A stretch of 64,000 nucleotides of DNA from an uncultured Clostridia bacterium (GTDB taxonomy: Bacteria > Bacillota > Clostridia > Christensenellales > Pumilibacteraceae): NCBI GenBank assembly GCA_947066105.1, contig CAMSYM010000008.1:26695-90694 (forward strand). The letters are read 5' to 3'. Below, piece by piece: positions 1 through 64,000 of this stretch; positions within the stretch are counted from its first letter, which is position 1; every line of letters starts with the position of its first letter. Position numbers and translations under genes: made by a program. The notes below the pieces were generated by a model that had not been told where the DNA came from, made no database searches, and was given only the letters and a program-made list of their open reading frames with translations.

Positions 1-201
1 CTCGCCGTTTTTCATCAACTCGATAGGCTCGCTCATAAGGTCGAAGCAAACGACGGCGAGCATTATCCCCGCCGCGAACGACAGTAGCAGGCTGACTATC
101 TTGTTGGATTCGCGACGCAATACCGCGCCGACGATACCGCCCAGCCCCGTGCCGATAACGCCCGAAATGAAAGTTATTACGATGATCGCCAAATAATCCA
201 A
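1..201 (-). CDS. ZIP (ZupT/GufA-like) metal transporter, N-terminal part, runs off the window edge
   Basis: Hand translation from TTG at 201 gives MDYLAIIVITFISGVIGTGLGGIVGAVLRRESNKIVSLLLSFAAGIMLAVVCFDLM. The GTGLGG and SFAAGIML segments are typical of ZIP TM1/TM2. AAGGA RBS upstream. Not in the ORF track. Confidence 0.75.
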   Translation of the reverse strand, partial: MDYLAIIVITFISGVIGTGLGGIVGAVLRRESNKIVSLLLSFAAGIMLAVVCFDLMSEPIELMKNGE

Positions 202-383
202 TGCAGTTATCCTTATAAACAGGTGAGTGCGGCTGTAAGCCGCTATTATCCGTAGTCGGTTTTTATTCCGAATTTATTATACTCGCAAAATCCGAAAAAC
301 GCAAGCGATATAGACGTCGGTGCGGCGGTACGTCGACAGTCGTTTCGGTCTTGCACTTCTTTTTAAAAGTTTTCTTAATACGT

Positions 384-412
384 TTGACAAATTTTCGTAC
401 AAGCTATATAAT
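384..412 (+). promoter_or_regulatory. sigmaA promoter of iscS
   Basis: TTGACA (384-389), 17 bp spacer, TATAAT (407-412). Confidence 0.8.
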
Positions 413-424
413 AGTTAAGCAGTT

Positions 425-449
425 AATTCATACTAAATCGATAGGAATT
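425..449. promoter_or_regulatory. Rrf2-family (CymR/IscR-like) operator
   Basis: Imperfect palindrome AATTCATACTAAATCGATAGGAATT between the -10 box and the iscS start. It fits the B. subtilis CymR box as I recall it. Confidence 0.55.
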
Positions 450-454
450 AAAAA

Positions 455-1660
455 TTGAACAACAGCGATAAAAAAACCATATATGTCGACAATGCGGCGA
501 CCACCGCGATGAGCAAGACGGCGATAAACGCCATGTTGCCGTATCTCGACGGGGTGTACGGCAATCCCAGTTCGTTGCACTCGGCGGGTCAAGCGGCAAA
601 GGACGCGCTCGAAGGCTTTCGCGCGCGCATAGCGGCGCGGCTCAATGCCGAAGCGGGCGAGATATACTTTACTTCGGGCGGGAGCGAGTCGGACAATCAA
701 GCGATACGTTCTGCGGCGGTCAACGGCGCAAAGCGCGGAAAAAAGCATATAGTCACTACGGCGTTCGAGCATCACGCGGTGCTGCACACGCTCAAAAAGT
801 TGGAGCGCGAAGGATATGAAGTGACTTATCTCGACGTACACGGTAACGGGATAGTTACGGCGGAGCAGGTCGCAAGCGCCGTGCGCGACGATACCGCGCT
901 CGTGACGGTGATGTTCGCCAACAACGAGATAGGCACGGTACAGCCGATAGCCGAGATAGGCGCGGTCTGCCGAGAAAAAAAGATCGTGTTCCATACCGAC
1001 GCGGTGCAGGCGGTCGGGCATGTGCCTGTCGACGTAAAGGCTATGAATATAGACATGCTGTCGCTGTCTGCGCATAAGTTCCACGGGGCAAAGGGCGCAG
1101 GCGCGCTGTACGTTAGGCGCGGCGTGCCTATCAATACGTTTATCGACGGCGGCGCGCAGGAAAAGGGTCGGCGCGCGGGTACGGAAAATCTCGCGGGCAT
1201 AGCGGCAATGGCGGCGGCGCTCGACGAGGCGTGCGACAATATGCAAAGCACTGCAAAGCGCGAACGCGCGCTGTGCGACACGCTGATAAAGGGTTTGTCG
1301 GAGATACCGCACAGCAAGCTCAACGGCGACAGGGAACGGCGGTTGCCCGGCATAGTAAATATGTGTTTCGAGGGCATAGAGGGCGAAGGCTTGCTGTTGT
1401 ACTTGGACGACATGGGCATTTGCGCGTCAAGCGGTTCGGCGTGTACGTCGGGTTCGCTCGATCCGTCGCACGTGCTGTTGGCGCTCGGTCTGCCGCACGA
1501 AGTGGCGCACGGCTCGTTGCGGTTGAGCTTATCGGAAGCTACTTCCGACGCCGACGTCGACGAGATATTAAAAGCCGTGCCGCAAGTAGTTAAAAAATTG
1601 CGCGATATGTCGCCCGTATGGGAAGCGCTCGAAAAGGGCGAGAAAGAACACCTTATTTAA
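455..1660 (+). CDS. iscS: Cysteine desulfurase IscS/NifS
   Basis: YVDNAATT, HHAV, SAHKFHG (PLP lysine) and SSGSACTSG (catalytic Cys) motifs. Followed by iscU. Confidence 0.95.
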   Translation: MNNSDKKTIYVDNAATTAMSKTAINAMLPYLDGVYGNPSSLHSAGQAAKDALEGFRARIAARLNAEAGEIYFTSGGSESDNQAIRSAAVNGAKRGKKHIVTTAFEHHAVLHTLKKLEREGYEVTYLDVHGNGIVTAEQVASAVRDDTALVTVMFANNEIGTVQPIAEIGAVCREKKIVFHTDAVQAVGHVPVDVKAMNIDMLSLSAHKFHGAKGAGALYVRRGVPINTFIDGGAQEKGRRAGTENLAGIAAMAAALDEACDNMQSTAKRERALCDTLIKGLSEIPHSKLNGDRERRLPGIVNMCFEGIEGEGLLLYLDDMGICASSGSACTSGSLDPSHVLLALGLPHEVAHGSLRLSLSEATSDADVDEILKAVPQVVKKLRDMSPVWEALEKGEKEHLI

Positions 1661-2060
1661 ATTCGGAATTAGGAATGCGGAGTGCGAAATTGATGTCAAT
1701 TAAGAATTTAACTGCGGTATTCTTTTGTCATCCTGAGCAACGCGAAGGATCTCATCTTTATAAATAAAATAAGGTAGAGATTCTTCACTGCGCTACGCTT
1801 GTTCAGAATGACAAAGAGATAGCACGCTACGCTTGTTCGGGACGACGATAACAGTAACACTTATGTGTAAACCCACAACTCACCACCCATCATTTCGAGC
1901 GGAACAAGCGATAAAGCACAACTAATACTAACGTAATTTAGAATTGTTTACTATTGTTTATCGTAACAAAAAACTACGCGTAGCCTCCGGCTACCGAGAA
2001 ATCAAGGCGATCCGCCGCAAGGTGAATGTATCCCGAGCGAAGCGAAGCATCGTGACCTTA
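1660..2060. repeat. Composite REP-like repeat (heptamer run, TGTCATCCTGAGC...AGAATGACA hairpin and second module), copy A
   Basis: 1726-1813 and about 1886-2027 are near-identical to 25713-25796 and about 25896-26036. Confidence 0.85.
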
Positions 2061-2089
2061 TAAAAAACAAAAGCATAAAAGGAGCTATC

Positions 2090-2521
2090 ATGGCATTATA
2101 CAGCGAAAAAGTTATGGATCATTTCCGCAACCCGCGCAACGTGGGCAAGCTCGACGACGCGGACGGCGTCGGCGAAGTGGGCAACGCGCGGTGCGGCGAT
2201 ATAATGAAGATATACATCAAGGTTGACGACGGCATAATAACCGACGTCAAGTTCAATACGTTCGGGTGCGGAAGCGCGATAGCGTCGTCGTCCATGGCGA
2301 CCGAAATGATAAAGGGCAAGCCCATATCGCAAGCGTTGGAGCTTACCAACAAAGCCGTTGCGGAAGCGCTCGACGGCTTGCCCGCGCATAAATTGCACTG
2401 TTCGGTGCTTGCCGAGGAAGCGATCCGTTCGGCGATAAAAGATTACTACGACCGCAACGGCATAGAATACGACGAGTCGCTTTTTCCCGAACAGCACGAC
2501 GAACACGACGGGGAGCAATAA
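2090..2521 (+). CDS. iscU: Fe-S cluster scaffold IscU/NifU
   Basis: MDHFRNPRNVG, CGDIM, FGCGSAIASSS and LHCS motifs. GGAG RBS. Confidence 0.95.
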   Translation: MALYSEKVMDHFRNPRNVGKLDDADGVGEVGNARCGDIMKIYIKVDDGIITDVKFNTFGCGSAIASSSMATEMIKGKPISQALELTNKAVAEALDGLPAHKLHCSVLAEEAIRSAIKDYYDRNGIEYDESLFPEQHDEHDGEQ

Positions 2522-2580
2522 AGCGCTTGATAATATTACGGGCTTTTATATTCATCTACAATAAATAAACGTTAAAAATC

Positions 2581-2615
2581 ATACGCTCGGCGAATCCATG
2601 TCGAGCGTATTTTTT
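2581..2615 (+). terminator. Intrinsic terminator after iscU
   Basis: ATACGCTCGGC / GTCGAGCGTAT stem followed by a T run. Confidence 0.7.
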
Positions 2616-2633
2616 CGGCAAGAAAGAATACTC

Positions 2634-2662
2634 TTGACTTTTTTCATCATTTACGGTATACT
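2634..2662 (+). promoter_or_regulatory. sigmaA promoter of the LRR lipoprotein
   Basis: TTGACT, 17 bp spacer, TATACT. Confidence 0.65.
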
Positions 2663-2712
2663 TATACAAGATTTTAAAACTTTTGTTCGCATCGATTCGA
2701 AAGGAGGAAAGC

Positions 2713-5700
2713 ATGAGAAGAATAAAAGCTATTGCGATATTTTCGGCATTTATAGCGGCGTTTTGCTGTGCGCTGTCGGCATGCGCGTCGAGTAGCGGCG
2801 GAAATACAGACGGCGGGAACGGCGATAAGCCGCCGGAACATTTTCATGCGTGGTCTGTCGCGTATACGAACGACGGCAACAGGCATTATCGAACCTGCAA
2901 CGGTTGCGACGAAAAGAAGTACGACGAACACGGTTGGGATAAAGGTGAGATAACAACGCCGCCGACGTGCAAAGATCACGGTGTAAAGACTTATACCTGC
3001 GCGCAGTGCGGCTCGACAAAGACGGAGCAAGTAGCAAAGATCACAACGCATACATGGGATAACGGCGAAATAACAACGCCGTCGACATGCAAGGATTTCG
3101 GAGTAAAAACATATACGTGTACGGTGTGCGATGAAATTAAGACGGAGCAGTTGGCAAAATCGACTACGCATAGTTGGGGATCGTGGTATGATAAAGACGA
3201 AGCAGAACACGCGCGTTGCTGTTCGGTGTGCGAACAAACGGAAACTCGACCGCACGATTTTTCAAACGGAGATTGCGTATGCGGAAAAACCAACGATACT
3301 ACGCACGAGCATGTGTGGGCGGATACATACGTAAAAGACGGCAACAGGCATTACCAAACCTGCAACGGTTGCGACGAAAAGAAATACGGCGAACACGGTT
3401 GGGATAACGGCGAAATAACGACGCCGCCGACGTGCAAGGATCACGGCGTAAAGACTTATACCTGTGCGCAGTGCGGCGCGATCAAGACGGAGCAAGTGGA
3501 AAAAACCACGGCGCACACATGGAACAGCGGCGAGATAACGACGCCGCCCACATGTAAAGACTACGGTGTAAAAACATATACGTGTACGGTATGTGTCGAA
3601 ACCAAGACCGAGCAAGTAGAAAAAATTACAACGCATACATGGAACGACGGCGAAATAACGACGCCGCCGACGTGCAAGGATTACGGCGTAAAGACTTATA
3701 CCTGTGTGCAGTGCGGAGCGACCAAGAAGGTGCAAGTGGAAAGAACCACGACGCATACATGGAATAGCGGAGAAATAACAAAGCCGCCCACATGTAAAGA
3801 CTACGGTGTAAAAACATATACGTGTACGGTATGTGTCGAAACCAAGACCGAGCAAGTAGAAAAATCGACTACGCATAGTTGGGGATCGTGGTACATTAAA
3901 GACGAAGCCGAGCATATACGTTATTGTTCGGTGTGCAAACAGACTTTAACGGGTGCGCACGATTATACCGACGGCGATTGCGTATGCGGCAGTTCTGCGC
4001 CGCGGTTATCGTTTATGTTGAATCCTGACGGCTTCGGGTATTCCGTAGTCGGTATCGGCACGATCGATAGTTCGGAAATAATCATACCGTCCGAGTATAA
4101 CGGCAAGCCCGTTACCGGCATTAATAGCGGTGCATTCAGCAATTGCGTCGATATTACGAGCGTAACGATATCGAATTCCGTTACGAGTATAGGCGAGCAT
4201 GCGTTTTACGGTTGCGACGGCTTAAAGTGCGTGACGGTAGGAAGCGGCTTGATCGAGATCGCCGGCGGCGCGTTCGACAATTGCGTAAATTTGACGGATA
4301 TTCATATTAGCGATATTGCAAGCTGGTGCGGCATTGACGGGCTGGAAAATTTACGGGCGGCTCATACTTCCGCGCGAAAGCTATATTTAAACGGTCAGCC
4401 GTTGGCGGGAGCTTTGACGATTCCCGGCAAAGCGGGATGTGTTCCCGATTACGCGTTTTACGGTTGCGACGGCTTGATGGGCGTTACGATAGAAAACGGC
4501 GTTACGAGTATAGGCGAGCATGCGTTTTACGGTTGCGACGGTATAATGAACGTATCTATATCCGACAGCGTCGTAAGCATAGGTGAGCGCGCATTCGCCG
4601 AAACGGGATATCACAACGACGAAAAAAATCGGACAGACGGAATTTTGTACATAGGCAACTTTTTGATAGATGCGGACAAATACATGATCGGGGAATGTAC
4701 GATCAAGCAGGGAACGACGGTCATCGCCGATAATGCGTTTAGATCTTGCAATAGAATAAGCAGCCTTGTTATTCCCGATTCGGTGATCGCCGTAGGTAAA
4801 AATGCATTCGAGCATTGCGTCGGATTAACGAGCGTGATTATAGGAAAAGGCGTAACGAGCATACCGAACGGAACTTTTGCGAATTGCTACGGGTTAAAAA
4901 GCATAGTTATTCCCGCGACGGTAAAAAGCATAGGCGCGCATGCGTTCAATTCCTGTGGCGGCTTGCAAAGCGTGACGCTATCGGACGGTTTGACGAGCAT
5001 AGGCGAATACGCGTTCGCGTTCTGCTTTGATTTAACGAGCGTTACGATTCCGCGTTCGGTCGTCGAAATGGGCTCCGAAGCGTTTGGCGGGACCGATATT
5101 GCGGTAATGTATTGCCAAGCGTCAAGCAAACCGAGCGGGTGGACGGACGGCTGGATAAGCTCGGAGAATCCTATAATTTGGGATTGCGATAACAACGACA
5201 AGGACGCCGACGGTTTTGTGTACGCGGAGCTCGACGGCATAAGATATTGCTTAAAGGACGGCGTGGCGCGAGTGTACCGCCACGGGCGGAATATAACGAC
5301 CGCAAATATACCGTCGGATGTGTCGTACGGCGGCAAAACGTACGATGTTAAGACAATATCGGATCGCGCGTTTTACGGCTGCGAACATCTGCAAAGCGTA
5401 TCCATCCCGAACTCGGTGACGACGATCGGCGAGCGCGCGTTCGTGCATTGCGACGGGCTGACGAGCGTGATCATACCGAATTCGGTAACGGTGATCGGCG
5501 CGTATGCATTCGATTATTGCTCCGGCTTGGCAAGCGTAACATTGCCCGTCGGCTTGACTGATATAGGCGAAGGCGCTTTCGGCTATTGCGTCGGCTTGAC
5601 GAGTATTATCATACCGAGCGCAGTCAAAAATATCGGCGGTTACGCGTTTTACGAATGCTCGGGCTTGACCGTGTACTGCGAAGCGGCGAGCGCCGCGAGC

Positions 5701-7176
5701 GGTTGGGAAAGCGATTGGAATATTTCCGATTGTCCGGTGGTGTGGAATTGCAAAAACAACGATAAGGACGCCGCCGGCAACATGTACGCGTCGCTCGACG
5801 GCGTACGGTATTTGTTAAAGAACGGCGTCGCTACGGTAACCGTTCAGCCGCGGAACATAACGATTGCCGATATCCCCGCAGCAATAACGTATAACGGCGC
5901 AACGTATTCCGTAACGAATATCGTGGACAAAGCATTTTATCGTTGCGAATCTCTTACCGTAGTGAATATACCCGATTCGGTCGCGAGCATCGGGATCGAA
6001 GCGTTTTCGGGCTGCGAGAGCTTGGCAAGCATAACGATGGGCAAAAGCGTGACGAGCATAGGCGAATACGCGTTTTACGAATGCCGAAGCTTGACGAGCA
6101 TGACCTTGCCAAGCGGAGTAACGCGTATCGGGCGGTACGCTTTCGACGAATGCAGTATACTTATATTATATTGCGAAGCGACGAGCGCGCCGAGCGGTTG
6201 GCACGCAAGCTTCAATTCGACCGATTGCCCGATCGTATGGGACTGCAAAAACAACGAAAAGGACAAAGACGGGTTTATGTATGCGGAGCTCGACGGCATA
6301 AGATATTCGCTTAAGGACGGCTCGGCGTCGGTCATCCGTCAATCCATGTTCATAAAAACCGCGATCATGCCCGCCGAAGTTTCGTATAAGGGCGCGACCT
6401 ATGCCGTGACGCGCATAGCCGATCACGCGTTTTCGGGCTGTCAATATTTGCAAAGCGTATCCGTGCCGAGCTCGGTGACAGTAGTGGGGTACTGTGCGTT
6501 TAACGGTTGCGACAGCTTGCAACATACTCTTTACGGCAACGCGCTGTATATCGGTAACGAAAGTAACCCGTACTATGTGTTGTTAAGTTCGGTGGACGGC
6601 GATATAGCGTCGTGCACGATACACGATGATACGCGGATAATATGCGCCGCCGCATTCTCTTTTTGTCACAACTTGAAAAGCGTTACGATACCTAAGTCGG
6701 TGACTTATATAGGCGACGGTGCGTTTAGGGGCTGTCAACTGAAAAATATAACGGCGGAAAGCGGGAATACTCGTTATATAAGTTCCGGCAATTGTTTGAT
6801 AGATACCGTTACCGATACATTGATATACGCTTGCGCCGACGGAGCAATACCGTCGGATGGTAGCGTGACAGTTATCGGCGAATACGCGTTTCATAATTAC
6901 AACAGTTTGATCGAAATAATCTTACCCGACGGAGTGACGCATATAGCCGCGCACGCCTTCGAGTATTGCGCCGATCTGGCGAGAGTCGATCTACCGAACT
7001 CGGTAGAATTTATAGGCGAATTTGCTTTTTCGGGTTGTATTAAATTGACAAGCATAACCTACCAAGGCACAAAATCGCAGTGGAGTAAAATACAAAAACA
7101 CGAGAATTTCTGCGACGGGAATGTAAAAACGATCGTTTGTACGGACGGCGTGATAAGTTTGAATCAAAGGCTATAA
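2713..7176 (+). CDS. Surface lipoprotein with Cys/His-rich 40-aa repeats and BspA-type (LRR_5) leucine-rich repeats
   Basis: GGAGG RBS and ATG 2713. Lipobox LSAC. Repeats HxWxxGEITTPPTCKDxGVKTYTCxxC. Many IPxSVTxIGxxAFxxCxxL repeats. Confidence 0.85.
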   Translation: MRRIKAIAIFSAFIAAFCCALSACASSSGGNTDGGNGDKPPEHFHAWSVAYTNDGNRHYRTCNGCDEKKYDEHGWDKGEITTPPTCKDHGVKTYTCAQCGSTKTEQVAKITTHTWDNGEITTPSTCKDFGVKTYTCTVCDEIKTEQLAKSTTHSWGSWYDKDEAEHARCCSVCEQTETRPHDFSNGDCVCGKTNDTTHEHVWADTYVKDGNRHYQTCNGCDEKKYGEHGWDNGEITTPPTCKDHGVKTYTCAQCGAIKTEQVEKTTAHTWNSGEITTPPTCKDYGVKTYTCTVCVETKTEQVEKITTHTWNDGEITTPPTCKDYGVKTYTCVQCGATKKVQVERTTTHTWNSGEITKPPTCKDYGVKTYTCTVCVETKTEQVEKSTTHSWGSWYIKDEAEHIRYCSVCKQTLTGAHDYTDGDCVCGSSAPRLSFMLNPDGFGYSVVGIGTIDSSEIIIPSEYNGKPVTGINSGAFSNCVDITSVTISNSVTSIGEHAFYGCDGLKCVTVGSGLIEIAGGAFDNCVNLTDIHISDIASWCGIDGLENLRAAHTSARKLYLNGQPLAGALTIPGKAGCVPDYAFYGCDGLMGVTIENGVTSIGEHAFYGCDGIMNVSISDSVVSIGERAFAETGYHNDEKNRTDGILYIGNFLIDADKYMIGECTIKQGTTVIADNAFRSCNRISSLVIPDSVIAVGKNAFEHCVGLTSVIIGKGVTSIPNGTFANCYGLKSIVIPATVKSIGAHAFNSCGGLQSVTLSDGLTSIGEYAFAFCFDLTSVTIPRSVVEMGSEAFGGTDIAVMYCQASSKPSGWTDGWISSENPIIWDCDNNDKDADGFVYAELDGIRYCLKDGVARVYRHGRNITTANIPSDVSYGGKTYDVKTISDRAFYGCEHLQSVSIPNSVTTIGERAFVHCDGLTSVIIPNSVTVIGAYAFDYCSGLASVTLPVGLTDIGEGAFGYCVGLTSIIIPSAVKNIGGYAFYECSGLTVYCEAASAASGWESDWNISDCPVVWNCKNNDKDAAGNMYASLDGVRYLLKNGVATVTVQPRNITIADIPAAITYNGATYSVTNIVDKAFYRCESLTVVNIPDSVASIGIEAFSGCESLASITMGKSVTSIGEYAFYECRSLTSMTLPSGVTRIGRYAFDECSILILYCEATSAPSGWHASFNSTDCPIVWDCKNNEKDKDGFMYAELDGIRYSLKDGSASVIRQSMFIKTAIMPAEVSYKGATYAVTRIADHAFSGCQYLQSVSVPSSVTVVGYCAFNGCDSLQHTLYGNALYIGNESNPYYVLLSSVDGDIASCTIHDDTRIICAAAFSFCHNLKSVTIPKSVTYIGDGAFRGCQLKNITAESGNTRYISSGNCLIDTVTDTLIYACADGAIPSDGSVTVIGEYAFHNYNSLIEIILPDGVTHIAAHAFEYCADLARVDLPNSVEFIGEFAFSGCIKLTSITYQGTKSQWSKIQKHENFCDGNVKTIVCTDGVISLNQRL

Positions 7177-7285
7177 CGCTTTATCGAAAATAGCTTTGCT
7201 TTTTACGAAAACGTGTTCGGCACGCGTCTTATTGTGTGCGATTTTTGCGCAAATAAGAAATTTTACAAACTGCGGTAAATATCGC

Positions 7286-7314
7286 TTGACATGTCGCGAT
7301 CCTATATGTATAAT
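7286..7314 (+). promoter_or_regulatory. sigmaA promoter of the MarR-ABC unit
   Basis: TTGACA, 17 bp spacer, TATAAT. Confidence 0.8.
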
Positions 7315-7316
7315 GC

Positions 7317-7348
7317 TATCTAACACTGTTAGCTAATAGTGTTAGATA
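7317..7348. promoter_or_regulatory. Probable MarR operator (32-bp palindrome)
   Basis: TATCTAACACTGTTAGCTAATAGTGTTAGATA overlaps the predicted transcription start. Confidence 0.7.
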
Positions 7349-7374
7349 ATTTTACGTTCGGTTGGGAGCAAAAA

Positions 7375-7824
7375 ATGGAAACGGAAAAGGAAAATCGGGC
7401 TAAGGAGTTTATTCGCAAATTTCACGACAGCCGCCCGAAAGATTTTTTCAAAAAGCTTGACGATAAGGACAAAGGTTCGGGACTTATCATGTTTATGCTT
7501 GCGGATTCGACGGGCGACGTGCTTGCGGGCGATATATCCAAAACGCTCGGCATGAGTACGCCGCAAGTCGCGACCGCGCTCAATTCGCTCGAAAAAAAGG
7601 GGTTTGTCGCGCGTTGCGCCGCACGGTCGGATAAACGCAAAACCGTCGTGCGATTGACCGATGCGGGCGTGGCGGAGATTGAGCGCGTGCAGGTAATGAC
7701 CGAGCAAACGGTGGAATATCTTATGGAAACCGTCGGCGAGCGCGATATGAACGAGTTTTTGCGCATAGTTTACCGCATAAAGGATGCGCTCGAACGCAAA
7801 GAAAAATGCGCAAATAATGCGTAA
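7375..7824 (+). CDS. MarR-family transcriptional regulator
   Basis: wHTH pattern LGMSTPQVATALNSLEKKGFVAR...DKRKTVVRLTDAG. GGGAG RBS before ATG 7375. Confidence 0.9.
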   Translation: METEKENRAKEFIRKFHDSRPKDFFKKLDDKDKGSGLIMFMLADSTGDVLAGDISKTLGMSTPQVATALNSLEKKGFVARCAARSDKRKTVVRLTDAGVAEIERVQVMTEQTVEYLMETVGERDMNEFLRIVYRIKDALERKEKCANNA

Positions 7825-8202
7825 TTGGGAATGTATAATGCGTAATCGAATGTCGATTTGATTTCGGAATCAACGACCGCAACGCGGTGATTGATAAAAT
7901 GCGAAATAATCATTAGAAAATGCGTTATCGTTCTGCGGCGGATCGCCTTGCTTTCTCGATAGCCAAAGGCTACGCGGAGCTTTTGTTTTCTATTATTGCA
8001 GTTAAACGTTCTTACCAACAAATAATTAGTACTGCTTTTACGCTCGCTCCGCTCGAAATGATGGTGTGTTGGTCGCGGTATGCTTTTCCATAAAAAAAGA
8101 AACACTTTTCCACGCACCCCGTCATTACAATTGTTAGAGAAGAATAGCTAAACCACTCTCTCATTCATCTCGATCGTAAGGAAAGAATATTCAAATCCAG
8201 CG

Positions 8203-8266
8203 CCCCATCATCTCGACCGAAACGAGCGATAGCGAGCGGAGCGGAGAGATCCAGGCGTAGCCGCAC
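8203..8266. repeat. REP-like unit CATCTCGACCGAAACGAGCG...GGAGAGATC
   Basis: Reverse-complement match to the units at about 25622-25690 and 26085-26145. Confidence 0.8.
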
Positions 8267-8340
8267 TATATTAATCGCCCCGCAGGCTTAATTCTTAATT
8301 AACATTCAATTCCGCATTCCGAATTAAAAAAGGAGATACG

Positions 8341-10095
8341 ATGTTTAAACTGTTAGGCAAATATTTAAAACCGCGCGATTGGTTGTTTATAGTATTGTGC
8401 GCGGGATTCGTGGTAGCGCAGGTGTACTGCGATCTGGCAATGCCCGAATATACGGCAAGGCTGACGGAAGAAGTCGGCGCGGGCGCGGCGACCATGCGGA
8501 GCGTATGGAAAAACGGCGGATTCATGCTGCTGTACGCATTCGGGAGCATGGCGTGTTCGATTATATGCGGATACTTTGCGGCGCACACTGCGGCGGATTT
8601 TGCGCGGACGTTGCGCAAAGCTATGTTCGACAGGGTGACGTCGTTCTCGGCGGCGGAAATAAACAAGTTCGGTACGCCGGGGCTTATCACGCGCACGACC
8701 AACGACGTTGTGCAAATGCAGACGTTTGTCGCGATAGGGTTACAACTTATGATCAAAGCGCCGGTACTCGCCGTGTGGGCGATATGCAAAGTGTCGGAGG
8801 CGGCGGTCGAGTGGACGATAGCGACGGCTATAATCGTAGCCGTTATTGTGGTCGTTGTGGGAGTATTGATAGCGGTCTGTTATCCTAAGTTCAAGCAGAT
8901 ACAAAAACTGACCGACGGATTGAACACGGCGACGCGCGAGAATATAACGGGCGTGCGCGTGGTTCGCGCGTTCAATGCCGAAAGCTATCAAACCGAAAAG
9001 TTCGAGAATGTCAACGAAAAAGTCAAAAGCAACCAGTTATTCACCGCTCGGGCGTTGGGGCTTATGATGCCCGTTATGCAACTATGTATGAACGGCTTGA
9101 CGCTCGCGGTATATTGGATAGGCGCTATATTAATGAATAACGAGGCGAGCGTACCCGCACGCGTCGAGCTTTTGGGTAATATGATGGTGTTCACGCAGTA
9201 CGCATTGCAGGTGGTAATGGCGTTTATGCTGTTGATCATGATCTTCATGATACTGCCGCGCTGTTTGGTATCGGGCAAGCGCATAGCGGAAGTATTAGGC
9301 ACTCGACGGTCGGTGCGCAGCGGCGAAGTGAAACAGACCGAGCAAACGGCGGATACGCCCGTCGTCGAGTTTAAAAACGTCTGTTTCGCATACGATCACG
9401 GCGACGAAAAAACATTGACCGATATTTCGTTCGCGATAAGGCGCGGAGAAACATTGGCGTTTATCGGCGCGACCGGCAGCGGCAAGACTACGGTCATTAA
9501 TCTGATAGAACGGTTTTACGACGTCGACAGCGGAGAAGTGCTGTTTAACGGCGTTAACGTCAAGGATTACGACGAAGAGATATTGCGCGGCAAAATAGCG
9601 TATGCGTCGCAACGCGCGGTGCTGTTCAAGGGCGACGTAAAAGGCAACGTCACGTACGGATCGGACGCCGTCGACGAACAACGATTGCAGACCGCGCTCG
9701 AAACGGCGTGCGCGGCGGAGTTCGTGAACGGCTTGGACGACGGAGTCGATTCGGCGGTGGCGCAGGACGGCACTAACTTTTCGGGCGGGCAAAAGCAAAG
9801 ACTTTCCATAGCGCGCGCGGTGTATAAAGGCGGCGAGCTTATGATATTCGACGATACTTTTTCTGCGCTCGACTACAAAACGGATATGCTCGTGCGCAGA
9901 AACGTCAACGCCGTCAAGGGCGACGCGGCGGTGATAATAGTCGCGCAACGCATAGGCACGATAATGAACGCCGACAAAATAATCGTACTCGACGACGGCA
10001 GGATAGCGGGTGCGGGTACGCATAAGCAGTTGCTCGATTCATGTGCGGTCTACAAAGAGATCGCGCTCTCGCAGCTCGACAAGGAGGAATTGTGA
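8341..10095 (+). CDS. Heterodimeric ABC exporter subunit (permease + ATPase), non-canonical Walker B
   Basis: 6-TM domain, GATGSGKT, FSGGQKQR, Walker B IFDD. Confidence 0.9.
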   Translation: MFKLLGKYLKPRDWLFIVLCAGFVVAQVYCDLAMPEYTARLTEEVGAGAATMRSVWKNGGFMLLYAFGSMACSIICGYFAAHTAADFARTLRKAMFDRVTSFSAAEINKFGTPGLITRTTNDVVQMQTFVAIGLQLMIKAPVLAVWAICKVSEAAVEWTIATAIIVAVIVVVVGVLIAVCYPKFKQIQKLTDGLNTATRENITGVRVVRAFNAESYQTEKFENVNEKVKSNQLFTARALGLMMPVMQLCMNGLTLAVYWIGAILMNNEASVPARVELLGNMMVFTQYALQVVMAFMLLIMIFMILPRCLVSGKRIAEVLGTRRSVRSGEVKQTEQTADTPVVEFKNVCFAYDHGDEKTLTDISFAIRRGETLAFIGATGSGKTTVINLIERFYDVDSGEVLFNGVNVKDYDEEILRGKIAYASQRAVLFKGDVKGNVTYGSDAVDEQRLQTALETACAAEFVNGLDDGVDSAVAQDGTNFSGGQKQRLSIARAVYKGGELMIFDDTFSALDYKTDMLVRRNVNAVKGDAAVIIVAQRIGTIMNADKIIVLDDGRIAGAGTHKQLLDSCAVYKEIALSQLDKEEL

Positions 10096-10096
10096 T

Positions 10097-11899
10097 ATGC
10101 CGCCTATGATGGGAAAACCTGCCGCGAAAAGCGGAAAAAAGGAAAAGACCGATCTTAAAGCGTTCGGCAGACTGCTTGCGTATTGCAAGGGATATTTGCC
10201 CGCGATAATAATTTCGATATTGCTCGCAGTCGGCGGCGCGATATGCACGATAATCGGTCCCGACCGAATCAAAATCTTGATGGACGAAATACAGTCGGGA
10301 CTTTTTACGACTATCGACATGAAAACGATCGTTGCGACGTGCATAATGCTTGCGGCGATCTACGGCGGCGGCGCGTTGTTATCGTACGGTCAACAATTTA
10401 TAATGGCTACCGTAACGCAACGCGCGTCCAAAAGCTTGCGTTCGGATATAAACTCCAAAATAAACAAGCTTCCGCTCAACTACTTCGATACGACGTCGAC
10501 GGGCGACGTGCTCAGCCGCATGACCAACGACGTGGATACCATTTCGCAAACGTTGAGTCAAAGCACGGCTAACTTGGTGTCGTCGCTCGTACTGTTTGTC
10601 GGCGTTTTGATCATGATGTTCAAGGTGAACGCGGTGCTTGCGGTGACGACGATAGGCTCGTCGCTGTTGGGATTTGTCGGAATGGCGGTCATACTCAAAC
10701 TGTCGCAAAAGCACTTCGACATCCAGCAGGAACAGCTCGGCGAAATGAACGGGCAGATAGAAGAAGTATTTACGCAGCACCATGTTGTCAAGGCATATAA
10801 CGGCAAACACGCCGAGCGGCGGCGGTTCGACGCCGTAAACGGCAAGCTTTACGACAGCAACCGCAAGTCGCAATTTCTATCGGGCGCGATGCAGCCGATA
10901 ATGATGTTTGTCGGCAACCTGTCGTACGTGCTTATCTTCGTGGTCGGCGTTGCGTTTATAGTGGGCGGCAACGATACGGTCACTATCGGCACGCTGTCGG
11001 CGTTTGTCATATACTCGCGGCTGTTCTCGCAACCGCTCGGCACTATCGCGCAAGCAATGACGTCCATACAGCAGGCGTCGGCGGCGAGCCGCAGGGTGTT
11101 CGACATGCTCGACGGCGAAGAAATGTCAGACGAAACAGGCAAGACCGCCAAGCTCGACGCCCCGAAGGGCGACGTTACGTTCGAGGATATTCGGTTCGGA
11201 TACTTGCCCGATAAAGAGATAATCCACGGGTTTTCGGCGGTGCTGAAAAGCGGGCAAAAGGTCGCGATAGTCGGACCGACGGGCGCGGGCAAGACCACGA
11301 TAGTCAATCTCTTGATGCGGTTCTACGAGCTTAACGGCGGCGACATCAAGATCGACGGCGTGTCCGTAAAAGACATGACGCGTGAGAGCGTGCACGATCT
11401 GTTCGATATGATATTGCAAAACACGTGGTTGTTCGACGGCACTATTCGCGAAAACCTCGTGTATAACAAGACGGGCGTGACAGACGAAAGGCTCGACGAG
11501 GTTTGCGCGGCGGTCGGACTGACGCACTATATAAAATGCTTGCCCGACGGCTACGACACGGTCATAGGCGAATGCTCGCAGCTTTCCGAAGGGCAAAAGC
11601 AACAGCTGACGATCGCCCGCGCCATGATTAAGGACGCGCCGTTATTGATACTCGACGAAGCGACCAGCAACGTCGATACGCGCACCGAGCTTGCCATACA
11701 AAAGGCGATGGACGAGCTGACAAAAGACAGAACGTCGTTCGTTATTGCGCACAGACTGTCGACGATAAAGAATGCCGACGTGATCCTCGTGCTCAAAGAC
11801 GGCGACATAATAGAGCAGGGCAGTCATAAGGATCTTCTCAAAAAGAAAGGGTTTTACGCCGAGCTGTACAATGCGCAGTTCGCGGGCGCGGCGGAATAG
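10097..11899 (+). CDS. Heterodimeric ABC exporter subunit (permease + ATPase)
   Basis: GPTGAGKT, degenerate signature LSEGQ, LILDEATS. GGAGG RBS before ATG 10097. Confidence 0.9.
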   Translation: MPPMMGKPAAKSGKKEKTDLKAFGRLLAYCKGYLPAIIISILLAVGGAICTIIGPDRIKILMDEIQSGLFTTIDMKTIVATCIMLAAIYGGGALLSYGQQFIMATVTQRASKSLRSDINSKINKLPLNYFDTTSTGDVLSRMTNDVDTISQTLSQSTANLVSSLVLFVGVLIMMFKVNAVLAVTTIGSSLLGFVGMAVILKLSQKHFDIQQEQLGEMNGQIEEVFTQHHVVKAYNGKHAERRRFDAVNGKLYDSNRKSQFLSGAMQPIMMFVGNLSYVLIFVVGVAFIVGGNDTVTIGTLSAFVIYSRLFSQPLGTIAQAMTSIQQASAASRRVFDMLDGEEMSDETGKTAKLDAPKGDVTFEDIRFGYLPDKEIIHGFSAVLKSGQKVAIVGPTGAGKTTIVNLLMRFYELNGGDIKIDGVSVKDMTRESVHDLFDMILQNTWLFDGTIRENLVYNKTGVTDERLDEVCAAVGLTHYIKCLPDGYDTVIGECSQLSEGQKQQLTIARAMIKDAPLLILDEATSNVDTRTELAIQKAMDELTKDRTSFVIAHRLSTIKNADVILVLKDGDIIEQGSHKDLLKKKGFYAELYNAQFAGAAE

Positions 11900-12050
11900 A
11901 AAACCATTGAATTTTTTTCGGAGCACACAAGAGCCGTTCGCGCAAAACGCACGAACGGCTTTTGCGGAGCAAAGCAATGGCGCGGGCGGCAGACGGCCGC
12001 AGTCGTTTATGCAGATTGTCATATCGTTTTCGATATCGCTTGTCAAACTG

Positions 12051-12079
12051 TTGACATGTCGTGCTATCGGGTGTATAAT
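12051..12079 (+). promoter_or_regulatory. sigmaA promoter of the queuine salvage operon
   Basis: TTGACA, 17 bp spacer, TATAAT. Confidence 0.85.
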
Positions 12080-12097
12080 TAAAGCAATCGAATATTC

Positions 12098-12152
12098 GGG
12101 CAGTTCGTAACCATCCTGCCTTGTGGTATTTCTCACTAAATCAAAACTACGG
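12098..12152 (+). ncRNA. preQ1-I riboswitch aptamer
   Basis: P1 GGCAG/CTGCC encloses the loop TTCGTAACCATC, with an A-rich tail AAAACTA. It sits directly upstream of a YhhQ-type transporter operon. Confidence 0.8.
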
Positions 12153-12171
12153 AGGTATAGCGTTTTTACGC

Positions 12172-12210
12172 ATGTGTTTTGTATGGTTGCAGAACACATT
12201 TTTTGTTTTT
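12172..12210 (+). terminator. Leader terminator (riboswitch expression platform)
   Basis: ATGTGTTTTG / CAGAACACAT stem (one G-U pair) followed by TTTTTTGTTTTT, upstream of the probable CDS start. Confidence 0.65.
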
Positions 12211-12906
12211 ATGGTAAGATATTCGGTGATCAGGGATAAGCTCAAGCGCGAGATCGTGCTGTTGCGCGGACGCGGTTGCGCTTATAAAAAGTGTACGTTT
12301 TGCGATTATCATCTCGACCGCGATCCGTCCGACGAAAAAAACTACGCGCTCAACCGCGAAGTTTTGGCGCAAGTTACCGGCGAGTACGGCGAAATAGAAA
12401 TAATCAACAGCGGTTCGGTGTTCGAGCTCGACGGTAAAACGCGAGCTTACATAAAAGAGCTGTGCCGCGAAAAGGGTATATCCGTCATACATTTCGAGTT
12501 GCATTTTATGTATGCCGACAAGATCCCCGAGTTGCGGAAAGAGTTTGACGGGTTCACGCTCAAAACGAAGCTCGGGCTCGAAACGTTCGACTATGTGTTG
12601 CGCGAACGCATTTTACATAAAGGCATACCCGAGCGCGATCCCGAGCGCATAGCGCGGGGCTTTGACGAGGCGAATTTCCTGTTCGGTATTACGGGACAAA
12701 ATACGTCGTCGATGCTTTCGGACATCGAACTCGGATTAAAGCATTTCGAGCGCATTTGCGTAAATATCATGTGCGAAAACAGCACGGATGTAAAGCCCGA
12801 TAAAGCCGTTATCGAAATGTTTATGCGCGACGTGTATCCGCGGTACATAGATAACGAACGCGTGGATATTCTTGTCAACAATACCGATTTCGGGGTGGGC
12901 GCATGA
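12211..12906 (+). CDS. Short radical SAM enzyme, probable queuine lyase (QueL-like)
   Basis: CX4CX2C motif GCAYKKCTFCDY, preQ1 riboswitch upstream, stop overlaps the transporter start. Start codon uncertain (12172 or 12211). Confidence 0.65.
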   Translation: MVRYSVIRDKLKREIVLLRGRGCAYKKCTFCDYHLDRDPSDEKNYALNREVLAQVTGEYGEIEIINSGSVFELDGKTRAYIKELCREKGISVIHFELHFMYADKIPELRKEFDGFTLKTKLGLETFDYVLRERILHKGIPERDPERIARGFDEANFLFGITGQNTSSMLSDIELGLKHFERICVNIMCENSTDVKPDKAVIEMFMRDVYPRYIDNERVDILVNNTDFGVGA

Positions 12907-13625
12907 ACGAGCTGTTGTTATTGTTATCGGTCGTGCTCATATTCGGCGCGACGTTGCTCGCATATATGTTTTTCGGACGGTCGGGGCTGTATTGCATGAG
13001 CGCCATCGCTACCATCGTGGCGAACATCGAGGTATTGATACTCGTCAAGGCGTTCGGCATGGAGCAGACTCTCGGCAACGTCTTGTTTGCGGCGACCTTT
13101 CTCGCGACGGATATCCTGTCCGAGTGCGAGGGCAAACGTGCGGCTAATAAGGCGGTGTATATCGGTATATTCGCGTCGCTGTTCTTTTTGGCGCTTTCGC
13201 AAAGCTGGATGCTGTTTGTACCGAGCGACGGCGATTGGGTCATGGATTCCATAACGACGGTATTTTCCAATACGCCGCGGCTTATAACGGCGTCGCTCGC
13301 AGTATATGCGGTCAGTCAGTTCTTCGACGTGTGGCTGTACCATAAATGGTGGAACTTTACCGAAAAGAAGTTCGGGAACAAGCGCAAATTTTTATGGCTC
13401 AGAAACAACGGGTCTACGCTCGTAAGTCAGTTGATAAACTCGTTTTTATTTACGATCCTCGCGTTTGCGGGGACATACGATTTTCCCACGCTGATGTCAA
13501 TATTCGCGTCGGGTTACGTGATATTTATATTTACGACGCTGTTGGATACGCCCGCGGTATACTTCGCGCGGATGATAGGCGATCGCCGCAAAAAGCGTCT
13601 TAACGTGTTGATCGACGCCGAATAA
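12903..13625 (+). CDS. Queuosine precursor transporter (YhhQ/VUT family)
   Basis: Multi-TM protein with GNVLFAATFLATDILSE, ASLAVYAVSQFFDV and WLRNNGSTLVSQLI motifs. Confidence 0.9.
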   Translation: MNELLLLLSVVLIFGATLLAYMFFGRSGLYCMSAIATIVANIEVLILVKAFGMEQTLGNVLFAATFLATDILSECEGKRAANKAVYIGIFASLFFLALSQSWMLFVPSDGDWVMDSITTVFSNTPRLITASLAVYAVSQFFDVWLYHKWWNFTEKKFGNKRKFLWLRNNGSTLVSQLINSFLFTILAFAGTYDFPTLMSIFASGYVIFIFTTLLDTPAVYFARMIGDRRKKRLNVLIDAE

Positions 13626-13836
13626 GCGTTTGCGCCGTCGTTTGCGCAAAAAATTCCTATATTCAACATATGATTTTCACGTTGTTATCAATTGGATATT
13701 TTATAATGAATGCGTAAAGAGTTACTCTTTGCAATCTTTTTCTTCCTTTGATAAAGCGTCGTATCGATCCCCCCTCGGTGCGGCGCTTTATCATTGCCGT
13801 ACAAAAAACAACGTCGCTGTGCGCGAAGTCGAAAAA

Positions 13837-14763
13837 CTATAATATGTCGTCTATGCCGTCGCCGTGCTCGGCGGCGTTTTGCGCAATGCGGCGTTGCGCT
13901 TCGGCGTAATACCGTTCGTATGCGGACAGGCAGTAATTGTCGTGTTTGCCGTTTGCCGAATCGTCGTCGGGCGGATCGAACGAATATTTCCCGTTGACCT
14001 TCCAGCTTTTGAAGAAGCCGATGTCTATCGCGTTTTTGGGGCAATTGAAAGCGCAACGCATACACATCATGCAGTTGCCGCCGAACGCGACCTTGCCGTC
14101 GGGCTTTATCTTGATGTTGTCGGCGGGGCAGGCTTTGACGCAAAGCCCGCACTTGACGCAGTCCTTATTGGCGCGGAAAAACTTGCCGTTGAACTTTGCG
14201 CCGGGGTGCTCGATACGCAGTACCCAAGCGAGAAAGCCGCCGAGAATGACGTTTTTCGGCAGGTGCGGCGCGCCGCGCAGAATTTCGTCGGCGTCGACGG
14301 GCACGAGCGATTTTGCGGTCTGCCACATTTTGTACGCCGCTTTGTCGCTGTGCCTGAATATGATGTTGTACGGCATTACGTATTGATATTCGCCCGTCAC
14401 GGTGTAGCCGCGCTTTTTAAGGATCTTGCGCATTTTCAGCGACGATACGTCGCTCATGCGCACAGGCTCGCCCGAAGTTTTATAAATGAACACGCGTTTG
14501 CTTTCGCCGCGCGCGGCGTTAAGCTTGGGCAAGGCTTTGCACGTTTTCAAAATTATCTTGGGCGCGTTGAACGCATGTATGGGATAGCCTATGCCTATCA
14601 TGTCGCAGTCTTGCGCCGTCGCGGCGTTAAGTAGGTCTGCGGGTGGGGCTGGAAGTTCGACGACCGCGGTTTCGTGATCGGCGTTTTCAAACGCGTCGCG
14701 GTACAGCTCGGTTATCATTTTCGTATTGCCCGTACCCGAAAAATATATCAACAGAATTTTCAT
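13837..14763 (-). CDS. EFR1-type flavodoxin/ferredoxin fusion
   Basis: YFSGTGNT flavodoxin loop plus two 4Fe-4S motifs, CVKCGLCVKACP and CMMCMRCAFNCP. Confidence 0.85.
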   Translation of the reverse strand: MKILLIYFSGTGNTKMITELYRDAFENADHETAVVELPAPPADLLNAATAQDCDMIGIGYPIHAFNAPKIILKTCKALPKLNAARGESKRVFIYKTSGEPVRMSDVSSLKMRKILKKRGYTVTGEYQYVMPYNIIFRHSDKAAYKMWQTAKSLVPVDADEILRGAPHLPKNVILGGFLAWVLRIEHPGAKFNGKFFRANKDCVKCGLCVKACPADNIKIKPDGKVAFGGNCMMCMRCAFNCPKNAIDIGFFKSWKVNGKYSFDPPDDDSANGKHDNYCLSAYERYYAEAQRRIAQNAAEHGDGIDDIL

Positions 14764-16289
14764 AAAGCCTGCTCCGCGTCGATCTTTCGAATATGCGCGT
14801 CAAACCGTTCGTCGAGCGAATACACGTAATTTTCGTCCTTTGCGTGAGTGTCGTACCATACCGACGCATAAATCTTGTCCTTTTTGCTGAGTCTGTCGTA
14901 ATCCCAAACGAAATCGTCGTACAGCGGATTATGCCAATGTCCCGCGCGCAATACGGTGTATGCGCGCGCCGTAAACTTATCGCCGTCCTGCGTGCGCCAT
15001 TCGAGCGGTTCATACATATCTCCGTCGAACGTCGACAACAGTTCGCCGCCGTGCGCCGCCGCGACCGATTCGAGATCGGCTTGCGTAAGCTCGGCGTCGG
15101 GCTTGCCGAAGTCGAAGCCTCGCTCGACGGGTACGGCGTTGTCCGACATTTCGTAGATGTCGTCGGGGTCGGGGAGCGCGATATCTTTCCAGGACGACGC
15201 TTTGAGCTTGTCGTAATTTTCGCGACTGCCGAAGTACGCCGTCACGCGCGCGTCGTCGTTGTGATCCGCCCAGTAGACGGGCGCGTTATCGTTTTTCAAA
15301 AGACGTTTGAACAGTATGTTGCGTATAAGTCCTTTGGGTACTATCCGCGCGAGCTTGAATATCGGGTGAGCTTTTTCGATCTCGTTCCAGTAGTCTTCGG
15401 GCGTCTGCGATACGTAGTCGAACATGGAGTTAAGCTCGTCGTCGAGAAACCAACCGCCGTGAAAATTGCGCGTCGCGCTGTAATGCGGGCGGAAGTAGTC
15501 GCGCACCGTGCCGCCTATTATCCTAAAACCGCGGTCGAACGTTTGATAACCGTATTGCCTGTTCGCCTTGCCGCCGACTATATCGAAACAACGATTCCAA
15601 AACCGTCGGGGTATAGTGTCGGTAGCAAACCTTTGCAGTATGCGCGCTATCAATACGCCGCTGTCGTGCGCGGTCGTCCATTCGAGCGGCGCGTCGAACG
15701 TGGTATGGTACATCAACGGATCGCTTATATTGCCAGAAAGCATATGCGGGTGCAACATCGCGGATTGGCGCAGGATAGCCCATTTTTTTACGGAGCTTTC
15801 CAGAATGCGGAACTCGCTTCGGATCTTGGTCGCCGAATATACGTCGAACGGACTGCCCAAAAGCGGATCGCCGACGCGCACGAACGGATGTCCGCCCGAA
15901 CGGTTGCCGTACACCGCGACCGTGGATATGTGAACGAGCGCGGGCGCGCGGTCGGTCGCTTTTTCTATTTCGGACACCAGCAGATCGACGCCCGTTTGAT
16001 TGCATGCTATCGCCGCTTCGGGGCGGTGGTCGGAGCGGGGCGGGATCACAGCCGCCATATTGACTACTATGTCGACGTCCTTTACGAGCCGCGCGATCGC
16101 TTGTTGCGTCATGCCGCCGTCGATTATCTCTATTTTGCGGCGCAAAGCTTTGTGTTTTTTCAAAAGCTTTTTCATGCGTTTTTTATTGTTGCACAAAAGC
16201 TTGATCTTGTCTATTTCGGGGACGTTTTCGAGCGCGGCGAGCACCGCTTGTCCCATGTTGCCGGTAATGCCTGTTATAGCGGCTGTCAT
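14760..16289 (-). CDS. NAD-dependent epimerase/dehydratase (extended SDR) with C-terminal extension
   Basis: ITGITGNMG, NMAAVIPP, HISTVAVYG and YSATK motifs. Confidence 0.85.
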   Translation of the reverse strand: MTAAITGITGNMGQAVLAALENVPEIDKIKLLCNNKKRMKKLLKKHKALRRKIEIIDGGMTQQAIARLVKDVDIVVNMAAVIPPRSDHRPEAAIACNQTGVDLLVSEIEKATDRAPALVHISTVAVYGNRSGGHPFVRVGDPLLGSPFDVYSATKIRSEFRILESSVKKWAILRQSAMLHPHMLSGNISDPLMYHTTFDAPLEWTTAHDSGVLIARILQRFATDTIPRRFWNRCFDIVGGKANRQYGYQTFDRGFRIIGGTVRDYFRPHYSATRNFHGGWFLDDELNSMFDYVSQTPEDYWNEIEKAHPIFKLARIVPKGLIRNILFKRLLKNDNAPVYWADHNDDARVTAYFGSRENYDKLKASSWKDIALPDPDDIYEMSDNAVPVERGFDFGKPDAELTQADLESVAAAHGGELLSTFDGDMYEPLEWRTQDGDKFTARAYTVLRAGHWHNPLYDDFVWDYDRLSKKDKIYASVWYDTHAKDENYVYSLDERFDAHIRKIDAEQAL

Positions 16290-17911
16290 TGGTTTCTCCT
16301 TGTATCGATAAGCGGTCGCACGACCGTTTCGTCGAGTTTGAATTCGTCGAGCCTTTCGCGCAGTTCGGCGGGCGACACGTTTTCGGCGCGTATGGTAAGT
16401 TTGTCCGATGCGCGCATAAAAGTTTCACCGTCGGGCACTATGTCAGTGCCGTCGGCGCGGACCAAGCCCGTAACGAGCCAATTATACGGCCAAAGCACGT
16501 CGCGAATGCGCTTGCCGCACAGCGTCGAGCTTTCCGCGACGATGCAGACGGCGGTGATATCCGCGGCGTCCGACGGACGCGGCGCGCGGGAGTGCAGGTC
16601 TTCCATCATGCGCTCGTACAGCGGCGCGGAGCGCGTGACGGCGCATGCCGCGGTCGCGACGGCTACCGCTATCGCGCACGGCAAGACGTTTGCAAAGCTT
16701 GCCGTCAGTTCGAGCGTCATGACGATCGCGCTTATGGGCGCGCGTACCGTTGCCGCGAAAAACGCCGCGATACACAACAATATTATATTGCCGGAGTATG
16801 CGCTCGGCAGTCCGCACGCGATGCATGCTTTGGCAATCAACGTGCCGATGAGTCCGCCTATGGCTATCATAGGCAAAAACAATCCGCCCGTCGCGCCGCT
16901 GCCGCTTGCCGTGACCGTGAGTACGAATCGCGTCGCCAGTAATGCTAACAATAGCCATGCGCCCGACGATACCGAAACGGACGCGAGCGAGCTTTCGCCG
17001 CTGCCCGCGGATATGGAAAACGTCAGTCCGCATACCGCCGTCAGAACGAACGCTGGCATGAGCCTGAGCGCGGGCGATTTGATCTTGCCGAACAGCTTGC
17101 CCAGCGCGAAAACCGATCTGTTGAACGCGGCGGCGAGCGCGGCACACGCTATGCCGCAAAGCGCGGCGACGCCGCATACCGAAAACAGTATCCCCGCGCC
17201 GTCGTATTGGGTTTGGATAAGGTGCGGAAGTACGGTGAACCCTTCGCGAATGCCGAGCGCATACAGGTATGCGTTATGTCCCAAGCCCCAAAATATAAGC
17301 TGTGCGACGAGTACCGCAGGCACTGCCGCTGAAAACGCCGCAAGCAATATTCCGGGAGAAAAACGTCGGTGCGTTTCTTCGAGTGCGAGCGTTACGCCGG
17401 TGAGCGGCGCGTTGAACGCGACTGCAAGCCCCGCGCTCGCCCCGCCGGTTATGAGATACCGTCTCAGTTCGTCCGATTGTTTCGTCGCTTTGCCCACGCC
17501 GTCGCCGATAAGTCCGCCTACGCCTATGGACGGACCTTCGCTTCCGAGCGGCATGCCGCAGGCAAACGACAGCAAGCTTCCTGCGATGAGCGCGGCGGCG
17601 GTGCGCAACCATTTGACGCGCAACATGCCGCGAGCGCAACCTTCGGCGAGCGGGATGCCGCTGCCTTTACAGGACGGACACAGCGTTTGCAATACGGAGG
17701 TAAGCAAGCACGCGGTCAAAACGAGAAACGCTACGCATGCTATCGTTACAGCGCCGTCGATCTCCGCTTGCGCGTATAACGAAAACGCGAACGCGCATAC
17801 GACCTTCGCGCTCGTCAGGAACAGCGCTATTGCGCCGCCGCTTATAATGCCGACGATACAGCCGTACATTAGCGGCTTGATAACGCGGTATATTTTCCTT
17901 CCTGTCGTCAA
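16286..17911 (-). CDS. ClC-family chloride/proton antiporter with C-terminal TrkA-C domain
   Basis: GSGIP, GSEGP, AFNAPL and GGLFLP signatures. The C-terminus GKRIRDVLWP...VPDGETFM resembles RCK_C. Confidence 0.85.
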   Translation of the reverse strand: MTTGRKIYRVIKPLMYGCIVGIISGGAIALFLTSAKVVCAFAFSLYAQAEIDGAVTIACVAFLVLTACLLTSVLQTLCPSCKGSGIPLAEGCARGMLRVKWLRTAAALIAGSLLSFACGMPLGSEGPSIGVGGLIGDGVGKATKQSDELRRYLITGGASAGLAVAFNAPLTGVTLALEETHRRFSPGILLAAFSAAVPAVLVAQLIFWGLGHNAYLYALGIREGFTVLPHLIQTQYDGAGILFSVCGVAALCGIACAALAAAFNRSVFALGKLFGKIKSPALRLMPAFVLTAVCGLTFSISAGSGESSLASVSVSSGAWLLLALLATRFVLTVTASGSGATGGLFLPMIAIGGLIGTLIAKACIACGLPSAYSGNIILLCIAAFFAATVRAPISAIVMTLELTASFANVLPCAIAVAVATAACAVTRSAPLYERMMEDLHSRAPRPSDAADITAVCIVAESSTLCGKRIRDVLWPYNWLVTGLVRADGTDIVPDGETFMRASDKLTIRAENVSPAELRERLDEFKLDETVVRPLIDTRRNQ

Positions 17912-17935
17912 TTCGGGTACTTCCGTATTATTGCG

Positions 17936-18508
17936 TTAAATATTTTTACGTTTTGCGGCGCGTTTTTCGGTAGTTCCGGCTTTGTCCGTCGGCGCGGGGT
18001 CTGCGGTCGCGCCTTTCTTGGCGCGCGCGACCGTGACGTTGCGCGGGGTGAATGTTACGGGATCGGACGAAACTACGGGAAGCTCCACCGTCGTTATGCC
18101 GTCGAACTCGGCGTTGCGCTTTTTCTTGCGTCGCGGTTTTTCCGCCGTATGATATGTAAGCGGAACGGTAAGCACGCCGTCCGAATACGCGTCGCCGCGT
18201 TTGCGTGTCGTGCGCGATCCGGCGTTCGACGGCTCTGCGGACGTCGAGACTTCCGTCGCGACCGCGTCGGGCAACGTTCGCTGTTTTTCGGCTTGCTCTT
18301 GCTTGCGTTTAAGCGCGGCGCGTTGCCGCTTGATCTCTTCGCGGAAAAAGAACGCGCGAAAGCTTTTGCTTACGTAAAGCAGGGCGAGTATCGCGGCGAG
18401 CATCAGCGAAACGATGATAAACACCGTGAGCGCGATCGAAAGTGCAAACTCGCTTGCGCCGAGCAGTGCGGCGCCCGTCGTTATCGTGTGGGCGTTATGC
18501 ACCGTCAT
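17936..18508 (-). CDS. Hypothetical protein, one TM helix and a basic tail
   Basis: Fills the operon gap. Hydrophobic stretch followed by a K/R-rich region. Confidence 0.55.
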   Translation of the reverse strand: MTVHNAHTITTGAALLGASEFALSIALTVFIIVSLMLAAILALLYVSKSFRAFFFREEIKRQRAALKRKQEQAEKQRTLPDAVATEVSTSAEPSNAGSRTTRKRGDAYSDGVLTVPLTYHTAEKPRRKKKRNAEFDGITTVELPVVSSDPVTFTPRNVTVARAKKGATADPAPTDKAGTTEKRAAKRKNI

Positions 18509-18511
18509 AAG

Positions 18512-20653
18512 TTACAAACCCATGGACGATGCGTCGCGAAGCTTGGCGTAAAATTCGGCTTCGCGGTCGCCCTTGAAAAAGTCCGATGCGAATATGCGGT
18601 TGACGTGGGATATCTTGTTCAAAAGCACGGTCGCTTTGTCTTCTATTTCCGCGAGATATTTCTCGTCGGCGTCGTCCGCCTTGTATATTATAGTGTTAAG
18701 ACTGTTGAAATATATTTTGTCGGTCAAAAATTTGCCGTACGCGCGCGAGTACAGTATCGATTCCTGTTCGGAAAACGCGCTCGTGCCGTACATAAGGTTG
18801 GAGAACATAGTTACGCCGAGCAGGTCGAGTATGGTAGGGTAGATGTCCGATACGCACGTGAATTTATTGATGATCGGGCGGTCGAGATTTTGGTTGCCGA
18901 CCTTCATCATGACGGGGACGCGGTACAGCTCGGTATAATTCGGGACCTTGGACGAGTAAATGTTTTTGGCGTAATTGCTCGTGCCTTGATAGTAGCAGTT
19001 GTGATCGCCGAAAAGCGTTACGAGCGTGCGGTCGGCGAGCTTGACGGGGTTGCCCTGCTCGTCGGTCACCTTGTTCCCGTTTTCGTCGAGATAGTCGGTG
19101 TTTTCCAAATAGTCGAGCATGACGCCTATCGCTTTGTCCAAGTCCATGCCCGCCGCGCAGTAGTAGCGCAACGCATTCTGTTCGTCGTTCCCTTCTTCGA
19201 ACGGGAGTATGCCGAGCGCGTCCATCTTGTCGTAATACGGTTTAAGATTTTCGCGGTATGCGTACTGTCCGTGCTGGGTTATGGTGGTGATGTACGTGTT
19301 GAACCTGCGACCCGTCGGGAACATTTCCTGTTTACAGGTTTCGAACATGAGCGAATCGAGATTGCGTTCGCCCAAGCCCGTGTCGTCGTCCTCTATGTCC
19401 ATGTCCTCGGTCGCGGTGTAGCTGTTAAAGCCGAGCGCGGTCGTGTGGTGTTGGTCGCGGTTGTAAAAGCTTTTATATCCGTCGTGGAACGAATTGCTTT
19501 CTACGCCGAACATGTTTTTCATTATGTTGGGCAGGCTGTAAGGAATGGTGTTTTCGGGATATGTGTAGTTGATGTATTCGTAAAGCGGATAGTTGCCGAT
19601 AATGCTCTTGTTTTCGGAAATATCCGTTTTTTCGAGCGAGTACGAATTGTTGAATACTACGGTAGAGTCGCTCTCGTAAAACCTGTAAAGATTGGGGTAC
19701 AGCGTTTTTAGATTAGCTATGATCTCTTCCGCGGTCGGCGGCACGATCGTTTCTTCGGGCGTGCCGGGCTTGTCGTCGGGAAGTTTCGCGTAACCGTTGG
19801 GATAGCGTTGCGCGTCGTAAAGGAAAGTGAACCACTCGAAGCTTTCGCAAAGTACGGTGACTACGTTGTATCCGTCGGCTTTGCCGAACATGGGCGTATG
19901 CTCGGTGATGCTGTCGTAAATGAAAAAGCGCAATTCTTCGGGATCGCCGATATCTATTTCCGAAAACCACAGTCCGCGCACAAGCTCGTTGTAAAAATTG
20001 CCCACTATGCCTTTGTTGGAGTATGTGGCGGTTTCGGTTTGGTGGAGCATGTAACTGAGATCGTTCACGTCGTTTTTGGCGTTGCCTATGTACGAAACCA
20101 TGACGTTGACGCATACCGCGAGCGCGGCGAGCGACGACGTGGTGACTGCGCTCGAACGGTTTACGTCGGGCTTGGGCATGCGGCTTATAAGCATGAATCC
20201 GAGCACGCCGTAGAGCGCGAGCGTGACCGCCGATACGAAAACGAACGTAAAGCTGAACGGCAATGTTTCCACGATAGCCATGGCGTCGTTGCGAAGATTG
20301 AGCATGGCGAAGTCGAATACCGTTCCGCCCGTGCTGTCGAATATGACGATGAATACGAGATCGAGTATAATGTTGACTATAAGCGCCGATAAAAACAGTG
20401 CATACCGCGATCTGTGTCCGGGCAGATATTGCGAAACGATGCAGACAAACGCCACGAACGTCAAAAACAGATACGGCTCGGTCATGTAAAACTTGCCCGC
20501 AGTAACCGCTACGCCCGTAAGCTCTATAAGCACAGCCGCCACGATATATGCGAACATCAAGTAGTTGACCTTGAAAAATGCGACGCACCAAGCGCCGAAC
20601 GCTTTCAGTCCGGTCGTAAACCTTGTTTTAAAGCTTATCTTTTGATTTTCCAT
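18512..20653 (-). CDS. LTA synthase / sulfatase-like membrane protein
   Basis: 5 N-terminal TMs, then NVVTVLCESFE, KTDISE, TITQHGQY, FGDH and SDIYPTILDLLG. Confidence 0.8.
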   Translation of the reverse strand: MENQKISFKTRFTTGLKAFGAWCVAFFKVNYLMFAYIVAAVLIELTGVAVTAGKFYMTEPYLFLTFVAFVCIVSQYLPGHRSRYALFLSALIVNIILDLVFIVIFDSTGGTVFDFAMLNLRNDAMAIVETLPFSFTFVFVSAVTLALYGVLGFMLISRMPKPDVNRSSAVTTSSLAALAVCVNVMVSYIGNAKNDVNDLSYMLHQTETATYSNKGIVGNFYNELVRGLWFSEIDIGDPEELRFFIYDSITEHTPMFGKADGYNVVTVLCESFEWFTFLYDAQRYPNGYAKLPDDKPGTPEETIVPPTAEEIIANLKTLYPNLYRFYESDSTVVFNNSYSLEKTDISENKSIIGNYPLYEYINYTYPENTIPYSLPNIMKNMFGVESNSFHDGYKSFYNRDQHHTTALGFNSYTATEDMDIEDDDTGLGERNLDSLMFETCKQEMFPTGRRFNTYITTITQHGQYAYRENLKPYYDKMDALGILPFEEGNDEQNALRYYCAAGMDLDKAIGVMLDYLENTDYLDENGNKVTDEQGNPVKLADRTLVTLFGDHNCYYQGTSNYAKNIYSSKVPNYTELYRVPVMMKVGNQNLDRPIINKFTCVSDIYPTILDLLGVTMFSNLMYGTSAFSEQESILYSRAYGKFLTDKIYFNSLNTIIYKADDADEKYLAEIEDKATVLLNKISHVNRIFASDFFKGDREAEFYAKLRDASSMGL

Positions 20654-20654
20654 A

Positions 20655-21440
20655 TTACAACACCAATACGACTATCGACGCCCAATACGTGACGTGGAAA
20701 CGATAGTCGGCAAGCACGAATATACCTGCGTAAACATACGTGAACATATAGTACAGCCACGGATATGCGTGGTCGGTAGTGCCGAGCTCAAACACGAGTT
20801 CGATAAGTCCGAAGACTGTCACCAAAAATATCGCGCCCCAGGGAACGGTGAATTTGGCGGGTAAAAGCAGGGTAAGCCCGCGCTGTACGAGCGTTGCGGC
20901 GGCGAGCGCCAGCCACAAATGGAACGCGTAATAAAAATACACCGAAATGTTGGTGAGCGCTTGCGCCATGGTAACGCCGTTGCCCATTTCGATCTGGACC
21001 TTGGTCTTGAACCCGAACGCCGCGCTCGTTACGAACACCGCCGCCGCGCAGATAGCTATGACGCCGAGCGCCTGCGGAATGGTCATTTTTTTATCGCGCG
21101 GCAAAAACATGCGAAGCTCGCAATTCTTTTTCATATAGTTGTTGAGAACTATTATATATATTGTACACAACACGCCCAAAAATATGTAGTATATGACTTC
21201 GGACAGCGTGCCGTAATAGATCTTATCCAAAAGCGGTTTGAACAGCCAAAACAGTCGCGACAAAAACATCACGAGCATGGTGACGCCCGCCGCGCCGAGC
21301 ATGGTAAAAGCGCGCGTTTTTTCGGACGCGGGCACGGACAGATACGCGTCGCGAAAGGCGTCGCGCGCGGGCGCAGGGGAAACGACTGCTTCCGCGCCGT
21401 TCGTAACGGCTGTATTGTGATCTTGCGTGCGTTTTTTCAT
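20655..21440 (-). CDS. Hypothetical integral membrane protein
   Basis: ATG 21440 overlaps the upstream stop (TAATG). About 6-7 hydrophobic segments. Confidence 0.65.
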   Translation of the reverse strand: MKKRTQDHNTAVTNGAEAVVSPAPARDAFRDAYLSVPASEKTRAFTMLGAAGVTMLVMFLSRLFWLFKPLLDKIYYGTLSEVIYYIFLGVLCTIYIIVLNNYMKKNCELRMFLPRDKKMTIPQALGVIAICAAAVFVTSAAFGFKTKVQIEMGNGVTMAQALTNISVYFYYAFHLWLALAAATLVQRGLTLLLPAKFTVPWGAIFLVTVFGLIELVFELGTTDHAYPWLYYMFTYVYAGIFVLADYRFHVTYWASIVVLVL

Positions 21441-22018
21441 TATCGTTGATTCTGTCGGTCGAGCGCGGCGAGTACGTCGTGCATGGACTTGACGTATTCG
21501 GCTTCCGACGAGTTGTAGAATAAGAGAATATCGTCGATGAAGGACGGCGGGGTAAAGTCCACCGTGGTTATGTATTCGTCCCAGTGCTTTATCTTGTAAA
21601 CGTCGCGATCGGAATTTCGACGGAGCATGCGCTCGCGGCACACCTGCGGAGTTGTAACTACCCAAATGACGACGAGTTCGGCTTTATATTTGCTGAGCTT
21701 GTCCCGCAGTTTGCTTATGTATTGCGCGTCGCGTATCTCGCGCGTGAACGGCGCGTTGATAAGCACCGTATCGTCGTATAACAAAGCCTCGAAGCCGAGA
21801 TTAAGTATTACTTCGTACTCGTAGTCGCGGATCTGTTCTTCGAAGAAGTCCGAACTGCGGTCGTACGGCTTTTTCGCCGCGCGGAATATTTGTTTGGACA
21901 AAGGGATAAGCGTGTCCTTGTCGAGATACACAACGTGATCCAGACTTTTTGCGAGCTGGCGCGAAATATAGGTTTTGCCGCATGCCGGCGGCGACGTTAC
22001 CAAGATCATTCGTTTCAT
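21440..22018 (-). CDS. P-loop kinase/ATPase (AAA_33-like)
   Basis: Walker A SPPACGKT, YLDKD, VLINAPF and lid motif CRERMLRR. Confidence 0.75.
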   Translation of the reverse strand: MKRMILVTSPPACGKTYISRQLAKSLDHVVYLDKDTLIPLSKQIFRAAKKPYDRSSDFFEEQIRDYEYEVILNLGFEALLYDDTVLINAPFTREIRDAQYISKLRDKLSKYKAELVVIWVVTTPQVCRERMLRRNSDRDVYKIKHWDEYITTVDFTPPSFIDDILLFYNSSEAEYVKSMHDVLAALDRQNQR

Positions 22019-22182
22019 ATTTCTTACAATATTTTATCAAATACGAAAAAAGCTGTCAAGCGTTCGCCGTAAAATCGGTCGAATTGCGCCGTGGCGCGCT
22101 CTGTTTTCGGCTTTAAATCGCCGTCGCGACAACAAAAACCCCGAACGATGTTCGGGGCGAAAACATTTGTCTACATATCGCG

Positions 22183-22506
22183 TTATGCGTTGTTTTGTTC
22201 GGAGCGTTTTTGCGCGCGCGACCGCGCCTTTTGCTTTTTGGGCTTGTCCGACGTGCGGCGCGTCACCCAATACGCAAAAAGATAGCCCGAAAACAGCGCG
22301 GCAAAAAGATACGGCGCGAGCCGAGTTCCCGTCAGTATGATGTACAGCGTAAACGCGCCGCCGACCGCGGCTACCGTCAACACGTCGAGAACGAACGTCA
22401 CGGGCAACAGGTTGGTGCGGCGCGACAGCGCGGTGGACGCCATATACAGTATGCGCGCGCCGACGCCAAGTCCCAGACAGAATAAAAACGCGTAAAGCTC
22501 GGTCAT
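22183..22506 (-). CDS. yabQ: Spore cortex protein YabQ-like
   Basis: Three-TM protein overlapping the yabP stop, the conserved yabP-yabQ arrangement. Confidence 0.55.
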   Translation of the reverse strand: MTELYAFLFCLGLGVGARILYMASTALSRRTNLLPVTFVLDVLTVAAVGGAFTLYIILTGTRLAPYLFAALFSGYLFAYWVTRRTSDKPKKQKARSRAQKRSEQNNA

Positions 22507-22793
22507 TTGAATATCCGTTTCAACAGCGGCACTTTGGCTTGCACGTATTTGACCGAGTCGACGTTGCCGGTAAGCGAAAGATTGCCGTCGGCGTCGTCGA
22601 ACTTGACTATTTTCAGCTCCGAACCGCTTACGAGCAGTCGACCCATACAGGTGGTGAGCGATATTTCGTTGTCGCTCGCGCCGTCTACTTTGGCTACTCC
22701 CGTCATGGATATTTTTTTGCGGTCGGTCATTGCGATCGAGTGCGACGTGAATTTGGTTTGGTTTTGTTGCGTTATTGTTCGGACTTCTTTCAT
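22503..22793 (-). CDS. yabP: Sporulation protein YabP
   Basis: HSIAMTDRKKISMTGVAKVDGA...TCMGRLLVSGSELKI...GNLSLTGNVDSVKY pattern. Confidence 0.8.
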   Translation of the reverse strand: MKEVRTITQQNQTKFTSHSIAMTDRKKISMTGVAKVDGASDNEISLTTCMGRLLVSGSELKIVKFDDADGNLSLTGNVDSVKYVQAKVPLLKRIFK

Positions 22794-22944
22794 ACCGTAT
22801 GTGTATGCGCGTCGCTTAGCGATTATGCCGAGCGTTGCGCCGCCTGCGAAAATGTAGTGTAAAACAATTGATTTTATTTTGCCGTTGTTGTAAAATGATA
22901 CAAGCGCCGCAAGTCGATCGCGGCAACGTTACGAGGGATCATTC

Positions 22945-25488
22945 ATGGACGTAAAGAAACAACTCGCCGAGGAATTCGAGCTAAACCCGGAGCATTGCTC
23001 CAATATCGTCGACCTTTTGGATCAAGGCGACACCGTGCCGTTTATCGCGCGTTACCGCAAGGAAATGCACGGCGCGACCGACGATCAGGTCATACGCGAA
23101 CTGTCCGACCGCTACGAGTACTTGAAAGGACTCGTAAAGCGCAAGGAGGAGATACAAGCGTCTATCGAGTCGCAGGGCAAGTGGACGGACGAACTCGCCG
23201 CCGCGCTCGACGCCGCGAAAACGCTCACCGAAGCGGAAGATATATACAGACCGTACAAGCAGAAAAAGAAAACGCGCGCGTCGGTCGCTATCGAACGCGG
23301 GCTTGAACCGCTTGCCGATATAATAGAAGCGCAAGCGCTCGAAGCGTACGACGAAGCGGAGCTTTGCGCGCCGTTTATCGATGCCGAAAAGGGCGTGCCG
23401 GATGCCAAAGCGGCTATCGACGGCGCGTGCGATATAATCGCCGAACGCATATCGGACGATGCGGCTTTGCGCAAGGCTTTGCGCGAACAGGCGATGACCG
23501 ACGGGCGTATAACGGCTGTCGCCGACGAGTCGTGTACCGACGACGAAAAGAAAAAGGTTTACGAAACGTATTTCAAGTTCGACGAAGCGGTCGCGACCGT
23601 ACCAAGTCACCGCGTGCTTGCCGTCAACCGCGGCGAAAAGGAGGAATGCCTTAAAGTTTCGGTGGTCGTCGACGAGGAAAAGGCTCGCAGTATCATTGCC
23701 GCGGCTAAAAAGAAAAGCTCGGCGTTCGATGCGCTTATCGACAGAACGATCGAGGACAGCTATAAACGGCTCATCGCGCCGAGCATAGAGCGCGAAGTTC
23801 GCACCGAGCTGTTCGACCGCGCGTCGGAGCAGGCGATAAAGACATTCGAGCGCAATTTGAAGCCGTTGCTGTTACAGCCGCCGCTCAAAGGCAAAGTCAT
23901 ACTCGGACTCGATCCCGCGTACCGCACAGGCTGCAAGATTGCGGTCATAGACGCGAGCGGAAAGTTTTTGGACAGCGCGGTCGTTTATCCCACGCCGCCG
24001 CAAAAAAAGATCGAGCAGGCGAAGGAGATACTCAAAGCGCTCATCGCCAAGCACAACGTCGACTGTATTTCCATAGGCAACGGCACGGCGAGCAAGGAAT
24101 CGGAGATATTCGTCGCCGATCTTATAAAAGAACTCGACCGCCCCGTATCGTATGCGGTCGTATCGGAATCGGGCGCGTCCGTTTACAGCGGTAGCAAGCT
24201 CGGCGCGGAGGAATTCCCCGAACTCGATCTTACCATACGCAGCGCCATATCCATCGCGCGCAGGCTTTTGGATCCGCTTGCGGAGCTTATAAAAGTGGAC
24301 GTACGCTCGCTCGGCGTAGGTCAGTATCAGCACGACATGCCGCAAAAGCGGTTGGTGTCGTCGCTCACGGCGGCGGTCGAGGACTGCGTCAACAGCGTCG
24401 GCGTCGACCTTAACACCGCGTCGTACTCGCTGTTGTCGTACGTGTCGGGACTCAATGCCGGCACTGCCAAAAACATCGTGGAATACCGTTCCAACAAGCC
24501 GTTCGGCTCGCGCAAGGAATTGCTCAAAGTTCCCAAGCTCGGCGCGAAAGCGTTCGAGCAGTGCGCGGGATTTTTGCGAATACCCGACGCGCAAAACGTA
24601 CTCGACAACACGGCGGTCCACCCCGAATCGTACGAAGCGGCGCAAAAACTCATAGATAAATTCGGCTATACGCAGGACGACGTCAAGGCGTGCAAGCTGG
24701 ACAGCCTGCCGCAACGCGTCAAGGACGCCGGCGAGGAAACGGTCGCCGCGGAGATAGGAGTGGGCGTGCCTACGCTCAACGACATAGTGGCGGAGCTTAT
24801 AAAACCGGGACGCGACGTGCGCGATCAATTGCCGCCGCCCGTACTGCGCTCCGACCTTATGGACATGAACGATCTTACCGAAGGCATGCGCATAGAGGGC
24901 GTAGTGCGCAACGTCACCGATTTCGGCGCGTTCGTGGATATATCCGTACACCAAGACGGATTGTTGCATATTTCCGAGATATCCGACAGCTTTATCAAGC
25001 ACCCGTCCGACGTTTTGAAGGTGGGCGACAAGGTCAACGTGTGGGTTTTGTCGGTCGACAAGCAAAAGCACCGCATCGCGCTCACCATGCTCGATCCCGC
25101 GACGCGCGACACGCGCAAAGCGGAGTACGAACAGCAAAAACAACAGCGCAAGGAGCAAAAAGCGGAGCGCGATAAAAAGCACGCCGAGTATTTGGAACGC
25201 AAAGCCGCGCGCGAAAAAAGCCATGCGGAATATTTGGAGCGTCAGGCGGCGCGCGAAAAACGCAAAGCGGAAGGCGACGGCGACGCCGATCGGCGCAGAG
25301 AACGGTTCGACCGCGACCGCAGTCGCGACGACCGCAACGGCGAGCGCAGATACGGCTCGGACAGACCGCGCCGCGAAGGGTTCGTAAGCGGTTACCGCGA
25401 CCGTGCGGACGACAGCGCGCCCGATACGGCGGGCATGTCCATGGACGAAAAGCTCGCCGCGCTCGCAAGCATGTTCAATAAGAAATGA
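22945..25488 (+). CDS. tex: Tex-family RNA-binding protein with C-terminal charged extension
   Basis: TVPFIARYRKE, GLDPAYRTGCK, IGNGTAS, GVGQYQHD, HhH, and S1 domain GVVRNVTDFGAFVDISVHQDGLLHISE. Confidence 0.93.
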   Translation: MDVKKQLAEEFELNPEHCSNIVDLLDQGDTVPFIARYRKEMHGATDDQVIRELSDRYEYLKGLVKRKEEIQASIESQGKWTDELAAALDAAKTLTEAEDIYRPYKQKKKTRASVAIERGLEPLADIIEAQALEAYDEAELCAPFIDAEKGVPDAKAAIDGACDIIAERISDDAALRKALREQAMTDGRITAVADESCTDDEKKKVYETYFKFDEAVATVPSHRVLAVNRGEKEECLKVSVVVDEEKARSIIAAAKKKSSAFDALIDRTIEDSYKRLIAPSIEREVRTELFDRASEQAIKTFERNLKPLLLQPPLKGKVILGLDPAYRTGCKIAVIDASGKFLDSAVVYPTPPQKKIEQAKEILKALIAKHNVDCISIGNGTASKESEIFVADLIKELDRPVSYAVVSESGASVYSGSKLGAEEFPELDLTIRSAISIARRLLDPLAELIKVDVRSLGVGQYQHDMPQKRLVSSLTAAVEDCVNSVGVDLNTASYSLLSYVSGLNAGTAKNIVEYRSNKPFGSRKELLKVPKLGAKAFEQCAGFLRIPDAQNVLDNTAVHPESYEAAQKLIDKFGYTQDDVKACKLDSLPQRVKDAGEETVAAEIGVGVPTLNDIVAELIKPGRDVRDQLPPPVLRSDLMDMNDLTEGMRIEGVVRNVTDFGAFVDISVHQDGLLHISEISDSFIKHPSDVLKVGDKVNVWVLSVDKQKHRIALTMLDPATRDTRKAEYEQQKQQRKEQKAERDKKHAEYLERKAAREKSHAEYLERQAAREKRKAEGDGDADRRRERFDRDRSRDDRNGERRYGSDRPRREGFVSGYRDRADDSAPDTAGMSMDEKLAALASMFNKK

Positions 25489-25502
25489 TATTATACTCAG
25501 CA

Positions 25503-25530
25503 CAAAAGCGTCCTATGCGGGCGCTTTTGT
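25503..25530 (+). terminator. Terminator after tex
   Basis: AAAAGCGTCC / GGGCGCTTTT stem. Confidence 0.65.
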
Positions 25531-25571
25531 AATTAAGGATTCGTAATGATCGATCCCTACGGGTGATGGAG

Positions 25572-26185
25572 AATTCGGAATTAGGAATGCGGAATGCGGA
25601 ATTATAGTCTATTTATATTTATGCGGCTTCGCCTAGATCTCTCCACTCCACTCCACTCGCTTTGCTCGTTTCGGTCGAGATGATGGGGGGGGGGCGATGT
25701 ATCACTCTTTTTTGTCATCCTGAGCAACGCGAAGGATCTCAACCATATTTAAAAAAGATGAGATTCTTCACTGCGCTACGCTTGTTCAGAATGACAATAA
25801 ATAGTTGTGCGCTACGCTTGTTCAGAATAGCCTGCGGCTGCTACGTAGGACAAGGATATAGTTGGACATGTATATGGCAAACAACAACCTACACCCCCAT
25901 CATTTCGAGCGGAGCAAGTGAAAAAGCATAATTAATACAAACGAGATTTAGAATTGTAAAATATCGTTAATCGTAACAAAAAACTACGCGTAGCCTTCGG
26001 CTACCGAGAAATCAAGGCGAACCGCCGCAAAGTGAAATAGTAATTATGAATTTGGAAAGCAGAATTACGGTCGATTAAGTATTGTGCGGCTACGCCTAGA
26101 TCTCTCCACTACACTCGCTTTGCTCGTTTCGGTCGAGATGATGGGGGGGGGGCGATGTATCACTCTTTTTTGTCATCCTGAGCAA
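25572..26185. repeat. Composite repeat cluster, copy B: heptamers, two about 100-bp direct repeats and REP hairpins
   Basis: 25622-25727 is nearly identical to 26085-26185. The interior matches 1726-2027. Confidence 0.9.
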
Positions 26186-26190
26186 TGGTT

Positions 26191-26976
26191 TTAAGCAAAC
26201 CGTATATCTATGTCGCCGTTGGACGTGCTTGCTATCGCTCGTCGTTTTTCGCTCGCGGCGACGTCCGTAATGTTTTTGCTCGGCGTGCCGTCGACGGAGA
26301 TCGCGCCGTGCGTCGTTTCCAGAGTAAGGCGGTAATCGTCGCGCGTTCCCGCGCACAGCGCGTTTATCTTGCCGTTGGATGTTTCCAACCGTAACGCCGC
26401 AACGTCGACCGCGCTCGCGTCGATAGCGCCGTTGTGCGTGGAGCAGTCCAGCTTGTTCGCGCGTACGTCTATCGCGGATACAGCCGCGTTATGGCAGGAA
26501 ACGGTCACCGCCGTCGCCTTGACGTTTTCCGCTTTGATATTGCCGTTGGAGCATTTTACGTTGACGGCGTCGGTCGCGGTCAAGCCTTTAAGCGCGACCG
26601 TGCCGTTGTGCATTTTAAGCGTAAACTCATTGCACGAGATGTTTTCCGCGTCGCACTTGCCGTTGGCGGTGGAGATCTCTATGTCGGCGAATGCGCCGTC
26701 TTTTATGTACAAGCCGCCGTTTTTATTGCGAAACCGCAGTCTGCCGCGGAAATATTTGGGCAGTATCAGTTTAAACTCCAACCGACGCATGAGCATACGG
26801 TAAAAAATATTGCCCTTTTTTTGCGTTACGGTCAACAGTCCGTTGTTATCCGCCTGAACGTTGAAGTATTTTTCTTTGGCGGATACGAACCTGCAAACAT
26901 CGTCGTCCCCGCGCGAGATATCCGCAACGCAGTCGGTGCCGTAAACGGCTATGCCTTTTATGTTTTGAAATTCCAT
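26191..26976 (-). CDS. DUF4097-like beta-strand repeat protein
   Basis: Repeating xSTxNGKxxx / xTHNGAI beta-strand units. Confidence 0.75.
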   Translation of the reverse strand: MEFQNIKGIAVYGTDCVADISRGDDDVCRFVSAKEKYFNVQADNNGLLTVTQKKGNIFYRMLMRRLEFKLILPKYFRGRLRFRNKNGGLYIKDGAFADIEISTANGKCDAENISCNEFTLKMHNGTVALKGLTATDAVNVKCSNGNIKAENVKATAVTVSCHNAAVSAIDVRANKLDCSTHNGAIDASAVDVAALRLETSNGKINALCAGTRDDYRLTLETTHGAISVDGTPSKNITDVAASEKRRAIASTSNGDIDIRFA

Positions 26977-27298
26977 GTCTGCCTTCGGGCGTGTTACCGC
27001 CGTTTATTTTTCGAGGGTGATAGGATAAATACCGTATACATTTTACCGCATTTTCGGTCATAAAGCAAGCGAAATTCGAGCGCATGTCAAAATATCCCGA
27101 CCGTTGCGGTATGACGGTCGAAGCGCGATTGCGTATAAACAAAAGGCGTTTGCGCAAACAATAAGCGATATACGCCGTCGGAACGGTGCGACGCGGATAA
27201 TCGGCGTTTCGCAACGGCGCGGAATACGTCGTTACGGCGCGGTTTGTGTAGATATTGTCTTACAAATGTGAAAAAAATGCGTTTGGACGGACGGGGGC

Positions 27299-27327
27299 TT
27301 GACAATGCGTACGGGTTAATATATAAT
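27299..27327 (+). promoter_or_regulatory. sigmaA promoter of GT2-glf
   Basis: TTGACA, 17 bp spacer, TATAAT. Confidence 0.75.
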
Positions 27328-27398
27328 GATAGGGCGTCGAAGGACAATAAGTCGGCGCATGCGTGCGGCGAGCGCGCTTGTGCGCATAGGTGCAGAGA

Positions 27399-28901
27399 AT
27401 GGATAGATTTAACGAGATATTATCGATAATCAACGATCAGGTCTTATTGACTATAATCGGAATAGCGTTCGGGATACAGTTGATTTACATATTGCTGTTT
27501 TTTATTCCCGCCAAAAAATATCCCCAAGCCAAAACCAAGCACAAGTTCGGCATAGTAATACCCGCGCGCAACGAAGCGGACGTTATCGCCGATACTGTCA
27601 AGTGCCTGCTCGCGAGCGATTATCCGCGCGAGCTGTTCGACGTGTACGTCGTTGCGGATAACTGTACCGACAATACGGCGGAGCTTGCTCGCAAAGCCGG
27701 TGCGGTCGTCTACGAACGTTCCGACCCCGATCCCAAGCATCGTAAAGCGGGCTACGCGCTCAAATATCTGTTCGAGCGAATAATGGAAGAGCATGCGGGC
27801 GAATACGAGGCGTTTATCAAGTTCGACGCGGACAACCTTATGGAACGCGATTACATATCGCGCATGAACGACGCTTTCGATGCTGGCGTCAAGTGTGCGC
27901 GCGGTTATTCCAACTCCAAAAACATCGACCAAAACGTCGTTGCGGGCATATCCGGTCTGTGGTATATCCGCGACTGTCGGTTTGGTAGCAATTTCCGTTC
28001 GGCGATAGGTCAAGGCACCATGCTCGGCGGAGCGGGCATGATGTTCGCGGCGGAGATAATCGAAAAGCACGGTTGGGATTGTTTGACTTCGTCCGACGAC
28101 TCCGAATTTACCATGCGTCGGCTCAATCAAGACAAGATAAAAACCATGTACGTCAAGGACGCGATAGTATACGAAGATCAGCCGTCCACCATAAAAGACA
28201 CGTTCAACCGCTATAAGCGAATGGCGGGCGCGCTCAACTCGCTGTTTTATACGCAGGGCATTAAATCGTTTTTCATGTTTTTCGCGCGTTGGAAGTGGAC
28301 TTATATCGACATGTTCCTTACGCTCATGTTCATTCCCGTGTGCGTACTCATGTGCCTGTGGTTGCCGATATATTACGGGTATGTATTGATATACCACGGA
28401 CTGATGGGAAATTGGGAAATTTTCTGGACGTATTTGAACACCATTTGCTTTTCGCTGGCGTTCGCGTTCGTATTGATGTTCATATTGCAGGCGTTGCTTG
28501 CGGTCGCGCTCGAACGCAAACGGCTCAAATGCCCCGCGCGTAAAATGATGCCCGCGGTGTTTCTGTTCCCCGCGTTCATGATAATTTATGCGGCGGCTAT
28601 CACCATCGGCGTGTTCAGCAAACCCAAATGGAAGCAGATAAAACGCAATACTACCGCAAGCGCGGGCATAATGCAAGCTACGCCCGCGACGGAAACGGCG
28701 GCGACCGACGACGGCGACGATGTTAACGATACGCCCGCCGCCGACTCGCCTGATGATAATGCGGAAAGCTCTGACGACCGAACGACCGACGACGCGCGGT
28801 CGAACGGCGGCGATATCGCGCCAGACGAGCCGACCGACGACGGTGGATGCAACGATGCGATACCGTCCGACGAAAAAGAAATTGCGGACGGCGCGGAATA
28901 G
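27399..28901 (+). CDS. GT2 membrane glycosyltransferase with acidic C-terminal tail
   Basis: VIPARNEADVI, VADNCTD, KAGYAL, DAD motif, C-terminal TMs. Confidence 0.85.
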   Translation: MDRFNEILSIINDQVLLTIIGIAFGIQLIYILLFFIPAKKYPQAKTKHKFGIVIPARNEADVIADTVKCLLASDYPRELFDVYVVADNCTDNTAELARKAGAVVYERSDPDPKHRKAGYALKYLFERIMEEHAGEYEAFIKFDADNLMERDYISRMNDAFDAGVKCARGYSNSKNIDQNVVAGISGLWYIRDCRFGSNFRSAIGQGTMLGGAGMMFAAEIIEKHGWDCLTSSDDSEFTMRRLNQDKIKTMYVKDAIVYEDQPSTIKDTFNRYKRMAGALNSLFYTQGIKSFFMFFARWKWTYIDMFLTLMFIPVCVLMCLWLPIYYGYVLIYHGLMGNWEIFWTYLNTICFSLAFAFVLMFILQALLAVALERKRLKCPARKMMPAVFLFPAFMIIYAAAITIGVFSKPKWKQIKRNTTASAGIMQATPATETAATDDGDDVNDTPAADSPDDNAESSDDRTTDDARSNGGDIAPDEPTDDGGCNDAIPSDEKEIADGAE

Positions 28902-28936
28902 TAGCGGCGCGTTCGGCAAAAAATAACGGAGTAATC

Positions 28937-30040
28937 ATGAAAAAGTACGATTATTTGATAGTAGGCGCGGGATTGTTCGGCGCGACGTTTGCGCAGACGA
29001 TGACCGAGCGCGGCAAGAAATGTTTGGTCATAGACAAGCGCGAAAGCGTGGGCGGCAATATCGCGACCGAAAAGATCGCGGGCATAGACGTTCATAAATT
29101 CGGCGCGCACATATTCCACACGAGCGACAAACGCGTTTGGGATTACGTAAACAGGTTCGCCGAATTCAATAATTTCATCAACAGCCCGATAGCCAACTAT
29201 AAAGGCAAGCTTTACAGCCTGCCGTTCAACATGTATACGTTTTACCAGCTGTGGGGGACGCGCACCGCGGCGGAAGCGCGCGCGGTCATCGAATCGCAAC
29301 GCGCGGCGACGGGAATTACCGATCCCAAAAATCTCGAAGAAAAAGCGTTGATGTCGGTCGGCGAGGATGTGTATAAAATTCTGATCAAGGGCTATACCGA
29401 AAAACAGTGGGGCAGGGATTGCAAATATCTGCCGTCGTTTATTATCGGACGAGTGCCGTTGCGATTCGTATACGACAACAATTATTTCAACGACCGTTAT
29501 CAGGGCATTCCGATCGGCGGCTATACCCAAATGGTCAAGCGCATGCTCGACGGTATCGACGTCAAGCTCGGCGTCGATTACTTTTCCGACAAAGCTAAGT
29601 GGGACGAGACGGCGACAACGGTTTTGTACACGGGCGAGATAGATCGGTTTTACGATTACCGTTTGGGCGAGCTGGAATACAGGTCGTTGCGGTTTGAAAC
29701 GGAAGTACTCGATGCGGAAGATCATCAATCCAACGCGGTCGTCAATTACACTGATTTCGAAACGCCGTATACGCGCATTATCGAGCATAAGCACTTCGAC
29801 AGAACGCAAAGCTCGGACAAGACGGTCGTCACTCGCGAATATCCCGAAAGCTACGTAAAGGGGAGCGAGCCGTACTATCCCGTCAACGATCAAAAGAACA
29901 ACGCGCTGTACGCCGAGTATGCGCGGCTTGCCGAAAAAGAGAAAAACGTCATATTCGGCGGACGGCTCGCCGGCTATAAGTATTACGATATGGACGACAC
30001 CGTCGCGGCGGTGTTCGAACTTACCGATAAGCTTAAATAA
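28937..30040 (+). CDS. glf: UDP-galactopyranose mutase
   Basis: IVGAGLFG, HKFGAHIFHT, YTEKQWG, RIIEHKHF, EPYYP and GRLAGYKYYDMD motifs. Confidence 0.95.
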   Translation: MKKYDYLIVGAGLFGATFAQTMTERGKKCLVIDKRESVGGNIATEKIAGIDVHKFGAHIFHTSDKRVWDYVNRFAEFNNFINSPIANYKGKLYSLPFNMYTFYQLWGTRTAAEARAVIESQRAATGITDPKNLEEKALMSVGEDVYKILIKGYTEKQWGRDCKYLPSFIIGRVPLRFVYDNNYFNDRYQGIPIGGYTQMVKRMLDGIDVKLGVDYFSDKAKWDETATTVLYTGEIDRFYDYRLGELEYRSLRFETEVLDAEDHQSNAVVNYTDFETPYTRIIEHKHFDRTQSSDKTVVTREYPESYVKGSEPYYPVNDQKNNALYAEYARLAEKEKNVIFGGRLAGYKYYDMDDTVAAVFELTDKLK

Positions 30041-30060
30041 ATAATACAGAATATAAATTG

Positions 30061-30090
30061 AAAAAGCTCGGTTTTGCGCCGAGCTTTTTC
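30061..30090. terminator. Terminator after glf
   Basis: AAAAAGCTCGG / CCGAGCTTTTT stem. Confidence 0.75.
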
Positions 30091-30285
30091 GGTTGCCAAA
30101 TTATACGGCGGGGCATTACAGCACGGATAAGGATCGACCGTGTTTGTTTATGTGTGTAAAACATCGATAAAAAATATAAAATTCGACATAATAGATACGT
30201 GACGGAAACCATATAACCCCCGTGCATACGCTACGGAGCGACAGTAAAAACTCCGAAATAATTTCGGGAAATTTGCGAAAAGTAC

Positions 30286-30316
30286 TTGACAAATCAAAAC
30301 GGGGGGGGGGTATACT
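30286..30316 (+). promoter_or_regulatory. sigmaA promoter of GH3 cluster 1 with a G10 tract in the spacer
   Basis: TTGACA (30286-30291), AATCAAAAC + G10 (19-bp spacer), TATACT (30311-30316). Confidence 0.7.
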
Positions 30317-30456
30317 TATAAAAAATATGCTTACAGACAGTTGCGTGTCGGGGCGTGTGATGAAATTACCGATCGTCGCGATCGTTCCGTCCGTCGACCA
30401 AGGTTTATACGTGTGCATAACACGGATAGATAAATATATAAAAGGAGAAGGATGAA

Positions 30457-33400
30457 ATGAAAAAACATTCCAAGGCAGTCCGTAGAGGCGTTACCGCAGG
30501 TGCGCTCGCGGCTGCGGTAGGACTCGTCGGAGCGGCGGGAGGTATCGCGGGAGCGGGCGCAAACGGCGCGTTTGCCGCGACGGCGGAACCGCTCTACAAA
30601 TCGGCGTATTCGAGCAAGGCGGAAGCCATGCAGGCGGGACTCGATCTCAACTTGAAGATCGCCGAAGAAGGCATGGTTCTTTTAAAGAACGAAAACAAAA
30701 CGTTGCCCATTGCGTCGGGCGGCGTCAAGGGCGCGCGCGTTACCGTGTTCGGTCGTGCGGGTACTAAGCCCGCCACGGGCGGGAGCGCAAACGGCGGCGA
30801 CGCGTCCGGCGGCGTTGCGGGAGTAAGCGTCGACATTTACGACAGCTTGGCGAGCGCGGGCTACCGCGTCAACCCCGTAGTAAAAGCGCAGTACGTCGAT
30901 TGGACTTCGCAGGTGCGCGAAGTACCCGGCACGGACTGGCAGGGCAATCCCACGGTCACGCAACAGCCCGTATATCCGAGCGATGCGTCCATCGCGGCGG
31001 AAATAGAAAAATTCGGCAACGACAGTGACTGGGTCAAGTCGTTCGACAGCTACAACGACGCGGCGCTCATATTCATAAGCGGCGGGTCCAACGCGATAGG
31101 TTCGGGCGCGGGCAAACGCATACACTCGTTGCAGCTCGACGAAGAGCAGTACGAACTTGTGGAACACGTGGTCGATTCGGGTAAGTTCAAACGCATAGTA
31201 TTGCTTTTGAACACCTGCACGCCGCTCGAACTCGATCTTGCGAGATTCGACGATGTGGGCGCGATATTGCAGATAGGCGAGCCGGGCGACAACGGCTTGG
31301 GCGCGCTCGGCAAAGTACTTAACGGCACGGTGTCCCCGTCGGGACGGCTTACCGATACGTGGGCTAAGGACTTTACGAAAGACCCGTCTTATCACAACTT
31401 CAATACCCGTACCGACAACTTCGGTTGGTCGGTCGACGGCAACGGAACTTTTACCGGCTATACGCGGTATAAGGTGGACGGCAAGCTCGTCAACACGTGG
31501 TCGGTTGGATACGAGGAAGGCATCTATACGGGTTATCGCTATTACGAAACGCGCGGCGCGTCCGACGAAGCTTGGTATAACAACAACGTCAACTGGACGT
31601 TCGGCTACGGTCTTTCGTATACCGATTTTAAGTGGGAGCTTGTCGGCGAGCATATGAACACGACCGGTATCGGCGCGAACACTACGTTAACATACGATGT
31701 GAAGGTCACCAATACCGGCGATCATGCGGGTAAGGACGTTGTGGAACTTTATTACACTGCGCCGTACACCGAATTCGACAAAACCAACGGCATAGAAAAA
31801 GCGCATGTCGTTTTGGGCGATTACGCCAAGACCGATACGCTCAGACCGGGCGAAAGTCAGGTGGTCCATCTTACGCTCGATGCGAAGGATATGGCGTCCT
31901 ACGATTTTGCGGTAAATAAAACTTACGTACTCGAACAGGGCGATTACGAAGTCAAGCTCATGGAGAACGCGCATACGGCTAAGGGCGAGAACTTGTCCAA
32001 GACGTATAGCGTTGCGGACCTTGTCAAGTGCGACACCGCCGTTACGGGCAACAAGATAACCAACCAATTCGACGACGTTACCGACGGCTTTAAGTCCGAA
32101 GGCTACGTATCGCTTTCGCGCAACGACTGGGAAGGCACCATGCCGACCGAGCTTGCGACAGTCGATACCGTCGACGGCTACGCCAAGGCGAGCGTCAAGG
32201 AGATAACCGCCGAGCAATATAAAAAATGGGCGTACGACGACGCGGCGTTCAACGCCAAGTACGACGGCATAGCTACCGTCAAGCTCGGCGACGCGTCCAA
32301 GCGCACCGGCGATACGTATAAGTTCGTTCTTTCCGACCTTATCGGCGCGGATGCGGAAGACGCGCGTTATCAGGAACTCGTCGAACAGCTCACCGTCGAA
32401 GAGATGATCGATCTCGTCAACAACGGCGGATTCCAATCCAAGGCGATACCGTATATCGGCAAGCCGTTCTCGCGCGATACCGACGGGCCCAAGGGCTGGA
32501 CGGGCAACTATACCGACAGCACCGACCGCTTCAACTTCTTCGCGTCCGAACCGATGATCGCAAGCACGTACAGCAAAGACCTTGCGTACGAAATGGGCGT
32601 TATGATCGGCGAACAGGGCTTGTGGGGCAACGCCACGCAGGAAAGCGGCGTCGCGTACAACTATACCGGCTGGTACGCGCCCGGCATGAATATACACCGC
32701 GGCTACTTCGACAGCCGCTATACCGAGTATTATTCGGAAGACCCCGTGCTTACCGGCATGACGGCGGCTTCCGCGTCGCTCGGCGCTAAGTTGAAAGGTT
32801 GCTATATCACGCTCAAACACTTTGCGTTCCACCAAGACGGCGGCGGCGCGTCCACCTACCGTGCGGGCGCGATGGCGGCGGCAGGCACGCCCAACGAAGG
32901 TTTGTCGGCGTGGATGACCGAACAGACCATCCGCGAGCTTTATCTCAAAGGCTATCAGATCGCTGTCGAAAGCGGCGAAGCTACGTTCGCCATGGGTTCG
33001 TTCACGCGTATCGGCTATACCTGGTGCGGCGGCAGCTATGCGGTAAACACCGCGCTCCTGCGCGACGAGTGGGGCTTTAAAGGCGCGGTCGTGACCGACA
33101 TCGTTCTTTACAACTCGGTCAACGCGTATCAGCTCATCAAAGCGGGCGCCAACCTTATGCTCGACGCCAAGGTGTACGGCATAAACGGCGGCATTTATCT
33201 CGACAAAGCGACTATCGACGCAATGCCCGCCGCGGATAAAAACATCACGCTCCATTGCTTACAGCAGGCTACCAAGCAGGTACTGTACATGGTCGCCAAC
33301 AGCAACGCCATGCAGATCCCGACCGGCGCGAAAATAGTCTACACGGGCATGACCGAAGTAGACGGCGAAGAAGTAGAGCTCAAACTCGCGGACGCCAAGG

Positions 33401-33768
33401 TCGGCGCGGCGTATACTTCCGTCGCCGTGAACAATGCGTCGCTCAACACGTACTACGCATTCTCGGATATCCGATACTCGGTGGCGGGTCTGCCCGACGG
33501 CTTGACGTTCGACGCCGATACAGGCGTGATAAGCGGCACTCCGACCAAGGCGGGCGTCTACAACATTACCGTCACCGCCACGGCGGAAGGCTATAAGTCC
33601 GCATCGATCGATCTCGCTTTGACGGTCGGCGCGGCGGACGGCGCGATAGACGCCGCCGATAACGGCGATACCGTCGACGCGGTGGCTGTTGCCGGTCTTG
33701 TTATCGGTATAGTCGGCTTGCTCGCGGCGGGCGCGGCGATAGCGCTTGTCGTGGTCAAGAAAAAATAA
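30457..33768 (+). CDS. GH3 beta-glycosidase 1 (permuted domain order), secreted, with Ig-like domain and C-terminal TM anchor
   Basis: EEGMVLLKNE, SPSGRLTDTW, YEEGIYTGYRYYET, FGYGLSYT, DTDGP, KHF, nucleophile motif VVTD, GLPDGLTFDADTGVISGTPT. Confidence 0.9.
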   Translation: MKKHSKAVRRGVTAGALAAAVGLVGAAGGIAGAGANGAFAATAEPLYKSAYSSKAEAMQAGLDLNLKIAEEGMVLLKNENKTLPIASGGVKGARVTVFGRAGTKPATGGSANGGDASGGVAGVSVDIYDSLASAGYRVNPVVKAQYVDWTSQVREVPGTDWQGNPTVTQQPVYPSDASIAAEIEKFGNDSDWVKSFDSYNDAALIFISGGSNAIGSGAGKRIHSLQLDEEQYELVEHVVDSGKFKRIVLLLNTCTPLELDLARFDDVGAILQIGEPGDNGLGALGKVLNGTVSPSGRLTDTWAKDFTKDPSYHNFNTRTDNFGWSVDGNGTFTGYTRYKVDGKLVNTWSVGYEEGIYTGYRYYETRGASDEAWYNNNVNWTFGYGLSYTDFKWELVGEHMNTTGIGANTTLTYDVKVTNTGDHAGKDVVELYYTAPYTEFDKTNGIEKAHVVLGDYAKTDTLRPGESQVVHLTLDAKDMASYDFAVNKTYVLEQGDYEVKLMENAHTAKGENLSKTYSVADLVKCDTAVTGNKITNQFDDVTDGFKSEGYVSLSRNDWEGTMPTELATVDTVDGYAKASVKEITAEQYKKWAYDDAAFNAKYDGIATVKLGDASKRTGDTYKFVLSDLIGADAEDARYQELVEQLTVEEMIDLVNNGGFQSKAIPYIGKPFSRDTDGPKGWTGNYTDSTDRFNFFASEPMIASTYSKDLAYEMGVMIGEQGLWGNATQESGVAYNYTGWYAPGMNIHRGYFDSRYTEYYSEDPVLTGMTAASASLGAKLKGCYITLKHFAFHQDGGGASTYRAGAMAAAGTPNEGLSAWMTEQTIRELYLKGYQIAVESGEATFAMGSFTRIGYTWCGGSYAVNTALLRDEWGFKGAVVTDIVLYNSVNAYQLIKAGANLMLDAKVYGINGGIYLDKATIDAMPAADKNITLHCLQQATKQVLYMVANSNAMQIPTGAKIVYTGMTEVDGEEVELKLADAKVGAAYTSVAVNNASLNTYYAFSDIRYSVAGLPDGLTFDADTGVISGTPTKAGVYNITVTATAEGYKSASIDLALTVGAADGAIDAADNGDTVDAVAVAGLVIGIVGLLAAGAAIALVVVKKK

Positions 33769-33885
33769 CCGTTTAGAATACCGTAATAACTGTCAATAAT
33801 AAGTAGCGCGGTAAGTCGAGTGCGTTCGCCGTATGCGGGCGTACTCGGCGAACGCGTAAATACTATTAAAGAAAAGGAGACAACT

Positions 33886-34515
33886 ATGAAAAAGTTCATC
33901 AAAAAATTGCTTGCCGTAGCTTTGGCGGGTTGCATGCTGTTTTCCGTGGGCGCGCTCACGGCATGCGGCAACGGCAACGACGAGGATAACGGCGGCGACA
34001 ACGGTTCGGGAACGGAATACACGTTCGAAGCGGAGTACACCGATCTTACGGGGCTCGAAGGCATGGGACCGTCGGGCAGTCCCAAGGGGCTGGACTTGAT
34101 AAGCGAATCCAAAGAGGCGAGCAACGAGTTTTTTGTGGGAAGCTTGGGCGAAAAAAGTCCCATAACGTTCAAGATCACGTCCGACAAAGCGGTGACCGCC
34201 ACGCTTAAAGGCATATTCGGCAGTAACGCGCTTTCGCCCATAACCTGGACTCCCGATACCTTTGCGATCGAAGTCAACGGCACGGCGATAACGTACAGCG
34301 GGTTCAAGACCGAAACGTCGGTGTCGAGCACGCAAAACTTCAAGCTCCGCACGATAGGCGATATTTCGCTCAAAGCGGGCGAGAATACGATAGTGTTCAA
34401 GCCGAAGGAAAACAAATATCTCAACGGTACTACGAGCGCGCCGTCCATCGACTGCATCAAGCTTACAGCCGATGCGACGCTCACTTTCGACGCGCACGAG
34501 AGCAATCTCGATTAG
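33886..34515 (+). CDS. Lipoprotein with a single CBM6/35-like beta-sandwich domain
   Basis: Lipobox LTAC. The domain starts FEAE and ends APSIDCIKL, as in CBM6/35-like folds. Confidence 0.7.
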   Translation: MKKFIKKLLAVALAGCMLFSVGALTACGNGNDEDNGGDNGSGTEYTFEAEYTDLTGLEGMGPSGSPKGLDLISESKEASNEFFVGSLGEKSPITFKITSDKAVTATLKGIFGSNALSPITWTPDTFAIEVNGTAITYSGFKTETSVSSTQNFKLRTIGDISLKAGENTIVFKPKENKYLNGTTSAPSIDCIKLTADATLTFDAHESNLD

Positions 34516-34540
34516 TATCGATCTATTGTAATACGAAGAT

Positions 34541-34620
34541 AAACGGAAAGGCGTTGTATCGGCTTGCGTTGCGTCGTTACGCCGCTTGCGGTCGGTACGG
34601 CGCCTTTTCGTTTTATTTTT
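34541..34620 (+). terminator. Long intercistronic stem-loop (attenuator/stabiliser)
   Basis: 24-bp stem, 34541-34564 with 34590-34613, containing G-U pairs and followed by a T-rich run. Confidence 0.7.
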
Positions 34621-34659
34621 TACTTAACGGACCGAAAGCGTAACATAGGGAGCATATGT

Positions 34660-37600
34660 ATGGATCTTAAATTTATTTGGAAGCACAAAGGTACGCGCGC
34701 ATGGCTGTTGACTACCTGCATACTGTTGGTATTGGTGTTGGTCATCTCCTTCGTCATAACGCAAGTACCCATAATCAACAACTCGTTGGGACTGGTATTC
34801 GGCGGCGAGCGCGCCAATATAGTCGAAGATCGGCGCGACGAGCTTTACAACCGCGAGTACGACAACAAAAAGGACGTGCTCGCCGCGGCGAACGAGTTTG
34901 TGGAAAGCGTCGCCGAGGAAGGCATAACGTTGCTTAAAAATCAAAGCAATGCGTTGCCGCTCGGCGCGGGCGCCAAGGTCAGCGTGTTCGGCAAAAACTC
35001 GGTCGATCTCGTTTACGGCGGATCGGGTTCGGCGAGCGGCGCAACGGGCGCGGCGCGTAAAACGCTTTACGACAGTCTTAAAGCGGCGGGCATCGAATAC
35101 AACCCCGTGCTTAAAAGCTTTTACGACGACAATTCGCGGTCGGGTTCTGGCAGACCGGATAACCCGCCCATGACGAGCGGTCAGCGCTTGGCGGGCTTTG
35201 CCGTAGGCGAAACGCCTATAGCGTCGTACGAGCCGCTCGAAAATTCGTACGACGGTTATACGGACGCGGCGATCGTCGTGTTCTCGCGCATAGGCGGCGA
35301 AGGATTCGATCTGCCGCGCACCATGGCGGATGATTTCGGGTCGGATAAACCCGTGTCGGGCGCGGAGTCGGCGGACAGCCATTATCTCGAACTCGACAAA
35401 AACGAAAAAGCGTTGTTGGACCACGTCAAATCCAAGTTCGGAAAAGTGGTGGTCGTGCTCAATACGGGTACGACAATGGAACTCGGCGCGCTCGATGCCG
35501 ACCCGGATATCGACGCGGTGTTGTGGATGGGCTTGCCCGGCGCGACGGGCGTCATGGCGCTCGGCAGGATACTTACGGGCGAAGTCTATCCGTCGGGGCG
35601 CACTGTCGATACTTGGGCGGCGGATTTCACCAAAGACCCCACCTGGTACAATTCGGGCGTTTACGGCAGTAAGTACGGCAACCGCTATCTGAAACCCGAC
35701 GGCTCGACGAGCGATTTTGCTTTCGTTAATTACGAAGAAGGTATTTACGTCGGCTATCGCTATTACGAAACGCGAAGCTACGAAGAGAACAAGACCGCGC
35801 AGACCGTCGACGAGTGGTACGATGCAAACGTCGTGTATCCTTTCGGCTACGGACTGTCGTATACCGATTTCGATTGGGAAGTGTCTTTCGATAAACCGAC
35901 GGGTTCGGCAATAAATGCGGACGACGTTATCAAGGCGACGGTCAAGGTCACGAACAAGACCGAAGTCGCGGGCAAGGACGTCGTTCAGCTTTACTATACC
36001 GCGCCGTACACTGCGGGCGGCATAGAAAAATCACACGTCGTGCTCGGCGCGTTCGCAAAGACAAAGCTCATCGCGGGAGGCGGCACGGATACCGTCGAGC
36101 TGGAACTCAAAGTATCGGATATGAAGTCGTACGACTGGTCGGACGCCAACGGCAACGGGTTCAAGGGCTACGAGCTGGACGCGGGCAAATACACGGTGAC
36201 GGTCGGAACGGACGCGCATACCGCAAAGGCGAGCGCGACGTACGAGCTTAAAGACGGCGTTACGTTGCGCGAGATAGCCGATGCGGACGGAAAAGCGGTC
36301 GCGGTGCAAAACCGTTTCGACGACGTGAGCGCGGGCATATTCGGCAACGATACCGCGGCGGCGTATGTATCGCGTTCGGACTTTGACGGAACTTTGCCGC
36401 AGGCGTATTTGACGGACGGCGAGCGTACGCTCACGCAAGAGCTTTTGACCAAGCTCGAAAATTCGATCAAGCGCAAGTATACGGAATCGGACGACGGCAA
36501 AAAATGGCAGGTGACCGGCGAGTCGCCGCGCACCACGCCCGTCGATAACGGGATATCTTTTGCCGACATGCTGTATGACGACGACGGCAATTTCGTCGGT
36601 TCGGCGGACTTCGACGATCCGCGCTGGGAAAAACTGCTCGACGAGATATCGCTCGACGAAATGAAAAATCTCGTCGGATTCGGCGCGTTCCGCACCAATG
36701 CTGTGTCGGGCGTGAACGGCGTAGTGGATAAACCGTTGACCAACGACAGCGACGGTCCGAGCGGGTTCACGAGCTTTATTTCGGGCGCGACCATATACGA
36801 CACCTGCTCGTATCAGGCGGAATGCTTGCTCGGCGCGACGTGGAACGTAGAGCTTGCTTACCGCATGGGCGAGATAGTCGGCGAGGAAGGTTTGGTTGGT
36901 AACGAAAAGGGCGACGGCATGCCGTACAGCGGCTGGTATGCGCCGGCGGTAAATATCCACCGCAGTCCGTTCGCTGGCAGGAACTGGGAATATTACAGCG
37001 AGGACGGCTTGCTTTCGGGCAAGTTCGCCGCCGAAGTCATTAAGGGCGCGCGGACAAAGGGCGTATATTGCTACGTCAAGCATTTTGCGGTAAACGATCA
37101 GGAAACCGACCGCGAGTACAACGGGATCTTGGTTTGGGCTAACGAACAGGCTATGCGCGAGATATACTTGGAGCCGTTTGAAATAGCAGTCAAGCAGGGC
37201 AAAGCCAACGCCATGATGACGTCGTTCAACCGTTTGGGCATGACGTGGGCTGGCGGCAGCTACGAGCTGCTCACCGAAACGTTGCGCGACGAATGGGGCT
37301 TTAAAGGCATGGTCATTACCGATTACAGCCTTAACCGTTATACGTACGTCGATCAGATGATACGCGCGGGCGGCGACTTGTTTTTGACTCAGGACGTAAA
37401 AACGTTCAATATGCCCGACGACGCTACGCAGGTAACGCTGTTGCGTAAGGCGACTAAAAATATTTTGTATACCGTAGCCAACAGCAATATCATGAGCATA
37501 AAGATAGACGGCTATAAGCTGGCGGTGTGGCAAGTGGTCCTTATCGTTATCGACGTAGCGGTGATAGTCGCGCTCGCCGTATGGGGAGTGCTGATAATAT

Positions 37601-37722
37601 ACTTCACGCGCAAGCGCGAAAAGGAAATGCTCGGCGTCGGTCCGGCGGCGAGTGGGGCGGAGCTCGACCGTTCGACGGACGCGCCGTCGGGAGAACAGCC
37701 TGTCGACAGCGACGAAAAATAA
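34660..37722 (+). CDS. GH3 beta-glycosidase 2 (permuted), N- and C-terminal TM anchors
   Basis: EEGITLLKN, YEEGIYVGYRYYET, DSDGP, KHFAVNDQE, VITD. Confidence 0.9.
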   Translation: MDLKFIWKHKGTRAWLLTTCILLVLVLVISFVITQVPIINNSLGLVFGGERANIVEDRRDELYNREYDNKKDVLAAANEFVESVAEEGITLLKNQSNALPLGAGAKVSVFGKNSVDLVYGGSGSASGATGAARKTLYDSLKAAGIEYNPVLKSFYDDNSRSGSGRPDNPPMTSGQRLAGFAVGETPIASYEPLENSYDGYTDAAIVVFSRIGGEGFDLPRTMADDFGSDKPVSGAESADSHYLELDKNEKALLDHVKSKFGKVVVVLNTGTTMELGALDADPDIDAVLWMGLPGATGVMALGRILTGEVYPSGRTVDTWAADFTKDPTWYNSGVYGSKYGNRYLKPDGSTSDFAFVNYEEGIYVGYRYYETRSYEENKTAQTVDEWYDANVVYPFGYGLSYTDFDWEVSFDKPTGSAINADDVIKATVKVTNKTEVAGKDVVQLYYTAPYTAGGIEKSHVVLGAFAKTKLIAGGGTDTVELELKVSDMKSYDWSDANGNGFKGYELDAGKYTVTVGTDAHTAKASATYELKDGVTLREIADADGKAVAVQNRFDDVSAGIFGNDTAAAYVSRSDFDGTLPQAYLTDGERTLTQELLTKLENSIKRKYTESDDGKKWQVTGESPRTTPVDNGISFADMLYDDDGNFVGSADFDDPRWEKLLDEISLDEMKNLVGFGAFRTNAVSGVNGVVDKPLTNDSDGPSGFTSFISGATIYDTCSYQAECLLGATWNVELAYRMGEIVGEEGLVGNEKGDGMPYSGWYAPAVNIHRSPFAGRNWEYYSEDGLLSGKFAAEVIKGARTKGVYCYVKHFAVNDQETDREYNGILVWANEQAMREIYLEPFEIAVKQGKANAMMTSFNRLGMTWAGGSYELLTETLRDEWGFKGMVITDYSLNRYTYVDQMIRAGGDLFLTQDVKTFNMPDDATQVTLLRKATKNILYTVANSNIMSIKIDGYKLAVWQVVLIVIDVAVIVALAVWGVLIIYFTRKREKEMLGVGPAASGAELDRSTDAPSGEQPVDSDEK

Positions 37723-37742
37723 CGATCGCGATTGTGTTTGCC

Positions 37743-37782
37743 CAAAACGGATATCGGATAAACTTCGGTATCCGTTTTTTTG
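37743..37782 (+). terminator. Terminator ending GH3 cluster 1
   Basis: AAAACGGATATCGG / CGGTATCCGTTTTTT stem. Confidence 0.75.
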
Positions 37783-37886
37783 TGCGTAAAATAAGGATAA
37801 AACGCGGGCGCAACGATTATACTTAATACATATAAAAGACGGCGCAACTACGCGGAAAGCTTTTGCGCCGCGACAAAGGAGACAAT

Positions 37887-38510
37887 ATGAAAGAACGTTT
37901 TTATCCGTTTGCGAACGAGCCGTTGCCTTACGACTATTCGGCGCTCGAACCGTTTATCGATACGGAAACAATGCACTACCATCACGACAAGCATTTACAA
38001 ACTTATGTCGATAATCTCAACAACGCGTTAGCCGACAGCGACGCGCTCAAAAAAATGTCGCTCGAACAAATGCTTACGGACATAGAGCGCTTGCCCGAAG
38101 CCAAGCGCGCGGCGGTGCGCAACAACGGCGGCGGCGTGTTCAATCATACTTTCTATTTCGACGAACTCGGCAAGGACGGAAAACACGAGCCGCAAGGCGC
38201 GCTTGCCGAAGCGATCGATAAGGCTTTCGGCGGGTTTGCGGCGTTTTACGAAAAGTTCAAAAAAGCGGCGCTCGGCGTTTTCGGATCGGGCTACGCGTGG
38301 TTGGTCAAAAGCGGCGACGCGCTCGAAATCGTGACGACGGCTAACCAAAATACTCCGCACGCGGACGGCTATACGCCTGTGATGTGCTTGGACGTTTGGG
38401 AACACGCATACTATTTGAAAAACAAAAACATGCGCGGCGCATATATCGACGATTGGTTCAAAGTCGTCGATTGGAGCAAGATAGAAAAACGGTTCGGCGA
38501 AGCGTTTTAA
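37887..38510 (+). CDS. sodA: Fe/Mn superoxide dismutase (Mn-type signature)
   Basis: HHDKH, NNGGGVFNH, FGSGYAWL, TANQ and DVWEHAYY motifs. Confidence 0.92.
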   Translation: MKERFYPFANEPLPYDYSALEPFIDTETMHYHHDKHLQTYVDNLNNALADSDALKKMSLEQMLTDIERLPEAKRAAVRNNGGGVFNHTFYFDELGKDGKHEPQGALAEAIDKAFGGFAAFYEKFKKAALGVFGSGYAWLVKSGDALEIVTTANQNTPHADGYTPVMCLDVWEHAYYLKNKNMRGAYIDDWFKVVDWSKIEKRFGEAF

Positions 38511-38524
38511 AATTAAGCGAATGT

Positions 38525-38568
38525 AAATATACGGTCGATCGTTAAAAACGATCGACCGTATATTTTTT
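38525..38568. terminator. Bidirectional terminator
   Basis: Perfect inverted repeat AAATATACGGTCGATCGTT / AACGATCGACCGTATATTT. Confidence 0.85.
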
Positions 38569-38724
38569 GATATTATTTTAAGACATGTCCGAAAATCCGA
38601 CACGCAAAACCGTCCTGCGAGCGATAGACCGCAAGAGTACTCGAAAAGAACAATACCGCGGGGATCGGCGTGCCGACTGCTAATGCTCCGTAAAGCAGCG
38701 TTCAAACCGAAAAGCGCGAAAAAG

Positions 38725-39096
38725 TCAATCGGGAGAGTTAAGGAAAGCGTTACGGCGGATAAGCTTGGCGAAAACGGCGATAACAAAGCCGTTATGGATA
38801 TCAGTGCGCGGAATATGCGCGCCGGTAAGCTCGGATAATTTCGAATGCAAACCGTCAGCTTTGTTGATAGCGTAGGAAATATCGCGTGAAACGGAATGCG
38901 CGGAAATGCCGTGAGTGGCTCCGACTAAGGAATATAATCGAGCGTCGGAAAGGGGCTTGTCAGCGTAGATAAGCGCGCAATCGACAAGGAAGTCGAAGCC
39001 TTTGAGATGAGCGGGGATGTTACAGGAAAGAGCGAGTTGTTCGGCGAAGCAGCGTTGGGTGTTATCGGCGCTTTCATAAGTAAAGAAAATCTCCAT
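38725..39096 (-). CDS. Stand-alone Spo0A C-terminal (DNA-binding) domain-like protein
   Basis: IPAHLKGFDFL...LYSLVG...SVSRDISYAI resembles Spo0A_C. No receiver domain. Confidence 0.65.
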   Translation of the reverse strand: MEIFFTYESADNTQRCFAEQLALSCNIPAHLKGFDFLVDCALIYADKPLSDARLYSLVGATHGISAHSVSRDISYAINKADGLHSKLSELTGAHIPRTDIHNGFVIAVFAKLIRRNAFLNSPD

Positions 39097-39216
39097 ACTA
39101 TATATACATGAAAATCAACCGGTTTTTCCAACGTTTTATTAATTTTTTTACAAATTTTTCGATTTTTCTTTAAGCTTGCGATAAAAAGCCCGAATGACCG
39201 CTAAGAGCTGCGGTTT

Positions 39217-40428
39217 TCAAACGATATATTTTTCCAGTCGTCCCGATTGTTTTAAGAACGACAGCATGCTGTCGGCGCAAAAAACGTCGGGCGCAAGCGC
39301 AAGACACAGCGCAAGATCGGTAGGGTCTATCAGGCTTTTCAGTCCGTATCCGTCGTCGGGATAAAGCCGTTTGAATACCGCAAAAGCGGCGGTCTGTCGT
39401 TTTTTCAAAGCGGCGAGCATGCGCATTTGTTCGGCGCGGAATTCGGCGCGCCTGTATTCGCACAGCCGCATTTTGGCGGGCGGATAGATCGGCGACGCGT
39501 ATACGCATGCGCGGCGCACGTCTGCGCCCAAGTATTCGCATACGCTGTCGATGCGTTTGCCGTTGTCCGGCGGGAACTCGAATTTATCCGACGTAAGATT
39601 TTTAATATAAAATTCCGCTACGTATCTGCCGACGAGCATTTCGGTCTCGCCGCGCATGGCGAGCGGACGGTCTTCGGCGGCGTACAGCATGCGCAACGCC
39701 TCCGCCGTTTGCGCCGCGCCCGACGCGTGTAAAAGCTCGGGCTTGGCTTCGACGGTTTTTGCGGCTTTTTCGCCCGCGCGAACGAGTGCGGCGGTTATTT
39801 CGGGCGTGTTCTTTTCGAGCGATCTCAGTTCGGCAGTCAGGTCCGCGACAAGCTTCGCTATTGTTTCGACAAGCGTCGCGTCGGTGCGTTCGCCGCGCAT
39901 GTATGCGCCGAATGTCAGGTCGAACGCGCACAGATCGAGCGAAACTATCTCGCCGAATATCGACGCGAGATTGCGGTCGACGTCGGTCTTGTCGATCGCG
40001 ACGGCGTTCGGCTTGCGCCCGCGCCGCATTATCGCAAACGCCTTGTCTTGCGTTCGGTATCGGTCCGTCGCCGCCGCCGCAAAGGCGTGCGTGGGGCAAA
40101 GTATCAAGTATTTATCGGCGTTTTCGCGGGCGAGCGCGAATTCGCGTTCGCCGCCGCGCGCGATCGTGATGTCCGCGCGTTCGCCGTCGACGGCGCGGTA
40201 GCCCGCGCGCAAAAACATATCCGCGCGATCGAAGCCTATCGGGCGGATCGTGCTGCCTTCGGGAGCTACGGCGCGCACTGCGTCGATAACGTTGTCGTAA
40301 AACGTTGGGCTTGACGGACTTTCGACGTCGGGCGACTTTTCGTCGTCTTCGTCGTCGTCAAAATCCAAAGCCCAAGCAAAGGCTTCGCGTAAGGATATTT
40401 TGGGTAGCGCGGGCGCGGTCGTTTTCAT
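39217..40428 (-). CDS. Divergent glycerol-1-phosphate dehydrogenase (AraM/EgsA)-fold protein, catalytic motifs eroded
   Basis: LILCPT, KPNAVAID, IFGEIV and ASGAAQ segments occur in the order of the family motifs, without the metal-binding His/Asp. Confidence 0.4.
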   Translation of the reverse strand: MKTTAPALPKISLREAFAWALDFDDDEDDEKSPDVESPSSPTFYDNVIDAVRAVAPEGSTIRPIGFDRADMFLRAGYRAVDGERADITIARGGEREFALARENADKYLILCPTHAFAAAATDRYRTQDKAFAIMRRGRKPNAVAIDKTDVDRNLASIFGEIVSLDLCAFDLTFGAYMRGERTDATLVETIAKLVADLTAELRSLEKNTPEITAALVRAGEKAAKTVEAKPELLHASGAAQTAEALRMLYAAEDRPLAMRGETEMLVGRYVAEFYIKNLTSDKFEFPPDNGKRIDSVCEYLGADVRRACVYASPIYPPAKMRLCEYRRAEFRAEQMRMLAALKKRQTAAFAVFKRLYPDDGYGLKSLIDPTDLALCLALAPDVFCADSMLSFLKQSGRLEKYIV

Positions 40429-40584
40429 ATTTACAGTATAACAAAAAACGCGCGTCGAAAATTCGACGCTTTTGTAGCCGCGCGGTGATTAATGTAGAAT
40501 TTAAGGTGGATGCGGCGCGCGGCGACGGCGGTCAAGCGCGCTGAGTTCGTGCGTATCGTCTGTCGAATAAATGCGTGCAAACAG

Positions 40585-40613
40585 TTGACAGTGTCGGGGT
40601 TTTATTGTATAAT
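40585..40613 (+). promoter_or_regulatory. sigmaA promoter of rplM-rpsI
   Basis: TTGACA, 17 bp spacer, TATAAT. Confidence 0.85.
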
Positions 40614-40735
40614 ACATGTTGCACCGTGACGGCGGCGGTTTTGCCTGCCCCCGGAAAGATCGGCTCGACGTTACGGAAGCGCGGCGGCGTGAAACGTTTG
40701 CGCTTGAAACAAAATTTTTTACGAGGTTGTTTTCG

Positions 40736-41224
40736 ATGAAAACATTAATGGCAAAAAAGATCGATTCGCGTTCCGCCGATTATAAGATCGGCGACAAGGA
40801 ATACAAGCGCAAGTGGTATGTGGTCGATGCGGCGGGCGTGCCGCTCGGCAGGCTCGCAAGTCAGGTAGCGACGGTACTCAAAGGCAAGAACAAGCCCGAG
40901 TATACGCCCAATGCCGATGCGGGCGATTTCGTTATAGTCGTCAATACCGATAAGGTCGTGCTTACGGGCGATAAGCTCAACAAAAAGTTGCGCACGTATC
41001 ATACCGGTTACATGGGCGGGCTGAAACAGCAAAAGTATTCGCATTTTCTGCAAGAGAATTCGGATAAAGCCGTCGTCAAGGCGGTAAAAGGCATGCTCCC
41101 CAAAAACACGCTCGGTCGTCAAATGATCAAAAAGCTCAAAGTGTTCAAAGGTCCCGAGCATAATCACGAGGCTCAACAGCCCACTCCGCTCGCCATAAAA
41201 TTCAACGGCGGCAAGGCAGATTAA
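40736..41224 (+). CDS. rplM: 50S ribosomal protein L13
   Basis: RKWYVVDA, LGRLAS, GKNKPEYTPNADAGDFVIVVN and KGMLPKN motifs. Confidence 0.97.
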   Translation: MKTLMAKKIDSRSADYKIGDKEYKRKWYVVDAAGVPLGRLASQVATVLKGKNKPEYTPNADAGDFVIVVNTDKVVLTGDKLNKKLRTYHTGYMGGLKQQKYSHFLQENSDKAVVKAVKGMLPKNTLGRQMIKKLKVFKGPEHNHEAQQPTPLAIKFNGGKAD

Positions 41225-41243
41225 GGAGAAGAGGTAATAAGCT

Positions 41244-41660
41244 ATGGCAGCTAAATCAACCGCAAAAAAGAAAGTTCAGTACTGGGGTACGGGCAGACGC
41301 AAAAAGGCTATCGCCCGCGTGCGCGTTCTTGCGGGCGGCACAGGCGCTATTACGGTCAATAAACGTTCGCTCGACGATTATTTCCCGCTCGATACGCTTA
41401 AACTCATCGTCAATCAGCCGTTCGCGGAAACCGATACGGCGGGCAAGTTCGACGTTATAGTCAACGTTCGCGGCGGCGGCTATACCGGACAGGCGGGCGC
41501 TATCCGTCACGGCATTTCGCGCGCGCTCTGCAACGTCGACGCGACTTACCGTCCCGCGCTCAAAAAAGCGGGCTTCCTTACTCGCGATCCGAGAATGAAA
41601 GAGCGTAAAAAATACGGTCTTAAAAAAGCGCGCAAAGCGCCGCAATTCTCCAAGCGTTGA
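41244..41660 (+). CDS. rpsI: 30S ribosomal protein S9
   Basis: [31 protein letters not shown] and [12 protein letters not shown] motifs. Confidence 0.98.
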
Positions 41661-41663
41661 TCC

Positions 41664-42686
41664 ATGCCGAACAGGCTTCTCGAAAACGGCGAGTTGCTCG
41701 ACGCAAACGGTGTTCTCTGCGACAGCGGTTATGCCTATTCGCAAGTCAAAAGTTACGATAGGCGCGCGATCAAAGGGCAAAGTCTGCGCATAAAGGAATG
41801 GGATTATTACGGCTTCGGCGACGACAGATATTTTGTGGCGTTGACCGTCGCGGACAATTCGTATATGTCGCTCGGATCGGTCTCGCTTATCGATTACAAG
41901 TATTTGACGTATACTACGAAAAGCAAGATCGGGTTGTTTCCGCGCGGCAAGCTTGATATGCCGTCAAGCTGTTCGAGCGGCGACGTTATATTTCGGAAAG
42001 GCGGCGTCACGATCGAATTCGCGACGCGCGACGACGGGACGAGAACGCTGAGTTGCGAGTTTAAAAAGTTTTCGGGCAAAAAGACGTTTAAATGCGAATT
42101 GACGCTCGATCCGCCCGACGGAGACAATATCACGGTCGCTGTTCCGTTCGCCAAAAGAAAACAGTTTTACTACAACACAAAGATCAATTGTCTTAAAGGC
42201 AAAGGTCGGTTCGAGCTGGGCGATATGCGTTACGAGTTTAACGACGGGCGCGGCGGGCTGGACTGGGGTCGCGGCGTTTGGCCGCATAAGAACAAATGGT
42301 ACTGGTCGTCGCTGTCGTGCGAAGTCGACGGTAATGAGTTCGGACTGAACTTAGGCTACGGCTTCGGAAAACCCACGGCTACCGAGAATGTGATTTTTTA
42401 CAACGGAAAAGCGAACAAGATAAACAACGTGGATTTCGATATCCCGTATACGCTCGGTCAATTCGATTTTCTCAAACCGTGGAAGATCAATGACGACGAC
42501 GGAAGGCTCGACTTGGTGTTTTATCCGATCGTCGACCGTAAGGACAAAATGCGATGCTTTAATCTTATGACGGATCAGCATCAAGTTTTCGGCAAATTTT
42601 ACGGTAAGGCAGTACTCGACGACGGTACGATAGTAACGGTCACGGACAAGATCGGGTTTGCCGAACAGGTGATCAATCAGTGGTGA
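41664..42686 (+). CDS. DUF2804-like protein
   Basis: KEWDYY, DWGRGVW, GLNLGYG, ENVIF, PW and HQVFG motifs. Confidence 0.75.
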   Translation: MPNRLLENGELLDANGVLCDSGYAYSQVKSYDRRAIKGQSLRIKEWDYYGFGDDRYFVALTVADNSYMSLGSVSLIDYKYLTYTTKSKIGLFPRGKLDMPSSCSSGDVIFRKGGVTIEFATRDDGTRTLSCEFKKFSGKKTFKCELTLDPPDGDNITVAVPFAKRKQFYYNTKINCLKGKGRFELGDMRYEFNDGRGGLDWGRGVWPHKNKWYWSSLSCEVDGNEFGLNLGYGFGKPTATENVIFYNGKANKINNVDFDIPYTLGQFDFLKPWKINDDDGRLDLVFYPIVDRKDKMRCFNLMTDQHQVFGKFYGKAVLDDGTIVTVTDKIGFAEQVINQW

Positions 42687-42746
42687 CGTAAGTCGATACC
42701 GGTCATTAAAAATCAAATAGATCGCGTCTATAATAGGCGCGAGTAC

Positions 42747-42836
42747 GGAGAGATGTCTGAGCGGTTTAAGGTGCTCGCTTGGAAAGCGGGTGTAGTCTAA
42801 CAGCTACCTCGGGTTCGAATCCCGATCTCTCCGCCA
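42747..42836 (+). tRNA. tRNA-Ser(GGA)
   Basis: Cloverleaf with long variable arm, anticodon loop TTGGAAA, GGTTCGAATCC T-arm, encoded CCA. Confidence 0.95.
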
Positions 42837-43037
42837 AAACCACTATATATTGTGTATATGGTGGTTTTTTATTGCGAAATTGTCACAACACCAAAAGGCA
42901 TACATTACACGCTTAGTATACAAAAAGCGCACTTTTACGGCGTTAAATTTTATTAGGCATGCGCATTTATAATGTTGACATGTGTCGGAATTTATGATAT
43001 TATTAGTAAAAAGCGAGATTGCGGAGGCGAAAATTGT

Positions 43038-45065
43038 ATGTATACGATCAAACCGGAGTCGGTTAAAACATTTGTTTTGGATAGAAATATCAAGCTTCCG
43101 CGGTTTCAAAGGAAGCAGACTTGGACGGAAAAGAAAAATTTTCAGTTATGTATAAGTTTATTTAAGCAGTATCCGTTGGGCGTTACAATATTAAGCGTTG
43201 AAGAAAAAAACGGTAAAACAATCAGATGGTTGTTAGACGGGCGTCAGAGAAGGAACGCTTTATTGCAAGTGTATGAAAATCCCGAAAATATTTATATTTG
43301 GGCGAGAAAATTTATCGGATTTAAAAATAATGATCAACCCGATGAAATAGGAGATCGTTTTTGGGAAAAAATTCAAGAATACATAGAATACGACGACATA
43401 GACAATGCCGATATCGAAGACAATAATGACGTTAACGATTATGAAAGTTCGGGCGCTTTCGTAACAGATGAGAATATTGATTTGGACGGTAATACCGGGC
43501 TGGATTTTTTGTTGGAAATAATTAAGATTTTTCATAATAAATCATTGACGAATAACGGCTTTACCAAACCGTTTGATATTTGCAAATATGTTCGAACGCT
43601 TCCTTATGCGGATAATAATCGGGGTGCCAATATGCTGTCGTCTAAAAAATTAAAGAATTTTTTGGATGAATATAGAAAGTATTGCGATTTGGAAAACTTT
43701 AATTATGAGCAAATGCAATCCTTTTATCAATTTATCGGTTCAAGATGCGATATAACGGAACCCGATAAATTAAAGCAATTTTTGGAAATGAAAAAAAGCG
43801 ATATAGTGTCGAGAATAAATCTTATAGAAAGGATAGATAATTTGTTGGCTAACAGCACAATAGGATTGATCGAAGTTAAAAATCTTTCGCCCGTGGATTC
43901 TCAAAAGATTTTTAATATAATAAACACGGAGGGCGAAAAATTGACGGCGGTTGAAGTTCTTTCCGCAAAACCTTCGTGGAATACGATAATATCCAATGTG
44001 TCCGATGAAATGAAAAATGCGGTTAACGAATTGTATGAACGAATCGGTACGAATTATGTCGACGTCGTCAAGTGGGATTTGCCTGCGACGCTTTTGCGAC
44101 GGATCGGTAATAATTTCATTGTCAAAAAATTCAGCGATTCCGCAACCGATTTTGCAAAAGAAATAACGTTTGGATTTAAATTGATAGCCGGCATTTGGAA
44201 TTTCGGCGTAAAAAAAGAAGATTATGAATCGTTGAGTATTAATCGTAATATCAATTGGGCTAACGAATATGAAGAATTGGTATACGATTTAAAAAGCATG
44301 ATTAAATTAATGGAAAGTTTTAATTATTTTGAATTTTTCAAGACATGGCGAACTTCGATCATGGAATTGACAAGCGAATCCATAGCGTTAAACTTTTTTA
44401 TAATAATGTTTCTCGATTGGAAAAGAAAAGGAAAACCGATAGGGAACAATTTAAAAGCGAAAATGTTCGGAAAGAATTGTTTAATATTATGGGATAAATT
44501 AATTTACGAGTACGTGTCGACCTTATGGCGCGGCTCTGCCGATGCGAAAATAGCGGCTAATATCGGTTCGATTAAAAACGAACCCGACGGATTGTTTACA
44601 CAGACGGAATCGAGTAAGTGGCTTCAAATATTCGATGAAATAGAATCGTCGGCAAAAATCATGGGCAATAAAATAAGCGAAGCAATGATGAAACCGATTT
44701 TATATCATTTTTACTGTTTAAAATCGATATCTGCGCCTACGGATCCTTATAGCATAGAGATCGACCATATAATTCCGCAAACGCTGTTTGAAAATTCCAC
44801 GATAAACGATAAGGAACATATTAAAGACAGTATATTCAATTTGGGTCTTTTGCCTAAAAAAGAAAACATAAGCAAAACAAATAAACGATTGATCGAAATA
44901 ACAGATGATTGGCTGAAAGATCAAATTGCGAATTATGAATTTGTCACTCCCGATCAATATCAATTTTACTCCGATATTACCAATTACAAAACGATTTTTG
45001 CACAGAGAAAACGATTATTTGCGGAAGTTTTCGGTGATTTGAGAGATCAAAAAATAAATAATTAG
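43038..45065 (+). CDS. DUF262 + C-terminal HNH (DUF1524-like) protein, GmrSD/SspE-like defence nuclease
   Basis: LPRFQR..W, LLDGRQR, FNIINTEGEKL, and IDHIIPQ...NLGLL...N...N. AT-rich relative to the flanks. Confidence 0.8.
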   Translation: MYTIKPESVKTFVLDRNIKLPRFQRKQTWTEKKNFQLCISLFKQYPLGVTILSVEEKNGKTIRWLLDGRQRRNALLQVYENPENIYIWARKFIGFKNNDQPDEIGDRFWEKIQEYIEYDDIDNADIEDNNDVNDYESSGAFVTDENIDLDGNTGLDFLLEIIKIFHNKSLTNNGFTKPFDICKYVRTLPYADNNRGANMLSSKKLKNFLDEYRKYCDLENFNYEQMQSFYQFIGSRCDITEPDKLKQFLEMKKSDIVSRINLIERIDNLLANSTIGLIEVKNLSPVDSQKIFNIINTEGEKLTAVEVLSAKPSWNTIISNVSDEMKNAVNELYERIGTNYVDVVKWDLPATLLRRIGNNFIVKKFSDSATDFAKEITFGFKLIAGIWNFGVKKEDYESLSINRNINWANEYEELVYDLKSMIKLMESFNYFEFFKTWRTSIMELTSESIALNFFIIMFLDWKRKGKPIGNNLKAKMFGKNCLILWDKLIYEYVSTLWRGSADAKIAANIGSIKNEPDGLFTQTESSKWLQIFDEIESSAKIMGNKISEAMMKPILYHFYCLKSISAPTDPYSIEIDHIIPQTLFENSTINDKEHIKDSIFNLGLLPKKENISKTNKRLIEITDDWLKDQIANYEFVTPDQYQFYSDITNYKTIFAQRKRLFAEVFGDLRDQKINN

Positions 45066-45242
45066 TATTTCGGTGCAAATAGCGGTAAATACGAAAATGT
45101 CTTTTGATGGCGATCGTTTAGTAAATACAATATACTATTATCAGTCGACAATTTTCCAAAACGCTTTTCTTTTTGAGAAAAGTGTGGTATACTTAGGTTG
45201 AATGCTCGATGTTGCGGGCATCGAAACGGATCGGAGCGGAAA

Positions 45243-45953
45243 ATGACCAAGATAGCGATAGTCGAAGACCAACGTTCGGAAGCGGAGTTGTTGAAAAGAC
45301 TGTTGAGCGAGTATGCCGAAGCGCATACCCGCGAATTTGTCGTGGAGTGGTTCGACGATCCTAAAAAGTTTTTGGACGGGTTCGACGTCGATCTCGATCT
45401 GGTGTTTTTGGATATCCAAATGCCGAATATCAACGGTATGGATGTCGCGCGCAAAATTCGCGAGCGCGATTGCGACGTAAACATAGTGTTCGTTACCAAT
45501 ATGATCCAGTACGCGGTGGAAGGCTATTCGGTGCAGGCGTCCGATTTTATAGTCAAGCCCGCCGCGCCCGCAAGCGTCAATCGCGTTATGAACAGGGCGC
45601 TTGCCGCGTCCGATCGCAACGCCGATAAAACGGTCACTATAAAAAACGCCGCCGACGGACGTACGGTCGTCGTAAAAGCGAGCGAGATCTATTATGTGGA
45701 AGGCAGCGGACACAGGATCACATATCACACGGCGCACGGCGAGTTTTCGGATTGGGGATCTATGAACGCGGTGGCGGCGGAATTACCGTCGCGCAGTTTT
45801 GCGCGCTGTCACGTGTCGTTTCTCGTCAATCTCAAATACGTGCGTGAAACTTCAAAGGATACCGTCAGGGTGTGCGACGACGTTTTGCCGTTGAGTCGCA
45901 CTCAGAAAAGCGCGTTTTTCGCCGAACTTGCCGCCTATCTCGGCGGATCGTAG
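45243..45953 (+). CDS. LytTR-family response regulator
   Basis: IVED, FLDIQMP, FVT and FIVKP receiver motifs. LytTR domain IYYVE...H...FARCHVSFLVNL. Confidence 0.92.
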   Translation: MTKIAIVEDQRSEAELLKRLLSEYAEAHTREFVVEWFDDPKKFLDGFDVDLDLVFLDIQMPNINGMDVARKIRERDCDVNIVFVTNMIQYAVEGYSVQASDFIVKPAAPASVNRVMNRALAASDRNADKTVTIKNAADGRTVVVKASEIYYVEGSGHRITYHTAHGEFSDWGSMNAVAAELPSRSFARCHVSFLVNLKYVRETSKDTVRVCDDVLPLSRTQKSAFFAELAAYLGGS

Positions 45954-45984
45954 CTCGGTAAATTTCAATGTCAAGGGATCGGTC

Positions 45985-46328
45985 ATGAAAAAATTTAAAA
46001 GCATAATAGGCGTTTTGTGCGCACGCTTGATGCTTTTCACTGTCGCAGTCGGTTGCGGCAATGCGCACGCGCCGATTTTCCCCGACGGTGGTATCGAAAC
46101 TCGCGTAACGCCGCCCGACGGCGGGGATGAGAAATATGGAGCTTTGCGGGCTTTGATAATCTCGCATTGCAGTTCGCCGCGATCGATAGAGTTACGTTCG
46201 ACGGTTCCGACATAACGGGATCGTCCTATCATGCAACGCAGGTTTGCAAAGCTTGCGCGGTAAGCATGATTAACGGGCATGGCGTGAGCTTTTTTTCGCG
46301 GTACTTCGGTGATGTTGCGGAAAAATAG
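45985..46328 (+). pseudogene. Frameshifted lipoprotein-like remnant
   Basis: Signal peptide with VAVGC lipobox in one frame. It continues as WSFAGFDNLALQFAAIDRVTFDGSDITG... in another frame from about 46137 to TAG 46328. Confidence 0.5.
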
Positions 46329-46368
46329 GGTGGGCCGTAAAGCGTTACGGCAAAAACACTGCGGATAA

Positions 46369-47739
46369 ATGGTAATGTATAATTTTTCTTCGGCGCTGTT
46401 TTGGTACAAGTTCATATTTATAACGGAGCTTATCACTGCGGAATGCACGTTCGTGTTTTTGCTCAAAGAGCGCAAAAGATTTTTATTGCGCGCCGTGCTG
46501 TCCGTTTTGGGCATGTACGGACTGACTTTTGCCGTGCCTATATTCGGATACAACGCGCTTGCGGTGTCCGCGCTTTTTTCCGCGCTGTTTGTGGCGAGCC
46601 TTGGCGCGATGAAGATATGCTTCGACGAAAAATTCGGCGTTATCCTGTTTTGCGGGATATGGGCGTACACGGTACAGCATTTTTCTTATCTTATAGGCAA
46701 CTTTATCACGACGGCGGCGGGGCTTTCGAGCGGATCGTTTTACGAATCGACCATAACGGTGTACAATGCGGGTTCGCTACTTATCGGCACAGCGGCGTTT
46801 ATAGTCGTGTACTTGGCGTCCATGTTTACCGTGCGATACATATTCCGCAACATGACCGAGATACGCATACACGGTTTCGTGCTGGTCGTGCTGTCTATCA
46901 TTTCGCTCGTGATAGAGATAGTGCTCAACGCAATAGTCGTATTTTTGCAGGTGGAAACGGTGTCGCTCACGCTGTTTGCGCTGTGCTATGTTTACGATAT
47001 TCTCGGGTGTCTGCTCACCATAGGTTTGTTGATATTTTCGCTGTGGAACAAATCGTTACAGCGCGACAAGGCGATAATGCAACTGCGGTTCGACAGGGAG
47101 CGGCAAAGCTTCGAGATACGCAAGGATAAGATAGACCGCATAAACATCATGTGTCACGATCTTAAACACCGCATACGCGAGCTGGGCGAAACGGGCTATG
47201 CGAACGACAAGCTGAAAAAGCTCGAAAGCGCCATAAAAAGCTACGACGCGCGGTTCCGCACGGGCAACGACGCGTTGGACGTGATACTTTCGGACGCGAA
47301 TGTCCAGTGCGAAAAGAGCGGCATACAGTTTGTGTGCATGGCGGACGGATCGTTGCTTGCGCATATGGAGACCGATCATATATATTCGCTGTTCGACAAT
47401 GCCATAAACAACGCTATCGACGCGGCGGGCAATGTCGACGAACCCGAAAAGCGATACGTGTACGTTTCGGTCGCGCGCAAAAACGGCATGATAACGGCGC
47501 ATGTGGAAAACTGTTTCGTAAACGACGGTAAGCTGACGTTCGAGAACGGCGTGCCGCAAACTACCAAGAACAACGCCGACGAGCTTCACGGCTACGGCAT
47601 GCGCAGTATCAAGCATATAGTCGAGCTGTACGGCGGCGGGTTGTCTGTCAAGGCTGACGGTGATATTTTTATGCTGGATATATTTATCCCGTTTGTCGAG
47701 CGGGCGGACGATACCAAACTTGAAACGAAAACGACCTAA
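46369..47739 (+). CDS. GHKL sensor histidine kinase (AgrC/LytS-like)
   Basis: Multiple TMs, HDLKH, TGNDALDVIL, LFDNAINNAID and HGYGMRSI motifs. Confidence 0.92.
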   Translation: MVMYNFSSALFWYKFIFITELITAECTFVFLLKERKRFLLRAVLSVLGMYGLTFAVPIFGYNALAVSALFSALFVASLGAMKICFDEKFGVILFCGIWAYTVQHFSYLIGNFITTAAGLSSGSFYESTITVYNAGSLLIGTAAFIVVYLASMFTVRYIFRNMTEIRIHGFVLVVLSIISLVIEIVLNAIVVFLQVETVSLTLFALCYVYDILGCLLTIGLLIFSLWNKSLQRDKAIMQLRFDRERQSFEIRKDKIDRINIMCHDLKHRIRELGETGYANDKLKKLESAIKSYDARFRTGNDALDVILSDANVQCEKSGIQFVCMADGSLLAHMETDHIYSLFDNAINNAIDAAGNVDEPEKRYVYVSVARKNGMITAHVENCFVNDGKLTFENGVPQTTKNNADELHGYGMRSIKHIVELYGGGLSVKADGDIFMLDIFIPFVERADDTKLETKTT

Positions 47740-47781
47740 CTTGAAATGCCCATTGACACTCGCCGCGCGGCTTATTATAAT
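47714..47781 (+). promoter_or_regulatory. Putative LytTR direct-repeat site plus sigmaA promoter of GH3 cluster 2
   Basis: CCAAACTTGAAACG (47714) and CCTAACTTGAAATG (47735), 21-bp period. TTGACA (47753), 17 bp spacer, TATAAT (47776). Confidence 0.75.
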
Positions 47782-47843
47782 GGTATCGGAATCACGCCCG
47801 ATACCGTTTTTTGCGTGATAAATAAATTTCAACGGGAGAGTGT

Positions 47844-49469
47844 ATGAAAAAACTGTCGAAGATCCTATTGTCGACGCTCGTCGCGGTCTTGCTCGGCTTT
47901 TCGTTCGCGGCGTGCGGCGGAAGCCGGCTCACTGCGATAGAGATCGTGTCCGATACGACCGAATTCGTAGCGGGCGACGTGATAAGCACGGAGTTTGTGT
48001 CGGTAAACGCCAAGTATGCCGACGGGAGCAGTCGCACGGTCACGGGCTGGACTGCCGATATTACGGGCGCGCTCGAACAGGGCGAGCATACCGTAACTAT
48101 TACATATACCGAAAACGGCGTGACAGTCAGCGCGACGCTCGACGTTACTGTGTCGGAGACGGAGCATGTTCATGAGTTCGGAGCGGAATGGCAAAGCGAC
48201 GACGTCGCGCACTTTCGCGTTTGCGCTTGCGGTGCGCGTACGGACGAAGCGGCGCATATCCGCGCCGGCATAACGGTGACAGCCGAAGCGGACTGCATTA
48301 CGGACGGCACGCGCGCTTATGTTTGCGCCGTTTGCGATCGCAAGGGCGAGGAAAAGTTAGCCGCGCTCGGTCACAGCTTTAATATAGACCGTCTCGACGA
48401 CAACTCGCATTGGAAGGATTGCGCGCGTTGCAACGCATCGTCGCAAAAGCTCGCGCATGATTTTATCCTATGCGTAGATAACGTAAAGACGGAATGGTTT
48501 GACGGCGATACTTTTACGCTCGACGGGGCGACCGCGCATAAGGAGTGCGACTGCGGATATGCGAGTGAGCTGGATATTGCTACGGTCGTTTCGTCCAAAA
48601 CGGAATTGAACGTGACCGACGGCGGCGAATTGACATTGACTTGCGGCGAATTGACGACGACGATAAATATAGACGTCAAACGTCGCGAGATAATCGGCAT
48701 CGAAATCGATCCGTCGACAAAAAACGTTTACTTGATCGGCGAAGCGTTCGGCGGCGGCACGCTCGTGATAACGTACAACAATTCTTCTACGACTACAACC
48801 GAATTGACCGTCGACATGATAAAAGGCTTTGATACGAACAGCGTCGGCGAAAGAACGTTTGAAGTAGAATACGACGGAAAAAAGTGCGAGCTTGCGGTCA
48901 AAATAGGATACGACGCGCAGTCCGGCGCATATGAGCTGGGTACGGAAAAGCGTGCGTATAAATTGCAAGCGGAAGATGAAACGTATGTTGATATGAGCGG
49001 CGCGGCGTTGCAAAAAGGCACTGCGACCAATAAATTCGAAAATCAGGCAAAGGACGGGAACAATCAGTTATATCCCAACGGCGCCGAAGGATACAGTACT
49101 TGCAATATCACTAAACCGGGCAATAAAATAGTGATAAAATTCTATTCGCGTTCGGCGGGAAAATTCAAGCTCGGTCTACGTGCGCAATCGGGCAATAAAG
49201 CAGGGAAAAGCGATGTTGCCGTCGACGCGGCATTTTCGGTAAAAGTCAACAGTTCGCAAAAAAAGATAAACGGCAATATTGCGAAGGCGAGCTTGTCCGG
49301 TAGTAATTGGCAAAATATGACTAATTGGACAACGCTCGAAGATATCGCGGGCGAGTTGGATATTGTTGTCGGTTTGAATACGATCGAGTTCGCTTATCTC
49401 GGCACGTTAGACGGTACCGGCGATCTGCGTTTCCCCAATATCGACTACTTTATTATTACATTGATTTGA
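47844..49469 (+). CDS. Lipoprotein with Ig-like (Big_3-type) domains, Cys/His modules and C-terminal CBM-like domain
   Basis: Lipobox FAAC. Ig-like YxxGExFxGGTLVITY..GFDT. C-terminus homologous to that of 58512..60038. Confidence 0.7.
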   Translation: MKKLSKILLSTLVAVLLGFSFAACGGSRLTAIEIVSDTTEFVAGDVISTEFVSVNAKYADGSSRTVTGWTADITGALEQGEHTVTITYTENGVTVSATLDVTVSETEHVHEFGAEWQSDDVAHFRVCACGARTDEAAHIRAGITVTAEADCITDGTRAYVCAVCDRKGEEKLAALGHSFNIDRLDDNSHWKDCARCNASSQKLAHDFILCVDNVKTEWFDGDTFTLDGATAHKECDCGYASELDIATVVSSKTELNVTDGGELTLTCGELTTTINIDVKRREIIGIEIDPSTKNVYLIGEAFGGGTLVITYNNSSTTTTELTVDMIKGFDTNSVGERTFEVEYDGKKCELAVKIGYDAQSGAYELGTEKRAYKLQAEDETYVDMSGAALQKGTATNKFENQAKDGNNQLYPNGAEGYSTCNITKPGNKIVIKFYSRSAGKFKLGLRAQSGNKAGKSDVAVDAAFSVKVNSSQKKINGNIAKASLSGSNWQNMTNWTTLEDIAGELDIVVGLNTIEFAYLGTLDGTGDLRFPNIDYFIITLI

Positions 49470-49481
49470 TCGGAGATATAT

Positions 49482-52400
49482 ATGAATTTCAAGACGTTTT
49501 GGAAAAAAAGAAGCTTTAAGGCGTGGTTTTGCTCGTTCATACCCGTGCTTGCTTTGACGCTTGCCGTCGTGCTTGTGCTTACGTGCAATACCTTTTTGTA
49601 TCAAACGATAAACGCCGTGTTGGGCGGCGAGCGTCGCGTGTTAAAAAGCGGTGACCCGTCCAAGTATCAGTATTACACCACGGAGTACAAGGGCAAGGAC
49701 GACGTGCTTGCGGCGGCGAACGCGCTCAACGAGCGCATAGTAGAAGAAGGCGCGGTGCTTTTGAAAAACGAAAATAACGCATTGCCCGTCGCGGCGGGCG
49801 CAAAGGCTACCGTTTTCGGCAAGAATTCGGTCAACGCGGTTTACGGCGGTTCGGGTTCCAACGCGGGCGCGGGCGGCGACGACGGCAAATGCACTCTTTA
49901 CGATAGTTTGGAAAGCGCGGGAATCGAGTATAACGACGCGATGAAGGCGTTTTACGACAGCGACAAGCGATCGGGCGACGGTCGTCCCGCATCGCCCGAC
50001 ATGAATTCGACCATAACGGGTTTGACCGGCTTTGCCACGGGCGAAACGCCTGCCGACAGGTACGACGATACGGTACGCGCGTCGTGGAAGGATTACAACG
50101 ATCTGGCGATAGTGTTTATCTCGCGCATAGGCGGCGAGGGCTTCGATCTGCCGCGCTCCATGTTTTGGGACGGCAAGGGTTATCAAAACTGGAACGGCGA
50201 TTCGCTCATACCCGGCGCGCGTAACAAGGACGATCACTACTTACAGCTCGATAAAAACGAAACGGACATGATAAGCGTCGCCGCGCAAAACTTCGATAAG
50301 GTCGTTGTCGTGCTTAACTGCCCCACGAGCATGGAACTCGGATTTTTGGACGATCCCGATCATTACGCGTACAGCGACAAAATAAAAGCGTGCTTATGGA
50401 TAGGCACGCCCGGCAATTCTGGCATGGCGGCGCTCGGCAGGATACTGACGGGCAAAGTTAATCCGAGCGGGCGGACGGCGGATATTTACGCGCGCGACTT
50501 TAAAAAAGACCCGACCTGGAACAACTTCGGCAATAATCTCGAAGAGGGCGGCAATCAGTACGTCGACGAGAACGGCGAAAAGCGCAGTGCGTACTTCGTG
50601 CATTACAGCGAGGGCATTTACATAGGCTACCGCTATTATGAAACGCGTGCGCTTACGGAATCGAATAACGGCAACGGCGGGTGGTATAAGGACAACGTGG
50701 TGTTCCCGTTCGGTTACGGGCTGAGCTATACAGACTTTACGTGGAGCGTCGAGCGTACTTCGCATTCCGAAAGCTTCGACGGCGACGACACGATCACCGT
50801 CGACGTAAAGGTCGTCAACGTCGGCGACGTTGCGGGCAAGGACGTAGTACAGCTTTACTATTCCGCGCCGTACTATTCCGATAGCGGTATCGAAAAATCG
50901 CACGTCGTTTTGGGCGCGTTCGCAAAGACGAAGTTGTTGCAGCCCGGCGAGAGCGATACAGTTGCGCTCGAACTTTCCGCGCGCGATATGGCGAGCTACG
51001 ACTATGCGGACGGTAACGGCAACGGGTTTAAGGGCTACGAACTCGAACACGGCAACTATACGCTGTACGTTGCGCGCGATTCGCACGACCGTTCCGCGCC
51101 AGTCACGCTTTCGCTCGGCGCGGACGTCAAGTACGAAACGGACGGCAAAACGGAGACGCCCGTTAAAAATCTTTTCGACGACGTAAGCTCGCGCGTGACC
51201 GAGTACATGAGCCGCGACGACTTTGAAGGAACGTTTCCGCAAGAACCGTCGGCGGAGCTTCGCACGCTCAAAGCGAGCGATATACAAAAGCTGAATTACA
51301 CGTTAAAGGATAAGGCGAGCGATCCGTGGTACAGTACGGATATGCCCGATCAAAGCGCGTCGGAGCTTACGCGCGATCAAACAAAGATCAAGCTTTACGA
51401 CCTTATAGGCAAGGACTACGAACACGAGCTGTGGGACGAATTGCTCGATCAATTGACTGTTTCGCAAATGCGCTCGCTCATAGAGATAGGCAACTACCAT
51501 ACCGAAGCGATAGTCGGTATAGACAAACCCAAAACCACCGATCCCGACGGACCTATGGGCTACTCGCTGTTCATGGGCGACGACGCGGTGTATAAGACCT
51601 GCTACTATGCGGGCGAATCGCTCATGGGTAGCACGTTCAACGTCGAACTGGCGGAAGAGTTCGGCAAGATGATAGGCGACGAGTCGCTCATCGGCGATCG
51701 CAAGGGCGACAAGCGCACGTATTCGGGCTGGTACGCGCCCGCGTGCAATCTTCACCGCAGTCAGTTCGGCGGACGCAACTTCGAGTATTACAGCGAGGAC
51801 CCCGTGCTTTCGGCTAAAATGGCTGTGGGCGTTATCCAAGGCGCGATGAGCAAGGGCGTATATACTTATCTCAAACATTTTGTCATGAACGATCAGGAAA
51901 CCAACCGCGACACCAACGGTATAGCGGTGTGGGCTAACGAGCAGACCATGCGCGAGCTGTACTTTTTACCGTTTGAAAAGGCGGTCAAGGACGGCGGCAC
52001 TACCGCGATGATGAGTTCGTTCAACCGCATAGGCTTTACCTGGGCGGGCGGAAATCACACGCTGTTGACAAAGCTTCTGCGCGACGAGTGGGGCTTTAAG
52101 GGCATGGTGATAACCGATTACAACCTGCAACAGTACATGAACGTCGACCAAATGATCCGCGCGGGCGGCGACGTCAACCTGAGCCAAAGCAAATCGCTCA
52201 AAAATTACGATACCGCGACTTCGGTCACGGCTATACGCAAAGCTGCCAAGAACATTCTGTACACGGTAGCCAACAGCAACGCCATGAACGGCATGGGCGA
52301 AGGCAACGTTTGGGCGTACGCCGCGCCCGTATGGTTCATAGCTATGTGGGTCGTGTTTGCCGTGCTTGCGGCGGGATTTGTCGCATGGGGCGCGGCGGTG

Positions 52401-53768
52401 ATAGCGAAAATAGCCGTCGAGTACAATACGGGCGTAAAGAGCGGCGTTATAGTACCGCCCGCAAAAAAGCAACGCGTCAAAGATCCCGACTTTAAAATGA
52501 GCAAGCTCGCTAAGATATTCATAGCGGCGACGGGCGGCGCGGCGGTCGCGCTTGCGGTGACGGCGATAGCGCTTTTGGCTACGCCCGCCGAGCAAAGCGG
52601 CGTGCCGCAGGATTACAGACCATACGTCGGCGGGATCACTTTGACTTTCGACAACATGCCCGTTACGGGCGGAGTAGTCACCGTCGAGCGCGGCGGCGAC
52701 ACTCACCGCATAACGGCGCTCGTCGATACGTACGGCATGGAATCGGGCGGGGTCGTATACGAAAGCTCCGACGAGAATATAGCGGCGGTCGGAGCGGACG
52801 GCACGATCGACGCGAGAGCGGTCGGCGAATGTTCGGTCACCGTTACGGTAGTCAACGATAAGTCGGTGTACGGCGCTTTGCTTGTGCGCGTTACCGACGG
52901 CGAGCTTGACGGCACGGCGCACGTCGTGACGGTGGTGGGCGGAAGCGCGAATTTGGCGCAGGCGACTGCGGGAACGACGGTAATACTCACGCCCGAAACT
53001 CGTACGGGCATGCGCTTCGTCGGCTGGGAATTCGACTGTGAAGTCGAACAAAGCGGAAACCTGTTCCGCATGCCGTCCGCGCCCGTTACCGTAACGGCTA
53101 AGTACGAGAAGATAGGTTACAAACTGACGCTCGACGGCGCGACGTTCGCGGACGGCGAAAGCGAAAAAACTCTGTTGTACGAGGACGGTTTCCCGCAAGA
53201 CATGCGTTATACGCTCGACGACGGCGAGCTGTTTTTCGGCTGGCGCGACAAGGTGAACGGCAAACGCGTGACCGATCTTACCATGCCCGCGCGCGACATG
53301 ACGATACAGCCGATGATCCTTGCCAAGGGCGATGCGCTCGTCATGGCGGAAAACGGATTCGATTACGGTTCGGGTACGGGCGGCAATGCGACCGATACCG
53401 ATATCGACGGCGTAGCCGCAAAGCGCATAGAGATAGCGGCGGGGCAAAGCCTTGTGCGCATCAAAAACGGCGGAGTCACCGGCGGCGGCGATAACGACGT
53501 GTACGTCGGCATCACTCTGCGCAATCCCAACGAGTTCGATATAACTTTGGAATATCAGGTGGAGTATTACGGCGTAGTGTGGGGTACGGGCAAGGTGACA
53601 GTCAAGGCGGGCGAAACGGCAACATATGCCATAGTCGTAAACGGACTGGACGCAACGGCGACGCCTTATCACAGAATAGTTTTGGAAGCGGCGACGGAAC
53701 AAACGGCAATGCTCGATTTTTGCGGGTTTATTTACGAAACCGAAGGAGAGAACAATGAAAATGCGTAA
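49482..53768 (+). CDS. GH3 beta-glycosidase 3 (permuted) with TM hairpin, Big_2-like, InlB-B-repeat-like and beta-sandwich domains
   Basis: EEGAVLLKNE, YSEGIYIGYRYYET, TDPDGP, KHFVMNDQE, VITD. Two TMs after the catalytic core. Confidence 0.9.
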   Translation: MNFKTFWKKRSFKAWFCSFIPVLALTLAVVLVLTCNTFLYQTINAVLGGERRVLKSGDPSKYQYYTTEYKGKDDVLAAANALNERIVEEGAVLLKNENNALPVAAGAKATVFGKNSVNAVYGGSGSNAGAGGDDGKCTLYDSLESAGIEYNDAMKAFYDSDKRSGDGRPASPDMNSTITGLTGFATGETPADRYDDTVRASWKDYNDLAIVFISRIGGEGFDLPRSMFWDGKGYQNWNGDSLIPGARNKDDHYLQLDKNETDMISVAAQNFDKVVVVLNCPTSMELGFLDDPDHYAYSDKIKACLWIGTPGNSGMAALGRILTGKVNPSGRTADIYARDFKKDPTWNNFGNNLEEGGNQYVDENGEKRSAYFVHYSEGIYIGYRYYETRALTESNNGNGGWYKDNVVFPFGYGLSYTDFTWSVERTSHSESFDGDDTITVDVKVVNVGDVAGKDVVQLYYSAPYYSDSGIEKSHVVLGAFAKTKLLQPGESDTVALELSARDMASYDYADGNGNGFKGYELEHGNYTLYVARDSHDRSAPVTLSLGADVKYETDGKTETPVKNLFDDVSSRVTEYMSRDDFEGTFPQEPSAELRTLKASDIQKLNYTLKDKASDPWYSTDMPDQSASELTRDQTKIKLYDLIGKDYEHELWDELLDQLTVSQMRSLIEIGNYHTEAIVGIDKPKTTDPDGPMGYSLFMGDDAVYKTCYYAGESLMGSTFNVELAEEFGKMIGDESLIGDRKGDKRTYSGWYAPACNLHRSQFGGRNFEYYSEDPVLSAKMAVGVIQGAMSKGVYTYLKHFVMNDQETNRDTNGIAVWANEQTMRELYFLPFEKAVKDGGTTAMMSSFNRIGFTWAGGNHTLLTKLLRDEWGFKGMVITDYNLQQYMNVDQMIRAGGDVNLSQSKSLKNYDTATSVTAIRKAAKNILYTVANSNAMNGMGEGNVWAYAAPVWFIAMWVVFAVLAAGFVAWGAAVIAKIAVEYNTGVKSGVIVPPAKKQRVKDPDFKMSKLAKIFIAATGGAAVALAVTAIALLATPAEQSGVPQDYRPYVGGITLTFDNMPVTGGVVTVERGGDTHRITALVDTYGMESGGVVYESSDENIAAVGADGTIDARAVGECSVTVTVVNDKSVYGALLVRVTDGELDGTAHVVTVVGGSANLAQATAGTTVILTPETRTGMRFVGWEFDCEVEQSGNLFRMPSAPVTVTAKYEKIGYKLTLDGATFADGESEKTLLYEDGFPQDMRYTLDDGELFFGWRDKVNGKRVTDLTMPARDMTIQPMILAKGDALVMAENGFDYGSGTGGNATDTDIDGVAAKRIEIAAGQSLVRIKNGGVTGGGDNDVYVGITLRNPNEFDITLEYQVEYYGVVWGTGKVTVKAGETATYAIVVNGLDATATPYHRIVLEAATEQTAMLDFCGFIYETEGENNENA

Positions 53769-56700
53769 GAACAAAATGTACAAAGCGACCGCGTCGATTT
53801 TTGCGGCGGCGCTTATCGCGACAAGCGCGTTCGGAGTTGCTCCCGCAATACGCGTTGCGGCAAATAATGCGGGGGGGGGTATGCCTTCCGAAATTTCCGA
53901 AAGCTCCGCAAGCGCGAAAACGTTGAAAAAGAGTCCCGTCAACGGAAATTATTATTTCGCGGATTACGACAGCTCGCAGGAAGCGTTCGAAGCGGGCGAC
54001 AGGCTTAACAAGGATATAATATCCGAAGGCGCGACACTGCTCAAAAACGAAAACTCTCTGCCGCTCAAAGCGGGCGCAAAGGTAAGTATTTTCGGAAAAC
54101 GCTCGGCTAACAACCTGCGTTACGGCGGCGCGGGTTCGGGCGCGGGCAGCGGCGGCGCGAAGATAACTCTCGCGCAATCGTTGGAACGCGCGGGGCTTTC
54201 CGTAAACGCCGCATTGACGTCGTTTTACAATAACAATAACCAGTCGGGATCTGCGGGCGGCGATCTTAACAGTTACGGTGTTTATGCCGGACCCAAAAAC
54301 GGGTTCGAAACGCCGGTAGCCAAGCTCAAACAGTACGTAAACGAAAGCACGTATTCCGAGTACGGCGACGCGGCTATCATAGTGATCTCGCGCGCGGGAA
54401 GCGAAGCGGGCGACCTTACCAAGGGCATGGCGACGGGATACGGCGGCGACGGCAGGCTAAACGGCACTCCCGTTTCGGGCGCGCGCAATGCCGACGATCA
54501 TTACTTACAGCTCGATCAAAACGAGACCGATCTCATCAAGTACGTGGGCGATCGTTTCGACAACGTTATAGTGTTGTTTAACACAGGCTCGCAAATGGAA
54601 GTTGGATTTTTGGACGACGAAAATCACTATGCGTATCACAAAAATATCAAGGGCGCGATGTGGATAGGATTCCCCGGCAACGGCAACGGCTTGGAAGCCG
54701 TGGGCGAGATATTGGCGGGCAAGATAAGTCCGAGCGGACACACCGTAGATACTTACGCGCGCGACTTCAAGCTCGACCCTACGTGGTCGAACATGCCGAC
54801 GTATACAAATAATTTGTTCGTATACTCCAACTATTCGAGCAAGTCGTTCGTCAACTACAAGGAAGGCATTTATTCGGGCTACCGTTATTACGAGACGCGC
54901 GGGTTCACCGAAGGCGACGACGCGTATGTCAGCGGCGGCGAAAATACCGACGTTATCCACGGCACGAACACTACCGAGTGGGATGATTGGTACGACGCGC
55001 ACGTAGTGTATCCGTTCGGCTACGGCTTGTCGTACACTTCGTTCGACTGGGAGTTCGTAAGCTCCACATTGCCCGACGACGGCGTTATAGACCGCGACGA
55101 CGAAATATCCGTTTCGGTCAAGGTGACCAACACGGGCGAATACGCGGGCAAGGACGTAGTTCAGCTTTATTATACCGCGCCGTATACTGCGGGCGGGATA
55201 GAAAAGTCGTACGTCGCGCTTTGCGGGTATGCAAAGACGGGCGTGCTGGCGCCAGACGAAAGTCAGGTCGTCACGATGTCGGTCAAGGCGCGCGACATGG
55301 CGAGCTACGATCATAACGACGCCAATAAAAACGGATTTAAGGGTTATGAGCTGGAAGCGGGCGATTACGTTTTGAACGTAAGTCGCAACGCGCACGACGC
55401 GGTCATAAAAAAGGCGTTCAAGGTGGCGGGAGACGGCTTTAAGTACGCAGAGAACGAGATCGGCGTAATAGTCGAAAACCGCTTCGCCGATGCGGAAGCG
55501 GAAAACACAGTATATCTGAGCCGCAAGGATTTTGCGGGGACGTTCCCCAAAGAGCCGACGGCGGAAGAGCGTATCGCGGCGCAGACGGTGACGGACAAAG
55601 TCGCCGAAACGTCGGACAGCAACAAGATAGTTGCGGGCGACGATCCGTCCGATCCGTACTATGCGAGCGAGATGCCCGTAACGGGCGCGGACAACGGCGT
55701 AAAACTTGTCGATCTTTACGGACTCGATTACGAGAGCGCGGACTGGGAATTATTTCTCGATCAGCTTTCCGTCGGCGACAAGACGACGCGCGGCACTATG
55801 ACCAACGCCGTTTGGGAAAGCGGCTGGACGAGCTTCGGTAACTCGGCGCTCGGCATACCCGATTTTCACCATGAGGACGGTCCGAGCGGTATCGCGGGGC
55901 GGTACGTCAGCGGCGGTAACTATACCAACTTCGCAAGCGAAACGGTCACCGCATCCACTTGGAATAAAGAGCTTGCCGAACGCAAGGGGAATATCATAGG
56001 CAATCAGGGCTTGTTCGGCAACGGCTCGTCGCACGTGGAAGCGCTGTACGCGCCCGCTTGCAATATCCACCGCAGTCCGTTCGGCGGGCGTAACTTCGAG
56101 TATTTTTCGGAGGACGCGTATTTATCGGGCGAGATGGCGGGCAACATCGTCGCGGGCTGTAACGAAAAGGGCATGATAACCTTTGTTAAGCATTTTGCGG
56201 TCAACGATCAGGAATCCAAGCGCGACACGCTGTTGACCTGGGCGAACGAGCAGACTATACGCGAAGTGTATTTGCGTCCGTTCCAGATCTGCGTGGAAAA
56301 ATACGAGTCGCACGGCATGATGTCTGCGCTCAATAATCTCGGCGCGGTATGGACGGGCGGACATTACGAACTTTTAACCGACGTACTGCGCGGCGAGTGG
56401 GGCTTCGACGGCGTGGTCATCACCGATTACGTGCAAGGTCGCGGACAGCTTAACGGCAATATGGCGTTGCGGGCGGGCGGGGATATTTTGCTCGCGACGA
56501 GCGGCTCGGTGCAAAACCCCGCGGGACTCGATAAGCCCACGACCGTCGCTAATCTGCGCCGTGCGACGCATAATCTGTATTACAATATAGTCAACTATAC
56601 CGCGGCTTTCAATAAGAGCGTGATAAACGCGATGGGCGCGTACGACGGCGGCACGCTCGCGCCTGCCATCGATTCGATGGATTACGAGCAGTCGGTAGCC

Positions 56701-58482
56701 GGCGTATCGCTAAACGACGGCGGCTCGCCGAGCGACGTGACGTACGCTTTAAAGGACGGAAGCGAACTTCCCGACGGACTGACTTTGCGCGCGGACGGAG
56801 TGATATCGGGTTCGGCGGCAATGCAGTCGGAGGCGGCGGAATTTACGGTAGTCGCCAAGTACGGGTTTGCCGAGCGCGAAGCGACGTTCACTTTGCCCGT
56901 AGTCGACAAAGATCTTTCGGTCATTTACATCAAACAGCAAAATACAGTCGACGGGTTTGTCGGCGCGGAGCTTAACGAGCGCGTCGACTGGGCATACACG
57001 CTCGACGGCAAAAAACACGATATAAAGTACGGTCTGGCGGACGGGTGCCAAATGCCGTCGGGCTTGACGCTCGGTACGGACGGCGTTATATCGGGCAAAT
57101 CCGAATTGCCGTTCACCGATTACGAAGTGACGGTGCGCGCCGAGAGCGACGGGTTGTTGCCCATGTCCGTCAAGCTCGTTTTGAATATGTACAACGAGCA
57201 ACGCTTCAAGCCGAGCGCGCTCAAAAACGCCAAGCTCGGCACGCCGTATGCGGAAAGCGTTGTCGTCGGCGCGGACGGAACGGCAAAGTACGCATTGCGC
57301 ACGGGCGACAGTCTGCCGCAGGGCTTGACGCTTACCGAGCGCGGCTATATAACGGGAACGCCGACGGAAGCGGGGCTTAAAACGTTTACGGTCATTGCGT
57401 CGGGCGCATACGTCAAAACGCAGGAGCAAACGTTCTCGCTTGACGTAGGCATTCGTTACGATAATTTCACGCCCGCCGACGGTACGGTCGGAGCGAAATA
57501 CGAAACGTATATCAATTTCGCTCAGGGCGCGACCGACGTCAAATACAGTCTTACGGACGGCGCGTTGCCGCGCGGTATCACTCTCACGCGCGACGGGCTT
57601 TTAACGGGAACGCCGACGGAAAGCGGAAACTTCGCGTTTACCGTGACCGCTCGGTCGGGCGCTCTTTCGGACAGCGTTACCGCCAATCTGCATATCGCCG
57701 CCGCGGCGTCGCATACGGCGTATTATGCGGGATTGGGCATAGGCATAGCCGCGATCGTCATAGCGACGGCGGGTTGCGTCGTGTATTTGCTCGTTATAGA
57801 CAAGCGCAATTACGCGGACGGCAGCAAAGCCAAGCTCAACAAGACGTTTATCAAGATAGCGTCGCCGATAGTGGGCGTGATGCTCGTTTGCGTCATAACG
57901 CTTGGCGCGGTCCTTGCGCCGACGGCGGCTGCGGGCAAGCTCGAAACATATACGTTCGAAGCGGAATATGTGTATCTCGACGAATTCATGGGCGCGGGTA
58001 TAAGCAATTCAGGCGAAGGCGTTAACAACATTTACGGCGACGGCGGCGAAAACGACATAAACAAGGGTTGGAGCAACGGTTATTTCTTGGGAAATACGTA
58101 CGCCAAAAATTCGATAACGTTCGAGATAACGTCGGATAAAGCGGCGGACGGCAAGCTTGTTTTACGGCTTGCGTCCGAGCTGGGCAATCTCGCGCTCGAT
58201 AACAGCGTGTTCGGACTGGAAGTCAACGGAAAGGAAGTGGAATACAGCTTGACCGTTGCCAATTCGGCGGCAGGCTCGTACGACTTTGCCGATTATCCGA
58301 TCTCGGCTGTCGTAAAGCTGGGCGAAGGCGTAAACACCGTCACGCTCACGATAAAAGACAACACGTTAAAGGACGGCAACAGCATAGGCGCGCCGCTCAT
58401 CGACTGCATACGCATAACGACGGACGCTACGCTCACTTGGTCGCCGCTGACCGATAATCCCGACAACCGCGGCAAGATATAA
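53755..58482 (+). CDS. GH3 beta-glycosidase 4 (permuted) with four Ig-like (He_PIG-type) repeats, TM hairpin and C-terminal CBM-like domain
   Basis: SEGATLLKNE, YKEGIYSGYRYYET, HEDGP, KHFAVNDQE, VITD. Repeats LPxGLTLxxDGxISGTP. Confidence 0.9.
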   Translation: MKMRKNKMYKATASIFAAALIATSAFGVAPAIRVAANNAGGGMPSEISESSASAKTLKKSPVNGNYYFADYDSSQEAFEAGDRLNKDIISEGATLLKNENSLPLKAGAKVSIFGKRSANNLRYGGAGSGAGSGGAKITLAQSLERAGLSVNAALTSFYNNNNQSGSAGGDLNSYGVYAGPKNGFETPVAKLKQYVNESTYSEYGDAAIIVISRAGSEAGDLTKGMATGYGGDGRLNGTPVSGARNADDHYLQLDQNETDLIKYVGDRFDNVIVLFNTGSQMEVGFLDDENHYAYHKNIKGAMWIGFPGNGNGLEAVGEILAGKISPSGHTVDTYARDFKLDPTWSNMPTYTNNLFVYSNYSSKSFVNYKEGIYSGYRYYETRGFTEGDDAYVSGGENTDVIHGTNTTEWDDWYDAHVVYPFGYGLSYTSFDWEFVSSTLPDDGVIDRDDEISVSVKVTNTGEYAGKDVVQLYYTAPYTAGGIEKSYVALCGYAKTGVLAPDESQVVTMSVKARDMASYDHNDANKNGFKGYELEAGDYVLNVSRNAHDAVIKKAFKVAGDGFKYAENEIGVIVENRFADAEAENTVYLSRKDFAGTFPKEPTAEERIAAQTVTDKVAETSDSNKIVAGDDPSDPYYASEMPVTGADNGVKLVDLYGLDYESADWELFLDQLSVGDKTTRGTMTNAVWESGWTSFGNSALGIPDFHHEDGPSGIAGRYVSGGNYTNFASETVTASTWNKELAERKGNIIGNQGLFGNGSSHVEALYAPACNIHRSPFGGRNFEYFSEDAYLSGEMAGNIVAGCNEKGMITFVKHFAVNDQESKRDTLLTWANEQTIREVYLRPFQICVEKYESHGMMSALNNLGAVWTGGHYELLTDVLRGEWGFDGVVITDYVQGRGQLNGNMALRAGGDILLATSGSVQNPAGLDKPTTVANLRRATHNLYYNIVNYTAAFNKSVINAMGAYDGGTLAPAIDSMDYEQSVAGVSLNDGGSPSDVTYALKDGSELPDGLTLRADGVISGSAAMQSEAAEFTVVAKYGFAEREATFTLPVVDKDLSVIYIKQQNTVDGFVGAELNERVDWAYTLDGKKHDIKYGLADGCQMPSGLTLGTDGVISGKSELPFTDYEVTVRAESDGLLPMSVKLVLNMYNEQRFKPSALKNAKLGTPYAESVVVGADGTAKYALRTGDSLPQGLTLTERGYITGTPTEAGLKTFTVIASGAYVKTQEQTFSLDVGIRYDNFTPADGTVGAKYETYINFAQGATDVKYSLTDGALPRGITLTRDGLLTGTPTESGNFAFTVTARSGALSDSVTANLHIAAAASHTAYYAGLGIGIAAIVIATAGCVVYLLVIDKRNYADGSKAKLNKTFIKIASPIVGVMLVCVITLGAVLAPTAAAGKLETYTFEAEYVYLDEFMGAGISNSGEGVNNIYGDGGENDINKGWSNGYFLGNTYAKNSITFEITSDKAADGKLVLRLASELGNLALDNSVFGLEVNGKEVEYSLTVANSAAGSYDFADYPISAVVKLGEGVNTVTLTIKDNTLKDGNSIGAPLIDCIRITTDATLTWSPLTDNPDNRGKI

Positions 58483-58511
58483 AAAGTATTTTACGGGAGA
58501 TCGCAGATATC

Positions 58512-60038
58512 ATGAAAAACAGGTTCAAAAAGCTTATGCTCGCAATATTCGCTATGACGGCGGTCGCAATGTGCGTGTTGGCGCTGGCGGCGTGCAGCGG
58601 TGGATATGTGGAAAAGCTGTCCGTAAAGGGCAAGATGTACTACATGGTCGGCGACGAGTTTGCCGGTGCGACGCTGACTGTCACGTATTCGGACGGCAGG
58701 CGCGAGCAGGTGGACGTCACTGCCGATATGGCGAACGGGTTCGATACGACGGTCGCAGGCAACAAAACGATAGCGGTCGTTTACGGCGGCAAGACGGTCG
58801 CCTTTGATATAACCGTGTCGGAGCTGTACGCGTCGGGCATATCCGTCGCCGACGGCGGCAAGACCGAATATCTTATCGGAACGCAATATGCGGACGGCGA
58901 CGCGAGTATAAACGTTTCGTATACCGACGGCACGGTGCAGACCGTTCCGATAACGGGCGGAATGATCTCCGGGCTGGACACGACTGTCGAAGGAGAAAAA
59001 ACGGTCAGCGTCAAGTATGGAATGCTGGACACGGCGTATACCGTGACGGTGCGCTATCCGTACGTCGTTTCGGCTACCGTCGCAAGCTCGACCAAAAGCG
59101 TGTACCGCGTGGGCGACGAGTTCGGCGGCGTGACGCTGGACGTGGTTTACGAGGACGATACGAGCGGCTCGGTGACCTTGACCGATATCGAGAGAGTAAA
59201 GGGCTTCGATACTACGGGCATAGGTCCGCGCACCGTGCGCGTCACGTACCGCAACCGTACGGTAAGTTACGACATACAAGTGCTTAAAGCGATAGCGGGC
59301 GTTACCGTAAAGAGCAGCGTCGGCATGTACGCAAAGGGCGACGCGTTCAAGGGCGCGGAGCTTGCGGTGGAATATGCCGACGGCACGAGCGAAACCGTTG
59401 CGGTCACGCCCGAAATGCTGACGGAGTTCGATACTATGCAAGTGGGCGATCGGACCGTCAAGCTGATGTTTGAAAACAGGGAGCTTACGTTCGGCATAAC
59501 CGTTTACGGCAAGTTCGCGGACGACGGCGGCGACAACAAGATACAGGTCGAAGACGGCGATCTCGTCGATATGAGCGGCGCGCAATTGCAAAGCGGCGCG
59601 GCAAGCAAGTTTGAAAGCACGACAAAAAATGCGCAAAACGAAGAATATTCAAACGGCGCGGAAGGATCGAGTACGGCGAATATTTCCGTTCAAGGCAATA
59701 AGATAGTTATCCGCTTTATCGCCGAGCGCGCCGGCAAGTATAAGCTGGGCATGCGCGCGCAGTCGGGCAGCGACGCCGGCAAAAGCGACGTCAAAGTCGC
59801 CGACGCATTCGATATATATGTCAACGGCGACATAAAGACGGCGAGCGGCGTCATACAAAAGGGGAGCGCCACGGGCGTCAACTGGAAGGATATGACTAAC
59901 TGGACGTTGCTCGACGATCTCGTCGGCGAGATCGATATCGTCGCGGGACTTAACGAGATAGAGCTCGCGTTCAAGGGCGGCACGGCGCAGACCATGCGGT
60001 TCCCCAATATCGACTATTTCGTCCTTACCGCGGTGTGA
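58512..60038 (+). CDS. Lipoprotein with four Big_3-type repeats and C-terminal CBM-like domain
   Basis: Lipobox LAAC. Repeats YxVGDEFxGATLTVTYSDG..GFDT. C-terminus ends RFPNIDYF. Confidence 0.75.
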   Translation: MKNRFKKLMLAIFAMTAVAMCVLALAACSGGYVEKLSVKGKMYYMVGDEFAGATLTVTYSDGRREQVDVTADMANGFDTTVAGNKTIAVVYGGKTVAFDITVSELYASGISVADGGKTEYLIGTQYADGDASINVSYTDGTVQTVPITGGMISGLDTTVEGEKTVSVKYGMLDTAYTVTVRYPYVVSATVASSTKSVYRVGDEFGGVTLDVVYEDDTSGSVTLTDIERVKGFDTTGIGPRTVRVTYRNRTVSYDIQVLKAIAGVTVKSSVGMYAKGDAFKGAELAVEYADGTSETVAVTPEMLTEFDTMQVGDRTVKLMFENRELTFGITVYGKFADDGGDNKIQVEDGDLVDMSGAQLQSGAASKFESTTKNAQNEEYSNGAEGSSTANISVQGNKIVIRFIAERAGKYKLGMRAQSGSDAGKSDVKVADAFDIYVNGDIKTASGVIQKGSATGVNWKDMTNWTLLDDLVGEIDIVAGLNEIELAFKGGTAQTMRFPNIDYFVLTAV

Positions 60039-60049
60039 CGGTAAAAAGT

Positions 60050-60083
60050 TCGGCGGTCTTGCGTAACGGCAAGACCGCTTTTC
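60050..60083 (+). terminator. Terminator ending GH3 cluster 2
   Basis: GCGGTCTTGC / GCAAGACCGC stem followed by TTTT. Confidence 0.7.
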
Positions 60084-60179
60084 CGTTTGTCGAAACCAAA
60101 GCGGAGCGAGCGAAACCGTGTACGTTCGCGGGCGCGGGGTCTTGCGAGTTTTTGCGTGCGGCGAATGGCGTTAAAATGC

Positions 60180-60209
60180 TTGACAAGGCGCGCGTTATTC
60201 GGTTATAAT
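60180..60209 (+). promoter_or_regulatory. sigmaA promoter of the str operon
   Basis: TTGACA, 18 bp spacer, TATAAT. Confidence 0.7.
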
Positions 60210-60303
60210 AAAGAGTACGCGCGGAAAAGCGCGTATAGCTCTTATTCGGATCACGGTTCGGAGTGGGGCGGCAATACTACTATTAAAAGGAGGTAGAGTA
60301 ACG

Positions 60304-60675
60304 ATGCCTACGATCAATCAGCTTGTTAGGAAGGGTCGGCAAAAGGTCGAGTATAAGTCCATGAGTCCTATTCTCGACAACAATCCGCAAAAGCGCGGCG
60401 TGTGCCTTTCGGTCACGACCACTACGCCTAAAAAGCCGAATTCCGCTTTGCGCAAGATCGCGCGTGTGCGCCTTGTCAACAAGATGGAAGGTACGGTTTA
60501 TATCCCGGGAATCGGTCACAACTTGCAGGAACACTCGGTTGTGCTCGTCCGTGGCGGCAGAGTGAAGGATTTGCCCGGTGTGCGGTATCACATCATACGC
60601 GGTGCGTTAGACACTGCGGGTGTAGCCAAACGCAAGCAAGCCCGCTCAAAGTACGGCGCAAAACGCGCGAAATAA
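60304..60675 (+). CDS. rpsL: 30S ribosomal protein S12
   Basis: [19 protein letters not shown] and [13 protein letters not shown] motifs. Confidence 0.98.
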
Positions 60676-60687
60676 TAGGCTCTGTCT

Positions 60688-60841
60688 CTCAACGCTCGCA
60701 CCGCGTCTTGCTGTGATTTTCGGCGCTTGCTTTGTTGCGGCTTCTCGACGTAGCGCTGCTACGACTTCGTCGCCGCGCCGCGTAATCGCTCGAAAATCCC
60801 GACGCAATACGTTGATGCTCGCGTTGTTCGACATTCGCAAT
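60688..60841. repeat. Palindromic REP/MITE-like element, copy 1
   Basis: Core TCTTGCTGT...TCGACGT...TACGACTTC...CCGACGCAA is shared with 61560-61663 and 63900-64000. Confidence 0.8.
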
Positions 60842-61060
60842 GCTCTGTCTGTATGTAAAATGCAGATAAGAATATTGCTCATAGACCTAAAAGCTTTGTC
60901 TCGTAATGTTCGCCGTATACGCTTTGTATGTCAAAGTGTAAGCGGGATATTGCGCGCACGGGTTTTATTTCGCAAATTTTGTTCCGCAACGCTTTTCTTT
61001 ATTATATATAGGGAAAGCACAACGGGCGTACGCCCGAAAAATTCGAATAAGGAGATAATC

Positions 61061-61531
61061 ATGCCGAGAAGAAGCGGGGTCCCCAAACGGGACGTATTAC
61101 CCGATCCTATTTATAACAGCAAGGTCGTTACCAAGCTCGTCAATCAGATCATGCTCGACGGCAAAAAAGGTACGGCTCAGGCTATCGTGTACGACGCGTT
61201 TTCCATTATGAAGGAAAAAACGTCGCTCGAACCGGTGGACGTTTTCAATCAAGCTATGGCAAACGTCAAACCGCAATTGGAAGTCAAGGCGCGCAGAGTG
61301 GGCGGCTCTACTTATCAAGTGCCGCTCGAAATTCGTGCCGACCGTCAGCAAACGCTCGCTATCCGTTGGATAGTCATGTTCGCACGCAAGCGCGGCGAAA
61401 AGACGATGGACGAGCGGCTTGCGGGCGAGCTTATCGACGCGTACAACAATACGGGCGCGGCGGTCAAGCGCAAAGAGGAAATGCACAGAGTTGCGGAAGC
61501 CAACAAGGCGTTCGCGCATTTCCGTTGGTAA
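61061..61531 (+). CDS. rpsG: 30S ribosomal protein S7
   Basis: MPRR...[26 protein letters not shown] and [12 protein letters not shown] motifs. Confidence 0.98.
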
Positions 61532-61534
61532 TCG

Positions 61535-61690
61535 CTTGCTCAAAGCGACTTGCGCGACATCTTGCTGTCGATTTTGCCGCTAAGTGCGTTAACGCCTTTT
61601 CGACGTGGCGCTGCTACGACTTCAAAGGCGTTGCCTTCTTACCGACAAAATCGCCGACGCAATCTCGTCACGTCGTCGCTATCGCAAGCT
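61535..61690. repeat. Palindromic REP/MITE-like element, copy 2
   Basis: Same core as copy 1 with different but complementary stem arms. Confidence 0.8.
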
Positions 61691-61770
61691 ATCACATCTT
61701 TAATTAATAAATATAGACCATAATTCCGAATTCCGAATTTCGAATTCCGAATTGATTAAGAGGAATAATC

Positions 61771-63870
61771 ATGGCAAGACAATTCAAACTTGAAAACACG
61801 CGCAATATCGGTATCATGGCGCATATCGACGCGGGTAAAACAACAACGTCCGAGCGTATTTTGTTCTACACCGGCAAGGTGCACAAGATAGGCGAGGTCC
61901 ACGACGGCGGCGCGACAATGGACTGGATGGTCCAAGAACAGGAGCGCGGCATAACCATTACGTCGGCGGCGACCACCACGCAGTGGCAGACTGCGCCCGA
62001 TCAGCCGTTGGTGCGTATCAACCTTATAGATACCCCGGGACACGTCGACTTTACGGTCGAGGTCGAGCGTTCGCTCAAAGTTTTGGACGGCGCGGTCGCG
62101 GTGTTCTGCGCAAAGGGCGGCGTCGAGCCGCAGTCCGAGACCGTTTGGCGTCAGGCGGACAAGTACGGCGTGCCGCGTATAGCGTACGTCAACAAGATGG
62201 ATATCAACGGCGCAAACTTCTTCAACGTGCTAAACATGATGAAGACGCGTTTGGGCGCACATCCCGTCGCTTTGCAGATCCCTATCGGTAAGGAAGACAC
62301 GTTTAAGGGCATGGTCGACCTTATCACCATGAAAGCGGAGATTTACGAAGACGATCTGGGCAAGACCATCAACGAGACCGATATCCCCGAAGAGTACAAG
62401 GCGCAAGCGGAAGAATACCGCGGCATACTTTTGGAAGCCGTTGCGGAAACCGACGACGCGCTCATGGAAAAATACTTCGCCGGCGAAGAGCTGTCCGTGG
62501 AAGAGATCCGCACTGCTGTGCGCAAGGCTACGCTCGATATGACGATGAACCCCGTATTCTGCGGCTCGTCGTACAAGAACAAGGGCGTGCAAAAGCTTCT
62601 CGACGCCGTCGTTTACTACTTGCCGAGCCCCGTCGATATCGCGCATATCAAGGGCACCGACCCGAAAGGCGAGGAAGCCGAGCGCAAGACGGACGACAAC
62701 GAGCCGTTCTCCGGCTTGGCGTTCAAGATCGCCGCGGACCCGTTTGTCGGTAAGCTCGCGTTTTTCCGTTGTTACAGCGGCGTATGTCCTGCGGGATCGT
62801 ACGTACTCAATTCGACCAAAGGCAAAAAGGAACGCATAGGGCGCTTGCTGTTGATGCACGCCAATTCGCGTACCGATATCGAAGAAGTCCGCGCGGGCGA
62901 TATTTGCGCGATAGTCGGACTCAAAGATACGACGACGGGCGACACGCTTTGCGACGCTTCGCACCCGATCGTGCTCGAAAGCATGGAATTCCCCGAGCCG
63001 GTCATTCGCGTAGCTATCGAACCCAAGACCAAAGCCGGTCAGGAAAAAATGACCATGGCGCTCATCAAACTCGCGGAAGAAGACCCCACGTTCAAGACCT
63101 ATACCGATCAGGAAACGGGTCAAACGATAATCGCGGGCATGGGCGAGCTGCATCTCGACATCATCGTCGATCGCTTGCTCCGCGAATTCAAGGTGGAAGC
63201 CAACGTCGGTAAGCCGCAGGTCGCGTACCGCGAAACTATCCGCAAAAAGGTGGAAGCCGAAGGTAAGTATATCCGTCAGTCGGGCGGTAAAGGTCAGTAC
63301 GGTCACTGTAAGGTCATTATGGAGCCGCTCGAACAGGGCAGCGGCTACGTATTCGAGGACAAGACCGTCGGCGGTTCCGTTCCGAAGGAATATATCCCCG
63401 CAGTCGACAACGGTATACAGGAAGCGCGCATGAGCGGTATACTCGCCGGTTACGAGTGCGTGGACTTTAAGGTAACGTTGTACGACGGAAGCTATCACGA
63501 AGTCGACTCGTCCGAAATGGCGTTTAAGATCGCGGGCTCGATGGCGTTTAAGGACGGCATGAAAAAGGGCGACGCGTTCTTGCTCGAACCTATCATGAAG
63601 GTCGACGTAACGCTCCCCGACGAGTATCTCGGCGACGTTATGGGCAACGTGTCCGCGCGTCGCGGCACGATATTCGGCACCGACCTTGTCAACGGCAGCC
63701 AGATAATCCATGCGGAGATCCCGCTGTCCGAAATGTTCGGCTACGCGACCGATCTTCGTTCGCGTACGCAGGGTCGCGGCAACTACACCATGCAGTTCGA
63801 TCACTATGCCGAAGTTCCGCGCAATATAGCGGAGAAGGTAATAGGCGAGCGTAGCAAAGCCCAAGCTTGA
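61771..63870 (+). CDS. fusA: Elongation factor G
   Basis: [31 protein letters not shown] and [12 protein letters not shown] motifs. Confidence 0.99.
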
Positions 63871-63889
63871 TAAGCCTATTTTCAAGCAT

Positions 63890-64000
63890 TCGTGCGACAT
63901 CTTGCTGTCGTTTTCGGCGATGACCGCGTTGCAGCCGCTCGACGTATAGTGAACATACGACTTCGCGGCTGCGCCTTGTTCTCGCTCGAAAACGCCGACG
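63890..64000. repeat. Palindromic REP/MITE-like element, copy 3 (truncated by the window end)
   Basis: GCGACATCTTGCTGTCG...TCGACGTA...TACGACTTC...CCGACG. Confidence 0.75.

What the first reader, a model, noticed from the sequence alone, without database searches (positions are those of the whole stretch)
60679..64000. A covarying hairpin element occupies each spacer of the str operon
Seen: three copies (cores 60706-60808, 61560-61663, 63900-64000) keep fixed motifs TCTTGCTGT, TCGACGT, TACGACTTC and CCGACGCAA, while paired arms change together. Outer arms: GATTTTCG/CGAAAATC, GATTTTG/CAAAATC, CGTTTTCG/CGAAAACG. Inner arms: GCGGC/GCCGC, CGCCTTT/AAAGGCG, GCAGCCGC/GCGGCTGC. Copy 1 is flanked by a 9-bp direct repeat GCTCTGTCT (60679, 60842), a possible target duplication. 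All three copies have the same orientation. Inference: a structured RNA or ssDNA element under selection for its fold. It could be a REP/MITE recognised by a HUH transposase, or a processing/regulatory module of the rpsL-rpsG-fusA transcript, where S7 autoregulation acts in E. coli.
Basis: partly seen in the sequence, partly recalled or inferred. Interest (0 to 1): 0.7.

Follow-up and report, generated by a model that had tools for sequence, protein, structure and literature searches.

The report
Mobile hairpin repeats after stop codons
The three look-alike hairpins between rpsL, rpsG, fusA and tuf are real copies of a small, lineage-specific family of 130-190-base palindromic repeats that sit right after stop codons in a few operons of mouse-gut Anaerocaecibacter-like bacteria; they are swapped or missing between close relatives, so they are not a dedicated S7 control site.

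Summary
Three same-strand copies share the stated motifs, and their stems covary. Each hairpin is longer than reported and runs back to within 0-3 nt of the stop codon.

With 16 distinct copies from relatives, 23 of 35 base pairs show compensatory changes and 90.7% of cells are paired, against 28-44% in slid controls.

The element is not specific to the str operon. The same genome has a fourth copy between clpP and clpX. Related MAGs carry copies at metG|leuS, at ftsK|rimO-like and in a 5' leader.

Occupancy of orthologous spacers varies between close species. The rpsG|fusA spacer is 2-57 nt without the element and 239-267 nt with it. Sequence subtypes cut across sites. Two A. muris strains differ at 77 positions inside the cassette and at 3 positions in 1.9 kb of flanks. 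Unrelated long hairpins (F2, F3) fill the same positions in other relatives.

No Rfam family matches. Only 1 of 14 copies has a flanking direct repeat. No Y1 transposase lies nearby. No further copy was found in about 450 kb of other clade DNA. Metatranscriptome contigs run through copies 1 and 2.

Best reading: a low-copy, exchangeable ERIC/REP-like intercistronic hairpin that is co-transcribed and probably acts as a 3' stabiliser or processing site. Whether the fold is selected in RNA or in DNA is undecided (G-U 34 cells, A-C 25).

The parts
60180..60209 (+). Operon promoter, TTGACA-18-TATAAT (context)
   Evidence: 12 of 12 consensus match at L001:8410-8439, which is window 60180-60209. Metatranscriptome contigs begin at about 60278, and there is no coverage at 60000-60267 in four runs.
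60304..60675 (+). rpsL (ribosomal protein S12)
   Evidence: Pfam PF00164, E 7.8e-36.
60690..60827 (+). F1 copy 1 (subtype A). Conserved core 60706-60808; outer stem CAACGC..GCGTTG at 60690-60826.
   Evidence: CM R1 119 bits and R2 124 bits at 60694-60827. Fold -57.1 kcal/mol, z -3.2.
60679..60687 (+). Left copy of the 9-bp direct repeat GCTCTGTCT
   Evidence: It is the only F1 copy with a flanking repeat above chance.
60842..60850 (+). Right copy of the 9-bp direct repeat GCTCTGTCT
61019..61060 (+). Small covarying hairpin, A-run, AATTCGAATAAGGAG and the rpsG ribosome-binding site (context, not part of F1). Present in relatives with and without F1.
   Evidence: Spacer sequences. The stem changes from CGGGCG/CGCCCG to GGGGC/GCCCC, GCGC/GCGC and GAGGC/GCCTC. 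Weak RAGATH-25 hit only (E 1.4).
61061..61531 (+). rpsG (ribosomal protein S7)
   Evidence: Pfam PF00177, E 1.1e-66.
61532..61691 (+). F1 copy 2 (subtype C). Core 61560-61663. The hairpin begins at the first base after the TAA stop.
   Evidence: CM R1 134 bits at 61548-61682. Fold -52.3 kcal/mol, z -3.5. Outer stem TCGCTTGC/GCAAGCTA read.
61700..61770 (+). AT-rich -10-like module, four TCCGAAT-type heptads (61722-61753) and the fusA ribosome-binding site. This is a separate repeated module, not F1.
   Evidence: The same module precedes other genes (window 8300-8330, and 1655-1700 and 25570-25610 on the - strand) and clpX in L110.
61771..63870 (+). fusA (EF-G)
   Evidence: Pfam domains. 94% identical to Anaerocaecibacter muris EF-G.
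63873..64000 (+). F1 copy 3 (subtype B), cut by the window end. The complete hairpin is L001:12103-12264, which is window-equivalent 63873-64034.
   Evidence: CM R1 112 bits (truncated) at 63888-64000 and 142 bits at L001:12118-12253. Sequence.

Best explanation
F1 is a low-copy, lineage-specific family of imperfect palindromic elements: a core of about 135 nt inside a 155-190-nt hairpin. It occurs in Anaerocaecibacter-like Clostridia (Pumilibacteraceae, mouse gut). Copies lie on the sense strand between co-directional genes, and the base of the hairpin almost touches the upstream stop codon.

The element is, or recently was, exchangeable DNA. It is present or absent at orthologous spacers, subtypes move between sites, and whole cassettes are swapped between strains.

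Inferred mode of action: it is transcribed with its operon, and the stable hairpin, which has no U-tail, acts on the mRNA as ERIC, REP and Correia elements or phage T7 RNase III sites do. That is, it serves as a 3' barrier or processing point that sets the stability of the upstream cistron independently of the downstream one.

Shown: the family, its structure, its covariation, its dispersal and polymorphism, and its transcription. Inferred: the RNA-level role and the way it spreads.
For: - Structure: with 16 distinct copies, 90.7% of cells are paired against 28-44% in slid controls, 23 of 35 pairs carry compensatory changes, and 0 of 500 shuffles reach this.
- Two strains of the window's species differ at 4 positions in copy 3, and these make 2 compensatory pairs.
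- Dispersal: a fourth copy lies in the same MAG between clpP and clpX (L110:10624-10759, 135 bits). Other copies follow metG (before leuS), follow ftsK (before a rimO/miaB-like gene), and sit in a promoter-proximal leader.
- Polymorphism: the rpsG|fusA spacer is 2-57 nt in L105, L107, L108 and L109, 239-267 nt with F1, and 406 nt with the unrelated F2 hairpin. The clpP|clpX spacer is 60-106 nt without F1 and 411 nt with it.
- Subtypes cut across sites. Type B occupies fusA and clpP here, rpsG in A. muris and rpsL in L105.
- A. muris strains differ at 77 positions within L098:8948-9138 and at 3 positions in 1.9 kb of flanks.
- Position: model position 1 lies 8-21 nt after a stop codon in 13 of 14 copies, and all copies are on the sense strand.
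- Transcription: RNA-run contigs span 60278-62070 and 61493-62171 at depths like those of the genes. Nothing lies upstream of 60268 in four runs.
- The hairpin is not followed by a T-run.
- Precedent: bacterial MITE-type repeats at gene 3' ends are co-transcribed, and some control mRNA stability (PMC3184786). REPs lie mostly downstream of ORFs and are plausibly RNA elements (PMC3733652).
Against: - There is no strand signal in the mismatches: G-U 34 cells against A-C 25. Selection could therefore act on DNA hairpins.
- Only assembled contigs were available, not reads, so no RNA ends or cleavage sites could be mapped.
- Copy number is far below that of REP, ERIC or Correia elements. No extra copy was found in about 450 kb of clade DNA, and no near-identical copy in a 2.3-Gb metagenome.
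- Another r-protein operon in the window (rplM-rpsI, 40616-41660) has none. A general role in highly expressed operons is therefore not shown.
- The mechanism of spread is unknown: there are no target-site duplications and no transposase nearby.
- Close relatives do without the element, so it is dispensable.
Confidence: 0.55

Rival explanations
1. F1 is a purely selfish DNA element. It would be a non-autonomous hairpin transposon moved as single-stranded DNA by a HUH/Y1 enzyme (RAYT or IS200/IS605 type) encoded elsewhere. Its fold and its conserved bulges would be the transposase's recognition structure. Its fixed orientation would reflect the replication strand. Its place next to stop codons would be where insertions are tolerated. 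Any RNA effect would be incidental.
For: - There are no target-site duplications in 13 of 14 copies, as expected for HUH transposition.
- A-C mismatches are about as common as G-U.
- Asymmetric internal loops are conserved while the stems vary.
- Subtypes hop between sites, and cassettes are replaced with a sharp edge at the stop codon.
- Most genes in the window lie on the + strand. Orientation relative to transcription therefore cannot be separated from orientation relative to replication.
Against: - No Y1_Tnp gene appears among the called genes within 10 kb of any copy in about 20 loci.
- Copy number is very low and copies are 44-89% alike, with no recent burst.
- The element is far longer than the 20-40-bp REP units and has no unpaired GTAG or CGTC tag at its end (definition in PMC3733652; sequences).
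- Unrelated hairpins F2 and F3 sit at the same positions. This points to a property of the site, not of one transposase.
Confidence: 0.25
2. F1, like F2 and F3, is an unconventional transcription terminator or insulator without a U-tract. It would split the ancestral str operon into separately promoted units.
For: - tuf has its own conserved promoter, TTGAGA-17-TATAAT, in all species.
- An AT-rich -10-like module precedes fusA and clpX.
- No canonical terminator lies between fusA and the tuf promoter.
- Every long hairpin starts right after a stop codon.
Against: - RNA contigs run through copies 1 and 2 at a depth similar to that of the flanking genes.
- No T-run follows the stems.
- tuf itself uses an ordinary hairpin plus T-run terminator, so this organism has canonical terminators.
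- One copy (L022) sits in a 5' leader, after a promoter.
Confidence: 0.1
3. F1 is a cis-regulatory RNA of translation genes, for instance an operator bound by ribosomal protein S7 or another translation factor. On this reading the str operon copies are the functional ones.
For: - Twelve site occupancies fall in the str cluster of 9 genomes.
- The rpsL|rpsG copy is the most widespread and is still recognisable at 81% EF-G identity (L109; 40 bits with R1, 79 bits with R2).
- Loop nucleotides are conserved.
Against: - The element also follows clpP and ftsK.
- It is absent from rpsL|rpsG in L103, L107 and L108.
- The 'conserved' internal loop closes into a plain helix in the A. muris rpsG copy.
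- Alleles at one site differ by 40% within a species.
- The distance to the downstream start codon varies from 48 to about 315 nt, whereas the distance to the upstream stop is fixed.
- A different small hairpin next to the rpsG ribosome-binding site is the conserved feature.
Confidence: 0.04
4. F1 is an attC-like recombination site, which would make this a cluster of attC sites lacking an integrase.
For: - Each gene is followed, in one orientation, by an imperfect palindrome that starts at its stop codon.
- The structure is kept while the sequence varies.
- Whole cassettes are replaced.
Against: - The RYYYAAC / GTTRRRY boxes are not present at the ends in most copies (checked by eye; only L101_rpsL has GCCTAAC, without a partner).
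- No integrase gene lies within 10 kb.
- The flanking genes are essential core genes in conserved order, not cassettes.
Confidence: 0.02

Closest known systems
ERIC / IRU elements of Enterobacteriaceae (about 127-bp imperfect palindromes)
   Same: Similar size. Each is one long imperfect hairpin. Both lie in transcribed intergenic DNA, including intercistronic spacers. Presence differs between related genomes. ERIC elements downstream of a gene alter mRNA fate (PMC3184786).
   Different: ERIC elements have TIRs, a TA flank or duplication, and tens to hundreds of copies in either orientation. F1 has no consistent duplication and very few copies. All F1 copies are on the sense strand, and the hairpin base abuts the stop codon.
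REP / BIME / REPIN elements and their RAYT transposases
   Same: Extragenic palindromes found mostly downstream of ORFs between co-directional genes. Probably transcribed. Compensatory evolution of stems. No target duplication (PMC3733652).
   Different: REP units are 20-40 bp, carry an unpaired GTAG or CGTC tag, and occur in high copy number with a RAYT gene. F1 is 130-190 nt, has no terminal tag, is low-copy, and no RAYT was seen.
Correia (NEMIS) elements of Neisseria
   Same: Palindromic repeats of 100-160 bp that are co-transcribed with neighbouring genes, with hairpins that act at the RNA level (PMC3184786, PMC2229807).
   Different: Correia elements duplicate TA, carry promoters and an IHF site, and number in the hundreds. 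None of this was found for F1.
RNase III processing hairpins between the early genes of phage T7 (from my own knowledge, not tested here)
   Same: A family of related hairpins with internal loops, one in each intercistronic spacer of a polycistronic transcript. After cleavage they leave a protective 3' stem on the upstream message.
   Different: The T7 sites are about 60 nt and their function is proven. Cleavage of F1 is only a hypothesis.
S7 translational operator in the E. coli rpsL-rpsG spacer (from my own knowledge)
   Same: A structured RNA in the same spacer of the same operon.
   Different: F1 is not confined to that spacer and is not conserved there.

Membership tests
Rfam families (any described structured RNA) | A match to a curated covariance model | tested here: not met
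   The only hit above gathering score in the window is a tRNA. In 60000-64000 at E up to 10 there are only three chance-level hits, none on the cores.
MITE (ERIC, Correia, RUP type) | Small, non-coding, and folds into a long stem-loop with terminal inverted repeats | tested here: met
   Hairpins of 155-190 nt whose arms pair out to the ends. No conserved ORF is possible because the stems covary.
MITE (ERIC, Correia, RUP type) | Flanking target-site duplication | tested here: not met
   Only copy 1 has a flanking direct repeat (9 bp; 0 of 300 shuffles). The other 13 copies are at shuffle level.
MITE (ERIC, Correia, RUP type) | Multiple dispersed copies and evidence of mobility | tested here: met
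   At least 7 distinct site types, with presence or absence at orthologous sites and subtypes that cut across sites. Copy number is low: 4 known copies in the source MAG.
MITE (ERIC, Correia, RUP type) | A parent IS with the same ends, or a transposase acting in trans | not testable with these tools
   No whole genome of the clade could be scanned. No such gene appears in the loci held (Pfam columns).
REP / REPIN | Palindromic unit of 20-40 bp with an unpaired GTAG or CGTC tag at one end | tested here: not met
   The unit is 130-190 nt and its ends carry no such tag. GTAG occurs only inside the apical stem of subtypes A and C. Definition from PMC3733652.
REP / REPIN | High copy number | tested here: inconclusive
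   No extra copy in 499 kb searched. One exact-pattern locus per species genome in GTDB. No other near-identical copy in metagenome contigs. No complete genome was scanned with the model.
REP / REPIN | An associated RAYT (Y1 transposase) gene | not tested
   None within 10 kb of any copy, but the genome-wide gene content was not available.
Intrinsic terminator | A GC-rich stem followed by a U-tract | tested here: not met
   The terminator scan flags no F1 hairpin as a terminator. The only scan hit inside an element is a 5-bp chance match within copy 1 (L001:8939-8955). No T-run follows the outer stems. RNA contigs read through.
S7 (rpsG) autoregulatory leader | Conserved in, and specific to, the rpsL-rpsG spacer | tested here: not met
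   Absent in L103, L107 and L108. Present after rpsG, fusA, clpP, metG and ftsK.
Integron attC site | R''/R' boxes (RYYYAAC / GTTRRRY) at the ends, plus an integron integrase | tested here: not met
   The boxes are not found at the ends of the copies (sequences, inspected by eye). No integrase among neighbouring genes. No attC model was available.
RNase III processing site | Cleavage within the double-stranded stem in vivo or in vitro | not testable with these tools
   All RNA runs are held as assembled contigs without direction or read ends.

The most novel reading that the evidence does not exclude
Long hairpins without U-tails may form a class of exchangeable '3' cassettes' anchored to stop codons. 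On this reading F1 subtypes A, B and C and the unrelated F2 and F3 would be delivered or replaced by a site-selective mechanism that recognises the end of a translated gene. Alternatively, they would be selected because a hairpin abutting the terminating ribosome tunes termination, recycling or mRNA fate in highly expressed genes. That would be a new targeting rule for a bacterial mobile element, or a new type of 3'-UTR module.
Probability: 0.15. Interest if true: 0.7.

Novelty: new variant of a known kind. Interest (0 to 1): 0.4.

Why it matters
The finding adds an undescribed palindromic repeat family from a barely studied gut clade that has a cultured member, A. muris. That member can be used for experiments.

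The family's unusual habits set it apart from REP, ERIC and Correia elements:
- very few copies;
- strict sense orientation;
- a hairpin base that abuts the stop codon;
- concentration in an essential operon that repeats normally avoid;
- cassette-like replacement between strains.

It is a clean natural system for asking whether such hairpins are kept for the mRNA or for their own spread. It is also a warning that covariation among paralogous repeats does not by itself indicate a dedicated regulatory RNA.

Tried and rejected
- Rfam at gathering and E-value thresholds gave nothing.
- The JGI metagenome pattern scan gave 28 hits, none real by the covariance model. Fifty-eight of the 66 genome-collection hits were chance matches in GC-rich genomes.
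- K-turn reading of the UCGA/ACUUC loop: the two strands do not give tandem G-A pairs, and the loop closes to a helix in the A. muris rpsG copy. Rejected.
- Target-site duplication: only copy 1. TA flanks are not consistent (by eye).
- attC boxes were not found.
- S7 operator: rejected on distribution.
- Copy-number estimate by laying metagenome contigs on copy 2: only near-identical DNA is laid, so this shows only the absence of recent duplicates.
- RNA end mapping was impossible because all RNA runs are stored as contigs.
- The G-U versus A-C strand test gave no decision.
- Empty-site comparison to find exact insertion borders between species failed because the spacers are too diverged. The within-species A. 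muris comparison did give borders.
Full report
**What is in the window.** The last 3.8 kb holds a perfect sigma-70-type promoter (60180-60209). It is followed by rpsL (60304-60675), rpsG (61061-61531) and fusA (61771-63870). The window belongs to contig CATNAW010000005.1 of MAG GCA_950096665.1. Locus L001 from that contig adds 10 kb downstream, with tuf at L001:12580-13782. EF-G is 94% identical to that of Anaerocaecibacter muris (Pumilibacteraceae, Clostridia). The DNA is found in mouse-gut metagenomes and metatranscriptomes.

A composite of three of the four reported motifs hits three times in 64 kb, all on the + strand, with none expected by chance. The quoted arms are read as stated. Copy 3 is cut by the window end, and its missing part, including CCGACGCAA, is in L001. 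Each copy folds into one long hairpin of -43 to -57 kcal/mol. The hairpins are longer than reported: less conserved outer stems carry them back to the stop codon (60690-60826; 61532-61691; 63873 to window-equivalent 64034). There is no copy after tuf, which has an ordinary terminator. Rfam has nothing like the element.

**The fold is maintained.** A covariance model built from 8 copies (R1) and a second from 18 (R2) retrieved 16 distinct copies. On their alignment:
- 90.7% of cells form standard pairs, against 28-44% when partners are slid by 1-3 columns.
- 23 of 35 pairs show changes on both sides.
- No shuffle out of 500 reaches the observed values.

Two samples of the window's own species differ at four positions in copy 3, and these four make two compensatory pairs (GCAGCCGC/GCGGCTGC against GCGGTCGC/GCGACCGC). 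A single conversion tract from another copy could produce the same pattern.

**The mismatches carry no strand signal.** G-U fills 34 cells and A-C 25. Selection on the sense RNA is therefore not demonstrated, and a DNA hairpin is not excluded.

**The element is not specific to the str operon.** An exact-pattern scan of one genome per species found true relatives only in five uncultured Clostridia MAG loci. None of these loci contains rpsL, fusA or tuf. The contexts are:
- metG followed by leuS (L019, L061);
- ftsK followed by a rimO/miaB-like gene (L021);
- clpP followed by clpX (L024);
- a leader behind a TTGACA-17-TATACT promoter (L022).

A ClpP look-up then showed that the window's own MAG carries the clpP|clpX copy on another contig (L110:10624-10759, 135 bits). 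An RNA-run contig had already joined that flank to the shared core. The source genome therefore has at least four copies. All copies lie on the sense strand. In 13 of 14, the model's first position is 8-21 nt after a stop codon, and the outer stem fills most of that gap.

**Occupancy changes between close relatives (spacer table).**
- Window species: F1 in all three spacers.
- A. muris: after rpsL and rpsG, none after fusA (150-nt spacer).
- L101: after rpsL and rpsG, with an unrelated hairpin (F2) after fusA.
- L105 (EF-G 95%): after rpsL only, with a 2-nt rpsG|fusA spacer.
- L103 (92%): no F1, with F2 after rpsG.
- L107 and L108: none.
- L109 (81%): a decayed copy after rpsL.

The clpP|clpX spacer is 411 nt with F1 and 60-106 nt in two related species that lack it.

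**Subtypes cut across sites.** Pairwise identity groups the copies by subtype, not by site:
- Type B sits at fusA and clpP here, at rpsG in A. muris and at rpsL in L105.
- Type A sits at rpsL here and at rpsG in L101.
- Type C sits at rpsG here and at metG and ftsK elsewhere.

The three neighbours in the window are only 63-73% alike and are not local duplicates.

**Whole cassettes are swapped within a species.** Two A. muris strains with identical EF-G differ at 77 positions inside L098:8948-9138 and at 3 positions in the surrounding 1.9 kb. The left edge falls at the first bases after the rpsL stop codon.

**Other hairpins use the same positions.** Unrelated long hairpins F2 (L103:9595-9725; L101:12104-12245) and F3 (L108:12098-12232) also start at the stop codon.

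**It does not fit the classical repeat families.**
- Only copy 1 has a flanking direct repeat.
- The unit is several times longer than a REP and lacks the GTAG or CGTC end tag (PMC3733652).
- No Y1 transposase gene lies within 10 kb of any copy (Pfam columns).
- R2 finds no further copy in 499 kb of clade DNA.
- A 2.3-Gb mouse metagenome holds no other near-identical copy of copy 2.
- A second r-protein operon in the window, rplM-rpsI at 40616-41660, has none.

The family is therefore low-copy and strongly concentrated in a few intercistronic sites, above all the str cluster.

**Transcription.** In four metatranscriptomes nothing covers 60000-60267. Contigs run from 60278 through copies 1 and 2 into fusA (60278-62070; 61493-62171) at depths like those of the coding regions. 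The elements are thus part of the mRNA and are not efficient terminators. No T-run follows them. tuf has its own conserved promoter in every species. fusA and clpX are preceded by an AT-rich -10-like module with TCCGAAT heptads. Only contigs were available, so RNA ends could not be mapped.

**Interpretation.**
- Best-supported reading: an exchangeable ERIC/REP-like intercistronic palindrome that is co-transcribed. It most likely acts as a 3' hairpin, either a decay barrier or a processing site, for the upstream cistron. This matches what is described for MITE-type repeats at gene 3' ends (PMC3184786, PMC2229807). The dispersal and polymorphism are shown. The RNA role is inferred.
- Main rival: a selfish ssDNA hairpin transposon whose fold serves a transposase. 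The absence of duplications and the A-C/G-U balance fit it. The low copy number, the missing transposase and the presence of unrelated hairpins at the same sites argue against it.
- The S7-operator idea fails on distribution. A small covarying hairpin next to the rpsG ribosome-binding site, present in all relatives, is a better candidate for that role.

**Verdict.** I rate it a new variant of a known kind (bacterial interspersed palindromic repeats). The unusual part is the stop-codon anchoring and the cassette exchange. Interest is moderate.

Noticed in passing
L103:9595-9725; L101:12104-12245; L108:12098-12232: Two further families of 130-140-nt hairpins (F2 shared by L103 and L101, F3 in L108). 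They are unrelated in sequence to F1 and also begin at the stop codon of rpsG or fusA in related species.
   Followed up: partly
window 61700-61760; 8300-8330; 1655-1700 (-); 25570-25610 (-); L110:10950-11000: A repeated module just upstream of ribosome-binding sites. It consists of an AT-rich stretch ending in a -10-like CATAAT/TATAAT, followed by 3-5 heptads of the type TCCGAAT/TCCGCAT. The pattern AATTCCGAAT with up to 1 mismatch hits 22 times against 8 expected.
   Followed up: partly
window 1729-1751, 25716-25738, 26174; L001:12360-12382; L110:1248-1270 and 10874-10905: A short palindromic repeat, GTCATCCTGAGC..GAAGGATC. At window 1701-1830 and 25691-25820 it forms the left arm of a hairpin of about 110 nt (z about -4 and -3.2). 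The two regions are part of a larger duplicated stretch (1886-2026 against 25896-26036, 89% identical).
   Followed up: no
window 61019-61060 and the same place in L098, L101, L103, L105, L107: A small hairpin whose stem covaries between species, followed by an A-run and AATCGAATAAGGAG, lies directly before the rpsG start codon. It is present whether or not F1 is in the spacer, and is a possible S7 operator or 5' stabiliser.
   Followed up: no
L098:2923-5010; L101:414-8343; L105:1-2558; L108:1-8462: The region just upstream of the rpsL promoter differs in every relative and holds defence or mobile genes: SIR2/TIR, type I restriction-modification with Fic, and AbiH with a serine recombinase. 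In the window it holds glycoside hydrolase family 3 genes instead.
   Followed up: no
window 30457-33768, 34564-37722, 49482-53768, 53755-58482: Four large paralogous glycoside hydrolase family 3 genes, two of them in tandem, account for most long direct repeats in the window (families D4-D20).
   Followed up: no
window 2683-7176: A 1497-aa ORF built of 69-nt (23-aa) periodic repeats, giving 15 or more in-register copies in the repeat search.
   Followed up: no
window 34501-34630: A nearly perfect long hairpin (-53 kcal/mol at 45% GC, z -4.4) followed by a T-run, between two genes. It is probably a strong bidirectional terminator.
   Followed up: no
window 40616-41660: The rplM-rpsI (L13-S9) operon has a 19-nt spacer and no F1 copy. 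It served as a negative control.
   Followed up: yes
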